A stretch of DNA of 64,000 bases from Elsinoe ampelina. Taxonomy: Eukaryota. Both the position numbers and the translations under genes were made by a program. The notes below the pieces were generated by a model that searched no databases, had not been told where the DNA came from, and was given only the letters and a program-made list of their open reading frames with translations. The stretch spans positions 138,677 through 202,676 of the forward strand of contig ML992517.1 in NCBI GenBank assembly GCA_010093995.1, given 5' to 3'. Below, piece after piece: positions 1 to 64,000 of the stretch (position 1 is its first letter; every line of letters begins with the position of its first letter).

Positions 1-566
1 CTACTAACGTCTAAAATTGGTACTTATCTTATAGATAAGAGCATAGAAGGTAGCTTAACTATTACTACTCTCTAAGAGCTCTATTGTACGCTAAAATGTA
101 TACCGAATGTTATTACTATCTAGTACTACTAGAAGCACCTTCTTCTCTAACCTTCTCCTATTAGAAATCGACCTAAATGTTCTTCTAACTATACCTTTAT
201 CTATTATAATACTCTCTAAGAGACTATATAAGTCTCTATAGCCTTTATTAACGAGAGCGAAGGCTTACTTAATAGCTTTAATTAAGTATATCGCTAGTTA
301 ATAAGAAGCAAATATAGGTGTAGCTACGGAGGGGAGAAGAAGAGGAGAGAGAGAGAAAGTAGAGGTAGAAGAGTAGCGGTATAGGTAGCAATTCGGTGTA
401 AGTATTACTCGCGATAGATAAGCCTTAGATCTTAGTTTACTTACGAGAGAGGCATACTAGAATTATACTTAGTTATAATTAGTTAGCCTAAACTAACACT
501 CGTAGAACTATAAAGTTTAACACGCTAAACTTTATCTCCTCTTAGTTTTATTATATACTTATTACG

Positions 567-1360
567 TAGTAATATAACTATATTACAAATACGATTCGTA
601 ATAACGCCTTAGTTCGCGCCCTCCGCTTATACCGACCTAAACGTAGGTATTAGTGTCTCTAGTATAACCTTTTCTCTTCTCTCTATCTAACCTTAATAAT
701 AGCTAGCTATCTATTATAGCAGATTCCCCGCCTAGTACACTATAATTATCTATTGCTATATATATAATAGCGACTCTAATATTTACTCCTACCTCGCCGT
801 TGCTACTACTTCTAATAACATTCTCTATACTAGCTATATTATGTTTATAGAATTAACTACTACTAGTACCTAGTAGTTACGCCGGAGTAAATCTATTATA
901 GTATACCTCTCTATCTTACCTACTACGCCGCTATAGGCTTAAGAGTGTATAAGGAGACTCTAATACCTCTTTCTCTCTCCTCGCTACTACTACTCTCTAT
1001 AGCTTCCTTTACACTAGCTATATATTATTAGTAGGATTAGCTACTATCTCTACCTAGTAGCTACGACTAAGCGAATCTATTACGGAGCATCTCCTAATCT
1101 TATAGACAGCGCTACTAGGGGTTCTAGTATATATAAAGAGGGTAGAGAAGCTAGCGTCTACTAGGAATTACTTACCTTATAGTATAAGAATGTTAAGGGG
1201 AGAATTATAGAGGAATAACTAGTATAACAAAGGGAAAGAGATAGAGGTATATCGTAGGTAAAGATACGTCTACTACCTCCTACTAGATAGTAGCTTACTA
1301 TAGAGAGCGTTATAGGTAGAGCTATATTAGTAGTATTTTCTTTTATAATTACTTTTATAG
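567..1360 (+). repeat. Direct repeat A, copy 1 (copy 2 at ~7730-8525)
   Basis: Colinear match, e.g. 'ataacgccttagttcgcgccctccgcttataccgacctaaa' vs 'ataacgccttagtttgcgccctttacttataccgacctaaa'; differences are mostly C/T and G/A transitions. Confidence 0.93.
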
Positions 1361-2099
1361 CGGGGTTTTGTTATTAGTAGCGCTTTATTATAACTTCCTT
1401 ACGTTAGCGATATACTTCTTTCTATGTAGATTATATACCTATTGCTTTAATTCCTCTCCTCTAACTAGTAAACAAAATCTCCTTGTCTAATATATATAAG
1501 TATACTATATATCTTTCTTTATTCCTTGTTATTTGTCTTATCTCCTATCTACTATAAAGACATTAAGGTTGTCACTTTACACGATAATACTCTTTATTAA
1601 ATAGTCTACTAGCTGTTTAAAGCATATATAACTTTATATATAGTACTAATATATAAGTGTTTAGTATAGTCAATTACTTTAATACTAATTTTCTACGATA
1701 ATTAGTACTTATAACATCCTCCGATAGCTGCGTTTTATTTACTTACCTAATTTACGCCCTATAATATTTATTAGTAGTAAACTAACTTATTTACTTTTAG
1801 TTCTAGTATCGACCTAATATTAGTAATTATTATATATTACTATTAGCACGTATAAAACATAGACTTAGTTAACCTAGTTTACTTTTAGGTCGAGGCCCGA
1901 ACTAGATCTTAGTTATAAGTATACTACTTACTTCGGTATACTATCTTAAATACAAATTTTATTATATTTAAGAAGTTACTACCTACTTTCTGCGTAGTAT
2001 TTTAACATTATACTAGGTAGTAGGTATTTATAATTACTACTATTTACTCTATAGCGCTTAACTTACTACGCTTAGTTCCTAGCTATATAATTTTAACTC

Positions 2100-3540
2100 C
2101 TCTAACCTTACCTATCTTATATAACGCCTTTACTAGTAGATATTCTTACACTTATTAAATACATATAATAGAACTATACTACTAAAGACGAAGAAGCTAA
2201 AGGTCGCTACTAAACCTATAGAAAAGATTCTACTTAATAACCTTATACTAGCTCTTATTAAAAATACACTTTGTAATAACAATGTTAGTAAGAAATCTAT
2301 CTAATTCTTCTTTAATTAGAATAACTAGTAATACTCTACTACGTTTGCAAGGATAAAGGAAATAATCTTAAAAGTCTTTATAGAATCTAATATTAAAATT
2401 AAGAAATAAGATAGAAGTAAGTTACGTAATTCTAAGGTACTTAAAGCATATCTTAAAATTAAAACTAGGCTACTAAATAGCATACCTAACGATTTCTAGC
2501 TCTTTATTAACTAACTAGATCGGAAAGATCTAGACTAGTTTAAGGAGAACTTATAGACTATAGTTAATATTAATAAGATAAAAGCTATATAGCGATTATT
2601 CTAAAATACTATATAATTAATAAAGGCAAATCTCCTGTCGGTTAAAAGGGAAAGAATAACGTTACTAGGCAAAGAAGGTACCTAGAGTCTATATCCTTTA
2701 GCTACCTTGTCTATATAGACACTAACGCTCTCCTAAGTAAGAACACTATTCTTAGAGAGATATATAACTTGTATAAAGATAGGCAATAAGAGATTAGATT
2801 TGTATATATAGCCTTATTATAGGATATTTAGCTTTAACTAGGGGCTAGTATCTAATTATGTCTAGATTAATATTAAATTTGCTACGATCTAGATTATAGA
2901 GATTATCGAAGTAGATACTATCCCGTATCTAATATTAAGAAAGAACATCCGTATCTATAACTTAATAAAGCCTAGTACTAGCAAGGACAAGAATTGTTAC
3001 GTTAATTACTACATCGGTAAGCTTAAGTAGATCCTTAATATTAGAGGTAATTACCTCTAACTCTACTAGCTTAACACGTATAACTCCGTATAAGTCTTCG
3101 CTATTAAAGACTCTTTCGATCTAGACGCTACTATTACTAAGTATATTACAACTCTTATTCCTAGTGCCTATAAGATCTTTCTCTATCTTACTTCTTCTAT
3201 AGCATCTATTAAAGATCTTCTCGACTTTATATAAAGTAAGTTTACCCCTTTCCTATTTATCTATATATACTAACACTTATAGATAACTCTTATTAATATT
3301 GTAGTAGCTAGCGACTACTTCCTATAGCTAAGGCTACTATAGAAAAGAACTTAGAAGTGTTTCTTACTCCTAAGAAGCTTTACTTTATAGATATTAATAC
3401 TAATAAGAAGCATAAAGGAGATTAGTAGAAAGAGAATATTATAATATAGAACGTTTAATACTTGCAATAGTAACTAAACTACTAAAGGCAAGAGCGGCAA
3501 TGCTACTATGTTTTATTTGCTATTATATTATTTATAAAAC
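2100..3540 (+). pseudogene. RIP-destroyed gene of unknown function, unit 1 (homolog at ~9380-10750)
   Basis: Long frame broken only by TAA/TAG; translated block IKDSFDLDATITKYITTLIP..KIFLYLTSS (~3100-3200) aligns with ILDNYDLRATIINYVNSLVK..IIFIYLIPS (~10335-10435). Boundaries approximate. Confidence 0.5.
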
Positions 3541-3949
3541 TGTTTAGTTCTTAACTAATAAAGTTTTATTTAGCTCGTTCTGCCCCTAAGAGGCTATAGC
3601 CCCTATAAATCCTACAATTTCCGTTATTGTTATTAGAAGTAAACTTACTCGATAGTTCTATAACTATAGCTAGACAGATTCTAACTGACTTAGCAACTTA
3701 GTTCGGAGTGTAGTTTTACTTTATATAGTTTTAGAAGAATATAGCTCCTTCTTCTCCGCTAGAAGAACATAGCCTATTTAGACTATAGTATATGCCGCTA
3801 AGGTGCTATCTATATTCCTACTACTTTAATAGCTTAAAGGATATTATATAAGCTACTATACACCTAAGGCCGGCTATCTATCTAGATAAATATAATCTCT
3901 CGAAGCTCTCTAATACCTCTCCTAAGTTTCACTTTATTACTAGTAACTT

Positions 3950-6060
3950 CCTATAGCTCGCCTAGTACGCTATAACGTATTAGAGCGAAGAGAGTAAGTC
4001 TAAGAAGATAACGACTTACTTCTACTAACACGAGATTAATATTAGTATTAAAAAAGTAATATGTTCTTAATATTATTAACAATAGAAACAAAGTAATACT
4101 ACTATAGATACAATAGACTAGAGCGTTTAATAATAAGCGAAATAAGTTAGTAGAATAGAATCTTGTCCCCTATTATAGTAGAAGTAATAGTATAAGTTTT
4201 AGTTCTATACTAAACTTAGAGTTAACTAAATTAAATAAGAATAGTATAGTGCTATAAAGAAGCGCGTAGGTGTTACTACTAATATAGTTATTAGGCTTTA
4301 CTCTTATATACTAGCGAGGTTTATATATAGTATACTTAGAAGTTAATAAAGAATTTCTACCGACTATTATTAGTTCTAGCTACTACCTTCCGATAAATAG
4401 TAGAGACACTTTAGATTAGGTTATACCTCCTAACTAAGTACAAACTTAAGTTAGTTTAGTTAGCCTAAAACTAGAGACAAACTTATTTTATATTAGAGTA
4501 GATAAGTCCTTTAAGGGAACGCTATAATACTTAGCTATCTTATACCTCTCCTTATTAGGTAATTGCTACTTAGTATTAGTATAGCTCTACCGACTATATA
4601 CGTAGGTTTAGTATTAAGCTTAATATTTAATATAAGGTTAATTATACTAAGAGAAAGAGATTAGATACCTACTACTTAACGAAGGTAGCTTTGACATAGT
4701 AGAGCTAGTTTCTATCTATAGGCGGTAAAGACGTACCTATTACAAAGAATAAGAGAGAATAAACTAGACATAATTTAACTCGATATTACTATATAATATA
4801 ATAAGAGACAGCTCTCTACCTATATAAAGGTAATATAAGAATAGTTAAAGTCTATCGCAGCTCTCTTTTTTGTAAATATAATAGTCACTTCTCGTTTCTA
4901 GTTCGAAATCTTCGTATTAGTCCCTATATAGATAGCTAGACTTCTATTTATTCCTCTTAATATGTATCTTAACCTAATTATAAAACATCTAGTAGCTACG
5001 CCTACTTTTATGTTTTATTAGGTTTAAGATATTCCTAACTAGAACTTTAAAGTTTTAATCGAGAATAGATATCTTATTTCTTTAGTAGTACTATATATAT
5101 AAATCGCTTTACGTATAGGGGAGTATACCTTAACTACGATTATAGAGACGCTATATAGGAGAGAGTAGCACGGAATAATATCTATATTCGACAAGTAAAA
5201 GGAACCTAGAGGTAATTATACTAGATGTTGTTATAAGCTTACTTTATTTACTCTACTACCCCGCTAGTATAGGAAGAGTAATAATATCGACCGACATTGT
5301 AGTAGAGGCTATAGACACTCCTTAGACTTTATACCCCGAGCCGAAGCGGTAGATAAGTATATAGCTAGCACTATACTAGATTAGAAATATAGGGCCTTTG
5401 TGTTATTATCTCTAAGATTATAGAATAGAAAGCCTATAGTTAGAAGACTAAGAGGTAGTAAGGGATTATTCGTGTATATAACTCTATAGCGCTAGTAGTA
5501 GCTATAGTAGTTAGTTCGACTTAGTTAGTCTAGTTTAGTTATTGCTAATAAGAGAGCTATATCTACAATAACTTAAGAGAATTCTAAATAGCTAAGCTAT
5601 TAGAATTAGTAAGGGCACTAAAGTTATTATTATCAATTATAGAGAGAAGTCTATAGTAAGCTACGTAGGCATTATTAGAGTAGCTATATTAAAGTAAACT
5701 TACTTCGAGAAAGCTATACTAGTTAGTTCGTAACTAGGAATAGTATATAGTTCTATAACAAGTAGAGTACTAGTACTTCTGCCTTAATAGTGTAACTTTA
5801 CTTAATACGAAGTTAGTATATAGATCTAATTATTATAGTAAGCTTCCGATAGTGCCTTAGAGAATATAATATCCGCTAGCGTAGATATAATAATAGCGTT
5901 TATGCTTAAGCTAACTATACTATTCTATCGGCTAAAGAAGTAAGTTAACTATAGCTACGATATACTAATAATAATATAGAAGGTTATATAAGATAATAAA
6001 GCGAAGCGGACAAACTAAAAGCGTAGTTGTTTAAACTAATAGAGAAGTAATAGCAAATTA
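3950..6060 (+). pseudogene. Diverged RIP relic homologous to the C-terminal part of the unit-2 SNF2-like helicase
   Basis: AFMLKLTILFYR...IIIxKVI (~5896-5990) aligns with AFIIKPTALFYR...LIIxKVI (~13230-13322); shared intron-like segment gttagt...ctaat (~5510 vs ~12847). Helicase motifs I and II are not recognisable in this copy. Confidence 0.5.
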
Positions 6061-6569
6061 TTAGTTTATCCTTGTTAAGATTAGTTAAGGGAATACTTAC
6101 AATTTTCACCTAAAAAGCACTAGTTTTAGTTTAGCGAACTAATCGACTACCCCTAACAGATTAACTATAGGTATAAACGACCTAACGTTATATAGCCGAG
6201 ACATCTTTATATACTACTATTACTATTTTTTCGTAGAGGCTATTTATAACTAACTTATTATAATACTAGTGACAAGTTAAGACACGAGATAGTAAGAGCT
6301 ATAAATTATTTACTAGCTAAAATTATTATACCTACGCGGCACTCTCTGTTTTATAATTGCTATAAAGGCCTCTACTAAGGACAATAGCGCGACAATAGCT
6401 AATTAAGTATAGCATTTAATATTATCCTTAAGTAAGAGACGGCTAATAAACTCTACTACCTAAATATATTAGAGTAAACTCTGTCTCGATGTGTCTAGTA
6501 CTATAGCGTAGATACAATTTTAGCTTTAGTTTACTAACGCTATATAATAGCTTAGTTCTATTAGCTCTA

Positions 6570-7039
6570 CTACGAATTACGGTAAATAAGAACTAAACTA
6601 AGTAACGAGGTAGAAACGATAGCCTATAGCTAGTATAGAGTATCCTTTCCCCTTTGTCTACTATATAGTATAGCATAGTAGATAATCCTCTTAGTCTCTT
6701 TACTAACCTCGACTCTCGACCTCTAGTACGTAGAATAGATAGTAATAGTAATAGTAGGCTCGATAGCGACATATATAAGGAAGAGAAGAGTATAGATAAA
6801 GTTATAATAGAAGATATACACAAGAAAGAGTAAGTAATTATAGTAAGTACAACTAGTAACACGTCTATAAGGCGGAGTACTAGAAGGTTATTCTTATTTA
6901 GTAGAGCTATATCCAATTATACTACGTTCGAGATAGTAACTAGTATACTAGCTAGTAGCGAGGAGTTAGTAATAGACATAGTTTATCCTTAGTTTACGTT
7001 AACTAATCTTATCTAGATCTCCCTAAGTCTATAATATAT
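6570..7039 (+). repeat. Direct repeat B, copy 1 (copy 2 at ~13915-14384); truncated 5' end of the Plavaka gene region
   Basis: Colinear ~470 bp match ending at 'gatctccctaagtctataatatat'; copy 2 continues into the Plavaka transposase, copy 1 breaks off. Confidence 0.92.
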
Positions 7040-7403
7040 CCTTCGCCTCGAGCGATTAATAAGATATAGCTTAGCTAGGGACTCTCGGCTCGGCGCTTTA
7101 ACGTTTAATAAAAGGCAAGCTACTAACTTAGATAGATAATTTTAATTTAAGTTAGGTCGTTATAGTAGAAGCGTCTTCTAGTAGGATATACTTACTAGCC
7201 TCTATATAATGTTCTAATAAATCTACTTCTACCTACGTAAGAGTACTAAAGATATATCTAAGTTACATATATAAAGGCTATAGTAGTCTAACTAATAGCA
7301 AAATAGTGTTTACTAGTAGGAAGCTTACTCGGCTTAAATTTAGTAGTACGAATTGTTACTTTACTCTATCTCTAGTATATTATATATAGTAGTAGTAGAG
7401 GGC

Positions 7404-7602
7404 AGCTAGTAGGGGATAGCTAGTAGTTTATTACGTCGAACTAATAATTTCTTAGTTCTCTCTCTTAAAGTTTAAAGATAATTTAAAATTTTAACCTAAC
7501 TATAGCTAGTAAGGGACGGCTAGTAGTTTATTACGTCGAACTAATAATGTCTTAGTCCTCTCTTTCGAAGTTTAAGAATAACCTAAAATTTCGACCTAAC
7601 TA
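7404..7602 (+). repeat. Tandem duplication, 2 x ~100 bp
   Basis: 'agctagtaRgggaYRgctagtagtttattacgtcgaactaataat...acctaacta' starts at 7404 and again at 7504. Confidence 0.9.
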
Positions 7603-7729
7603 GATTAAGCACTCTTTAAAACTTAATTACGTAATGCTATCTAATTATGTTCTTCTCTAAAGTTAGGTATTATATGTTTAGAGACTTACAATCTTTATAG
7701 CATTATAAACGTGTTATAAACTCTATTTA

Positions 7730-8525
7730 TAGCAACATAACTATATTATAGATACGATTTACTATAACGCCTTAGTTTGCGCCCTTTACTTATACCGACC
7801 TAAATATAGGTATTAGCGTCCCTAGTATAACCTTTTCTCTCCTCTCTATCCGACCTTAATAATAGCTAGCTATCTATTGTAGCGGATCCCCTACCTAGTA
7901 CACTATAATTATCTATTACTATATATATAATAGCGACTCTAACATTTACTTCTACCTTGCTATTACTACTACTTCTAATAGTATTCTCTATACCGGCTAT
8001 GTTATGTTTATAGGATTAACTACTACTAGTACCTAGTAGTTACGCCGGAGTAAATCTATTATAGTATACCTCTCTATCTTACCTACTACGCCGCTATAGG
8101 CTTAAGGGTACGTAAGGAGACTCCAATACTTCTTTCTCTCTCCTCGCTACTACTACCCTCTATAGCTTCCTTTACACTAGCTATATATTATTAGTAGAAC
8201 TAGCTACTATCTCTATCTAGTAGCTACGACTAAGCAAATCTATTACGGAGCATCTCCTAATCTTATAGATAGCGCTACTAAGAGTTCTAGCGTATGTAAA
8301 GAGAGTAGAGAAGCTAGTATCTACCGGGGATTACCTGCCTTATAGTATAAGAATGTTAAGGGGAGAATTATAGAGGAACAACTAGTATAACAAAGAGGAA
8401 AAGACAGAGGAATATTGTAGGCAAGGATATATCTACTACCTCCTACTAGATAGTAGCTTACTATAGAGGGCATTATAGGCAAAGCTATACTAGTAGTGTC
8501 CTCTCTTACTATTACCTTCCTAGTA
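7730..8525 (+). repeat. Direct repeat A, copy 2
   Basis: Colinear with 567-1360. Confidence 0.93.
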
Positions 8526-9379
8526 GAGCTAGGCGAGGAATAAAGCGTATTTGTAATTATATAGAATATACTATTAACTACCTATTCCGCGGAATATATA
8601 GCCTTTACTCTACTCTACTACTCGATTCTATATATAGCAATTATAAAGTCTAGATAATTAGATAGTAGTATATTACTTTCTTTATTCCTTTACTAGTATC
8701 TATAAGCTATACTATATGCTATATATACTATACTCTTTATTCCGCTATAGGCTACTAACTACCTTCTATTTATGTTCTATTACTATTGTCTTTCGTATAT
8801 AAATACTAGTTTCGCTATTAAAATATTGTTTAATTATTTTACGTTAACTGCTACTATATTCCCTCTATTTATTAGACTATTATCCCTTAAGATCTACCCT
8901 AAACATGACAATAGTATTCTTAGTACATATAGTATGTAAAATAAAAGGTAACTAAGTATACGGACTATAGTTACTCTTAGTTTAGTATCTAAACTAAGTA
9001 ATTTACTATTATATATATACTATATCTAGTATACTACTATATGCTTAGTTTAGGGCCCGACCTAAGTTAACTAAATTTAGGTTACTTCTCTCCTTAATTG
9101 CTTTAGTTTACTTTTATTTATACTCTCTTATATATAAATAAATAACTTATATAGCTCTCTAGTATTTCTTTAACCTCTTTAACTTCTCTTTTAAGTACTC
9201 TTTACTTAAATATCTCCTCTTTAGTTAAGTCTTAGTTAGGTATATATTACAAAGTATATAGATCTACTATATTAATAAATTCTCTCTTTAATTCTTCTAA
9301 ACTTATAAACACATAATACCTTTATAGAATCTTTTCTTTAATATCTACTATACCTACTTAACCTATTTACTAGATATTA

Positions 9380-10750
9380 TTCTAAGCTTTATTTATAGTA
9401 TATACTAAGCTTATAGACGTATATAATATGTCTAAGAATTAGCCTAATAGCGCTAGTATAGCTACTAATAATATTCCGCTCTATAAAAGACCTCCTATAG
9501 AAATTTAAGTATAGCTTAATAAAAACCTTAAGATTAAGAGATTCTTCCTTAAATTCTTTAACTAGGATAATAACTAGTACGCTACTACACGCGTAAGAGC
9601 GTAGGAAAAATATAAGAATACCTATATAGTTCTAGGACTTAAATATAAGAAACCTTAGGATAGTAATATTAATATAACTATAATTATAAATAATATCGAA
9701 ACTTCCCTATAATACTCTTAGGATAACTATACAAAGATCTTCTTTTAAAGACTATACTATTAAGACTAAGACTAGTTTAAGAGAAATATTAGAAACTATA
9801 ATAATATATCTAGTTATAATATTATTAAAGATTTTATCCTTACTATTAAGGCATAAGAGCTTAGGAATAAGAAGAATTAGACTAAAGTAGATAAGAAGGC
9901 TTATCCTAAGAAGTATATTAGAAAGCGCCTCTCCGCTACCTAGTCTAATAGCGAACTTTCTAAAAGATTAAAGACTTCTATACTTAGTAGCGGACTTGTA
10001 GGTATAGATATTAATTACTACACTAGTTAGCCTATATGTTAGTAGTAAATACTAGAGGACATATCTTATCTAGTCTAGAGTATTATTAACAAAACTATTA
10101 TTAACTTTATAATTATTAAGTAATTCGATATTAGCCTAGGCGTAATTATAAAGAGAGAATGTTTATGTCGTCTATAGGCGTTTAGTCTAAGAATTTTAAG
10201 GTCACATCTAGGGGATTATAATCTAAATATATATAGCCTTAATAATATTAGGCTATTTCTAAAGGAGAAGAAGTTAGTTAGTAATAATATTATTCTTATA
10301 TAGATAAATTATATAGAGCTATATAACATCCTACCTATCTTAGACAACTACGACCTACGTGCTACTATAATTAACTATGTTAACTCCCTAGTTAAAGGTA
10401 GTAATATAATTTTCATCTATCTTATACCTAGTATAGATCTAGTTAAGAAGCTTCCTAAAGAAGTACTTTATAAGTTTAACACTTAGTTTAACTTAGGTAT
10501 ATACTAATATAATTAGTTAACTCTCTTTAGTATTATAATAGTTAGAAGCTATTAACTCTAGTCTAGGAGGAAGAGAAAGAGGAACCTCTAGCCTCTCTAT
10601 CTCTAGCTAAGCGCCTACTACCGCGTAAATCTACCCCTAAGAAGTAACCTAGCCCTCTACTGCCTAATAAGAATAATACTACTATCGACTATTATCCTAC
10701 TTAGGTAATAGAAGACAAATACTATAAGTAATACTAAGATAGCAATTAGT
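9380..10750 (+). pseudogene. RIP-destroyed gene of unknown function, unit 2
   Basis: Translated similarity to 2100-3540; nucleotide echo 'gactagtttaag' at ~2533 and ~9770. Boundaries approximate. Confidence 0.5.
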
Positions 10751-10949
10751 ATCTCTTTATAATTATATCTAGTAAGGAGCAAGTAAGGTACTATATTCCG
10801 TTAGTCTCTAAGATACTATCTATACCTATCCTAGCGCTTATAACTTATATATTTAATAAGACTCTTAGTAGCTTAGACTTTGTTAAACTTTATACTATAA
10901 ACAATAATAATAATAATAAGTAAACTAGTTATAATCTAGCTAACTAAAG

Positions 10950-13435
10950 CTTTATCTCTATAGGCACTAGAATCGATTACTAGTCCGAAGAGTTCTAAGA
11001 GAGAGTCTATAACTTTATAGGCTTTAAGAAAGATATCTACTTACCAAACGCTAGTATATAGTGTTTTAGTTAGAACAAGAAGTATCTAGTTAAGGTAGTA
11101 TAGATATACTTAGCGCTTGTTATACTTAAGAAATACCTTAAAGGCTATCTAGTATTTATATTTATATATAAGATAGAATTTAGAAAGACTCTAATAGGAC
11201 TCTTCTTTCTCTTACTAATTCGGAACTTAAATAAAAAGGTTATCTAGGATGCTAACTATACTACTATACCTAAGGACAAGTAAAGTAAGTACTAGAAGGT
11301 AAAGACACTAGTTAACGAGCTATAGCTAGATATTGCTTCTATAGATACTATTAGCTATAATCTAATTATTAGCAAATTAAACGTAATAAAATAGTAGACA
11401 TAAGAGATATAGAAGTTTATACCTAATATAAAGGTCGTTCTATACTAGGGAAGAATATTCTAAGCTATATAAGAAGACAAGTATAGTAATATATATAATA
11501 TAGACACTTTAATTTGTAAAGAGAATCTGCCTATAGGCTACTACTAATAGGAGTCTTAGCCGATAGATAAGTCTAGTAAGCCTATCGACACTATTATAGT
11601 TTTATAACTAGTCGATATACGTAAGTAACACCCCCGGACCTTATAGATAAATAATTAGTTCTTCTTTACTACTTATAACACTATAATCTACTACTTCCTT
11701 AGTAAGAATAACATAAACACTAAGGATTAGAACTTTATTCCTAAGGGACAAGAGAGAAAGCTAAAGTCTACGCCTATAAACTAGGCCGCTATTATCTTTA
11801 ATAAGTTCTATTAGGTTACTAGCTAGAAGACGTAGACTTAGTTTTATCTAGGAATACTACCGGGGAGGCCTTTTATACTAGATATAAGTAAGACACTATT
11901 TATTAAGTACTTAAATATAGTAGCGTTCTTAATAGTAGCTATATATAAGAACTTTAGATTAGAAAAGCTCAATGTAAATAGAAGTAGAATAGGAGAATTT
12001 AACGAGAACTATATCTATAAATCTAAGTAGGAGCTAACTAAGGCTAAAGACAATAAATGTCAAGTAACACCGAAGACAATACTAGATAAGACTTAATAAG
12101 CTATCGCTAACAAGCTTAACTTCTAAATAGTATTAGACTATGCCTTCGTAATTGATAAATAGTATAAGGCGAATAACAACTCTAGTAAGTTTAATAAAAA
12201 GAGAGGTATATAGTTTATAGAAGAGATTATAGCAATAGTTAGTAAATAGGGCACTATCCTTACGAATATTCTTATTAAGATAAACATAAACTATATCTAG
12301 AAACCTTTTAATACTACTTCTAGTCTACTAGCTATTAGAGTTCTACTATATTCTACCTTCGACCTAGAGATCACTATCGAGGATAAGTATCTTTATAGTC
12401 TTATAAATATATAGAAGAAGATTAAACGGGATATAGATAAGAGTATATAAGAGACAATTAATAGGTAAAAGGATAAATCTAATAAGCCCGAAGTAACATT
12501 AGAGATAATTCTTAATAAGAAGACTAAGGAGCAAATACTAAGCCTAGTTATACCGCTACTACTTTTCTCTATATTTCTCGCTCTTATAGATATATTCTAG
12601 AATAATCCCGTAGTTATAGAAGAGTTTAGCAACTTTACTATTAAGTTTACCTATAAAATTATATATAACTCCTCGGAGATAGTGCTATAGTAGTACATAG
12701 ACAAGATCTATACTAGTTCTTAGATAAAGGTCCTTTATAGTGTTATTTCTAAGATTATTAAGTAGAACGTCTCCTATTTAAAGGAGCTAAAGAGGTAAGT
12801 AATTGTCTATATATTTATACTGTTAGTGCTAGTAGTCGCTACGATAGTTAGTTTAGTCTATTTAGTCTATTTAGGTTATTACTAATAAGGGTATAGTATC
12901 TAAAATAGCTCGAGAAGCACCTAGATGGTAAAGTAATTAGAATTAATAAGGATACTAATATAGTTGTTGTCTACTATAGAATAATATCTATACCTACCTA
13001 TATAGATATCGTTAACGTAGCTATATCTAATAATACATTTATTAAACCTAATAGGCCGGAAGGCTTAAGGATCTTAATTGCCTAGGGTAGAGCTATTAAG
13101 ACTAGTCTTAATCTAAACTACTTCGACACTATAATCTTGCTTGATATAGCGTTAGTGTTATAATCTATCCTTTAGTATCTAGCTTAGGTCTATAGGAATA
13201 TTAAGTCTTAGAAAGCTAACTATATAGAGGCGTTTATAATAAAGCCGACAGCTCTATTCTATAGGCCTCTAGAATAGCTTAATAGTAGATAGAGTAGGCT
13301 ATTAATAATATAGAAGGTTATCTACGAGGAAATAGAGAAATAGAGAATAGAGATCTAGAAACTTTAATAAGCTATAGCAAAGAAGAACATAATTATTGTA
13401 GATAATAATTAAGATTACTAGATAATAGTCTAACT
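10950..13435 (+). pseudogene. RIP-inactivated SNF2-like superfamily-2 helicase/ATPase
   Basis: 11167-11190 'tat aag ata gaa ttt aga aag act' reverts by transitions only to HEMGFGKT (motif I). In the same frame 11791-11811 'att atc ttt aat aag ttc tat' reverts to IIFDEFH (motif II). 13101-13115 TSLNL reverts to TGLNL (motif V), followed by a motif VI-like xYLAxVYR. An intron-like segment at ~12847 explains the frame change. Confidence 0.75.
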
Positions 13436-13914
13436 ATATTACCTAAAAATATAATTCTTTAGTTTAGCGGACTAATTTAGTTCCCTGTACATGTTAAACT
13501 ATCTTTTAGATTACCTAATATAATATAGCATCTAAACATTTCCTACTTTCTACTATTACTAAAATTTAGCTAGCTAACTCTAACTACGAATTTAGATCTT
13601 AAGTAATAAACATAGACATACTAAGGCGAATTAGTAAATGCTTAGCCTATAGGAAGATTATATAATCTAGTAGAGGCCTTATCTAATATCTACTATATTA
13701 CTAGAGGAGAGAGCTACTAATAAGTAACATAGCATAAGTCTTACTAGAGTGACGTAGCAATAGACATCTACGTAGAGACAACGCTAGTAATAATCCTTGC
13801 TTATTTAATAAGGGAGAGCGCTTACTGTCTAATAAAGGCTAACGAGGTAGTATTACTAGTAATATATAACATAGTCTACTAATGCTAAATAACCTACTAG
13901 TCTACTTTACTCCG

Positions 13915-14384
13915 CTACGAATAATAGTAACTAAGAATTAAACTAAACACTAGAGTAGAAATAAAAGTCTATAGCTAGTAGAGAGTATCCTTCCCCCTTT
14001 ACCTACTATATAGTATAGTATAGCGGATAATCCTCTTAGTCTCTTTACTAACCTTAACCCTTAACCTCTAGCACGTAGAATAGATAGTAATAGTAATAGT
14101 AGGCTCGATAGCGACATATACGAGGAAGAGGAAGGCATAGACAAGGTTATAATAGAAGGTATATATAAGGAAGAGTAAGTAATTACAGTAAGTACAACTA
14201 GTAGCACATCTATAGGGCGAAGTACTAGGAGGTTGTCCTTATCTAGTAGAGCTATATCTAATCGTACTACGTTCGAGATAGCTACTAGTATACTAGCTAG
14301 TAGCGAAGAGTTAGTTATAGATATAGTTTATCCTTAGTTTGCGTTAACTAATCTTGTCTAGATCTCCCTAAGTCTATAATATAT
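13915..14384 (+). repeat. Direct repeat B, copy 2
   Basis: Colinear with 6570-7039. Confidence 0.92.
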
Positions 14385-17070
14385 ATACTAACACTAACGA
14401 TAAACTAAATTATAATTAGTTAGGCGAGACTTAACTAAAGGAAGCCTTTATTAGCGGTATAGACGTAGGTCTTGCCTAGTAGCTTATAAAGGAGAAACTT
14501 AGTAGAGCTATAATTACGTAATTGCTTAAAGACCTACGTATATAACCTCTAGTAAAGAGCCTTAGTTAGCAAACTACAAATAAACTAATAGAGAAGATAG
14601 AGAATTTAGATACGGGCAAGGGTATTAATAGCTAGCAGACCTTAAGCTTTATACTAAACACTAATTATAGGCCTAAAAGACATATATTCTAGTATCTAGA
14701 TATTCTTATAGCGATACGCTTCTTGCTTAGCTATTACAGTTTCGTAGTAGACATAGACTATAGCCTATATAGAGTCTTTATAGAAGCTATTAAGAGTAAG
14801 CTACTACGACAAGTGTACACCGAAATAGTAAGTAGTAACTAGTAGTAGAACGTATAAAAGCGACTTAGGATACTAGGGGCTACTATTATTCTATTAATTG
14901 TCGCGAGTAATTAGACCTAGGTAATAAACTATTAAGGAGATCTTATAGCATATACTATCTATCTATTATTAGGCAACCTAAAGGTAGAAGCACGTAATAG
15001 TAACTACTAGCTAGGGTAGTTACTAATCGGCTTACTTTCTATTATTAAAGATAGTAGTAATATTGTTAAGGAGAAGATCTACTACGCTTATATAAAGAAA
15101 ATCTTTAATACTATTATTAATTACTACTTAAGAGAGAGTAAAACAATCTCCTATATAAATAAAAAGAGGTAGAGGTACTTCTCTATACTTGCCGCTATAC
15201 CTACGAATTACATCGAATAGGTTACTATAACTAGTATAAAGTTACTATATTATTATATAAGTTGCCTAATCGGTAAGGACAAAAGAGAGAACCTAGTAGT
15301 TACTACGCTATTTCGAACTTACTACTCTATATAGCGATAATAGTACTTATAGAGAGAAGTATACGAGAGTTAGTAGTAGAGCAAGAAGATAGATATAAGC
15401 TCTTAGGTTTATATAGTTAATTACTTTACGTAGGATCTTCCGTATACTAATATTTACTACGCAATAGTACTAGATATTCTATACTAACTTCTTAAAGGCG
15501 TTTTAATACACGTCTTATACTAGACTCGAAAATTGCTCTAGGATTTAATACCTATATAGAGATTACTACGGTATATAAAGGCTAGAGAGACTATATAGTA
15601 AATAGGCTACTAGCGCTTAGTAAAGAAGATTATACTTAATATTATTAATAAGTGTTTCGACAGTATACTAGTATTTCCTAGCATCCAACACTTCTTACAC
15701 TACTTAGCTATTAAGTAATAGACAGGTTAAGAGTAGAAGAGTATTATACGCTAGATACTTCTAGTATTTATACTACTACTCGAGAAGGTTAAGGTACCTT
15801 AAGCTATTAAGTTTATATATGTACTAGTTAACTTTATATTACTAGTAAACTATAAGACCTATAATAACGATATACTCTAGTATATTAACCTTGCGCTCTT
15901 TAGGATAAACAAGTATAAAGAAACCTTTTAGGCCTATTATAGTAATAGGAAAGAAGAAAGCGACTTTAACTTTCCGAAATAGCACTTAATAATATATTTT
16001 TTAAAGGCTATTTATAATTTTAGAGTAGTTACTAGCCTCGATTCTAATTATTTAAAGCATAATTATATATACTTTATTAAGGACGCCTTTAAACTTATAA
16101 ACAAGAAGGCTAGATAGGAAGACTAGGTTACTACTTATAACACTAAAATAGTAAACATATTAGTAGTATTTAATAACCCCTCGAAGTTAGTTAGGCTATT
16201 AGCTACTAAACTAATTAAGATCTAAAGTACGCTAGTTAGCGTAAGTAATGTAGTAAATGTCACTTCTTAGTTTAGCTAGCCTAGCGCTAAGAGAGAAGCT
16301 ATATAGCGTATAGTAAGAGAACTAGAGGCGCTTATTAATATACTACCTAGGCTATTGCTATAGCAAGTAATAGTAGTATTTGTCCGCGAGGCTCGTTAAG
16401 GTATAGCTAATATAGACTCTAACTTAAGAACTAAATACTCTAATTAGTTTAATGCTAAACTAGATCCCGATAGACTTAAACTAGATTCTTCCTAGGTAAG
16501 TAACCTCCGCGTTAAGTTCTACTATTCTTTAAAGTATAGAAAACTATCCGACTATAATCCTAATAATCCTAATACGGACGAATAAGACTTTATCTAGTGT
16601 ATAACTAAATAGCAGAGAATATATAGTAATAAGAGGTAAGACTAGCTCTAGGTGTAAGAATAGATAACAAACGATAAAGGCACTAACGGAGTATTACCTA
16701 ATAGCCTATAAGGTAAGTTACTAGCTTATATTATATTTATAATAACTATAGAGAATAGCTTCTAGTCTAGTAGATCGAGCTAGCGTTAACGCCTATACTA
16801 CATAGGAGCGCTAGTAGATCTATATTAGCCTACTTAGCCGGATAGAGTAGCTAATCAAGAGTATAGTATAACACTAATTAAGCCTTAGACAAATCGACGC
16901 GCGCGAGCTAGACGAAACACTCTTACTAGTAGGCGTATCTACTCTACCTTATAAATCTACTATAGTATCTATGTTATACTAGTAAATAAAATAAGGCTAT
17001 ATAGCTAGATATACATTAATAACATAGCCGACTTTAATATATATAACATGCTATAGAATAAGTTATAGAA
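13990..17070 (+). mobile_element. RIP-inactivated Plavaka-family transposase (CACTA/Mirage/Chapaev-related DNA transposon)
   Basis: De-RIPped motifs in the expected order: VYTEMVSGNWWW (14813-14848, tag tag tag = WWW), GATIIPLIVASDQT..GD..AYTIYLSLGNL (14876-14980), AA..TDYIEQ (~15190-15220), PDILHQLLKG (~15470-15500), FNFPKWH..FG..IKDAFKLTNKK (~15965-16107), C-terminal YINN.ADF (~17010-17035). Start approximate. Confidence 0.85.
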
Positions 17071-17099
17071 GTCTAAATAGCTCTACCTAGCTAAGGCTT

Positions 17100-17830
17100 T
17101 AAAACGAGAGAGGTTAAGATCCCTAGGCGTAGTTAGCAAGCATAGTAGGCATTAACAAAGCTAGAGTACTTCTTTCGTAGCTAGAATAATTATCTCTTAC
17201 ATCGACGGCCTAACGCTTAGGTATACTTAGGTTAACTACTAGACTATGTTAGGTAGGCGAGTTATAATAACTTCTATAGGTATTACTCTAACTAGTTAGT
17301 TTACACCTATATATTATTAGGTTAGTCCCTAAACTATATAGAGTTTATAGCCTAAGGTGCCTTATATAGTTTTTACGCTAAAGAGTTAGTCTATTCCTTT
17401 ACTAATTATAATAGCTTAGGAAATTATAGTAAGGTATTATAGAAGTTAGTCTTTAAGATACTTAAGACATACCTTAAGTATTTAGTAACAGCAGTAAAAG
17501 GCTTAGGTTAGTAAGTTGTTTTTAAGTTAGTTTTACTAACGGAGTTAGCGGTCTAAGAGGAAAGTTTATTCTCTATAATAAGTTTACTAATAAGACTCCG
17601 ATATAGACGATAGTACTTTACTCTATTTACTATTACATTATAGAGATCTACTTAATACTACTAGAGTAGTTACTAAGGACTTATTCCTTTCTATCTAATA
17701 GACAAGATCTATAACAATACTAGCTTAGAAGACCTGCTAGAGAACATTCTTGTTAATCTTTATATATATACTATACGCGGGAAACGAGTTAAGGAAGAAG
17801 CTACTCTTTAGTATAGTAAGTAGTTTCTTT
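17100..17830 (+). pseudogene. RIP relic, possibly a fungal BTB/POZ-type protein (copy 1)
   Basis: LIPFYLIDKIYNNTSLEDLLENILVNLY (~17680-17765) resembles the IY.nT...pLr..lvd motif that follows fungal BTB domains; paralog at 19013-19310. Confidence 0.35.
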
Positions 17831-18772
17831 CTTATTCTTTAAAGCCTCCTCCGTATCTATGTAGGTTATAAGTATTTCCTTATAAGATTATTAGTATATA
17901 ATATATATATAATAAATCCTATCTATAAGATTATATACTAGATTATCCTACACGCGCTATTACCGCAACTACTACTTAGTAGTAGTAATAGTAGAGCGGC
18001 AGGATATAGTAGGAAAAAGTGTTATTATATCTATCTCTAAGAGGGGGATACTCTCTTTCTCCTCTATATCTTTCTCCTTGCTCTCTACTATAGTAAGGTA
18101 TACTATAACTAAAGCTACTACTACTGCTCCCTCTATAACTACTATTGCTCGTACATGGCTATAACTATAGGTTATTACTAGAAGCTTAGTACGCGTCGGA
18201 GTAACTTTATCTTTAATATATAGTAATAAAGTGCTATAATCTTAACCCGGACACCGTCTCTATTACCTCTCTAACGACTACTATAACTAGCGCTAAGAGC
18301 TAGTAAGGTAAGAAGCGTACTACCTCTACCTTTACTAGTGTCTATAGCCGTACTAGTATTAAGCTCGGTAAGGTAGAGAAGAAGAGTAAGAAGCGAAAGA
18401 AGCCTCTTATTATTACTAATTACCTCCTTGCCGATAACCTTGTAGATAGGTAGTTAGAGTAGATCTTAAACTTCCTAGAAAGAGTATTTACTTCTCTACT
18501 ATAACTGCCTTCGAGCTATCGTTTAGACTACTATATCCTTAGTACTATCTCCGGGGCTACTTAGACACTATACCGATGTTCGTTAGACCTTACTTTTCTA
18601 GGTAGTCTTTTATAGCTCTAGAATTATCCTTCTAGTAGGTATACTATTCCGTGTTAGTAAACGAGGAATTAGCTTAGCCTAAACTAAATGTCTATTACAT
18701 TTCCTATACCTATTTATATTAGTATTAATCTTCTTAGAATAGGCTATAGCCTTACTACTATAGCTACTATTA

Positions 18773-19012
18773 NNNNNNNNNNNNNNNNNNNNNNNNNNNN
18801 NNNNNNNNNNNNNNNNNNNNNNNNNNNNNNNNNNNNNNNNNNNNNNNNNNNNNNNNNNNNNNNNNNNNNNNNNNNNNNNNNNNNNNNNNNNNNNNNNNNN
18901 NNNNNNNNNNNNNNNNNNNNNNNNNNNNNNNNNNNNNNNNNNNNNNNNNNNNNNNNNNNNNNNNNNNNNNNNNNNNNNNNNNNNNNNNNNNNNNNNNNNN
19001 NNNNNNNNNNNN
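18773..19012. other. Assembly gap (N run)
   Basis: Run of n. Confidence 1.
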
Positions 19013-19310
19013 CTTATCTTTAGAGACATCTAACACCTTAATAGACAACTAAGTAGAGACGATAAAATAGAGTTAGAATAAGTATATATTAGTTTAGAGT
19101 TTTATGTCGCAAGCTAGAGAATAAGGCGTATAATGTCTACTTTCCTATTATAGTAAAAGCGCTTCTATACCGAGCTCTAATAATATAGAGTATATACTTC
19201 CCCTCTATCTAGTAGATAAGATCTATAATAACACTAGCTTAGAGGGCCCTCTCTAGAAGATGCTTATTAATTTCTATATCTATTCTAGTCGTAGTAAGTA
19301 GAGCGTTTAT
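19013..19310 (+). pseudogene. RIP relic, possibly a BTB/POZ-type protein C-terminal part (copy 2)
   Basis: LPLYLVDKIYNNTSLEGPLxKMLINFY from 19197; nucleotide similarity to ~17684-17765. Confidence 0.35.
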
Positions 19311-19324
19311 CTAATCTAAGGCAC

Positions 19325-19396
19325 GTACGGTGCGTTTAACTAAAATTAGGTAGGTATAGTACGTTTAACTAAATTTAGGTAGGTATAGTGCGTTTA
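19325..19396 (+). repeat. Tandem repeat, 29 bp x 2.5
   Basis: gtaYRgtRcgtttaactaaaWttaggtag units start at 19325, 19354 and 19383. Confidence 0.9.
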
Positions 19397-19489
19397 TAGC
19401 GACCTAACGTAGTTAAACTTAGTTTAATACGGAGAAACCTAATATTCTAACTCTCTACGCTTAGGACTTTCGTAACGAAGTATAACATT

Positions 19490-21355
19490 AGAAGGGGTTA
19501 ACTCTACTAGTCTTAATTAACACAGCTATAACTATAGGATTACACTTAGTATTTATTTTAGCTACTAGTAATATCTTAAGCTTATAGATACTTAACTCTA
19601 GAGCAACTAATTACATCTATAATTACACTATAAAGGACAGATATAAGGTTACTAGAATTATAGAACTCTATAAGAAGCTATTCTATAGTAATACCTTACT
19701 TAGCATTAAGAGTTAAAGAACTATTAAGATTATAGCTCTTTATAAAGGAAAGCCTATAACTATCTATCTTATAAAGGTAGCCTATATACTATTAATTATA
19801 ACTAATCTAGTTAGCCTTAGAAGGTTTATTAATAGTAGAGTCTACTAGAATACTTAAACTATAGAAGTTAACTATAAAGAAAAAGTACTCTTCTTAGTTA
19901 TACTAAAGTATAACTAATATATACTAGAGAATAACTCTAAAGCTCCCTATATTACTTCTATAGCATTAAAGAAGAATAAGAATCCTTAACTATCTACCTT
20001 TACTATAGTTACTATAAGGACTAATTAGTCTTAGTATAAAGTTATAGGCTATCTAAGCTTAGAATCTATTAATTACCTTCTAACTACTATAGTTAGTAGT
20101 AAACTAACTCTAACTAAGCCTAGCTTAGTTTAACTAATCTATCTTAGGTCTCTATATTAGACTTATAAGCTATTAAATACTTAGCAAATTATATTAAGGA
20201 GCCTAGACACTAAAATTACTATATTAAAGCTATTTAAAAGAACTACCTTTAATATTATTATTAATAGATTTACTAGCTATAATAAAGTAAGATATATAAG
20301 CTACTTTACTTATAGGACTACTAACTATTAACTAATTACTAACTATACTTATAGATATAAGATTAATAAAATCTATATTAAGATAATTATCTATATTAAA
20401 AGCAATTTTAGTTTTAAGATTAGATTCCTTAGGAGTAATAATAAGAGGGCCTTTAGCCTTAAATTTACTATCTTCCTAGATAGTAAAGAAATCTATTATA
20501 AGCTATCTACTCTATATACTTAAGCTTAGAATAGTTACAATAAAAGGATAGGATCTATACTATTAAGAAGAGTAAGAGCAATTACTATCTTTACTAATCT
20601 ACTAAGGGAATTATACTCTAAATTATATAGATTAGTAGCCTATCTAATTAATAGAATACCTCTTAAGAAATTAGACTAGAAAACCCTCTTTAAGCTAGTT
20701 TATAGATGCCCTCTATTAGTTACTTACCTTAGGCTACTTAGATGTAAAGCTTATACTTTAGATAAGCTTATTATAAGTAGTAATAAGCTTGTACTAAGGG
20801 CTTATATTAGCTATCTAGTTAGTTATAACTTAACTAACATATTTAGAATCTTTATACTAGCCTCTAAGAAGGTTATTAGAACAAGAGATATTAGATTTAA
20901 TAAAACTTAGTTCTATAAGCTAGAGGAATAGCCTTAACTAAAACTAATTAGATTACTTAATCTACTAAGGCTCCTATAGAAGGTTAATAAATCTAAAGAG
21001 ATATATAAAGTAGAGAGAACAACTAAACTAAATCTAGTTTAGAATCTAGTTTAGTATCTAGTTTAGAATCTAGTTTAGTATCTAGTTTAGAGTCTAGTTT
21101 AATATCTAGTTTAGAATCTAGTTTAGAGTCTATCTTAGCCTCTAATATAGACTAAGACTCTAGCTAAGGATCTAGCTTAAGGGCTAAGCCTATCTTAGTT
21201 ACTAGTTTATAAGCCTTATAATTCTTACTCACTAGTATAATTAGCACTAAATCCGCTATCCCTAGATCTAAGCCTAGCTTAGATTAAAGATAGTACCTTA
21301 GTAGACTAGTTCTTTAATGCTCTAGCCTTACCTCTATTAATAGTAATATAGCTAT
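19490..21355 (+). mobile_element. Ty1/copia LTR retrotransposon relic, 5' pol part (protease, GAG-pre-integrase, integrase, SH3); gag and 5' LTR absent
   Basis: De-RIPped WILDSGATNHICN (~19585-19623), WHKVMGHPS (~20032-20058), IRFLRSDNE (~20419-20445), STPYTQAQNG (~20506-20535), GCKAY (~20740-20754). Confidence 0.88.
21032..21132 (+). repeat. 12-bp tandem repeat x8 in the copia integrase-RT linker
   Basis: (RtctagtttaRW)n, an in-frame 4-codon unit. Confidence 0.92.
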
Positions 21356-21560
21356 TAATTACAACTAGTAAGATAAGAGGTTAATTACGTCTATTCGTTA
21401 AGATATCGAGACTTAGAAGAAGAAGAAGAAGAAAACTAGTATATAAAGCATGTATAATATTAAGAGCGAAGCGGCCGGAAGCCTAGGCTATAATGCCGAG
21501 ATCACGTAACTAATCTAAACTAGATCCTAACTGAATCTAGTTCGTATCTATCTTATATTA
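21356..21560 (-). repeat. 3' LTR of the gypsy element
   Basis: taattacaactagtaagataagagg...tatta, matching 27426-27627; the ta...ta ends fit RIPped TG...CA. Confidence 0.92.
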
Positions 21561-24500
21561 CTACTCTCTCTCTTAAGTATATTTACCCTTAAACGCTATT
21601 ATATATTATTTATTAATCTATTTCGGCCTTAGCTTATCTATATAAGAGTCTAAATAGTTACGTAGCATATTAGCTACTCCTTTAAGGTTGTTAATTAGCT
21701 ACTAGGTAAGATTCTCTAGATAGCTCTTCTAGCTTATATAAGTAACTAGCTTCCCTTATAGTATACATATATTAATTACATCATCTACCTTATACTCTTC
21801 CTTACTATCGACCTCTACTAGAGGTAGTTCCTTAAAGGCTTAGCCTAGTAGAGGGTTATTTAGGTGCTTAGTAAGGAGGTTAGCGTAGAACACGAGGTAA
21901 ATCCTTTATAGAGTAGCTAGTAGATCGAGCTTATACACTAATAGTAACTATTTTTTAAGGATTTTATAAGGACTAACATGCTTTAGTAGTAGCTTTAGAT
22001 TGCCTAGTAACTAGAGGTTCTTTATCGATAGCTAAACTAAATCGCCTACCTTAAACTCTATTAGCTAGTAGTATCTATTAGCTTACTCTACTATTCGTAA
22101 TTAGGCAATAGCGAGGTTAGCCTTAGTAATAGCTAGCGCTTCTTTTAGTTACTTAGTAAGAGCGCAAATGTCGGCCTTATTTAGCTTAGCTCTTATTAAT
22201 AGTGTATTAGAAGAGGGCTAGAAGCTTAGCCTAGACTTATATCCCCTAGTAACCTCGAATAGTAATAGCTTTATACTTTCTAATAGACTAGTATTAGCGG
22301 AGAACTCTACTACTAGTAGAATAAGAGTCTAATTACTAAAACGTGTAGTATATAAACGAATAACTTACTCGAACTTGTAATTTATAACCTCTAATTAGCT
22401 ATCTATTTATAGGTGCCCTATAGGAGATAGTTTAGTAGTAATCTTTAGAATTTAGTAGAGCCTTTTCTACACGTTACTAACGAACTAAGGGCTATAGTCG
22501 GAGGTAATACTATCTAGTAGGCTATATAGTCTCTAAATATAGAAGAATAATAACTTAGTAGTCTTAAATACTAAGGTATCTCCTTCTCTAGAGAAGTAAG
22601 GAATTAACTTAATTAAGTATTGTTCCTTAGATAAGCAATTAATAACATATAGTACTACGTTATAGCTATCTACTAAGGGTAGGCTAGTAACAAAGTCTAT
22701 AGTAATATATTGCTAAGGCCTTTCCGGAATAGGTAATAGCGATAAGAGGCTAGCTAGTAAACTGTAATAAGCCTTTAAACACTTATAGTTATAATAGTTA
22801 GTAACGAACCTCTTAACGTTACTATTATATCTAGGGATATAGAAAGTAGACTTTATTATAGTAGCTGTCTTAGTAGCTCCTATATATATATAATTCTTTA
22901 ATGTATAAACTTCTTAGATAACCTTCGTAGCTATAGAGAAAGGCATAATTAGTCGGCTATCGGCCTATAGTATTTCCTTTTTAATTGTAACATTAGTTAA
23001 TAGTAGCTATTTTCTCTTTAGAAAGGCTTCTATTATATAGTAAATACTATAAACTGTCTCGAAATTAGAGTCTTATAGGTTAGCTTTAGCTACTTCGTTA
23101 AAAAGGGATAAAGGCTCTTCTATAGCTAAGATAGGTGCTACGTAGATATCTAGTTTAGTAGCTAAAATAGGCACTAATATAGGTAGCGAAATAGGAGATA
23201 AAATAGGTAACAAACTAGACAATAAACTAGTTTACGAACTAGATACTAAACTAGATCTTAGTTTAGCTTAGATTAGTAATTCAGTTCGGATGCGACCTGG
23301 ATTTAGTTCGTTAATAATACGCTAATCTAGCACCTTATATAGTAGTAGTGTCTAGCGTAGGTTAGAGTCTTCTCTTAAGTATAGTATATCTCTATTCCTT
23401 CTCGTAAGTACGTTGGCCTTGCCGTTAGCGGCGCTAGGCCTATATATAATCTTAAAGTTAAACTGTACAAGGTAGAGAGCCTAGCGCGCTTAGTAGCGTA
23501 ATAGCTTCTAAGTCTTTATAAAGTGTATTAAAGATTAGTAGTTAGTAAGGACGTAGATAGCCTTATTAGATTAAGTACTTATAAGCTTAGGGGCCTATTC
23601 CTTAAAAGCTTAGATAATAGCTAGTAATTCCTTATTATAGATAGTATAGTTACGCTCGGCCTTATTTATAGATTTACTAAAAAAGGTAATAGGCTAGAGA
23701 ATGTTAGACTTATTATATTATAATAGAATTCTAGCGGTAGTAGTATTAGAGGCGTCTATCTTAAGGACTATCTATTTTAAGCAATTAAAGTATATAAGGA
23801 TAAGCGCGCTTATAATAGTATACTTTATATAATTAAACATAGTAGTACACTTGTCGTTCTATAGTATAGTATTCTTCTTAAGTAGATTATTTAGTAGCTT
23901 AGCAATAGTACTAAATCCCTTAATAAAGTAGCAATAGTAGCTATAGAAACTAATAAAGCTTCTTACCTAAGTAGTATTACTAGGGGCTAGCTATTTCTAC
24001 ACCTATATAGCTTCTACCTTCTTAGAGTCTATCTTAACTCTATCTCGGCTAATAATAATACTAAGGTACTTTACCTCCGTTAGGTAGAACTTACTCTTCT
24101 TAATATTAGTATTTAGGCCTAATTTATAAAGCCTCTAGAGTACTAACTTAATATACTTAGTATGTTCTTAGTAAGAGCTATTAGTATAGATAAGAATATT
24201 ATCTAGATAGATCGATATAAAGTACTCTAGTATATTAACGAAGTTATAATTTATAAACCTCTACTAGACTATAGAGGCGTTAGTAAGGCTAAAAGGCATT
24301 ACTAGCTACTTAAAGTTACTTATATATATAGAGAATATAGTAAGATCTTTACTATCGACGGAGTTATAGAGGCAATAGAAGGCTTAATAGATATTAATCT
24401 TACTAAACTATTTAGCCTTACTTACGTATATAAGTGTTTCTTTAATAAGGAGTAGAGGATAGATATCTTACTTAGTTACCTTATTAAGGCTATAGTAGTT

Positions 24501-27425
24501 AATATAGAGATAGAGTCCTCTACCTAGCTTATAAATAAAGAGAATAGGTAAGGAATAGCTAGTAGAACTTAGTATAATAAAGCCTTTATTAAGATATTCT
24601 TAGATAAATTATTCTACTATATTAAGTTCTTCTAGTAATAGGCGGCGTAAAGGCTCTATATATAGTAGCTTAGTGCTATCTTTAAGTATAATACAGTTGT
24701 TAAAATCTAGCCGATACTAAGGGAGCGTATTAGATTATTCTTTAGAGAAGATATTAGTAAACTCTTAAAGCTCCTCTAGAAGAACTACTATAGAGTCTAG
24801 TTCTAGTTCGAAGGCTATTTAGTAGTAATCCTCGATGTTCTTTACTAATATTATAAACACCTTATTCTTTTAGTATTTAGCTACTAATATAAAGGTAGTA
24901 GCGCTAATAAAGGTAATAGTTAGCTCTTCTTATTTAGTGTTACTTACGTAGGCAAGTATATAGAAGAACTTATACATTAACTAAGTACTATAGGAGATTA
25001 GCTTAAACTCTCCCTAATTTAGCTTAAAGTTTAACCTAAGAGCTAGTAGTCGATATAGTCTAGTTCGTCCTAACTTAGTAGCCGAACTAGAACCTAGTTT
25101 ACGAGTTAAACTAGAACCGAACTAGTTCTAAACTAGAACGGCGGCCTTGCCGAGTTAGATTCCTAGATCCGAGCTAGGCTTAGATCTAGATCCTAGCTCT
25201 TTAATTAGCTATAGTAGCTCCTACTTAATAACGACTAGTAAAAACTCTTCTTTATATATAACTCGGCCGTATTTATAATTAATAGTAGCCTTATTAGCCT
25301 TAAGCTAGCTAAGGCTAAGAATAATATTAAATTAGCTAATATCTATAATACGGAAGGTAGTAAGAGCGTTTAGCTTGCCGGAAATAGTAGTAGTAAGAGA
25401 GACGCTATAAGTAACTTATTCTATTAGAATACTATTATAAGCCTAAAGCTAAATAGGGCTAGCTAGTACTACTAGACAGCTAAAACTCTTTAGCTTGTTA
25501 AGAACGTTATAGTTGACTACGGCGCTAATAAGCGCGCTAGTGTCGATAAAGGCTTAAAGTATAATAGTGTAAAAGTAGTTATAGAGGTCGTAAATAGTAA
25601 TAGGAGTTATAATGGCAGGGATATAGTAGCTAACAACGCTATTTAATAACTGTATATCTCTAGATCTATCTCGAATTACCCTTATTCTACTAGAGAATAG
25701 AACTTGTCCTCCGGCTACTTATTTCTCTAGTTAGAGAGGTTAGTAGACTTATAGTCCACTTTAGAGTCGAACTAAGGCTAAACTAGATCTAGTTCGTAAG
25801 CTAAACTAGTATTAACTTAGTTACTTAATTCGGCTAAGCAATTCTAGAGCTATTATATCTCTTCTATAGCGCTAATATATATAGAGCATATAGTAGCGTA
25901 AGTAGCCTTCTCTAAGGCGCTAGCTATATACTTAGTAGAGATATGTCTAGGCTTGCTATATGTATAATAGGTAAGTACTAGAGCCGGACGAAAAGGCTAT
26001 AGAGTATCTCTAGTAATAGAGTAGAAGGTAGATAGAGCTATAGGCGCGGAGGTAGAATAAGATACATAAGTAGGTATAGTAGTAGCGTAGCTTATAGCTA
26101 GTATAGAACGCAAAGCCTAAGTGCGCTTAGTAATAAGGTTATTCTATTAGATATTATAGTTAGTAGCGTAGGCCTTAGTAATAAAGGCAGTAAGGTTATT
26201 AGTGTCGTAGTTAACTAGAGTATTATATAGCTTATTAGATATCTTCTAATAGATCTAGTATAGCTACTCCTTTTTAGTAATCTTAGCGTAAAGGGCATAC
26301 TTATTAAACTTACTAATAAAGGAGTTAAATATGCTATTATACTAGAAGAGGTTAGTAAACTAAGTACATATAGTAGCCTTATAGTTAGAATTCTCGAAGC
26401 GCTAGGCTAGGAGAGTAAGAACCTCTTTAACACTAATAACGTTATTACTGGCTAAGTCTATAATAAGGATATAGGCTTCTCTAGAGAGGTATAAGTATAG
26501 ATAGGCAAACTAGGTGTCCCTCGTAGAGAAACGATCTATATTAGTATATATCTTATTTCTTATCTAGTGCTTAAAGACCTCGAACTACTCCGGTGTACCT
26601 ATACTAAAGATAGTAGAGTCTAGTATCTTTTCTAATAAGGTAGAGCTGCGTATAGAAAGAGCTAGTATACTACGCTCTATTTTGTTTCTTAGTTAGTTTA
26701 CCTTAGCCTTAAGCTCTTAGATTTTGTCTAGGTAGTAAGTAGCTTAGGTAGTAACGCTATTAGTATAGGACTAAGATATGTCTAGTTCGGATTAGAGGTT
26801 ACTAAGCTAGGCCTAAGTAGTATCTAACTTATAGTAATAGTAGAGAGCGTTAGTATAAGTACCTTTTACCTATGTAGTTTACTTATTATAGAAGGACTTA
26901 ATATAGTTAAATACGTCTCTTAGTGCCTATATACTATACTCTTCCTATAGCTTCTTAAGAAGTGTAGCGTTAGAGAGAGTAAAAAGATTATAGTAAAGAG
27001 AGTAAATAGAGGCATTATTATTATTAGGGATAGGTTAAGGTAGCTTACTTTAGTAGCGCTCTTTATTGCTATAGTTAGATCGAGCTATACTTAGCGTAGT
27101 TAGTTGTAAATAAAACAGTATAAAACGTTAATACGTAATAAAGGGAATATTAAAATTTTTAGCTAGTAGCCTACTTCCTTTAAGAGTTATCTATAACTTA
27201 ACTTATTACCTTTTTCTTATATCTTTGAGGTTTATAGTATTAACCTATATAGTAGTAGTAAGGATCTATTATAGTATATATAGGAACTATAGTTATAATA
27301 GCTTTTTCTTTAATTCTTTAATTCTTTATAAGTAGTAGTTATTAGTAGTTATATAAGTAGTAGAATAACTAGATAGTTTAATAGCTCTATTACTTAGTCG
27401 CGGTCGTTTTAAAGTCTTAATATAG

Positions 27426-27627
27426 TAATTACAACTAGTAAGATAAGAGGTTAATTATGTCTATTTATTAAGATATTAAGACTTAGAAGAAAAAGAAGAA
27501 AACTAGTATATAAAGCATATATAATATTAAGGGCAGAGTAGCTAGAAGCCCGGGCTACGATGCTAAGATTATATAACTAATCTAAACTAGATCCTAACTG
27601 AATCTAGTTCGTATTTATCTCGCATTA
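27426..27627 (-). repeat. 5' LTR of the gypsy element
   Basis: Matches 21356-21560, one gaa unit shorter. Confidence 0.92.
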
Positions 27628-28833
27628 AGAAGACTAATTCTATTATTATAGCTCTCTATACTAAATATAAGATAAAGGTACTTAGAGATCTAAGCTAGTT
27701 TCTAGCTATCTAAGTTATAAGAGATAGAGTAACTAAAAAGCTATAGCTTAGTTAAGCCTAGTACATGTAGCAGATATATAGCAAGTTTATTATAGAGCTA
27801 ATAAGGCTAATATTAACACTACTCCTAATTAAGATACTCTAGCCTTATAAAGGCTAAGTATAACTATAAGAGATCTATCTATACTAGTAGAAGGTTAGAT
27901 CTATTAACTTTATAGCTATTATTATAAGGCCTAATATTACCTTTGCTACTTCTAGATTATTAAAGTACTTAACTAATCTATTACTAACTTACTAGAGGCT
28001 AGCAAATAGAGTAATCTAGTATCTCTATAAAACTAAAGATCTAGCTCTTACCTTTAATAGCTTAATACTACCTTTAATCTTCTAAGCCTTATTAGATACT
28101 AGCTTTAGTAATTACCCTCTAAGAAAGAGCCTTTAAGGCTATCTATTTAAGATGTTCTAAGGCTTAATTAACTAGAAGGCTACTAAGTAGCTAATAGTTA
28201 TAACCTTAAGTATAGAAGCTAAATTACTTACTCTTATAGAGACTACTAAACAAGCTATATAGTAGAGGAGGCTAATAGCCTCTATCTATCCCCTTAAGCA
28301 TATTAGTATTTAGTATAACAATTAGCAAATAATTAGCCTTATTACTAGTCTAATTAAGAAGCTTAATATACGTCTTTATTATGTTAATATCTATTATTAC
28401 TAGCTAAGATAAGAGATTAATCTAGCTAGAGATCTATTTAGCTCTATCTTAGTAATATAGATACTATTAGTAGATACCTTAGCTAATAGTTTAACTAAGT
28501 TATTACTACCTAGAAGGTATAAGGCCTTCTTATAATAGCTATTCCTTAAGTTAGTAGTCCACTAACTAGCTATAATAGCCTTATAGCTATTTAGTAAAGA
28601 GGTATATTAACTAAGGTATAAGCTAGAGTACTAAGAAGGACTCTAATTTAGTTTATCCCCTAGTAGAACTAAATACTTATCTACTACTCTACTAATTTAT
28701 AATTAAATTAGATAGTTATTGTCTTAATCTGTTGTTATTTAGGAGTTCTATTAATTTAGTTATCTCTTAGTTTATTAGGTTAAGTATTTATGTAGTTATA
28801 ATCCACCTTAGTTTAGTAGATCAGGCAGTAATA
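27628..28833 (+). mobile_element. Ty1/copia relic, 3' part (RT C-terminal half, RNase H, probable 3' LTR ~28615-28833)
   Basis: De-RIPped YKMKVLGDLSWFLAI.V.RDR..KKLWLSQ (~27665-27755), SD.SF...RKS.QGYLF...WKATKQ..V..STEAELL (~28090-28230), ADGLTK (~28482-28499). Purine-rich tract at ~28603-28613 precedes a non-coding LTR-like segment whose end is approximate. Confidence 0.88.
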
Positions 28834-29360
28834 AATCTCTTTCTCCCCACACATAAGCTGACATCATAAATTATTGCAGAGCATGTTTATTTTTATGCGT
28901 GGTTCGTGGCTTATTACATAATTTACATTCCATGGAACCGGCAAGACGGACTTTGTCCAGTCGTGGCGCCGTGGGCCAATCACGCTGCTTTTGCCATGTT
29001 CAGCCCTGCTGTGGCTGTTTTTAAACATCTCCTCGGGCGGCGTGCCTTCATTTATTTGACAGAACTGGTATAAGGCTTCAACCTGTAGGGAAACGTGATT
29101 CACAGACATGGATGCAGGGTCTCTGGACCCCAGCATGGGTCCTGCCTCCTGCAGATATAGCCGTCGCTCCTCTGGTCCATCATAAAATCGGCATACACCC
29201 TCACGGCTTGGACATTTACTTGAGCACTCGGTCGCCTCAGCTTACTGCTGTCAGTCCCCTTGTTCAAGTAGAAAGGTATAGTAGGACCAAAACAGATGCG
29301 ACGACCAACAACACGTACTAACATGCTGATGTCGAAGATCAGGACCCGCTTTGGATCAAC

Positions 29361-30095
29361 ATGATGCAGCTCCAGGGTTATCCCCTGACCCCAGCGACCA
29401 CCTTCGCACCAGCCTCAGCCCCAGCCCCAGCCTGCTCATGCTCTTTCAACCCGTCGATCAAGTGTGTCAACCTGTCCAACATGAATCTCCCAATGGGCTT
29501 GGAGGGTCCGATGCCGGATACCTGGTCTCCATCAGTACCCGTTCCTCATGCGCCGGTCCAGCTTTCTACCCCAAGCCCAAGCGTGACGCCGCCCTCGGTC
29601 ATGCCACCACTTACGACGCCGCCTTTCATCATCTCGCCTCCTGTTTCATCACCTCTGCCAGACCCCGGCCAGGCCGCCAAGCAGGAGCATACCACTGCCA
29701 AGGCAGTCGCTGGCAAGACTGTCACCGGCAAGGTCCTCACCCCGTCAACGGCGAGGGCCCGTCTATCTCACAGCATTGTTGAGCGTCGTTATCGTGTAAG
29801 CATCAACCGCCAGACGGAAATCCTGCGGCAGAAGCTGGACGGTTCCAACCTCGCTGAATGTACCACTGACATGGAAGAACTCGGATCCTCTTGCAGCAGA
29901 CTGCCTTCCAAGCCTCAAATCCTTGCTTCAACAGTCCTCTACATCGAGAGTCTGGAAACCAACTTGCGCGAAGCAGAAGAAACGACGCAGCAGTTGAAAC
30001 AGCAGATCGACAATCTTCAAGCACTGGTCAAATGTCAGAACTGCCCGGTCATTGATTCTTGGGCGTCCATGGTGGCGTCCCGAGCAGATCCTTGA
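29361..30095 (+). CDS. bHLH-zipper transcription factor, SREBP/SrbB-like (no transmembrane domain); possible upstream exon 29108-29275
   Basis: SHSIVERRYRVSIN...SKPQIL..TVLYIESLE plus leucine zipper; Tyr in ERRYR is the SREBP-family signature. Confidence 0.85.
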   Translation: MMQLQGYPLTPATTFAPASAPAPACSCSFNPSIKCVNLSNMNLPMGLEGPMPDTWSPSVPVPHAPVQLSTPSPSVTPPSVMPPLTTPPFIISPPVSSPLPDPGQAAKQEHTTAKAVAGKTVTGKVLTPSTARARLSHSIVERRYRVSINRQTEILRQKLDGSNLAECTTDMEELGSSCSRLPSKPQILASTVLYIESLETNLREAEETTQQLKQQIDNLQALVKCQNCPVIDSWASMVASRADP

Positions 30096-30236
30096 CATTT
30101 TCTCGAGGAAATTTTCCTGACGGTCGCGAACGAAGGGACGACTGATAATTATGCTACTGTACGTAATGACCCACTAATGATCAATCCCATTCTATCATGC
30201 AAGTCACATTCAAAATCCAAGCCATACGTCTCCGCA

Positions 30237-30878
30237 TCAACCGCCAGATGGAACCAACCTGATCCACCTTCCGCAGCGGCATAGTCCTGTGCAGTGGCAG
30301 AAGCTCCATCTCCTGTGCAATGATGACACTCCACCTACAGCCTCGTCGACAAAGACCAGGTGTATCCTGCCCGAACATCGTTGACATTGTTCCTCCCCGA
30401 TCTCGGTAATGGATGAGTGGACACTACTCTGCTTTGCTTCGCAACGACCAGCTGTGGTATTTTCAGCGTTGCTGGTGCCACCTTCAATATCCGAGACCTG
30501 CGAATCGTTCTCCTGTACCAGCTTCGAGCTCACCTTGTCCATCTCGCCAGACACACTATCGACGGGAGCCCTTTCGAACCTGGCGACATGGGGTTCGATG
30601 GTGTGGTGGTGCATGGAAACCGATGGCTTTCCAGAAGCAACCGTCCCAGAGCGATGGCGTTCGTGTCCTAACTTTCTCGCTCCATAGGCAGGGTGATCAT
30701 CCTCCGTTCTTTGCTTGATGGTAATATCGTTTGCATCATGGGCGTCAACTTCGGTGTGACCGTCTAAAGCTGTTAAGCGCTGAGTGGTATTGGTCCGATC
30801 TTTCGTCATTGGAGAGACCGACGTGGCATTGGGGAGATACTTTGTTTGTACCAATTCCATTGCTTGCAGGTTTGGCAT
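30237..30878 (-). CDS. Hypothetical protein with a Cys-rich C-terminus
   Basis: 213-aa ATG ORF; no recognised family. Confidence 0.3.
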   Translation of the reverse strand: MPNLQAMELVQTKYLPNATSVSPMTKDRTNTTQRLTALDGHTEVDAHDANDITIKQRTEDDHPAYGARKLGHERHRSGTVASGKPSVSMHHHTIEPHVARFERAPVDSVSGEMDKVSSKLVQENDSQVSDIEGGTSNAENTTAGRCEAKQSSVHSSITEIGEEQCQRCSGRIHLVFVDEAVGGVSSLHRRWSFCHCTGLCRCGRWIRLVPSGG

Positions 30879-31278
30879 GACAGGACATGAGGTGCCGTGG
30901 AAGACATACTACCTTATGCACCTTTCCAATTCAGAATCGGCTTTCGGCCTCACCCGGTCGAAGGTTGGCTGTGTGGGTGGGAACAAGAAGAGGGATAAGC
31001 CTCACATTCTAGTCGTGCGCATTGCAGTATCGTAACGTGGGATAAGCTGACGGCGGTGGTGTGATGTCTGTAGCTCCAGTGGCTTCGGTCGAGCCTCGAT
31101 CACACGGAGCCACATTCGGCCTCTTTGTCACTCTCCTGGAGCACTGGAACAGTAAATCGAGCTCATTGAACTACACTTCAGGGCCTCGGGACTGATATAC
31201 CTACGGTGGGCTCCTCCATCGGACGATCCTCCAATCTCTGCGGATCCGTTACTTTACCGGCGGCCATTTCCAAATTTC

Positions 31279-31926
31279 ATGGTCTCAATGTGGAATCCGA
31301 CATCTCTTCTTCCTCAAGGACATCACATGGCATCAAATCATCCATTATACACAGAGCGATATGCTGGTCCTGTTCACTTGAGTTGTCGCACCTCTGGTCC
31401 GGTTGGGCGAGATGTATCAGGCCGGACAGAGTACCCCTCCCCGTCAGCAGGAGCCCAGCAAAGCTTCGTGCCAATGCCTAATCATGGTCAAGTCAGACCA
31501 TTTGCGGACTTCAGGCGCTCTACAGGTCCTATCCCTGACAATCCTTCGTTCTTCCTTGTGAATGAACCTCGGTCCACGATGGACACCATAGGCCACAAGG
31601 AGATCACATACAGTAGACCAGAGGTTCTCATCTACGAACAACCAGCAAAGGAAGAGTCTCGATGGGAGCCATTCCGACCACACCGAGCCTCCAAATCGGG
31701 CCAACTCATCGTCTTCTTTTCCGATAACGAGCCCAACGACGAACAACCGTCTTCAGCTGATGACGGCAAAATTGCAAGGGGGGGACATCCTCAGCACAGA
31801 AACAACTTGGTTGACAGGTTGTATCATGCGCTGGATCTGACTCACAGAAGGGTCCGCGTGAGAATGCTTCGTCTCTCACTGGAGCGTGCATTTAGGCTGG
31901 TCGTGGGAGAAACTCATAGAGAGTAA
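31279..31926 (+). CDS. Hypothetical protein
   Basis: 215-aa ATG ORF; no recognised family. Confidence 0.3.
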   Translation: MVSMWNPTSLLPQGHHMASNHPLYTERYAGPVHLSCRTSGPVGRDVSGRTEYPSPSAGAQQSFVPMPNHGQVRPFADFRRSTGPIPDNPSFFLVNEPRSTMDTIGHKEITYSRPEVLIYEQPAKEESRWEPFRPHRASKSGQLIVFFSDNEPNDEQPSSADDGKIARGGHPQHRNNLVDRLYHALDLTHRRVRVRMLRLSLERAFRLVVGETHRE

Positions 31927-32544
31927 ATCACACACAGAATTCGTTATCACTGTTTCACACCTTTTCCGCTCCGGGTGGTGTTGTCAAGATGTCTCCGTGG
32001 TGAGACCTGTAGACAAAAAGGCATAGCAAGGAAATTTTTTTGAGGTCAGGCATGGGATACGGAGTGACCATCACGCCACCCTGCATGTTCCTTCGGTATC
32101 TACCGAGAAAGTATGGTCCACACTACCGGCATCAGCCGAACGTGTCATGTTCGGTACTGGCCTGTTCTCCCTCGGCCGAAAATCGGTGACGGGGTGGCGT
32201 TACATATTACACCACCACGCCATCATTTCGGAAGCATTTCACCGACCGCAGAGCAGAGACTCCATATTCTGGCGAATGTACCACAACGATTTCGACGGCT
32301 CATTTTCGTATCGTCTTCCTCATTGTCAACAACATGATACCGTCTCAACCCGCCTTGGCGGAGAATCTCCCTAGCTCATCCATCACGGATTGACATGTCA
32401 CACCACCATCGAGGGTGCTGCCCAGCACAAAGGGCGTATATAACAATCTCTCGAATTCGCATAACCAGCGACATCACCCAAACAAATCCAAATCCAAACT
32501 CGACACCAAACCAACCACCAAAAACCAAACCACAATCCCGTGCC

Positions 32545-33240
32545 ATGACCTTGCCTCTCTACCCCTACAACGACTACATCCCCATCGTCGACCACCCCCA
32601 CGAACGCCACCACCAACACCAAACCTTTCCTCAACTACCTCATCCACCGCGCCCCCAACCCATCAGCCATCCCCAACCGCCCAGACAACGACCTCAGCGA
32701 AACAACCTCCCACTACCTCCTCGACATCGAAGCGCCCGGCATCACCCACCCCTCCCAGATTTCCTGCCACTGGCACGGCCACCGCCAACTCACAGTCAGC
32801 GGCACCACGACCCGTCCATGGACCGAAGACTCGGGCGTCNNNNNNNNNNNNNNNNNNNNNNNNNNNNNNNNNNNNNNNNNNNNNNNNNNNNNNNNNNNNN
32901 NNNNNNNNNNNNNNNNNNNNNNNNCCACCCACCCAAGGGCCTGGCAAGCGAGGACGCACACCGGCCCAGGCGAAGGTCGCGGGCCAGGACGAGTCCGACG
33001 GGGATCCAGTCGAGCACCCCATGCCCCCTCAGCTGCTGATTGGTGAGCGCAGGATTGGGTCGTTCAGACGCTCGTTTCATATCCCTGTTGATGTCGATAT
33101 GGAGGGTAAGGACCTTGCAAGCGTAGGAAGTGCCCCACTGACATACGAGCACGCCTTTGATGCCGACCCCACAGAGCGCATTCGCCGTGGTGCCGAAGCG
33201 TGTAGGAAAGTCTGTACGTGGGTCCTTTGGCGCGTTATGA
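32545..33240 (+). pseudogene. Small heat-shock protein (HSP20/alpha-crystallin); frameshifted as assembled and spans an N gap
   Basis: ATG at 32545 (MTLPLYPY..). The alpha-crystallin N-half PDNDLSETTSHYLLDIEAPGI..LTVSG lies in a different frame from ~32615. C-half LIGERRIGSFRRSFHIPVDVD follows the gap (32840-32924); VVPK at ~33190 is in yet another frame. Confidence 0.7.
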
Positions 33241-33704
33241 TCAGCGGTGATGTAGCAGTTGTCGACCTTGACGCAGTCGACATTCCATCCAGCAAATTGA
33301 AGTGCATCTTGCCTTTCGTAATCAAGTGAGCCAGCTGGGAGAGGTGACCTTGTGTCACAAGCGTATACTCCAGCATCGTTATACATGGGCCACTGGAAGC
33401 CGAGACCAATAGCTCTGTCAGCTAAAGCTCAGCTGGGGGATGCAGTCTTGTCCCAATCGAGGGAGCCATTTGCCTGTCTTCTGTTGGTACTTGATTGCCA
33501 GCCACAACAAGAAAGTCCTGATGTTCGGACAATGGGACAGCTAGTATGAAGAGGTTCGGTGGACTGTTATTGCTTTGTCCGAGCTACGCTCCATGGCAAG
33601 ACTCAGAACAATTCTCGTCCCATTCGATGAAGCGCTAGGGTTCGTACACTTTGTCGTATGATTGCCGAAGATACGCTCGTCCATCGCTCTTCAGATTCAT
33701 GCCC

Positions 33705-34334
33705 TCAGATCTGATCCATGGCTGCTAGAAATTGCATTCGACTGGGCGGGTTGAACAGACTCCAGCTCTGGACCAGAGAGGGAGGTCCAGCAAAAGCTCG
33801 AAATCTACCGGTGGGCGTTGTTTCTCCAGGTTTGCGTGCATATATCTCGAAGACATCGGTCTCCAGATCTATAACATAGGCGTATTTGCAAGCTGATTGA
33901 GCAACATAGTCAACATCAAGTCTGATGGGAATCTTTCGAGGATTCGTTATGATGAACCTCAGGATCTCAGCCCCAGTCTCTTTGGCCAGCGATGGGCAGA
34001 TGTAGCGCATTGGTCTCATGGCCTGAGAAACAACCATTTCGCACTCGGCCAGATCTGCGAACGGCCCGGACATCGTTCGGAAGGGAGCGGTAGTCATAGT
34101 GTTCTGCGCAGCTCTACCCAGGCCGTCTACATTGGCGTTGATCCTGTTCCATTCTGCTTCGTTTGGCTCGTAGAGCCTTGGTAGAGCCTGGAGGAGTTTG
34201 CGACGATTATTGGCGTCTAATAAGAAATCCAGGATCATCAGGCCGGCGTGAGAAGGTGCGCCATTCTGGTTGCTTGCTTGTGCAAGTTTGTATTTTGACT
34301 CATGGTAGATGAGAACCAGGTAGTCAGTGACCAT
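33705..34334 (-). CDS. Conserved-looking fungal hypothetical protein
   Basis: 209-aa ATG ORF with globular composition; ETGAEIL and CKYAYVIDLETDVFEIY resemble an uncharacterised fungal family (from recall, not a search). Confidence 0.7.
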   Translation of the reverse strand: MVTDYLVLIYHESKYKLAQASNQNGAPSHAGLMILDFLLDANNRRKLLQALPRLYEPNEAEWNRINANVDGLGRAAQNTMTTAPFRTMSGPFADLAECEMVVSQAMRPMRYICPSLAKETGAEILRFIITNPRKIPIRLDVDYVAQSACKYAYVIDLETDVFEIYARKPGETTPTGRFRAFAGPPSLVQSWSLFNPPSRMQFLAAMDQI

Positions 34335-35137
34335 TCTGCCTTGAGTTGCTAAAGATCTGATGCGGGCAGTAGATTTATCGGTGTCCACCGGTGTCAGTCA
34401 CAGGAGAATGTGTGTACTTATCTAATGAGTTGCGAGACTGCTGCGCTGGCTTTGTGCGACGTTCACATGCCTCCTCGATCAGCGCGTTTGTGCAGGGTGG
34501 CGACAGCCAGCTGTGTGTTGGTCACATCGGGACCATCTACAATATACTTACCTCCTTGAAGACAGGAGTGAGACAGCCTAGGCTGTCGGAATATTGAACT
34601 GAAAAGGGCAGATAATCAGTGCGATCTCAAAGCAGGCTTTGTCAGCACAACATCCTGGCACGTGACCGTCAGACCTTGGCGACATCATTCTTGGCGTCGG
34701 GTACACCTCATGTCCAGGCATCATGGATGGCTTCTCGTCCTTGCCAAGCATGTTATGATCAGCTTAACAAGTCTGCAACGTGACGCCTTATATACTGAGC
34801 GTCCCTCCCTGAGATTTGATGGAAGTGAGACAGATCAGCTGGATGGGACGTGCTCGTGCCAAAGTTGGCGCCGTGCCGGTCAGGCCGCCACCCACCCTCT
34901 ACTTCAGGTGATGATTCCTTATTCTTGTTCGCTTTCATCAAACCACATGTGGCTTTGACTCTAGGCCTACGCCACCATCACCTCTATGTGATGTCTCTTA
35001 AACGTGGACAGACTTGACGAGGCAGGCACTCCGCACAGGAACGTGTTTGTGTATAGCAGCCTCGGGAAGTCGTGTAGATCATCGCTGGACACAGCTTCAT
35101 CGGAGGAATCAAGCAGACTTACCCATTGACTGTCAAG

Positions 35138-36418
35138 ATGGCCCAAGCCTCGGCTAGCATAGAAAACCCTTTCGCAGTTGCCGAACAGGAGGCGCGATTA
35201 CGAGAAGATGATGAGGACAGTCTCTACGCTGCCAGTATCAAGGGCAAAGAGCGACAAAGCCATACTCAAGAGCAACATAAGATGAGGGATCCGACCTCGA
35301 GGACATGTCAGTCCCAATCTCAAGCCCTTCATACCGACCACAGACGTTCGGAATCTACCACCTCAATATCGAACTCAACAGAGCCCGATCACTCGACAGC
35401 TGAGCCAGTGGCCAACAAATCAGCGAGCACAGCAGGCCTGCCACGGGCAGTCAGCAAATCGTCATCTCCTACCACATCCAACTCAGCCCCAACATTCAAC
35501 CCCTCCCCAGCATGGGCCAACCTCCCCCACTCCACCACCACCCAATCCAACCCAAGTAACCCCCTCAACACCCTCATAACCCCCCACCTCGTCCACGAAT
35601 TCTACTCCACCCCCACCCCAGACCCCCATCCATCCCAACCTCCACTCCCACCCCGCCCCACCCCGACAACGCAACACTACAACTCCCTCCGCTCCCACCT
35701 CGACGAGCTAGGCTACTCCGCCGTCCCCAAAGCCCGTCGCCCCGCTTATCTCCCGCCACTCAGCCCGTTCGAGGAAGCCAGGTCCCAGTCCGCCACTGCG
35801 AGGGGAACGTGGCGGACGCCTTACGACGCTCCTCAGGGCGCGGTCGGGGCGAGGACGGCGGGGAGGAGGTATACCACCTCTCACCAGCCCGGGGAGCCAC
35901 AGTCGAGGGGTCAGGGGAAGAGGTCCTGGCTGGGGAGGCTGAAGGGGGGATCGAGGGGCGAGGGTCGGGCGGAGGGTGGTGGAGGTGTGGCGACTGAGGC
36001 ACAGGTGGATGGGGATGACGAGGAGAGTGGGGGCGAGCAGGACGAGTTTGAGAGGTATCAGAGGGAGGTCATGGCTGCGAAGCGGGGGATTGTGCTGCCT
36101 GATCGGCATGGGTTTCGTGGTCCAGGGGGCCGGGCAGAAGGGCGAAGTTCGAGCGGCGATCAGGCGGGTAATGCTGTGCTGGACGAGGGGTCGAGTAATT
36201 ACCGGAACAAGACGGAGGCGTTGGAGCTGGAGGACGAGGTGGATGAGTATAGACGTGATCTTGCGAGGGCGAAGAATCCGCGTATGAGCAGGCAGGCGGA
36301 CAAAGGGAAAGGAAAGAGCTGGTTCAAGAAGGGGAAGGGAAAGGAGAAGGACGGAGTGGCGGACAAGATTGCTGCCACGAGAGTACCGACGACGGTCAAG
36401 AATGTGAGATGGGGATAA
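35138..36418 (+). CDS. Hypothetical low-complexity/disordered protein
   Basis: ~426-aa uninterrupted ORF from ATG 35138; Pro/Ser-rich then Gly/Glu/Lys-rich. Confidence 0.7.
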   Translation: MAQASASIENPFAVAEQEARLREDDEDSLYAASIKGKERQSHTQEQHKMRDPTSRTCQSQSQALHTDHRRSESTTSISNSTEPDHSTAEPVANKSASTAGLPRAVSKSSSPTTSNSAPTFNPSPAWANLPHSTTTQSNPSNPLNTLITPHLVHEFYSTPTPDPHPSQPPLPPRPTPTTQHYNSLRSHLDELGYSAVPKARRPAYLPPLSPFEEARSQSATARGTWRTPYDAPQGAVGARTAGRRYTTSHQPGEPQSRGQGKRSWLGRLKGGSRGEGRAEGGGGVATEAQVDGDDEESGGEQDEFERYQREVMAAKRGIVLPDRHGFRGPGGRAEGRSSSGDQAGNAVLDEGSSNYRNKTEALELEDEVDEYRRDLARAKNPRMSRQADKGKGKSWFKKGKGKEKDGVADKIAATRVPTTVKNVRWG

Positions 36419-36609
36419 GAAGGGGAAGGAGTAAATTATTTGATACCCATGTTAAAATACATTTTCGTCGTCGCTCATCCGGGGATATCATATGCAGCAT
36501 AATGTCTGCTCGGCCTACCATATTCTCGCATTCCCCAGCTGGCTTGTGCAGAGCTCCCTGCTTGCACGGCCGCTTCATGTGAACAAAACACCATCCAGGA
36601 GTGCTTCGC

Positions 36610-37893
36610 CTAGACATCAGAGGTGTCCCCGCCCGTGGCACCGGCGACGGCAAGGGCATCGGCTGCCTTATTGCCAGCATCATTGCTGTGGCCCTTCACC
36701 CATTGGAAGACCACACGAGCTCTGCCTTGCTTCCAACTTTTCGTCTTTGTCGTCTCCTGGACCTCTCCGTTGTCCTCACCAGCGCCGTACATGTTGCTGA
36801 TCCGCTCACGCTCCTCGATGTGATGTAGGATCTTCTCGATCAAGTCCTTGTTCTCGACAGGCTTATTGTTCGAGTTTCGCCATCCATTACTACGCCAGTT
36901 CTGGAACCATTTCGTCACACAATTGATGGCATAGTTAGAGTCCGACAGAATTGTGACGGGACGATCTCGTGGTGACAGTTCGAGAGCTCGGAGAATAGCT
37001 GTGAGTTCGGCTCGTTGATTAGTCTGGCGAGGTCCAGCTAATGGTTCGGCGACGTTTCTGCTCATATCAGCACGTAGAAATGTTACAAGCTGCGTGTATG
37101 CAAACCTCTTGTCGCCGGGACCAAAGTAGACGCCAACTCCAGCAATAGCATGTTCCGTTCCATTACCTCTGCTGCTTCCATCCGTCCAGATCCTCAACAT
37201 GCCATCATCTGACATCTCCTTGGCTTGTAGCTTGGTAGCCCTGAGCTCTTTCTCAGTTTTGAACTCGACCTTGCCCGTCTTTGGATCTAGCTTGACACTG
37301 GGGTCGAAGAAGTCCTCGGCATCGGCCGGCAGTGGTCCTTCTCCTGGACCATATCCTCCCGTCTCCTCTCCCGAGCTAGCACTCTCTCGACCCTTTTTCT
37401 TTTTCTTCGGTGTGTCTTTTGCTCCTGTGCCGTCTGCTGGTGTGCCTTCACCGTTTGTGTTCTTTCCCTGGCCCTGCCGCACAAACTCTTCTGCTTCTGC
37501 GCGAGTCGGAAACGCTTTGTATTTTGGCTTGACGTTACCAGTGACCTGCGCCGATGCCTCGTCCCATGTGGTATATACTCCCGGGACGCGACCCGAAGCT
37601 ACCGCGTAATACTTTTGAGGACCTCGAGAGGATGTTTTGGCATCCATCCCATTGGCGACAAAGGCTGCAGCTTCCTCATGCGTCGGGAATGATTTGACTG
37701 CGGTGTTAGCGTGATCGTGCGAAGTGTGCTCCATAGACCTACAAACAGCACCTTTGAAGCCGGTAATCTGTGCGCGACATTCGCTCCAGTCATGATAGAT
37801 GCCAGGTTTGGAGCCTCGGTAGACAGCATAGAATTTCGGTTCTGTTCCTCGCTTCCTCTTTTCGCCAGTCGCCGGGGCCGGTGACCCCTCCAT
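36610..37893 (-). CDS. RNH1: Ribonuclease H1
   Basis: Two hybrid-binding domains (KFYAVYRGSKPGIY, KYYAVASGRVPGVY) plus catalytic WTDGSSRGNG, TNQRAEL, SDSNY, WVKGH..GN..AD; introns 37698-37742 and 37058-37105. Confidence 0.95.
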   Translation of the reverse strand: MEGSPAPATGEKRKRGTEPKFYAVYRGSKPGIYHDWSECRAQITGFKGAVCRSMEHTSHDHANTAVKSFPTHEEAAAFVANGMDAKTSSRGPQKYYAVASGRVPGVYTTWDEASAQVTGNVKPKYKAFPTRAEAEEFVRQGQGKNTNGEGTPADGTGAKDTPKKKKKGRESASSGEETGGYGPGEGPLPADAEDFFDPSVKLDPKTGKVEFKTEKELRATKLQAKEMSDDGMLRIWTDGSSRGNGTEHAIAGVGVYFGPGDKRFAYTQLVTFLRADMSRNVAEPLAGPRQTNQRAELTAILRALELSPRDRPVTILSDSNYAINCVTKWFQNWRSNGWRNSNNKPVENKDLIEKILHHIEERERISNMYGAGEDNGEVQETTKTKSWKQGRARVVFQWVKGHSNDAGNKAADALAVAGATGGDTSDV

Positions 37894-38329
37894 GATGGGC
37901 AAAGGAGCTATAATTCGAGTAATGGCATGGAAGATCTCGGGGGTAATGAAGCGTGTAGCGAAGGAGCTTCCAAGGGCTCGCGTGATTGAAGCTATGTCTG
38001 CTGATTTGGATTGGTGTCGTAGCACAAGAGCTCCACGTTGAAGTGAATCGTTTCGGACAGGCTTGTGAATGTTAGAACGAGATGAGAAGGTCTGTTCGAA
38101 TTGTAGAATCGCTCGAATGTAAAAATGGTCAAAGAATTGAAAATCTCGAATCGCTAAATAACAGCAAGCTGTTGGGGTTGACCAGAGGAAAGTGCGATGC
38201 AAGGAGGTGGAGGTGGTGGAGGTGAGGTCAAAGCGCCCCCCGCTGCCGGGGCACCCCCCCCTCCGCTTGTATACTGGGGTTCACACTACTCCTCCGTCTC
38301 TAATCAATATACTTCACCCACCGGTCAGC

Positions 38330-38791
38330 ATGTTCGAGGCAAGTCTCTACGCGGTCTTTCTAAGATTCGACTGACAAGCGCACTAGTCTCGCCACCCGGC
38401 TGACCGCTATCGGTTGCGAATGCACAGGGCAAGATCTGTCGTTCTTTCCGGTCCCGAACTTGTCGAAATCAGAGCTGCTCAGCGGACGTTTGAAGGCGCA
38501 TACGTCCGCACGTCGATCGGCCAGTTCTCATTTGCATTGATCGTGCTGAAGATTTTCACCTCCGAGTTCTACTCAATTGGAGCCCTCTTTGCTGTATACG
38601 GCGCCGGCGTGCTCGGGGTCAGTCTATACCGACGTATGGAAGGCAATCGCCAATTTTTCTCGGAGATCGGCGAGAACGGACTACAGAGGAAGCGGTTCAG
38701 GACGAGCGGCAACGTAGTGATCATATTGTCTGCTTTAAGTCTCGGCGCGTACTTGACACTCCTCATTTTGACCCTGAGGCTCGACACCTGA
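38330..38791 (+). CDS. DUF202-type small membrane protein
   Basis: EIRAAQRTFEGAYVRT plus three hydrophobic segments; exon 1 ATG TTC GAG and a GC-AG intron 38339-38386 join in frame. Confidence 0.8.
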
Positions 38792-39917
38792 TCGAACTTG
38801 CGGAATAGCAGACTCGGTAAACGAAGCGAACTTCAGACGCGCACATGCAGTCGCGTGCCGCTGTCCACAATACCAAAGCCACGCCGGTGTCCGAGCGAAG
38901 GGAGCATATTCTGGGCATTAGCAGACATCAATGAAACGCCAAGTATCGTTCGCACATACTGGCGCAGTTATATACTGTAGCTCGCATGCTCAGCTGTCAA
39001 GATGGCTTGTCCCCAGCCTGGGCAGAGGCGGAGTAGTATCCGAGGAGTCTGCGTGGGGGCACCACAACCCCCAGAGGACGGCGATATCTGGCTGCGAATA
39101 GCAGGAGCTCACTCAACCACAATTCTTGTTGATATCAGGCAAAACGGCTGTACAGGATGGTGGTTCGATACCCCTGGTTTGGGACAGGCACATGAGCTCC
39201 AGGGCAAATCTGGCATGCTCGCGACGCTCGCGTGGGACTTAAGGCTCATCTGATTGGCTCGGCGACGTGTAGGCCAGGCTTGGGGATCTTGAGTTAGCAT
39301 TGCGAATGCATTCTTGCGACGTGGTGATCACATGTGAGCAAGTATAGATACTTTGAGACGTCGTCTCCCTCTCGAGGCGCTGTCGTCTTTGTTTCGTGAC
39401 AGGGACACTCCGCAAGCCGATATCGCACAGCCCTAATTTTGATTCATACAGCATATAATTAGCCAACCCTCCAGAGACACGCAAGTGTGACTCAGATCGA
39501 TCATTTCGAAAAAGATTCATTCCCTCTCATCACGCGCCTAAACATTATACATCATCGTTCACTGACCTGGACCGCAGAAGTCTCGGTCCACGCTCACAGT
39601 GGCATCACCCCTCGGACCCCTTCAATTTTAAAGAACCCCGACACTGGTACGGAGTAGGTAGTCTCAGAAATCATTTGGATCTTTCGACTTTTCGCCCAGC
39701 TTTTACTGCACACGCTCTACACGTGGGAGTACTTTTCAGGCCGTAAAACGCTCTCGCCTTGCCCTGAAACGTTCCTCGACAAAAAACTACGTCCCAACAT
39801 TCCTGCTGAGCGGCTCGACTTTTCGGGTTAATGCCTCTGCTATGCTCTACTTACCCAGCTGAGCGACGCCAGAGCAGGCAGAGCGAGATTGCCAAGCTAG
39901 CTATATTGACGAGAGCC

Positions 39918-41996
39918 ATGGAGCACTCGTCGGTGAAAGAGTTGAAGGACACACTTGGGAGGACCTTGCCGAATGGAACTACCAGCTCTCCTCAACCAGA
40001 ACAGGGAGAGTTCAAGAAGCCTCCTACTGCCACTGCTGATCATGGACCGATTCACGCGCTATCACATCCCACACCCAGGTCGTCATCTCTCTCACAGGCC
40101 ATGAATGACACGCCGGCGACCACTGCGCCTAATAGTCCTAGATTTCTCCCGAAGCGCCAGAACTCCGGATCGAATACGCCGAGAATACGACCTACGACAC
40201 TGGACATCCCTGGACTCACCAAATCAAAGGTGTCGCCGGATGGAAGGATTGCTTCAAGAGATGTGGGATCAAAGTTGGTCATCGTTATGGTTGGTCTGCC
40301 TGCCCGTGGAAAGAGTTATATCACGAAAAAGCTGGCAAGATACCTGAACTGGTTGCAACATGATACCAAGATCTTCAACGTTGGTGAAAGGCGACGAGTG
40401 GCTGCTGGTGGGCCGTCGAGGACAGGTACACTGGATAAGAAGAGGGATAGCGCCGTCGACAACCCAGTCACTGCCATGACTCCCGGCGCTCTGCTCGCGC
40501 AGAAGCAAAGACAAAAGTCATTCCCTACGCCAGCAGCCATTATGCTCAATGGAGAGCATGCTCTGTCACCTCCTGGAACGCCTGTCGTCAATCCGCAAAA
40601 CCCTCTTCGAACACACTCGGATGAGGATGCGGAGTCTGCAGTCATTGACGAGCCCCATCAACTGCCGGAGACTGAGCAGCTGGATCAATCTGCTAGCTTC
40701 TTTGATCCAACCAACAAGAAGGCCGCCTTGATCCGTGAGCAGGTAGCCATGGAAACTTTGGACGAGTTGCTGGACTACATCCTAGATGGGAATGGGTCTG
40801 TTGGGATCCTGGATGCGACAAACTCGACTCTTGAAAGGAGGAAAGCGGTGACGAGGCGCATCAGGGAGCGAGCTGGCGAGGAGCTGAACGTGCTGTTCCT
40901 GGAGTCTCGGTGCATCAATGAGCATATTCTGGAGTCGAACATGCGCCTGAAGCTCTCTGGTCCGGACTACAAGGACAAGGATCCTGTCGCAGCACTCGAG
41001 GACTTCAAGAAGCGTGTCAAGCTTTACGAGAAGAGCTATATACCGCTAGGCGACTACGAGGAAGAGAATGACATGCCATACATCCAGATGATCGACGTCG
41101 GGCGAAAGATCATATCACACCAGATCAAAGGTTTCTTGATGGCGCAGGCCAACTACTACCTGCTCAACTTCAACCTGGCAGCACGACAGATCTGGATCAC
41201 AAGGCACGGTATGTCTGAAGACAACGTTTCTGGCAAGATTGGTGGGGATAGCGCCCTTGCTCCCGAAGGCCAGGCATATGCTCGATCTCTTGCCAAGTTC
41301 ATGGATGTCCAACGTAAGGAGTGGGAAGTCCGTCAGCACCACAAGCTGGTCCACTCACACTTTCCGCCTCAGCCTGGTGACACCACGCCGCCGATCCCAC
41401 ACTACACGGGCAACTCGCTGCAGCCTTTTTCACCCACGTCAAACCCAGGCGATGAGTCTCCCCCAGAACTTCCTCAGAAGCCCTTCTGTGTGTGGACAAG
41501 CATGCTGAAGCGGTCAATCCAGACTGCACAATACTTTGATGACGAGGAGTACGACATGAAGCAGATGCGCATGCTCGACGAGCTCAATGCCGGTATTATG
41601 GAGGGACTGACATACAACTCGATCGCCAAGACCTATCCCGACGAGTACAGGCTACGCAAGGCAGACAAGCTGCACTACCGCTACCCAGGTCCTGGAGGAG
41701 AAGGGTACTTGGACATCATCAACCGTCTTCGTCCTGTCATCGTCGAGCTGGAGCGAATGACTGATCACTGTCTTCTCGTAGGACACAGATCAGTGGCGAG
41801 AGTCCTGCTGGCGTACTTCAGAGGCTTGAAGAGGGAAGAGGTTGCCGACTTGGACGTGCCCATTGGCATCTTGTATTGCCTCGAGCCGAAGCCGTACGGT
41901 GTCGAGTTCAAGGCGTACAGGTGGGACAAGGAAAGGGAGTGGTTCTACGAAGAGCCGGGATTTAGTATGCGGAGGGATGAAAAGGACATGCAATGA
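39918..41996 (+). CDS. PFK26: 6-phosphofructo-2-kinase/fructose-2,6-bisphosphatase (Pfk26-like); alternative ATG at 39831
   Basis: MVGLPARGKSY Walker A, DATNST, phosphoglycerate-mutase-like RHG motif; intronless. Confidence 0.93.
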   Translation: MEHSSVKELKDTLGRTLPNGTTSSPQPEQGEFKKPPTATADHGPIHALSHPTPRSSSLSQAMNDTPATTAPNSPRFLPKRQNSGSNTPRIRPTTLDIPGLTKSKVSPDGRIASRDVGSKLVIVMVGLPARGKSYITKKLARYLNWLQHDTKIFNVGERRRVAAGGPSRTGTLDKKRDSAVDNPVTAMTPGALLAQKQRQKSFPTPAAIMLNGEHALSPPGTPVVNPQNPLRTHSDEDAESAVIDEPHQLPETEQLDQSASFFDPTNKKAALIREQVAMETLDELLDYILDGNGSVGILDATNSTLERRKAVTRRIRERAGEELNVLFLESRCINEHILESNMRLKLSGPDYKDKDPVAALEDFKKRVKLYEKSYIPLGDYEEENDMPYIQMIDVGRKIISHQIKGFLMAQANYYLLNFNLAARQIWITRHGMSEDNVSGKIGGDSALAPEGQAYARSLAKFMDVQRKEWEVRQHHKLVHSHFPPQPGDTTPPIPHYTGNSLQPFSPTSNPGDESPPELPQKPFCVWTSMLKRSIQTAQYFDDEEYDMKQMRMLDELNAGIMEGLTYNSIAKTYPDEYRLRKADKLHYRYPGPGGEGYLDIINRLRPVIVELERMTDHCLLVGHRSVARVLLAYFRGLKREEVADLDVPIGILYCLEPKPYGVEFKAYRWDKEREWFYEEPGFSMRRDEKDMQ

Positions 41997-42506
41997 GATC
42001 TTCGGTTCCGTTTCTCCTTGGTGGATACTCAAGGCGTTGCGGATGAGAGCTTGGGGGCGGATGATAGAGGACTGTACTACTATATTAGCTGGGCTGGCGG
42101 TATGCCCCTTAGACGACTTTTCTTTAGCAAGGTGTTGGCATGCTCGTTTTGAGCTGGGCATGGTAGCTGGTAGCTTTAGCTGGTAGCTTTGATGATGATT
42201 GTATGATGAATTCTGAGCCATTCATGATCATAAGCCGTGACTCATCTTTCCATCTACCACGTCTCACGGCAGCACGCAGTCATTCTATTAGTTGCAATCA
42301 CCCTCCGGTATTTGAGGAAATAATTACATAAATATGGGTAGCAGCTTTTGTTGTGTCCGTCGCCGAAGTTGAGGCGACCTCGACTTTGACGTCAGGGTGG
42401 AGCGGAGCATCTATCCTACCAGACGAAAAAAGCGCAGTCCTTAATCACTAGCACATTCCCTTTGTGAGGTACAGTACTCTGGATACTCAGCATCATTGTA
42501 GTGACC

Positions 42507-44676
42507 ATGTTCAAGAAGAAGCCACAGGTACGTGACCCGTCATCCCTTCCAAAGCTACCCTCGTTGCCAGCCCATGGTCCATCGCTTGCCACCGTGCCCA
42601 CACACGAAACCATCAGGCATTGCGGTCAGGAATCGTACATAGCTGAGACAACTACAGGTCAAGCCTTTGGCTCCTCTTCGATCTTCGGACCGCCGGAAGA
42701 TCGCAGATCAGATCATCTCGGACTATGCTCTGGAAGCGGCCTTGCCCGAATCAGCGTCTGATGAGGAGAAGGCTACCGCAACAACGAAGCATACGGAGCT
42801 GCGGAATGCCTTACTACCAGATAATGTGCAGACTGCAAGATTCACCACCACCCATGGACCGGAGTTGAAGAAGCTGTCTGGCACTGTCTATGTGGGCAAC
42901 CAACAGGGTCAGGATGCAAGGGTGCTCTGGTTCAAAGTCGAGGAGACGATGTATCCGACAGGTACCAACCATTATGTCTCTCCATGGTGTGAGGAGTGGC
43001 TGATCTGGTAGTGTACACACTATGGCAGAACCCCGGCATCGTTCCCCTGCTTCACACACCCGACATCGTGGTCAAGAAGCTCCAAGGCGGAGCTGACCTG
43101 ATGACTCCTGGTCTGGCAGGACCTCCGTTCCCGCCGAAAGCCACCAAAGGCGCTACAGTAGCTGTAGCATCGTTAGACATACCCTCTGTCCCTGTCACTG
43201 TGGGGACATGCTTGATTGATATCTCCTCTCTTCAGTCTGCTCGAGGAGCCAAGGGACATGCTGTGGAGACGATACACTGGGCGGGAGACGAGCTGTGGTC
43301 ATTCAGTACCGCTAACAAGCCTGGAAGACAGCAGCCCGATGAGATTCCCGAGTGGCTACAGAGTGGTGATGCCGATGCTTTAGCAGATTCGACTGCGGGG
43401 CTGGCGTTGGACGACGATGACGACGGTGGTGTTCGCCTAGTTGATACTTCGGCGCCTACGAAAGGTCAATCTTCCCCCGGACCGGCAGATACGGTTGCAA
43501 AGGGTGGTACTAGTGACGATGACCAGCCTGCTCGAGTGTGGACTACCAAAGGTGGTTCATCCCAGCCTCATCCCGAAAAGTTCTCGCTGACAAGTGCTAG
43601 AAATCGACAAGGCTTTTCACGACGCTTTTCTATTTGGTGTAGTCGAGCACGTACGGAGCAACTCAGGGGCAAAGAACTTTGGACTTGACTTTCCACTTTC
43701 ACAATCCTTTGTAACATCAGCGCTGATCACACCATTCTTACCCGCATTCTCTGCAGACGACAGCAAGCAGCTACAGATCAAGAACACCTCGTTCAAGAAT
43801 CTCAAGAAGTTCATCAAGTCGCTAGACAAGGCACAACTCATCAAGACCAAGGAGAAGCCGAACGAGGTGGTGATATTGGACATCGATTTCGAGGATCAAG
43901 CATTCAAGAACTTCAAGCCGTATCGATTGCCCAAGAAAGAGACCATTGGCAGTGCCTCACAAGGCAGAGGGACGACAGCGACCAGCACGCCCGATGTCTC
44001 CGACCCTTCTATCGGCCAAACACTTGCAATATCCACCTTCTACAAGCCTCCCGACCGCCTCTCACCACTGCTAGGCAACGACCGGCCCTCCAACGACCTC
44101 TACACCCCCTCCGACCTCAAATCCGCCATCACCACCTACATCGAGCCCGAATCCCTCATCTCCCCCACCAACAAACGCCTCATCACCCTCAACCCCATCC
44201 TCTCCCACGCCCTCTTCACCGGCACCCACCCCCTCGACAAAGAAGTCAACGCCAAAGGCACCGTCCCTCGCGACGCCCTCCTCGACCGCGTCCTCACCTC
44301 CTCCACCCCCTACTTCACCATCACCCGCACCACCCCCTCCGCCCCCTCCGCCGCAAAAGAAACCTCCAAACCCCGCGCCGGCGCCCCTCCGAAAGTCAAA
44401 ATCACCCTCGAAACCCGCAGCGGCAACAAGACGGTGACCAAAATCGCAGGCGTGGAGAAGTTCTGGATCAACCCGCATTTGCTCGCGGATGAGTTGCGCA
44501 AGACCTGCGCGGGGAGCACGAGTGTCGAGCCGCTTGTGGGGAGCAGTCCGAAGGAAGGGGCGATGGAGGTCATGGTGCAGGGGCCGCAGAGGGAGAGTGT
44601 GCTCAAGGCACTTGGGAGGAGGGGGGTGAGGGAGTTGTGGGTTGAGGTTGTGGATAAGGTTAAGAAGAAGAAGTAG
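42507..44676 (+). CDS. TMA64: Translation factor eIF2D/ligatin (PUA, SWIB, SUI1 domains)
   Basis: MFKKKPQ|VKPLAPLRSSDRRK, GADLMTPGL, C-terminal RSGNKTVTKI..VMVQGPQ; introns 42528-42657, 42962-43011 and 43552-43600 restore one frame. Confidence 0.92.
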
Positions 44677-44860
44677 TGGCTATGCGAACAGAAGGGGAGG
44701 ATGGGGAGGGACAGGGGAATGTGCCGGAGGCGGTGCAGAGGTTGGGGCAGATGGTATACAATACGCTACTCGTGGACCCTATGTACAATCGGTCGTGAAC
44801 CGTGGTGATCTTCCTCGACTTGTCCTCCCTGCTTTTGGCATCCAAGTTGTGGTTGGAGTG

Positions 44861-46230
44861 CTAGAACTCCCTCCCTCTTGGACCCCAGGGCCCGGCACCG
44901 AGCCCCTTTTCGACCTCGGCCTCTTCTACTCTCAGATCTACCTCCCTCCTGACCTGAACCTGTCCCAGTCCTATGCCCATGTCGCCCGTGTAGCCTCTTC
45001 CCCGGCCAATTTCAACCTCCCGAGATTTGCCGGTCTGACGACCGAGGATGTTCTCTTGGCTACTTTGCGAGGAGGCGTCGCCTATGATGTCCGTGATGGT
45101 GCCTTTCTTGTCTGGTCGGGACGAGGTGTTGGAAACTCCGTGGAGCCGAATGCCGCCTGAGGAGAGACCGGGAGGACGGCGTGCTCGGGATGATGAAGAG
45201 CCGTAGGTGGTTGCTTTGAGATGCTTGAGAAGGGGTGCTAGAGCTGGGATCGATGCGGTCATGATCTAAAAGGCCATCAGATTCGTGTGGATTTCAGGTG
45301 GTCGAGTGACCAAGACCGCTGTAGTGGACCCAGGCAGGATGAACTTACGCCTACGTTGATCTCCACCGTCGACCACAGCACAAAGTCGATGCTGTTGCCG
45401 GATTTGAGAATCTTGCCCACGGAGTAGGATCTCATGATCGAGCAGACAGTTGTGAAAGTCCCCAGACCGAAAGCCAGACTCAATCCGATCTGCTTCTTTT
45501 TGTTCATTTGTAGCCTCCAGAGAAGCGGAATGGGTAGCAGGAAGAGCATCAGGTCAATGCAGCAATTGATAATGCTGGTCCCGTAGTAGAAAGGTGCTAC
45601 GGGGAAGCACTTGCCAGCCAATGAAGTGTTCCATGACTTTGCGACTGGTGCGCAGGCGAAAAGAATGGCGAAGAAGTATGATATTCCGAAGCCTACCGTG
45701 ATGCCTGTTGCGACCCAGACGGCAATGCGATAGTCCTTGTATGTTGTGGTATGAATCATTCGCATATAGGCAGAGCAGAGCGAGAGCTTGAAGAAGGTTG
45801 TGGCGAAGATGTAGACGAATCTATAGCAAAATGTAAGTGCCTTCGCAAAATAATACTCGTTCATGACGCCATGACCCACCTGTTGACGAAATTATGTATG
45901 GTATAGATCGCGAGATTGGGCTTGGGTCGAAGTGCCAATGGCAGACTCAATCCCAGCCGGCTCTGGGTGAGGGTCAACGCCGAGTTGGTGAGCGCACATG
46001 CCTGATACCATGTCAGAGAGTGGGAGGAAGATGGATAATAGAAATTTTACAGCTGCGATCCATAATAGCCAGTCGTCCAGTCCTATAGCCTTGACCCATC
46101 TTATCCTCACCCATGCTCGAAGCGCTACAATGATGGTCATACACGACGAGCATGCTAGGCACACCCCGACGACCAGACGGTAATTCGAAACCCTATCGAG
46201 TTCGGGAGTTCCATTGATGGTCCATGTCAT
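44861..46230 (-). CDS. PTH11-like (fungal rhodopsin-domain) integral membrane protein, multi-exon
   Basis: LRAWVRI..GLDDWL, KLSL, FACAPVAKSW..GKC, DLML..LPIPLLWRLQM, WSTVEINVG|IMTASIPAL. Confidence 0.9.
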
Positions 46231-47374
46231 CTTGACTGAAATGGGGAAGGTTCATGAGTTGAGAAGAAGGAGTGAAAGGAAAGCGCCAGTAGGACCCCCA
46301 ACTGTGCCGAACCACTGTAGATATCCAGGGGAAGAGGCGAGGAGTCCATCTCGAGCATGCATGATGGTACTATGACCACCAACAATGATCACCGCCCATC
46401 CACCTACCTCGAAATGCAAGTGCCCAGCGACCTGCGGGAGACACTTTGACCGGTGCAATTTCTGTTGTGATGATCAAGCGATGTCCTGCAACACCCAAGG
46501 CATCCTGCGTGATTCGTGCCGCGTTACAGTCCGTGAGTCGTGCAGTGTTCGGCGGGCCTTTCCTTGCCTGAAGGAGCCGTGCGGGCGAACTGCAAGGGAG
46601 AGCGGCGGCACGCCTGATGTCTCGAGAGTGTTGTTGAGGTTGGCACGGCGTGGGAGGATTTGTCCAATGGCGGTGTGATGGCTGCTGCACGACCCTGCCG
46701 GTCAATCAAATTTGATCGCGTCGCGGGATAGGTCTCCCCGAAACTCAATTTCGGGGATCATTGCATTTCTGATGTCCCATGTGCGTGAAACGTCTTCGTG
46801 GTTGGATAGATGATACCGAGACGATCTGTGCTTACCATGCTGGCATGTGATGGCAGACATATGTAGGCGACGAGATCGTGCTGTCGAAATTGTGAGGACG
46901 TGGTTTGTGGCTTGCGGCTCCTCCCATTTCGTTTCCGGCGGAAAACGGGATCGTCCGCTGTTCCGCTCCTCCTCCTTCCCTTCTTCATGATCGGCGACGG
47001 CCAAGCTCTTCGCCCGGACATCGTCTTTGCACGACCATGTTGTTAGCGCTGTCTTTCCGACAGCTCGCCCCACTGATGCGACTCAGAATGTTGCTTCCGC
47101 CACTCCTGACACGAGCGACGGAGCGCCCGTGATTGCCAGGTCGAATTGCCCGAAACATGTCCTACCGCGCCGCATTCTTGATGGAGTTGGATTGTCGGCT
47201 TGCGCCATCTCATATAGTGAATGTGCCCTTGATTGGAATGCGCAAGCACATGCTCTCTTTGTGGTTTCGACCTCTATCCCTCTGCCTCAAATCCCCTCCC
47301 TTTTTGTCCTCCGCCTCCAGTCTTCAGTCCTTTCGGCGAGCTCCTACTCATCACTACAACCAACATCCGCCACC

Positions 47375-49001
47375 ATGGAGAAGGACACGACGACAATTGG
47401 ACAGTCGAGCGATGCGGGCTCGCCGTCACCATCAAAACAGGAGTTTGGGGGTATCCCGGAGACCAGCAAGGATCAGGCCTTTCAGTTCTTGACGACACAC
47501 CATGCTACCGAGGAAGAAGTGGCTGCCGTCGACCTGAAGCGCCTTCGACGGGTCATCGACTGGCATATCATCCCAATCATGCTTCTGGTGTACATCATAC
47601 AGTTCCTCGATAAGGTTCTATTGAACTACGCGGCTGTCATGGGCATATCTACCGATCTCAAGTTGAAGGGGAACAACTTCGCAGACGTCAATACTTACAC
47701 GTTCTTGAGTATCTTATTGGCGGAGTTCCCAACTGGTCTGTTCAAGTTTGTTGTACGTCACAGAAATTTCACTGACCACCAGCAGGTTTCATATTGAACA
47801 AGGTACCGGCTGGGAAGTGGCTCGGAATCAATACTGTCCTTTGGGGGGTATCTACCGCCGTTGTGGCTGCGACTAAAAACTACACTGGTCTCCTGATCTC
47901 CCGCATCTTCCTTGGTATCTTCGAAGCCGCTGTCGGACCCTGCTTAATCATCATCAGCAGTCAGTGGTACACTAAAAGTGAGCAGCCGGCGAGGTTCGGT
48001 CTATGGTATTGCGGTGTAGGAATAGGGCAGATACTGGGTTCTCTCTTTTCTTACGGATTTCAGCATGTTACCGGAGCTTCGCTGGCTTCATGGCGCATCA
48101 TGTTCATTGTACTCGGAGTTATCACCATCACTATCGGTGTTGCGGCCTACTTCATAATCCCGGACAGCCCAATGACAGCTAAGTGGATGAACGACGCCGA
48201 AAAGTCTGCTCTCCTGCAGCATATCTCAGTCAACATGACCGGAGTGGTCAACAAGCAGTTCAAGCCCTCTCAACTGGTCGATTTTCTCACTGACCCGCAA
48301 ATGTACCTGTTGACTTTGATGCTGCTGCTTGTAAGTTGCGCCCGCCATCAACATCATGTCTCTGCTAACCTCCGAAGCTCTCTGTAACTTCCGGTGTCGG
48401 GACCACCTTCTCAGCCACACTGCTCCGCAACGTCGGGTACAATGCGAAGCAGAGTGCAGTCCTCAACGCCCCATCTGGGGTCGTTTCAATCGTCGCCGTA
48501 CTGCTCGGATCTTTCGGTGTTCGCTACGCAAAGCATCGTTGGGCTTTCATCATCGCAGCAGCCATTCCTGCTGCTCTGTCGGGTGCCCTCATGTCATTCG
48601 TCAACACAAAAGCAGGGGTCCTTGCAGGAATCTGGCTCATCAACACGAATGTGGCGGTCATGCCGATCATCTATAGTTGGGTCGCTGCGAACATGGCTGG
48701 GCACACCAAGCGTCCGCTCGCAATGAGCACAATCGTTGGTGCTTTCTCCGTCGGGAACATCATCGGGCCGCAGACCTTCCAAGCTCGAGACGCACCTCAG
48801 TACCTGCCAGCCAAGATTACCGTGCTGGCTTGTGTCTGTGCTGGAGGATTTATGGCCTTCGTACTCATGTGCTACTACAAGTGGCAGAACTCTAGGCGTG
48901 ACAAGAAGCACGGCACAGGGGATGCTATGGTAGTGGGCGATGATGAGAAGTGGGCGAACTTGACGGACAGGGAGAACAAGTCTTTCCGCTATGTTACTTA
49001 G
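47375..49001 (+). CDS. MFS transporter, allantoate permease (Dal5)/ACS family
   Basis: IDWHIIP..QFLDK..NYAAVMG, RIFLGIFEA, WYTKSEQ..R, SWR, IPDSP, N.AGHTKR, GNIIGPQTF; introns ~47735-47784 and 48331-48377. Confidence 0.93.
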
Positions 49002-50262
49002 AGACTGTCGGCAAAGAAACTGTACAGAAGGACGGCGACTAGTCTATAGAGATCCAGCAAGCTTATTACCTCAAAAAATCTGTTTGTGAGCTGTACTCCG
49101 TGGACTGTGATGACTTTAGCTGTGCTCCATCGACTACACATTTAGAGCCGGCAATGGCAAATTCATCACAGCCGACATGCAATGCTAGTGTTATGCAGGG
49201 GAAATGAGATGCACGGCCTGGTAGTCTCCAAGTCCCACCTTTGACCCAGCGACGCAATTGATCGTACACAGCGACACGGCATCTGCACGGGAGAATAATA
49301 AGGCACATCCCACCACACCGGGGTAAACCCCTTCGACTAACTTATCATCCCACGCCGCCTCGCTTGCACCATTGCTTTTTGCACGCCCCCCCCCCAACTG
49401 CCGTGCTCGTCAATACCGACCCAGTGGTTGAAAAACATTTCGCTTCGACGCCAAACGGAAGGCCTGACGCCATTTGCTCCGACCTGCATAACCAACATTG
49501 CCATGGTGCAAGCTAATCGAAGCTTGAATTGTTGAGTGCAACGTAGACACGTGGGGAAAACCTGGCATGTCTGGCCTCATGTGAAATTGAGTGCTGTAAT
49601 TACAATCGTGACTGGTGAGGTCCCACTCCCGGCCTCGTCATTGGAAGGTCAATGCCACATGCCAATGCCTCTGTTTCTTTCAGAAATGTCACGGCAGGCG
49701 TTTTGGAGGCACTGCTGGAGCTTAGCAAGGCCTGTCAATAACGCAGCTATATACAGGTGCCGTGAAGTAGTTAATGTATCGGAAGCACATCGCTTGCATC
49801 TAATAATGTGCTGTCACAAAGAATGGTTGTCGATCGCTGCAGGCGGTGTCATTGGCGCATGGTCGTTACCTCGGCAATTGATTCTGTCCATCATCTTTCT
49901 CTCATCCATTTCGACCTCACAACCACCAACAAAGTTGATCGTTCATCACCATCAGGCCTGACTTATCTCCAAGTGCTCGAATGTGGGATTTGTCGAGCCT
50001 ACAGTATCTGCTATCAATTCATGCAATGTCATGGACTCCCACGGACATCCCACCGGCGGCAGTGACCCACTTCTCGCAACTCGAGCTATCGCCGCCGATC
50101 ATCAAATTAGCTGTGCCACCACGGGCTTGACGAGCTGAATAGTGGTACCAATCAGCTTCTCCATCTGTTGAGAAGAGATTTCATGACAGATGGAGCTGTT
50201 TTCCGTGTAAATTGTAGGTCCGATGCTTCCTGACACAGCTTGACAACGTGATACAGGCAAGC

Positions 50263-51844
50263 ATGGCACAGGTCGTGCTGTCCTCCATCGGGCTGGCTTT
50301 CATCGGTGGGTTGGGCTTTGTCTTGTTTCGCATTGTACAGAACATCTTCTTCCACCCGCTGTCGAGATCCCCTGGCCCGTTACTTGCAAGAATCACCAAC
50401 CTTTGGGCTGTCTGGCATGGCTGGCGAGGCGACCTTGCTCACACCCTCGCCGTGTTACATACCAAGCATGGTCAGTTGCATCCTAGAATCACGTCACAGA
50501 ATTTGATGTATGATAGGTGAATTTGTGCGGTTCGGTCCCAATCGACTGTCGATAAACTCCTCCGAAGCTCTAGAGAAAATCTATGGTTTCAAGGCGAATA
50601 CGCTGAAGTCGAAGCAATGGTATCTCAACTTCGCCGCTGATCCCCGACATCCGGCGACCAATACTGAAGTCGACCCGGCTCAGCACAAACGAAAGCGGGC
50701 ATTCCTGAACAAGGGCTTCACCAGTACCAACATGAAGCTTCTGGAGCCCAAGATTCTGGACGTGGTCGAGAATTGGAAACGACACTGTATAGTGCCAAAG
50801 AATGTTGATGGGTCTGAGAAGGACGATGGCTGGTCAACGCCACGAGATATGGCCAACTGGTCAGTCTACTTGACTAACGATGTCATGGGAGCCGTCGTCT
50901 TCAGCAAGTCCTTCCAGCTCTCGGAGAATGAAGAGCATAGGTGGCTGGCCAAAGCTGTTCCACTATCAACCCGCTCCAAGTACGCAGGCTGTTTCGCCCC
51001 TTGGCTGATCACGAACAAGCTTGACCGATTCCTCTATCCATCCTTGACGTCTTGGCGGCTGAAGCTGCGGGCCTTTAGTATGGACCAGCTCAATGCCAGA
51101 GTCACACGAAAGGACGACAAGTCGCTACACGACTTCTTCAGATACCTCCTCGACGCCCGAGACCCTGACACGAATGAGCCTCTCGACGCTCGTACCCTTG
51201 GATCTGAGTCAAACCTTCTTGTAGGGGCAGGTGGCGACACCACTTCCACCGCCATAGCCGGAACATTCTTCTTCCTCTGCCAAAATGGAGGCCCACTTGC
51301 CACGTTGAAGGCGGAGCTGCACGAACGCTTCTCATCCGTGGATGATATTGTGCCTGGACCAGCTCTGGATGACTGCAAATACCTCCGTGCTTGCATCGAC
51401 GAGGCCATGCGTCTTGCACCCCCTGCCCCTTCGCCGCTGATGCGGGAGGTGCAGGGGGGTGGCTTGACGATACACGATCAGCATCTTCCGCCAGGCACAG
51501 AAGTTGCCGTCACCACCTTTGCCCTGCATCGGCATCCGGAGCACTTTCCCGACCCACTCAAGTACAAGCCTGAGCGCTGGATTCCATCTCTCAGCTCGGA
51601 AGAGGAAACGAAGAAAGCAAAGGAGGCATTCGCTCCGTTCTCGATGGGGCCAAGGCAGTGTATCGGCATGAGGCTGGCTTACTTGGAAGCTATGGTCACG
51701 ATCGGACGGGTTGTGTTTGAGTATGAGATCAGGTCGGCGAAGGGGATGGAGAAGGTGGGTGAGGACAAGGACGGGTTGTACGAGCTACTGGATAGCTTCG
51801 GGACGGAGAAGAAAGGGCCGTGGGTGGAGTTCAAGAGGCGATGA
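50263..51844 (+). CDS. Cytochrome P450 monooxygenase
   Basis: N-terminal anchor and PGP, AGGDTT, EAMR, PERW, FSMGPRQCIG heme motif; intron ~50471-50516. Confidence 0.95.
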
Positions 51845-52331
51845 GTGTAATGGATACCCCGTGGTAGATTTTACATCAGGTACTCAGGGCGTCGTCCACT
51901 AATCTACATCCGCACCACTGAGGAGTGGAGTGATGAAGAGGTACGTTTCTGTCGCAGCCATGTGGTCTGGGTGAAAAGGCTAATTGAACGCCAACAGAAC
52001 CAGTAAAGTGAGCCGTACAGCGAATACATCATCTCACTCGATTTTCATAAGCTGGAATACTTCGAAGGTCCTCGTCACCAACCCGACGTCCCCTCCTGAG
52101 GTGGTTTCTGCTGCCGTGCATATGTATCGAGGATGAGGTGGGCCAAAATGTCCCAGCTAGATGGTCTGAAGGGCGGCAGATCCCGCCACCTTCCACGAGA
52201 GCTTACTTACCACATCTGAAATCTTCCTGCTTCGCTCCACTTTGTGAATCAATCGGATCTGCCATTCCACCACATGCCCACTATCTACGATCCTCTCTAA
52301 GACAGACCAATCGCAAGAATGGACTCGGAAG

Positions 52332-52945
52332 ATGAAACCAACGAGATCATGCAAGAGTCTACCGGCTACCCTCGAGATGCTGCACACGACATTCAACGCA
52401 CCTCATCCTGTGCTCAAGGCATACCATGTGACAAAGTCAAATCTTCGCGCCGCTGCCAAGATGCCTGCCTCCGAGAAGCCAGAGGACGAAGTCAGGAGAT
52501 TGAGAGTCCTTGTCAGCAAGATGGAGAAGGAATTCATGCAACATGAAATCGACCTGGTGTGTGTGTCATTCAACGAGAAGAGCTTAGCGAGTATCAGCGT
52601 ACGAGGAATAAGAAGTGACAGAACCGTCAACGTCTAGCTGAAGAGCGCCTTCGAGAGAGTCATCGCCTCGAAGAGCATGGTCTTCGAGAACGCCACCGGC
52701 TTGAAAAGGAGAACCTTCGGGCACGTCAGCGTTCCGACGTGGCCAAGCTTCAAGAAAGCCATCGTCTTCGGCACGAGAAGCTCAACGAAAGAAACCCCGG
52801 CGGTGACGAAGCTTTTGTGATGGGACGGGAGGTGCATGATTATAGGAAAAGGAATGGTTGGTACGAAGACTACAAAGACATCATGAGGACATATGGAGGA
52901 GATCCACGAGTCAAGAAGCGGAAGCGTGCCTCGGATGACAAATGA
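52332..52945 (+). CDS. Hypothetical coiled-coil protein with C-terminal basic cluster (two exons)
   Basis: Intron 52557-52621 (GTGTGT..CAG) joins ..HEIDL to NRQRLAEERLRESHRLEE..KKRKRASDDK; start may be 52332 or 52461. Confidence 0.45.
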
Positions 52946-53522
52946 GTGAGAATCTTACTACTGCCATCTCGTTCTATCCCCCAGTCCACTGACCTTGAGC
53001 AGGCGGACCATGTCATCCTTACATTCCGAAACCATCAGGGCAGACTATGGATCACGAGCGCTAGTCAAAGCCGACCAACCCCAACCCACAGAACAAGGCA
53101 CGGCTGGGGCATGTCATCGATCACGACGGATGGGTCCTAGCAGAGAAACGATTGCTTCTCCGCAGGAGAGGAGACGCATGTTGTCCGTGAGGGTTCCGTC
53201 CAGAATCAGCACATACATCAGACATGGTGCGGCACGAGACGATTTATGAGTACCAAAAGACAAGCATACCCAATACAATGGATTATGAGACAGATCATCA
53301 GATGACTAAGCATACAATTGCCAGAGCGAATGCAACGGTGTCGACCTCTCGATATAACAACCTCATGAAGGAGCACTACGTTCATGGAAGCCTCACAAGC
53401 CCGAAGATCTCTGCTATGAGTTCGCTCCTACCAGCTCGCAGTCTCAAGCCCATTCTGACTTTCCACCCTACCTTTCTTCCCCTCAAGGACTCTACCACGA
53501 CCATCTCCACCGCCCCATCATC

Positions 53523-54331
53523 TCACACCTCCTTCCCTCTCCAAGCCTGAAACTCCTCCAACCTCCTCCTCTGCCTCCCCTCCTCGTCAAAATTCCCCTC
53601 CCCCAACCACCCCTCCATCGCCTCCCTCACTCCCCTCCAATCCTCATCAACCATCGCATACCAATCCGTATCCCTACTCCTCCCCTTGATAATCATATGC
53701 TTCCTAAACCTCCCCTCAAATCTAAACCCATACCGCTCCGCAGCCCGTTTACTAGGCGCATTCAAGGAATTGCACTTCCACTCGAAGCGCCGGAAGCCTA
53801 GATCGTCGAACACGTGCCGCGCGAGGAGGTAGATCACCTCCGTCGCTGCAGCGGTCCGTTGCAGCGCGGGGGAGAAGAGGATGCTGCCTACTTCTATGCT
53901 GCGGTGGGGGAGGTCCATGCGCATGAGGGAGAGGAAACCGAGGGCTTCTTCATCGTGTGGGTCGGTGGGGTGGGGGCGGCAGATGGAGAAGGTCCAGGGG
54001 TTGGTGGTGGTGCGTTTCCGGGTGAGGGCGGTCTCGAGGGAGAGGATATTGGGGTAAGGGGCGTCGAATAGGTAGTCGAAAAGGGAGGCGGAATTGGGGC
54101 CGGAGATGTGGGGGAAGAGGGTGGCGGCGTCGGTGGGGGAGGTGGCGCGGAGGGTCACGTGTTTGCCGGTGAGGATGGTGTCGTAGGAGGGGACTGTAGC
54201 GGAGTTGACTGGGACTATGGGTCCCAGGGGGTTGGTGGTGGGAGCTCTGGCTTATGTCAGAAGCGTACGGGAATGGTGCCGGAATTCACTTGCGTTGTCT
54301 TGTGGTTCCGGGTATCGATGGAGGCACTCAT
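53523..54331 (-). CDS. GNAT acetyltransferase, RimJ/RimL type
   Basis: SIEVGSILFSPALQRT..TE, LGFRRFEWKCNSLNAPS..AA.RYGF.FEG.FRKHMIIKGRSRDTDW; the 5' exon (ATG 54331) junction is ambiguous. Confidence 0.9.
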
Positions 54332-54600
54332 TTCGATGTCCGTTGGAGGGGTTGATATAAAGTTGTTGAGACTATTTTGCCAGCGGAATTTCTCTGTTCA
54401 TGGTTCAAATAAGCAAAACATGTAGCGGGCCCTCGTGAGAGACTTCGTAGATCCGCACGATATAATTCATTTATGTATCAAGGTTCGTAATTTGGGACAT
54501 GGCGGCGTCAAGATTCAGAATTGACGCTTTCTTGTCCTACTCCTTGTATATGGGATGTGATTGCTGCCTCTCTAGCAGCGCCCTTCCACCCCTCTATAAC

Positions 54601-54681
54601 AACTACCAGGTCCCGATCCCAACTACCAGGTCCCGATACCAGCTACCAGATCCCGATACCAACTACCAGATCCTGACAACC
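54601..54681 (+). repeat. 20-bp minisatellite x4
   Basis: aactaccaggtcccgatccc / aactaccaggtcccgatacc / agctaccagatcccgatacc / aactaccagatcctgacaac. Confidence 0.92.
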
Positions 54682-54747
54682 GAACCGCGCAGGATTTACT
54701 CGTCTACGCCATCCTGGTAGGACCAACACAAACCTCGGACTGAGAAC

Positions 54748-55110
54748 ATGGGCGACCAGGACGATTCTGTTAACACTCCGCCCTACCGATTCAGCCCACC
54801 TCGACAGGACGGCTGTCCATTTTACCCCCAACCTACTGTTCCATGGCCGCACACTCGAGCGACCGCCTGCAGGAAATGTAAATGCAGGACATGTAGCGTA
54901 AAGGAAGCTGAGAACAACCGCCAATCAGAATTCATGACCGAGATGCAGGAGCTTGGCGGTGTAGAAGAGATAGAGTACCTGAGACGCCTTGTTCGGTTTC
55001 AATCACTTAGCTTGATCATGGCGGCTATCGTGCTATGCATCGCACTTGCAGTGATATACTGTACCGTGGTACATGGGCCGGTGTCTGTGAGGGATGGTGG
55101 ACCATTGTAA
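54748..55110 (+). CDS. Small hypothetical protein with a CxxCxCxxC motif and C-terminal transmembrane helix
   Basis: 120-aa ATG ORF; CRKCKCRTC; hydrophobic LSLIMAAIVLCIALAVIY. Confidence 0.45.
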   Translation: MGDQDDSVNTPPYRFSPPRQDGCPFYPQPTVPWPHTRATACRKCKCRTCSVKEAENNRQSEFMTEMQELGGVEEIEYLRRLVRFQSLSLIMAAIVLCIALAVIYCTVVHGPVSVRDGGPL

Positions 55111-55384
55111 GGTCAAGGATTGGAGAAAGCTTGTTGTTTAGCCAGATTTTTGGAGATCGACATCAGCACAATGATACTCCCAGGTCCAGCAAAGAAAAGA
55201 CCCAATTCTGTATCCCTATATCGAGCTGGTGATTGTAAGTTAGTGTGGAGGTGGAAAATAAAAGAATGGAGGCTGACCATCTGGCCGAAGAAGATGCCGA
55301 GGTCGGCGCGGTCCGACACGTGACCTGAGAATATCAGACAATTGCTCCAAGCCTCCCGTCGTTCTACCATCTCGCATAATCGCG

Positions 55385-56716
55385 ATGAATTCCAACTCAT
55401 TCTCGCGGTGCTTCTCGGCATCGAAAGGAAGCTCTGTGGCACATCTTCGACGCGCAGCACCTCGCTTACGCCAGCAACATGGTCGACCAAGAGCTAGGTG
55501 GTACTCGGAGCAAGGCCCTGAACCAGGACGCCCTCCGCATCTGCAGAAGAACAAGGTGGTTGCCCCAAAGACAAGGATCGCCATCGGGATAGTGTTCTGC
55601 GGCACTCTCATCTACTCAATGGTATGACTATCCACATTGCACCTCGAGCTTCCCATACTATTTCACGCGGCATTCAAAGCAGCTTCTCACTAACGCCAGC
55701 GATCAGGCAACGTCAAAACCGAACCCTCCAGTGTTGCCGAGCGAGACAGCTTGAACAAGCGAGAATCTGGGATCACCGCGAGCTCCCCGATGAGGCTGCG
55801 TATGGAAGCCCTGATAAAGAGCAAGCAAGAAGAAATTGTCAATGCCATTTCTGCAGTAGACGGGACGAAATTCCAGATCGACCGCTGGGACCGGCCGAAT
55901 GGAGGCGGAGGCATCACATGTGTTCTGCAAGATGGGAATGTCTTTGAAAAAGCCGGTGTCAATACCTCGATCGTCTATGGAAGCCTCCCCCGAGCAGCGA
56001 TCCAAAAAATGCGGGTCAATCACAAAGCCCTCGACCCGGATGTCGAGAGCCTCGAGTTCTTCGCCGCCGGGCTCTCCCTTGTCCTTCATCCCAAGAACCC
56101 AATGTGCCCCACAGTACATCTCAACTATCGCTACTTCGAGACAATGCACAACGATGGCACGCCGAACGCCTGGTGGTTTGGCGGGGGGACCGACTTGACC
56201 CCGACCTACCTGTTCGATGAGGATGTCATACACTTCCACCGCACGATCAAGGATGCATGCGACAAGCATGACAAAGACTACTACTCCCGTTTCAAGAAGT
56301 GGTGCGATGAATACTTCTACGTCAAACACAGGAACGAGTCCCGAGGTGTGGGAGGGATATTCTTCGACGACCTCGACGAGCAAGAAAAAGACCAAGAGTC
56401 CCTGTTCAGCTTCGTACAAGAATGTGCGGACGCCTTCCTGCCGAGCTACCTCCCAATTCTCGACAAGCGGAAAGACATGCCGTACACAGAGAAGGAGAAG
56501 GAGTGGCAGCAGCTTAGAAGAGGGCGGTATGTGGAGTTCAATCTGGTGCACGATCGGGGGACAAGCTTCGGGCTGAACACACCGGGTGCCAGGATAGAGA
56601 GCATTCTCATGTCGCTACCTCTGACCGCGCGGTGGGAGTACATGCATGCTCCGGAGAAGGGAAGCAGGGAGGAGCGCATCTTGAGTGTGTTGAGGAAGCC
56701 GGCTGAGTGGGTGTGA
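55385..56716 (+). CDS. HEM13: Oxygen-dependent coproporphyrinogen III oxidase
   Basis: [58 protein letters not shown]; exon 1 55385-55621, intron 55622-55699. Confidence 0.96.
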
Positions 56717-56895
56717 ATTGCCTTACAAAACAAATGATGATATAGCGGGGCCCTGTATAGAAAAGCATTGCGGTCTTGTCAAAACATAAGGTTCATAAAC
56801 GCTACATCTTTTTTGTACTGAGATAACTGAATGATGAGAATCATAAATTGGTAAACATTGTTTTCGTGTTCTTGATGCCCTCGTGTATGTCAGAT

Positions 56896-58654
<1,759 letters not shown>

Positions 58655-59473
58655 TTAACAAGATAGCTCTCGACAAGTAAACAATGAGATCAGAGGAAGA
58701 GAAGAAACCCTGCAGCAGATCTGAGGGTAAATAAATGGAGCGAGCTTTAGCTTCTGGTTGACGCTAATCAAAATGGCGTGCTCGTCAGTGCGCCTCAATG
58801 CGATGGCGGCGACGAGAGCATTTCAGCGATGCCGGAGAGTCAATTGCAATTTTCAGACAGTCCTTCTGTCCGTAATGGCTTTCTCCCGATGACTGTGTAC
58901 TTTTCTAGCGGTTTGGCACTTGTCTAAGGTTACGCATGTCGTTGTCCCGGCGTATCCCCGCATGTGAGGACAATTTTCACCATGTCCATTTTGGGAAGGT
59001 GGGGTCGAACAAAGCGGAGGGAGGTCGTTCAGATTCTCCGCGAGGCAGCTCAAAGATTCTTGTCTGGCTCTCAATTCATGAAGGACCTGACTACACTAGA
59101 TCAGAGTACTGTCATGGTAAGATTGTCATTCGATCAGGATGATGAAAGCATGGAGAGATGCGGCTTCGTGCGAAGCAGCGGGGTTCATCTCCGCTCTTGG
59201 CGGGCGGAGCACTCGCAGCTGTCCCTTGCGTGCTCTTCAGCTATTCGCACCGAACTAGATCCGTGACACCTCCATGAGGTGCATTGCTCATCTGTCGCGA
59301 TCGTGTCGTCAATTCAAGCTCGAGTCCACTTGTACTTATCGTGCTCGGCACGGACAATCTCCACACTTCGGGCAAAATCACCTGTGTCTGCCAAACGCCG
59401 TAAAGCATACCCTGCCCCGCTGTATACCTTCTCCACATCGTTGCATAGATCGTTGCCCAGTCAGTCCCTCAGC

Positions 59474-62431
59474 ATGGCAGGCGAACGAGAAGTCTTGCCT
59501 TCGACAATCAAGCCGTCCAACTACAATCTCTCTCTGTACGACCTTGAGCTTGGAGGAGCATGGAGCTATCAAGGGACGGTCAAGATCGACGCCGAAATCA
59601 AGGCTGAGACGAAAGAGATTGTACTCAATGCAAACAAGCTCAACATTCACGGCGCAGAGGTGCAGACAGAAGCTGGGAAGACAGAGGGCTCGATAAAGAC
59701 GAACGATGTCACGTACGACGAGAAGAAGCAAAGGGCGACGCTACACTTTGATCAGGCAATCCCGCAAGCTCACAAGGCGTTGATCACGATCACATTCCAA
59801 GGAACGAACAACAATGACATGGCTGGCTTCTATCGTAGCCGCTACAATGGCGATCAGCACATGTTCTCGACACAATTCGAGTCCTCGGATGCGCGCCGTG
59901 CCTTCCCTTGTTTCGACGAGCCAGCTCTTAAAGCCTCCTTGGAATTTGAGATCGAGGTCCCTGAGAACCTGACCGCACTGTCAAATATGCCCGAGAAGGA
60001 GATCAGAAAGAGCAAGAAGCCAGGCCTCAAGGTCGTGGTCTTTGATAAATCGCCAATCATGAGCACGTACCTGTTCGCTTGGGCTCTCGGGGACTTCGAG
60101 TACATTGAAGACTTTACGAAGAGGAAGTACAACGGCAAGCATCTGCCTGTCCGAGTTTACACGACGAAGGGTCTGGTCGATCAGGGGAAATTGGCGCTGG
60201 ATGCAGCTCATAAAATTGTTGATTTCTTCAGCGAGGTGAGCTCACACGACCCAATTTCCGTAGACCATTCACTGACCAGACTCAGACATTTGCGATCGAT
60301 TACCCCCTTCCCAAGGTTGATCTGCTCGCCGTTCATGAGTTTGTATGTTGACCCCTCGCGAGCTATTGTCCTGGCTGATCTCTAGCCAATCATGAGTCTC
60401 CCCGTGTTTCCATTCAAGCCTGCTCGAATTATCCACAGGATGAGACTGATCAGTGTTTTTAGTCACACGGAGCCATGGAGAATTGGGGTTTGATCACTTA
60501 CAGGTATGGATTTCTGTGTTCGGTCCGAGCTCCCTTTCAGGTTGCAAGTCAAACTTCAACCCCTTGCCCGCGATTTTTTATTTCCACAACCTCTCAGCCC
60601 CCGTTCCTCTACCCGATTCTTCTCTGACTATGATAGGACGACCGCTCTACTCTTCGATCCCGAGAAGTCGTCGGCGTCGTACAGGACCCGCGTGACCTAC
60701 GTGGTGGCCCACGAGCTTGCTCACATGTGGTTCGGCAACCTTGTCAGTCCTGCTTTCTGGGACTTTCTGTGGCTCAACGAGGGCTTCGCTACCTGGGTCG
60801 GTTGGTATGCCGTCGATTGGCTCCACCCTGAGTGGAACGTGTGGGCGGCCTTCGTACATGAGGGGCAGCAAACGGCCTTCGGCCTCGATGCCTTGAAGAA
60901 CACGCACGCCGTTGAGGTTCAGGTCTTAAATGCGTTAGAGGTAGATCAGATCTTTGACGCCATCAGTTATCTGAAGGGGTCCAGTGTCATCAGAATGCTG
61001 GCCAACCACTTGACGCCCAAGGTTTTTCTAGCAGGGGTTTCTGATTATCTCTCAACGCACAAGTACGGCAACACTGTCACAGAGGATCTCTGGAAGGCGT
61101 TGAGTGAGCGATCTGGCCAAGACGTCAATGCTTTCATGGATTCCTGGATCAAGAAAATCGGATTCCCTGTCCTCACGGTCGTCGAAGAACCCGGCCAGAT
61201 CTCCGTGAAGCAATCTCGATTCCTGAGCTCTGGAGGCGTAAAGCCGGAAGAAGACACGACGACATGGTGGATCCCTCTCGGTATCAAGTCGGGAGCGAAG
61301 AATGGGCAAGTGCAAACTTCTTCGCTGACCTCGAAGCAAGAAGTTCTCCGCGGTATTGATGAGGAATTCTACAAGCTCAATGCGAACCAAACAGGTTTCT
61401 ACCGCACAAACCTACCGCCTCAACGGTTGACAAGCCTGAGCAAACATCTGGACAAGCTTTCTGTCGAAGACAAGATTGGTCTGATCGGTGATGCAGCCGC
61501 ACTTGCGGTCTCGGGAGATGCAACAACAGCCGGTGTCCTATCCTTCCTAGAGGGCTTTGACAAAGAGACGAACTACATGTAAGCTCGCAACGTCTCCGAT
61601 CCTAGATCATGCTGATATTCAGGTAGTGTTTGGTCAGAGGTACTTTCTGCGCTCGGGAACATTCGCAGCATTTTTGCGGATGATGAGGCCATCTCGAACG
61701 GCCTTCGAACCTTCACACTCAAGCTCATCTCGCCCGCTACGGAGAAGATCGGCTGGACTTTCGAATCAAACGAAGACTACCTCACCGGCCAGCTTCGAGC
61801 TCTTTTGATCTCAAGTGCTGGTCTGGCCGGCCATGAGTCGACTGTCAAGGAGGCTCAGAAGCGCTTCGACGCCTACTTCTCCGGTGACAAGAACGCCATT
61901 CATCCCTCTTTGCGCCTGCCTGTCTTTAAGATCGCCGTCAAGAACGGCGCCAAGGACGCCTACCTCAAAGTCCGGAAGGAGTACGAATCGACCACTAGCG
62001 TTGACGGCAAGGAGATCACCCTCGCCGCCATGGGCCGTGTCGCCACAACAGACCTCGCACGTGACTACCTAGAATGGTCCTTCAGCGGCGCAGTCGCCAC
62101 ACAAGATCTGCACACGCCGGCTCGTGCACTCGCGCTCAACTCGGCGGTCCGAGGAGAAGTTTGGACCTTCATCAAGAAGAACTGGCCCACGATTTTTGAG
62201 AAGCTCAGTGGGAACATGGTAGTATTGGAGCGGTATCTCAGAATGAGCTTGACGAAGTATGCAAGTTTTGAGATCGAGAAGGACATTGAGAACTTCTTCA
62301 AGGACAAAGACCAAAAGGGCTTTGACAGGGGGCTGAGCGTTGCGTCGGATACGATCAAGGGGCTAGCAGGGTATAGGGAGCGAGATGGAGAAGTGATCAA
62401 GGAGTGGCTGGAAGCCAGAGGCTACAAATAG
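59474..62431 (+). CDS. APE2: M1-family (puromycin-sensitive/Ape2-like) aminopeptidase
   Basis: TQFESSDARRAFPCFDEP, GAMENWG, HELAH..WLNEGFA, YLKG; introns 60236-60285, 60343-60462, 60504-60636 and 61579-61626. Confidence 0.93.
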
Positions 62432-62591
62432 GTGAATGACCAGAGAAGAGGCGAAGGCGGGCATTCAGACTATCAAAGCGCACTGTGGTTGCGCTGACAT
62501 CAGCAAGGTGTCGAAGATCAAAGCCATCTCCAAATCCCATGCTGCGAAGCTCTTGTCGATCCGATCTTTGCTCGATGTCTCTCAATCAGAT

Positions 62592-63366
62592 TCAGTACAT
62601 CGTAGGGTCACTCTTGTTCTTGTTGTCCTCATCGTCATCACGGATAGGTCGAGCAGAACGTTTGTACTTCCCGCCCCTCTTCTTCCCCTTCCTCTGCTTC
62701 TTTGACTCAGCCCGGCGGTCGTCTTCGGCGAATTCCTAGTGATCGAGCTTGGACGACTTGTCGGCTTTGCCCACCCATGGATCAGTTGATGTGAGAGGAC
62801 ACTTGTACTGGAGCTGGTCGGATTGGGAGCGGGTTCTGTCGTACGTGGAAGCGGCGGTGGGATCCTCCCTGATGCTGGAGTTGATAGGGTCTGCCGCCGT
62901 GGGGCGTGCCGTAGTCCTCCGTTGACTCATCGTCCTGATCGGCCTCGTACTCCATGGCAGCGTTGATGCGGCGCTCGATCTCTTCCAGAGACTTGTCAAT
63001 ATCGTCGTACACAACTTCCGACTGGACCGTCTCCGGCCTCGTGGCACGAAGCTGAGGGGTGAGTCGTTTGACCAGAGTCACCAAATCTTTGATGATCTCT
63101 CCCTTGGACCTGACCTGCTCTTGCATCTGAAGCCTGTGCTTGGCCTCCTGCTCTTCTAGCAGTTTCTCATAGCGCTGATTGCCCACCATTCTCGTTTGCC
63201 ATTCCACGTGGCGCTCCGCCTTGTCTTCTTTCTTGGACTCAAAGTGCTTGTCATGTAGAGCCCGAAATTCCTGACGAAACAGCTCCTGTCGGCGGTACGG
63301 CTCTCTCTTCAAAACAACCACCTGCTGTTCTGGAGCGAGTGTTTTCAGCTCATCCATGGTCATCAT
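62592..63366 (-). CDS. Hypothetical charged/coiled-coil protein (probably two exons)
   Basis: 194-aa ATG ORF; a probable intron (~62737-62807) leads to acidic/basic tail EFAEDDRRAESKE..PTMY*. Confidence 0.5.
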
Positions 63367-64000
63367 CTTGGTTCCACGAAATTGAATGAGAGTGTATGTG
63401 AAAGAAGTCAGAAGAAAAAGTGGACGGGGAGAATAGAGCGCGAAGGTCGAGATGCGGCGCCGAGGAGGGCGGTGGAGCCTCCCGCGGCGATACGAATGTG
63501 CTTGTACTACCGAAACGCCTCTAGATCCAAAGTGCGGGACATGGGCTCATGGGAGTGGCCCCAGGCGATCAGTCGACGGGATGAACAATCTTAGTTGCTT
63601 TCCAAGTGCTTCTACAATCTTGCACCGTCCAAACTGCGAGGATGCGACATGGCGTTCGAAGAGACCGCATTTCCCACCAACTTGGAATCCGGACACCTCT
63701 TGCCAATTTCTCGAAGAGCTTGTTTTTGCAACATCGATCACTTTTGCAGGATCCAGCTGTCGAACGGCTTGCTGTGTAGTGGGAAAGTGAGGTCGGCAAG
63801 CTGCAGCCAAACGCGACAGTTTGAGAACTCCGTCCAGCCGAATCAGGAAAAGCGTGGCGCTTGTCTGGGATCCTCCCGCACACTTCTTCTGCTCCCTGCT
63901 GCATTAAACATCATCCCAGACCGACAAACGGCCATCCACGATCGCCATTCGTCAACTTATCTGTCGTTTGTAATGCGACTGGGAATTGAAGGCGTCGCAA

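What the first reader, a model, noticed from the sequence alone, without database searches (positions are those of the whole stretch)
7040..19482. Candidate large multi-gene DNA transposon: Plavaka transposase linked to an SNF2-like helicase and further genes
Seen: in one orientation, conserved block A, an unknown gene, an SNF2-like helicase relic (motifs I, II, V and VI recoverable by transition-only reversions), a full-length Plavaka transposase relic and BTB-like relics, all equally RIPped. The order block A / unknown gene / helicase homolog / Plavaka 5' end recurs at 567-7039. Established: RIP hits repeated DNA, and Plavaka transposases are CACTA/CMC-related fungal transposases. Inference: these genes were amplified together as a >10 kb element, so the helicase is a standing component or cargo. 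I do not know of a described ascomycete element with this architecture, and it has no DUF3435 captain, so it is not obviously a Starship. It is invisible to ORF callers.
Basis: partly seen in the sequence, partly recalled or inferred. Interest (0 to 1): 0.8.

Follow-up and report, generated by a model that had tools for sequence, protein, structure and literature searches.

The report
Dead Plavaka transposon carrying SNF2 gene
In a mutation-scrambled, AT-rich stretch of a fungal genome lie two partial copies of a many-copy Plavaka-type jumping gene that appears to carry, just upstream of its transposase, a chromatin-remodeller-like (SNF2) ATPase gene, an accessory gene I found no report of in this transposon group.

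Summary
Window 1-28 kb is heavily RIP-mutated repeat DNA. A full-length Plavaka transposase domain lies at 14576-15514, + strand (Pfam PF18759, E 2.9e-23).

Ordinary searches find no helicase. A RIP-aware profile test that I built does. The SNF2 C-terminal lobe scores 60.3 at 12945-13196, against 35.5±3.6 for 300 shuffles. An SNF2-type Walker A (11158) and a DExH box (11791) sit upstream on the same strand.

A RIP-aware coding track shows near-continuous + strand coding from about 9.2 to 17.1 kb. The order block A / unknown ORF / SNF2 / Plavaka 5' end recurs at 567-7039. The two interiors are anciently diverged, while the flanking blocks differ by transitions only.

Many diverged copies exist in the source organism's sequencing contigs.

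Not confirmed:
- BTB relics.
- Element ends and target-site duplications.
- The right-hand coordinate, which runs across an N gap into a copia-like element.

Verdict: probably a two- or three-gene Plavaka element with an SNF2 accessory gene, a new variant of a known kind. Physical unity of the element is inferred, not shown.

The parts
567..1363 (+). Block A, copy 1. Probably a non-coding 5' region. Contains an internal repeat of about 184 bp (772-898 / 956-1082).
   Evidence: 89% identical to 7714-8518. Differences are transitions only. Boundaries come from the alignments.
1900..3400 (+). Copy 1 of the 'unknown gene' (a coding relic with no recognised domain).
   Evidence: Strong + strand RIP-aware coding signal in frame pos%3=1. 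tblastx match 2308-2406 to 9554-9652. Pfam finds nothing at E<=10.
3400..6100 (+). Copy 1 of the SNF2-like relic. It is more decayed and the support is only suggestive.
   Evidence: A motif-III-like stretch at 4301-4474 scores 35.2. The plain translation reads RSGQTKSVVV at about 5999-6030, and the HSP at 5957-6034 scores 39.0. Neither score is significant on its own (shuffles 35.5±3.6). The region is collinear with copy 2.
6527..7039 (+). Block B, copy 1 (5' part of the Plavaka gene region). This copy ends abruptly at 7039.
   Evidence: 86% identical to 13872-14384, with almost only transitions. The sharp common end is shown. The coding frame is consistent with copy 2.
7040..7729 (+). Sequence upstream of block A in copy 2, with two tandem units of about 100 bp (7404-7502 and 7504-7602). 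At least its right part belongs to the repeated unit.
   Evidence: Repeat family D5. Sequencing contigs from other copies join about 7711/7718 to block A (tables 5 and 5c). It is not similar to 1-566.
7730..8526 (+). Block A, copy 2.
9200..10600 (+). Copy 2 of the 'unknown gene'. It may be the N-terminal part of the SNF2 protein.
   Evidence: RIP-aware coding signal on the + strand in frame pos%3=2. Pfam finds nothing at E<=10.
10600..13550 (+). SNF2-family ATPase relic, copy 2. Walker A (motif I) lies at 11158-11190, DExH (motif II) at 11791-11811, and the C-terminal lobe (motifs IV-VI) at 12945-13196.
   Evidence: The RIP-aware regex hit for motif I is unique in 6 frames x 28 kb (0.166 expected). 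DExH lies in the same frame. Lobe 2 scores 60.3 against shuffles of 35.5±3.6 with a maximum of 52.7 (n=300), while reversed-profile decoys reach at most 36.7. It is the top hit under three other RIP parameter sets. The coding track gives frame 1 up to about 12.85 kb, then frame 0.
13872..14384 (+). Block B, copy 2.
   Evidence: Coding signal in frame pos%3=1 over 13.5-14.4 kb.
14300..17100 (+). Plavaka DDE transposase gene relic. The Pfam domain lies at 14576-15514.
   Evidence: PF18759, E 2.9e-23, 83 bits, profile positions 4-321 of 325. The coding track in the same frame (pos%3=2) runs from 14.3 to about 17.1 kb.
17100..18772 (+). Unassigned 3' region. It is either the element's tail or the start of the neighbouring copia-like element. 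The claimed BTB relics were placed about here.
   Evidence: No Pfam hit. Coding signal is patchy, with 18.08-18.56 kb in the same frame class as the copia-like ORF. The region ends at the N gap 18773-19012.

Best explanation
The span holds two adjacent, co-oriented, RIP-killed members of one multi-copy Plavaka (EnSpm/CACTA-related, DDE) DNA transposon family. Copy 1 is cut off at 7039. Copy 2 runs from at least 7730, and perhaps from 7040, to about 17-18 kb.

SHOWN: each unit carries, 5' to 3' on one strand, a non-coding leader (block A), an open-reading region of unknown function, an SNF2-family ATPase gene and the Plavaka transposase gene.

INFERRED:
- The transposase cut and pasted the whole unit.
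- The SNF2 ATPase was a standing accessory gene. It was most likely used to open chromatin or to counter silencing at the element, by analogy with the TET/JBP and methylase/oxygenase accessory genes of other Plavaka elements.
- After amplification, RIP destroyed every copy and left an AT-rich block.
- The two copies share transition-only flanks around anciently diverged interiors. This suggests chimeric elements made by recombination or template switching between two subfamilies that both carried the SNF2 gene in the same place.
For: - Plavaka domain: E 2.9e-23.
- SNF2 lobe 2: 60.3 half-bits at 12945-13196. This is the best of 6 frames x 28 kb, with Gumbel p about 7e-5 per frame. It is robust to RIP parameters, scoring 54-68.
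- SNF2 motif I with at most 1 mismatch: 1 hit observed against 0.166 expected. A DExH box lies in the same frame 200 codons downstream.
- Lobe 1: 41.9, p 0.011 per frame.
- Coding track: the best + frame leads through about 9.2-17.1 kb, though in about a third of the windows the minus strand scored within the decision margin. Frames agree with the Pfam Plavaka hit. The track also matched strand and frame for the copia-like and gypsy Pfam hits, so 3 of 3 positive controls passed.
- Same order in copy 1. A RIP-aware codon alignment of the two interiors scores 563 against shuffles of 228±17.
- The interiors differ by at least as many transversions as transitions (36 ts / 51 tv in HSP 3101-3327). 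Blocks A and B differ almost entirely by transitions (no transversions in their central windows). Two old SNF2 alleles therefore sit in one backbone.
- Sequencing contigs: in run X1, 12,322 contigs lie on 1-18700 at 80% identity or more, and 9,090 of them are below 99% identity. All 30 bins are covered. Differences are 1,448 transitions against 25 transversions.
Against: - No terminal inverted repeats, target-site duplications or empty sites were found or could be tested.
- Standard tools see no SNF2: Pfam at E<=10, phmmer against 1.84 billion representatives, and PDB sequences.
- The positive result rests on an in-house scoring scheme with a profile built from viral and bacterial SNF2 proteins.
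- Lobe 1 is only marginal after correction for six frames (0.064).
- The collinear-chain statistic is weak for copy 2 (225 against 163±26, maximum 223) and null for copy 1.
- The distance from motif I to motif II is about 205 codons, roughly twice that in the profile.
- Copy 1 shows no lobe 2 signal at the position that the DNA alignment predicts.
- The block is a nest of transposons (copia-like and gypsy next door), so adjacency by nesting is possible.
- The tool itself warns that contig depth is not copy number.
Confidence: 0.58

Rival explanations
1. This is a mosaic of separate repeats. The SNF2-bearing sequence and the Plavaka element are different repeat families that came to lie side by side by nested insertion. 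The pair was then copied by a segmental or tandem duplication, or by recombination, before RIP.
For: - The AT-rich block is demonstrably a transposon nest (copia-like fragment; gypsy element with LTR-like repeats at 21344-21553 and 27418-27620).
- The two copies are direct neighbours with a period of about 7.2-7.3 kb.
- No ends are defined.
- Copy 1 stops inside the Plavaka 5' region, so full linkage is seen only once.
Against: - A recent duplication cannot give transversion-free flanks around interiors with about 24% transversions.
- Two diverged SNF2 versions sit in the same slot of the same backbone.
- Same-strand coding signal persists from the SNF2 gene into the transposase gene, dipping to near background around 13.3-13.7 kb.
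- Every bin of 1-18700 is covered by diverged contigs to a similar summed depth, 8,000-12,650 in X1. That figure is not a copy number.
Confidence: 0.25
2. The SNF2 sequence is captured host DNA, a transduplicated gene carried passively by a Plavaka element in the manner of Pack-type elements. It is not a working accessory gene.
For: - Plavaka and other CMC-type elements do pick up foreign genes (TET/JBP transfers between transposon lineages, PMC12730594, abstract and sections read through 'find').
- No function can be tested in a RIP-dead copy.
Against: - The relic spans the whole ATPase core in order, from motif I to motif VI, over about 2 kb with strong coding-frame signal.
- It is present in both anciently diverged versions, which suggests it was kept for a long time.
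Confidence: 0.1
3. The SNF2 signal is an artefact of permissive RIP-aware scoring on AT-rich DNA. The upstream coding region is some other, unrecognised transposon gene.
For: - All standard searches are blank.
- A spurious 49.8 hit appears in a tandem-repeat region at 20953-21024.
- Lobe 1 and the chain statistics are weak.
Against: - Lobe 2 lies 6-8 sd above shuffles under four parameter sets, and reversed-profile decoys reach at most 36.7.
- The hit falls on the strand and in the frame that the independent coding track assigns.
- A unique SNF2-style Walker A and a DExH box lie in order upstream.
- Motif VI is readable in the plain translation of copy 1.
Confidence: 0.07

Closest known systems
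Plavaka DNA transposons of fungi (PlavakaA/B, PMC12730594; Tuber Plavaka, PMC12581995; family defined by Pfam PF18759)
   Same: The transposase domain matches over nearly its whole length. It is a multi-copy DNA element. Some described Plavaka families carry one accessory gene (TET/JBP).
   Different: - Here the accessory gene is an SNF2-family ATPase with an unknown N-terminal region, not TET/JBP.
- In the passages of PMC12730594 that I read, TET/JBP-bearing Plavaka came from Agaricales. In Ascomycota only Helitron and IS3EU carried TET/JBP.
- The termini and 2-3 bp target-site duplications given in those papers (TGT..ACA, CATCA..TGATG, CATAC) could not be identified here.
Giant Plavaka elements of red algae with accessory genes PAG1-3 (bioRxiv 10.1101/2025.02.11.637652; abstract and passages read)
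   Same: A Plavaka transposase together with several co-carried genes thought to act on DNA or chromatin. These are large elements of 17-19 kb that reached high copy number.
   Different: The cargo differs: an N6-adenine methylase plus SET protein, a ParB-like plus 2OG-oxygenase protein, and one unknown. Pfam finds no methylase or SET domain here. The host kingdom is different. This element is about 9-11 kb.
Helicase-encoding cut-and-paste transposons AcademH and KolobokH (named in PMC10799480; the Kojima 2020 title was seen only in the reference list of PMC8290104, and the paper itself is not held)
   Same: A DDE-type DNA transposon that also encodes a superfamily-2 helicase-like protein. They occur in fungi.
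   Different: The transposase superfamily differs (Academ or Kolobok, not Plavaka/CMC). I could not read which helicase family they carry.
Starship elements (DUF3435 tyrosine-recombinase 'captain')
   Same: Large, gene-carrying fungal mobile DNA.
   Different: No DUF3435 hit in any Pfam scan run. A DDE Plavaka transposase is present instead, and the element is much smaller.
JBP2 of kinetoplastids (a TET/JBP hydroxylase domain fused to an SNF2 ATPase; recalled, not from any call)
   Same: An SNF2 ATPase preceded on the same strand by a sizeable N-terminal coding region, in a transposon group known to carry TET/JBP genes.
   Different: No TET/JBP signal was found (Pfam blank). No RIP-aware TET/JBP profile was available, so this is only a lead.

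Membership tests
Plavaka transposon (CMC/EnSpm-related) | Transposase with the Plavaka domain (PF18759) | tested here: met
   E 2.9e-23, 83 bits against a cut-off of 26.3, profile positions 4-321 of 325, at 14576-15514 on the + strand.
Plavaka transposon (CMC/EnSpm-related) | Short terminal inverted repeats (TGT..ACA, CATCA..TGATG or CATAC) and 2-3 bp target-site duplications | tested here: inconclusive
   No inverted repeat of 48 nt or more in the purine/pyrimidine alphabet involves this element. Short RIP-blurred motifs cannot be told from background, and no genome is held for empty sites.
Plavaka transposon (CMC/EnSpm-related) | Intact DDE catalytic residues and C(2)C / H(3-4)H motifs | not tested
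   The gene is riddled with RIP stops (408 stops and N-gap codons read as X in that frame over 7040-19482). Residue-level calls were not attempted.
SNF2 family ATPase (SF2) | Pfam SNF2_N / Helicase_C hit in the read-through translation | tested here: not met
   No family at E<=10. There were 0 phmmer hits in 1.84 billion representatives and 0 in PDB sequences.
SNF2 family ATPase (SF2) | Walker A of SNF2 type and DExH box, in order and in one frame (consensus patterns recalled from memory) | tested here: met
   RIP-aware match at 11158 with 1 mismatch. It is the only hit in 6 frames x 28 kb, against 0.166 expected. DExH lies at 11791 in the same frame; 2.0 such hits are expected window-wide, so it counts only through its position.
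SNF2 family ATPase (SF2) | C-terminal lobe with motifs IV-VI matching an SNF2 profile | tested here: met
   RIP-aware score of 60.3 at 12945-13196 against 300 shuffles (mean 35.5, sd 3.6, maximum 52.7). Decoys reach at most 36.7. Scores of 54-68 under three other parameter sets. The profile was built from 74 viral and bacterial SNF2 proteins.
SNF2 family ATPase (SF2) | N-terminal lobe (motifs Ia-III) matching an SNF2 profile | tested here: inconclusive
   Score 41.9, p 0.011 per frame and 0.064 after six frames. About 100 extra codons lie between motifs I and II.
BTB domain genes (claimed relics) | BTB/POZ domain match | tested here: not met
No RIP-aware BTB profile was available.
Starship | DUF3435 tyrosine recombinase at one end | tested here: not met
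   Not found in any Pfam scan. Minus frames of 18773-20999 were not scanned, and RIP could hide it.
Giant Plavaka with PAG1-3 (red algae) | PAG2 with DNA methylase (PF01555) and SET (PF00856) domains | tested here: not met
   Neither family appears in any Pfam scan of the span. RIP lowers sensitivity.

The most novel reading that the evidence does not exclude
The 9.2-13.5 kb region encoded one long accessory protein in which a DNA-base-modifying or other chromatin-directed N-terminal domain was fused to the SNF2 motor. One possibility is a TET/JBP-like oxygenase, giving a JBP2-like layout. Fungal Plavaka elements would then have carried their own chromatin remodeller to escape heterochromatin, DNA methylation or RIP-type silencing. 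That would be a transposon counter-defence not yet described for cut-and-paste elements in ascomycetes.
Probability: 0.12. Interest if true: 0.75.

Novelty: new variant of a known kind. Interest (0 to 1): 0.5.

Why it matters
Accessory genes of DNA transposons (TET/JBP oxygenases, methylases, SET proteins) are increasingly read as tools against host silencing. An SNF2 chromatin-remodelling ATPase kept inside a Plavaka element would add a new type of tool. It would also extend multi-gene Plavaka elements to a RIP-active, presumably ascomycete, fungus.

There is a practical point too. ORF callers, Pfam and phmmer all miss the relic. A simple RIP-aware scoring scheme recovered both the domain and the reading frames, so similar cargo may be hidden in other AT-rich fungal isochores.

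Tried and rejected
- **Whole genome:** none is held, so there was no copy census and no empty sites.
- **The search for homologous proteins on read-through translations:** one search was my slip (wrong frame). One search used the right frame and gave 0 hits, because the word prefilter fails on RIPped sequence.
- **SNF2 region by standard searches:** phmmer against representatives gave 0 hits. PDB sequences gave 0 hits. Pfam at E<=10 gave 0 hits.
- **First RIP-aware scoring (maximum over ancestral codons):** it went into the linear regime and was discarded.
- **Pairwise RIP-aware alignment to RapA, RecG and Mfd:** no signal.
- **Collinear-chain statistic:** weak or null.
- **Posterior-against-posterior alignment of the two copies:** it shows homology but cannot separate frames.
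- **Long terminal inverted repeats:** none found.
- **Nested-insertion model (copy 2 inside copy 1):** no continuation of copy 1's transposase was found downstream.
- **Joint 16724->8451 in the contigs:** looked at and left uninterpreted.
- **RNA:** no RNA holder was listed. The RNA-guess runs X3 and X6 laid nothing except one 34-nt piece.
- **Organism identification:** the atlas gave no useful taxa, and an exact look-up of 2 ORFs found neither.
- **Earlier findings:** none on this genome. The eight 'Plavaka' notes shown (of 10 matches) concern Naegleria and have no bearing.
- **Rfam on 1-29000:** nothing.
- **Papers not held:** Iyer et al. 2014, the original Plavaka description, and Kojima 2020 on AcademH. 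Either may bear on the novelty claim. Supplementary tables of PMC12730594 and of the bioRxiv preprint were not seen.

Full report
**Setting.** The first 28 kb of the window have about 30% G+C and the rest about 53%. The AT-rich part has the classical RIP signature in every segment tested. TpA/ApT is 1.81-2.07 and (CpA+TpG)/(ApC+GpT) is 0.18-0.23, against 0.56 and 1.26 in the gene-bearing flank. That flank carries ordinary eukaryotic housekeeping genes, including RNase H1, 6-phosphofructo-2-kinase, a P450, an M1 peptidase and coproporphyrinogen oxidase. No whole genome is held. The span contains an assembly gap of 240 N at 18773-19012.

**What standard tools see.** I read all frames through with X at every stop.
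- In 7040-19482, Pfam finds only the Plavaka transposase domain: PF18759, E 2.9e-23, profile positions 4-321 of 325, nt 14576-15514, + strand.
- No SNF2_N, Helicase_C, BTB or DUF3435 hit appeared. This covers the + frames of 1-7039, 7040-19482 and 19013-28500. It also covers the minus frames of 1-7039, 7040-13300, 13301-18772 and 21000-27900.
- The candidate helicase region (10300-13401) gave nothing in Pfam at E<=10, in a phmmer scan of 1.84 billion representative proteins or against PDB sequences.

**Neighbours.** The neighbouring repeats are visible to Pfam. A copia-type SH3_retrovirus domain lies at about 20719-20916 on the + strand. A Ty3/gypsy element lies on the minus strand at about 21.3-27.6 kb, with RVT_1, RT_RNaseH and SH3_Tf2-1 domains. 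It is flanked by direct repeats at 21344-21553 and 27418-27620. The AT-rich block is therefore a nest of several transposons, and the finding's right end (19482) lies inside or beside the copia-like element.

**Repeat structure.** Self-comparison confirms the claimed recurrence but changes its meaning.
- Two blocks are nearly identical between the copies. Block A is 567-1363 against 7730-8526 (89%). Block B is 6527-7039 against 13872-14384 (86%). Both differ essentially by transitions only.
- Similarity ends sharply at 7039/14384.
- The 5.1-5.3 kb between the blocks is collinear but far more diverged. It shows 61-68% identity with as many transversions as transitions, or more. For example, there are 36 transitions and 51 transversions in 3101-3327 against 10335-10561.
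- A RIP-aware codon-level alignment of the two interiors scores 563 against 228±17 for shuffles. They are therefore homologous along their length.
- RIP makes only transitions. The interiors must have diverged long before the event that gave both copies the same flanks.
- The simplest reading is two old subfamilies whose members exchanged ends by recombination or template switching. That step is an inference.

**RIP-aware test for the helicase.** The standard tools fail here, so I modelled RIP explicitly.
- For every codon with its two flanking bases, I computed the posterior over pre-RIP amino acids. The model used context-dependent C>T and G>A probabilities and a codon prior taken from the window's own GC-rich genes.
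- I scored that posterior against profile columns.
- The profiles were built with hmmbuild from 75 real SNF2 proteins: E. coli RapA, three phage proteins and 71 ORFs from 73 of the 80 IMG/VR loci returned.

The results were as follows.
- **C-terminal lobe (motifs IV-VI).** Its best match in six frames of 28 kb is at 12945-13196 on the + strand, with 60.3 half-bits. For 300 codon shuffles the mean is 35.5, the sd 3.6 and the maximum 52.7. Reversed-profile decoys reach at most 36.7. The approximate Gumbel p is 7e-5 per frame.
- **Robustness.** The same place is the top hit under three other RIP parameter sets, scoring 54-68. Plain, non-RIP-aware scoring does not find it.
- **Motif VI detail.** In the alignment, the key positions of motif VI fall on TAG/TAA/TGA or TAT codons, which single RIP-type transitions would produce from Gln, Arg and His codons.
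- **N-terminal lobe.** Its best match is also on the + strand, at 11101-11502. It scores 41.9, with p 0.011 per frame and 0.064 after six frames.
- **Independent regex test.** The consensus patterns were recalled from memory. An SNF2-style Walker A is matched with one mismatch at 11158. This is the only such hit in all six frames, against 0.166 expected. A DExH box is matched at 11791 in the same frame.
- **Copy 1.** Evidence is weaker. There is a motif-III-like stretch at 4301-4474. A motif VI is legible even in the plain translation (RSGQTKSVVV, about 5999-6030).
- **A spurious hit.** The only other high lobe 2 score, 49.8 at 20953-21024, lies in a 12-bp tandem-repeat array and is taken as spurious.

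Several results count against the SNF2 reading.
- The collinear-chain statistic is weak for copy 2 and null for copy 1.
- Motifs I and II are about 205 codons apart, roughly twice the profile distance.
- Copy 1 lacks a lobe 2 signal where the DNA alignment predicts it.
- The method is my own, and its only benchmarks are the controls given here.

**Reading frames.** A second RIP-aware measure is the likelihood of each frame under the coding prior. It reproduces the strand and frame of all three Pfam-anchored controls: Plavaka, the copia-like element and the gypsy element.
- On the + strand the best frame leads from about 9.2 to about 17.1 kb. In about a third of the windows the minus strand scored within the decision margin.
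- The frame (position mod 3) is 2 for 9.2-10.6 kb (the 'unknown gene').
- It is 1 for 10.6-12.85 kb (SNF2 motifs I-II).
- It is 0 for 12.8-13.55 kb (SNF2 motifs IV-VI).
- It is 1 for 13.5-14.4 kb (block B).
- It is 2 for 14.3-17.1 kb (the transposase).
- The extra codons between motifs I and II lie in coding-like sequence of the same frame. They look like an inserted domain rather than a foreign insertion.
- Copy 1 shows the same order with a weaker signal.
- Beyond 17.1 kb the signal is patchy. From 19.26 kb it belongs to the copia-like ORF.
- The claimed BTB relics have no support.

**Copy number.** Two DNA contig sets of one sample of the source organism hold about half of the sampled words of 7040-17000.
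- Laid on 1-18700 at 80% identity or more, run X1 gives 12,322 contigs. Of these, 3,232 are at 99% or more, 3,493 at 95-99%, 4,217 at 90-95% and 1,380 below 90%.
- All 30 bins are covered.
- Differences are 1,448 transitions against 25 transversions.
- The whole stretch, including the SNF2 part, is therefore present as many RIP-diverged copies.
- The tool warns that summed depth is not a copy number, so I use this only qualitatively.
- Contigs from other copies join the sequence just left of block A (about 7711/7718) to block A. The repeated unit therefore starts left of 7730.

**Interpretation.**
- The Plavaka relic is certain.
- The SNF2-family relic directly upstream on the same strand is likely (about 0.85-0.9).
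- That both belonged to one mobile unit is the best reading (about 0.6). Two anciently diverged SNF2 versions occupy the same slot between the same flanking blocks. Coding signal continues on one strand into the transposase gene. The whole stretch is repeated.
- It remains unproven without termini, target-site duplications or a copy census.
- The main rival is chance adjacency inside a transposon nest.

**Known context.** Plavaka elements are CMC/EnSpm-related DDE transposons with short termini and 2-3 bp duplications.
- Sources: PMC12730594 (abstract and passages) and PMC12581995 (one passage, on Tuber, an ascomycete).
- Some Agaricales families carry a TET/JBP gene (PMC12730594).
- Red-algal giant Plavaka of 17-19 kb carry three accessory genes (bioRxiv 10.1101/2025.02.11.637652, abstract and passages).
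- Helicase-bearing cut-and-paste elements (AcademH, KolobokH) are named in PMC10799480.

**Literature searches.**
- The search for Plavaka with helicase returned 10 papers, and I opened 4.
- Plavaka with SNF2 returned 1 paper, which uses the term in an unrelated way.
- Kyakuja/Plavaka/ATPase was searched.
- SNF2/CACTA/transposase/accessory was searched.
- SNF2/DNA transposon/fungal/giant transposon was searched.
- None of the papers I opened describes a Plavaka element with an SNF2 gene.
- Iyer et al. 2014, Kojima 2020, Repbase and Dfam could not be consulted.

I therefore rate this as a new variant of a known kind, of moderate interest.

Noticed in passing
window 21344-27620 (minus strand): A RIP-degraded Ty3/gypsy LTR retrotransposon. 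It has RVT_1, RT_RNaseH(_2) and SH3_Tf2-1 domains and is flanked by 85%-identical direct repeats at 21344-21553 and 27418-27620, about 6.07 kb apart.
   Followed up: partly
window ~19260-21000 (+ strand): A copia-like pol fragment. It has an SH3_retrovirus domain at about 20719-20916 (E 3e-6) and a strong + strand coding-frame signal. It appears to be cut off by the gypsy insertion.
   Followed up: partly
window 21009-21163 and 23125-23272: An array of 12-bp tandem repeats (unit like TCTAGTTTAGAA) with an inverted partner about 2.1 kb away (21068-21125 / 23199-23256; 79% complementary). These may be subterminal repeats of a small DNA transposon or part of the gypsy LTR region. The array gave a spurious 49.8 hit in the SNF2 lobe 2 scan.
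   Followed up: no
window 18773-19012 and 32840-32924: Two runs of N (assembly gaps). A short repeat, 17680-17784 similar to 19194-19298 (60% at protein level), straddles the first gap.
   Followed up: no
window 7357-7390: A 34-nt stretch matches, with 4 differences, the inside of a 2,547-nt high-depth contig present in both the DNA runs and one RNA-guess run. This is probably a chance or low-complexity match to an abundant RNA or organellar sequence.
   Followed up: no
window 11394-11749 and 11486: About 100 extra codons lie between SNF2 motifs I and II, in coding-like sequence of the same frame. Five contigs from other copies diverge from the window right after 11486, which suggests an indel polymorphism among copies at this spot.
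   Followed up: partly
window 1-566: The sequence left of block A in copy 1 is unrelated to the sequence left of block A in copy 2 (7040-7729), yet it is itself covered by many diverged contigs. Copy 1 is therefore broken or interrupted at about 567 by another repeat.
   Followed up: no
window 16716-16760: An intron-like string (GTAAGT ... TATAG) lies near the 3' end of the transposase coding signal. A contig joint 16724->8451 with 14 extra letters was reported there and left unexplained.
   Followed up: no
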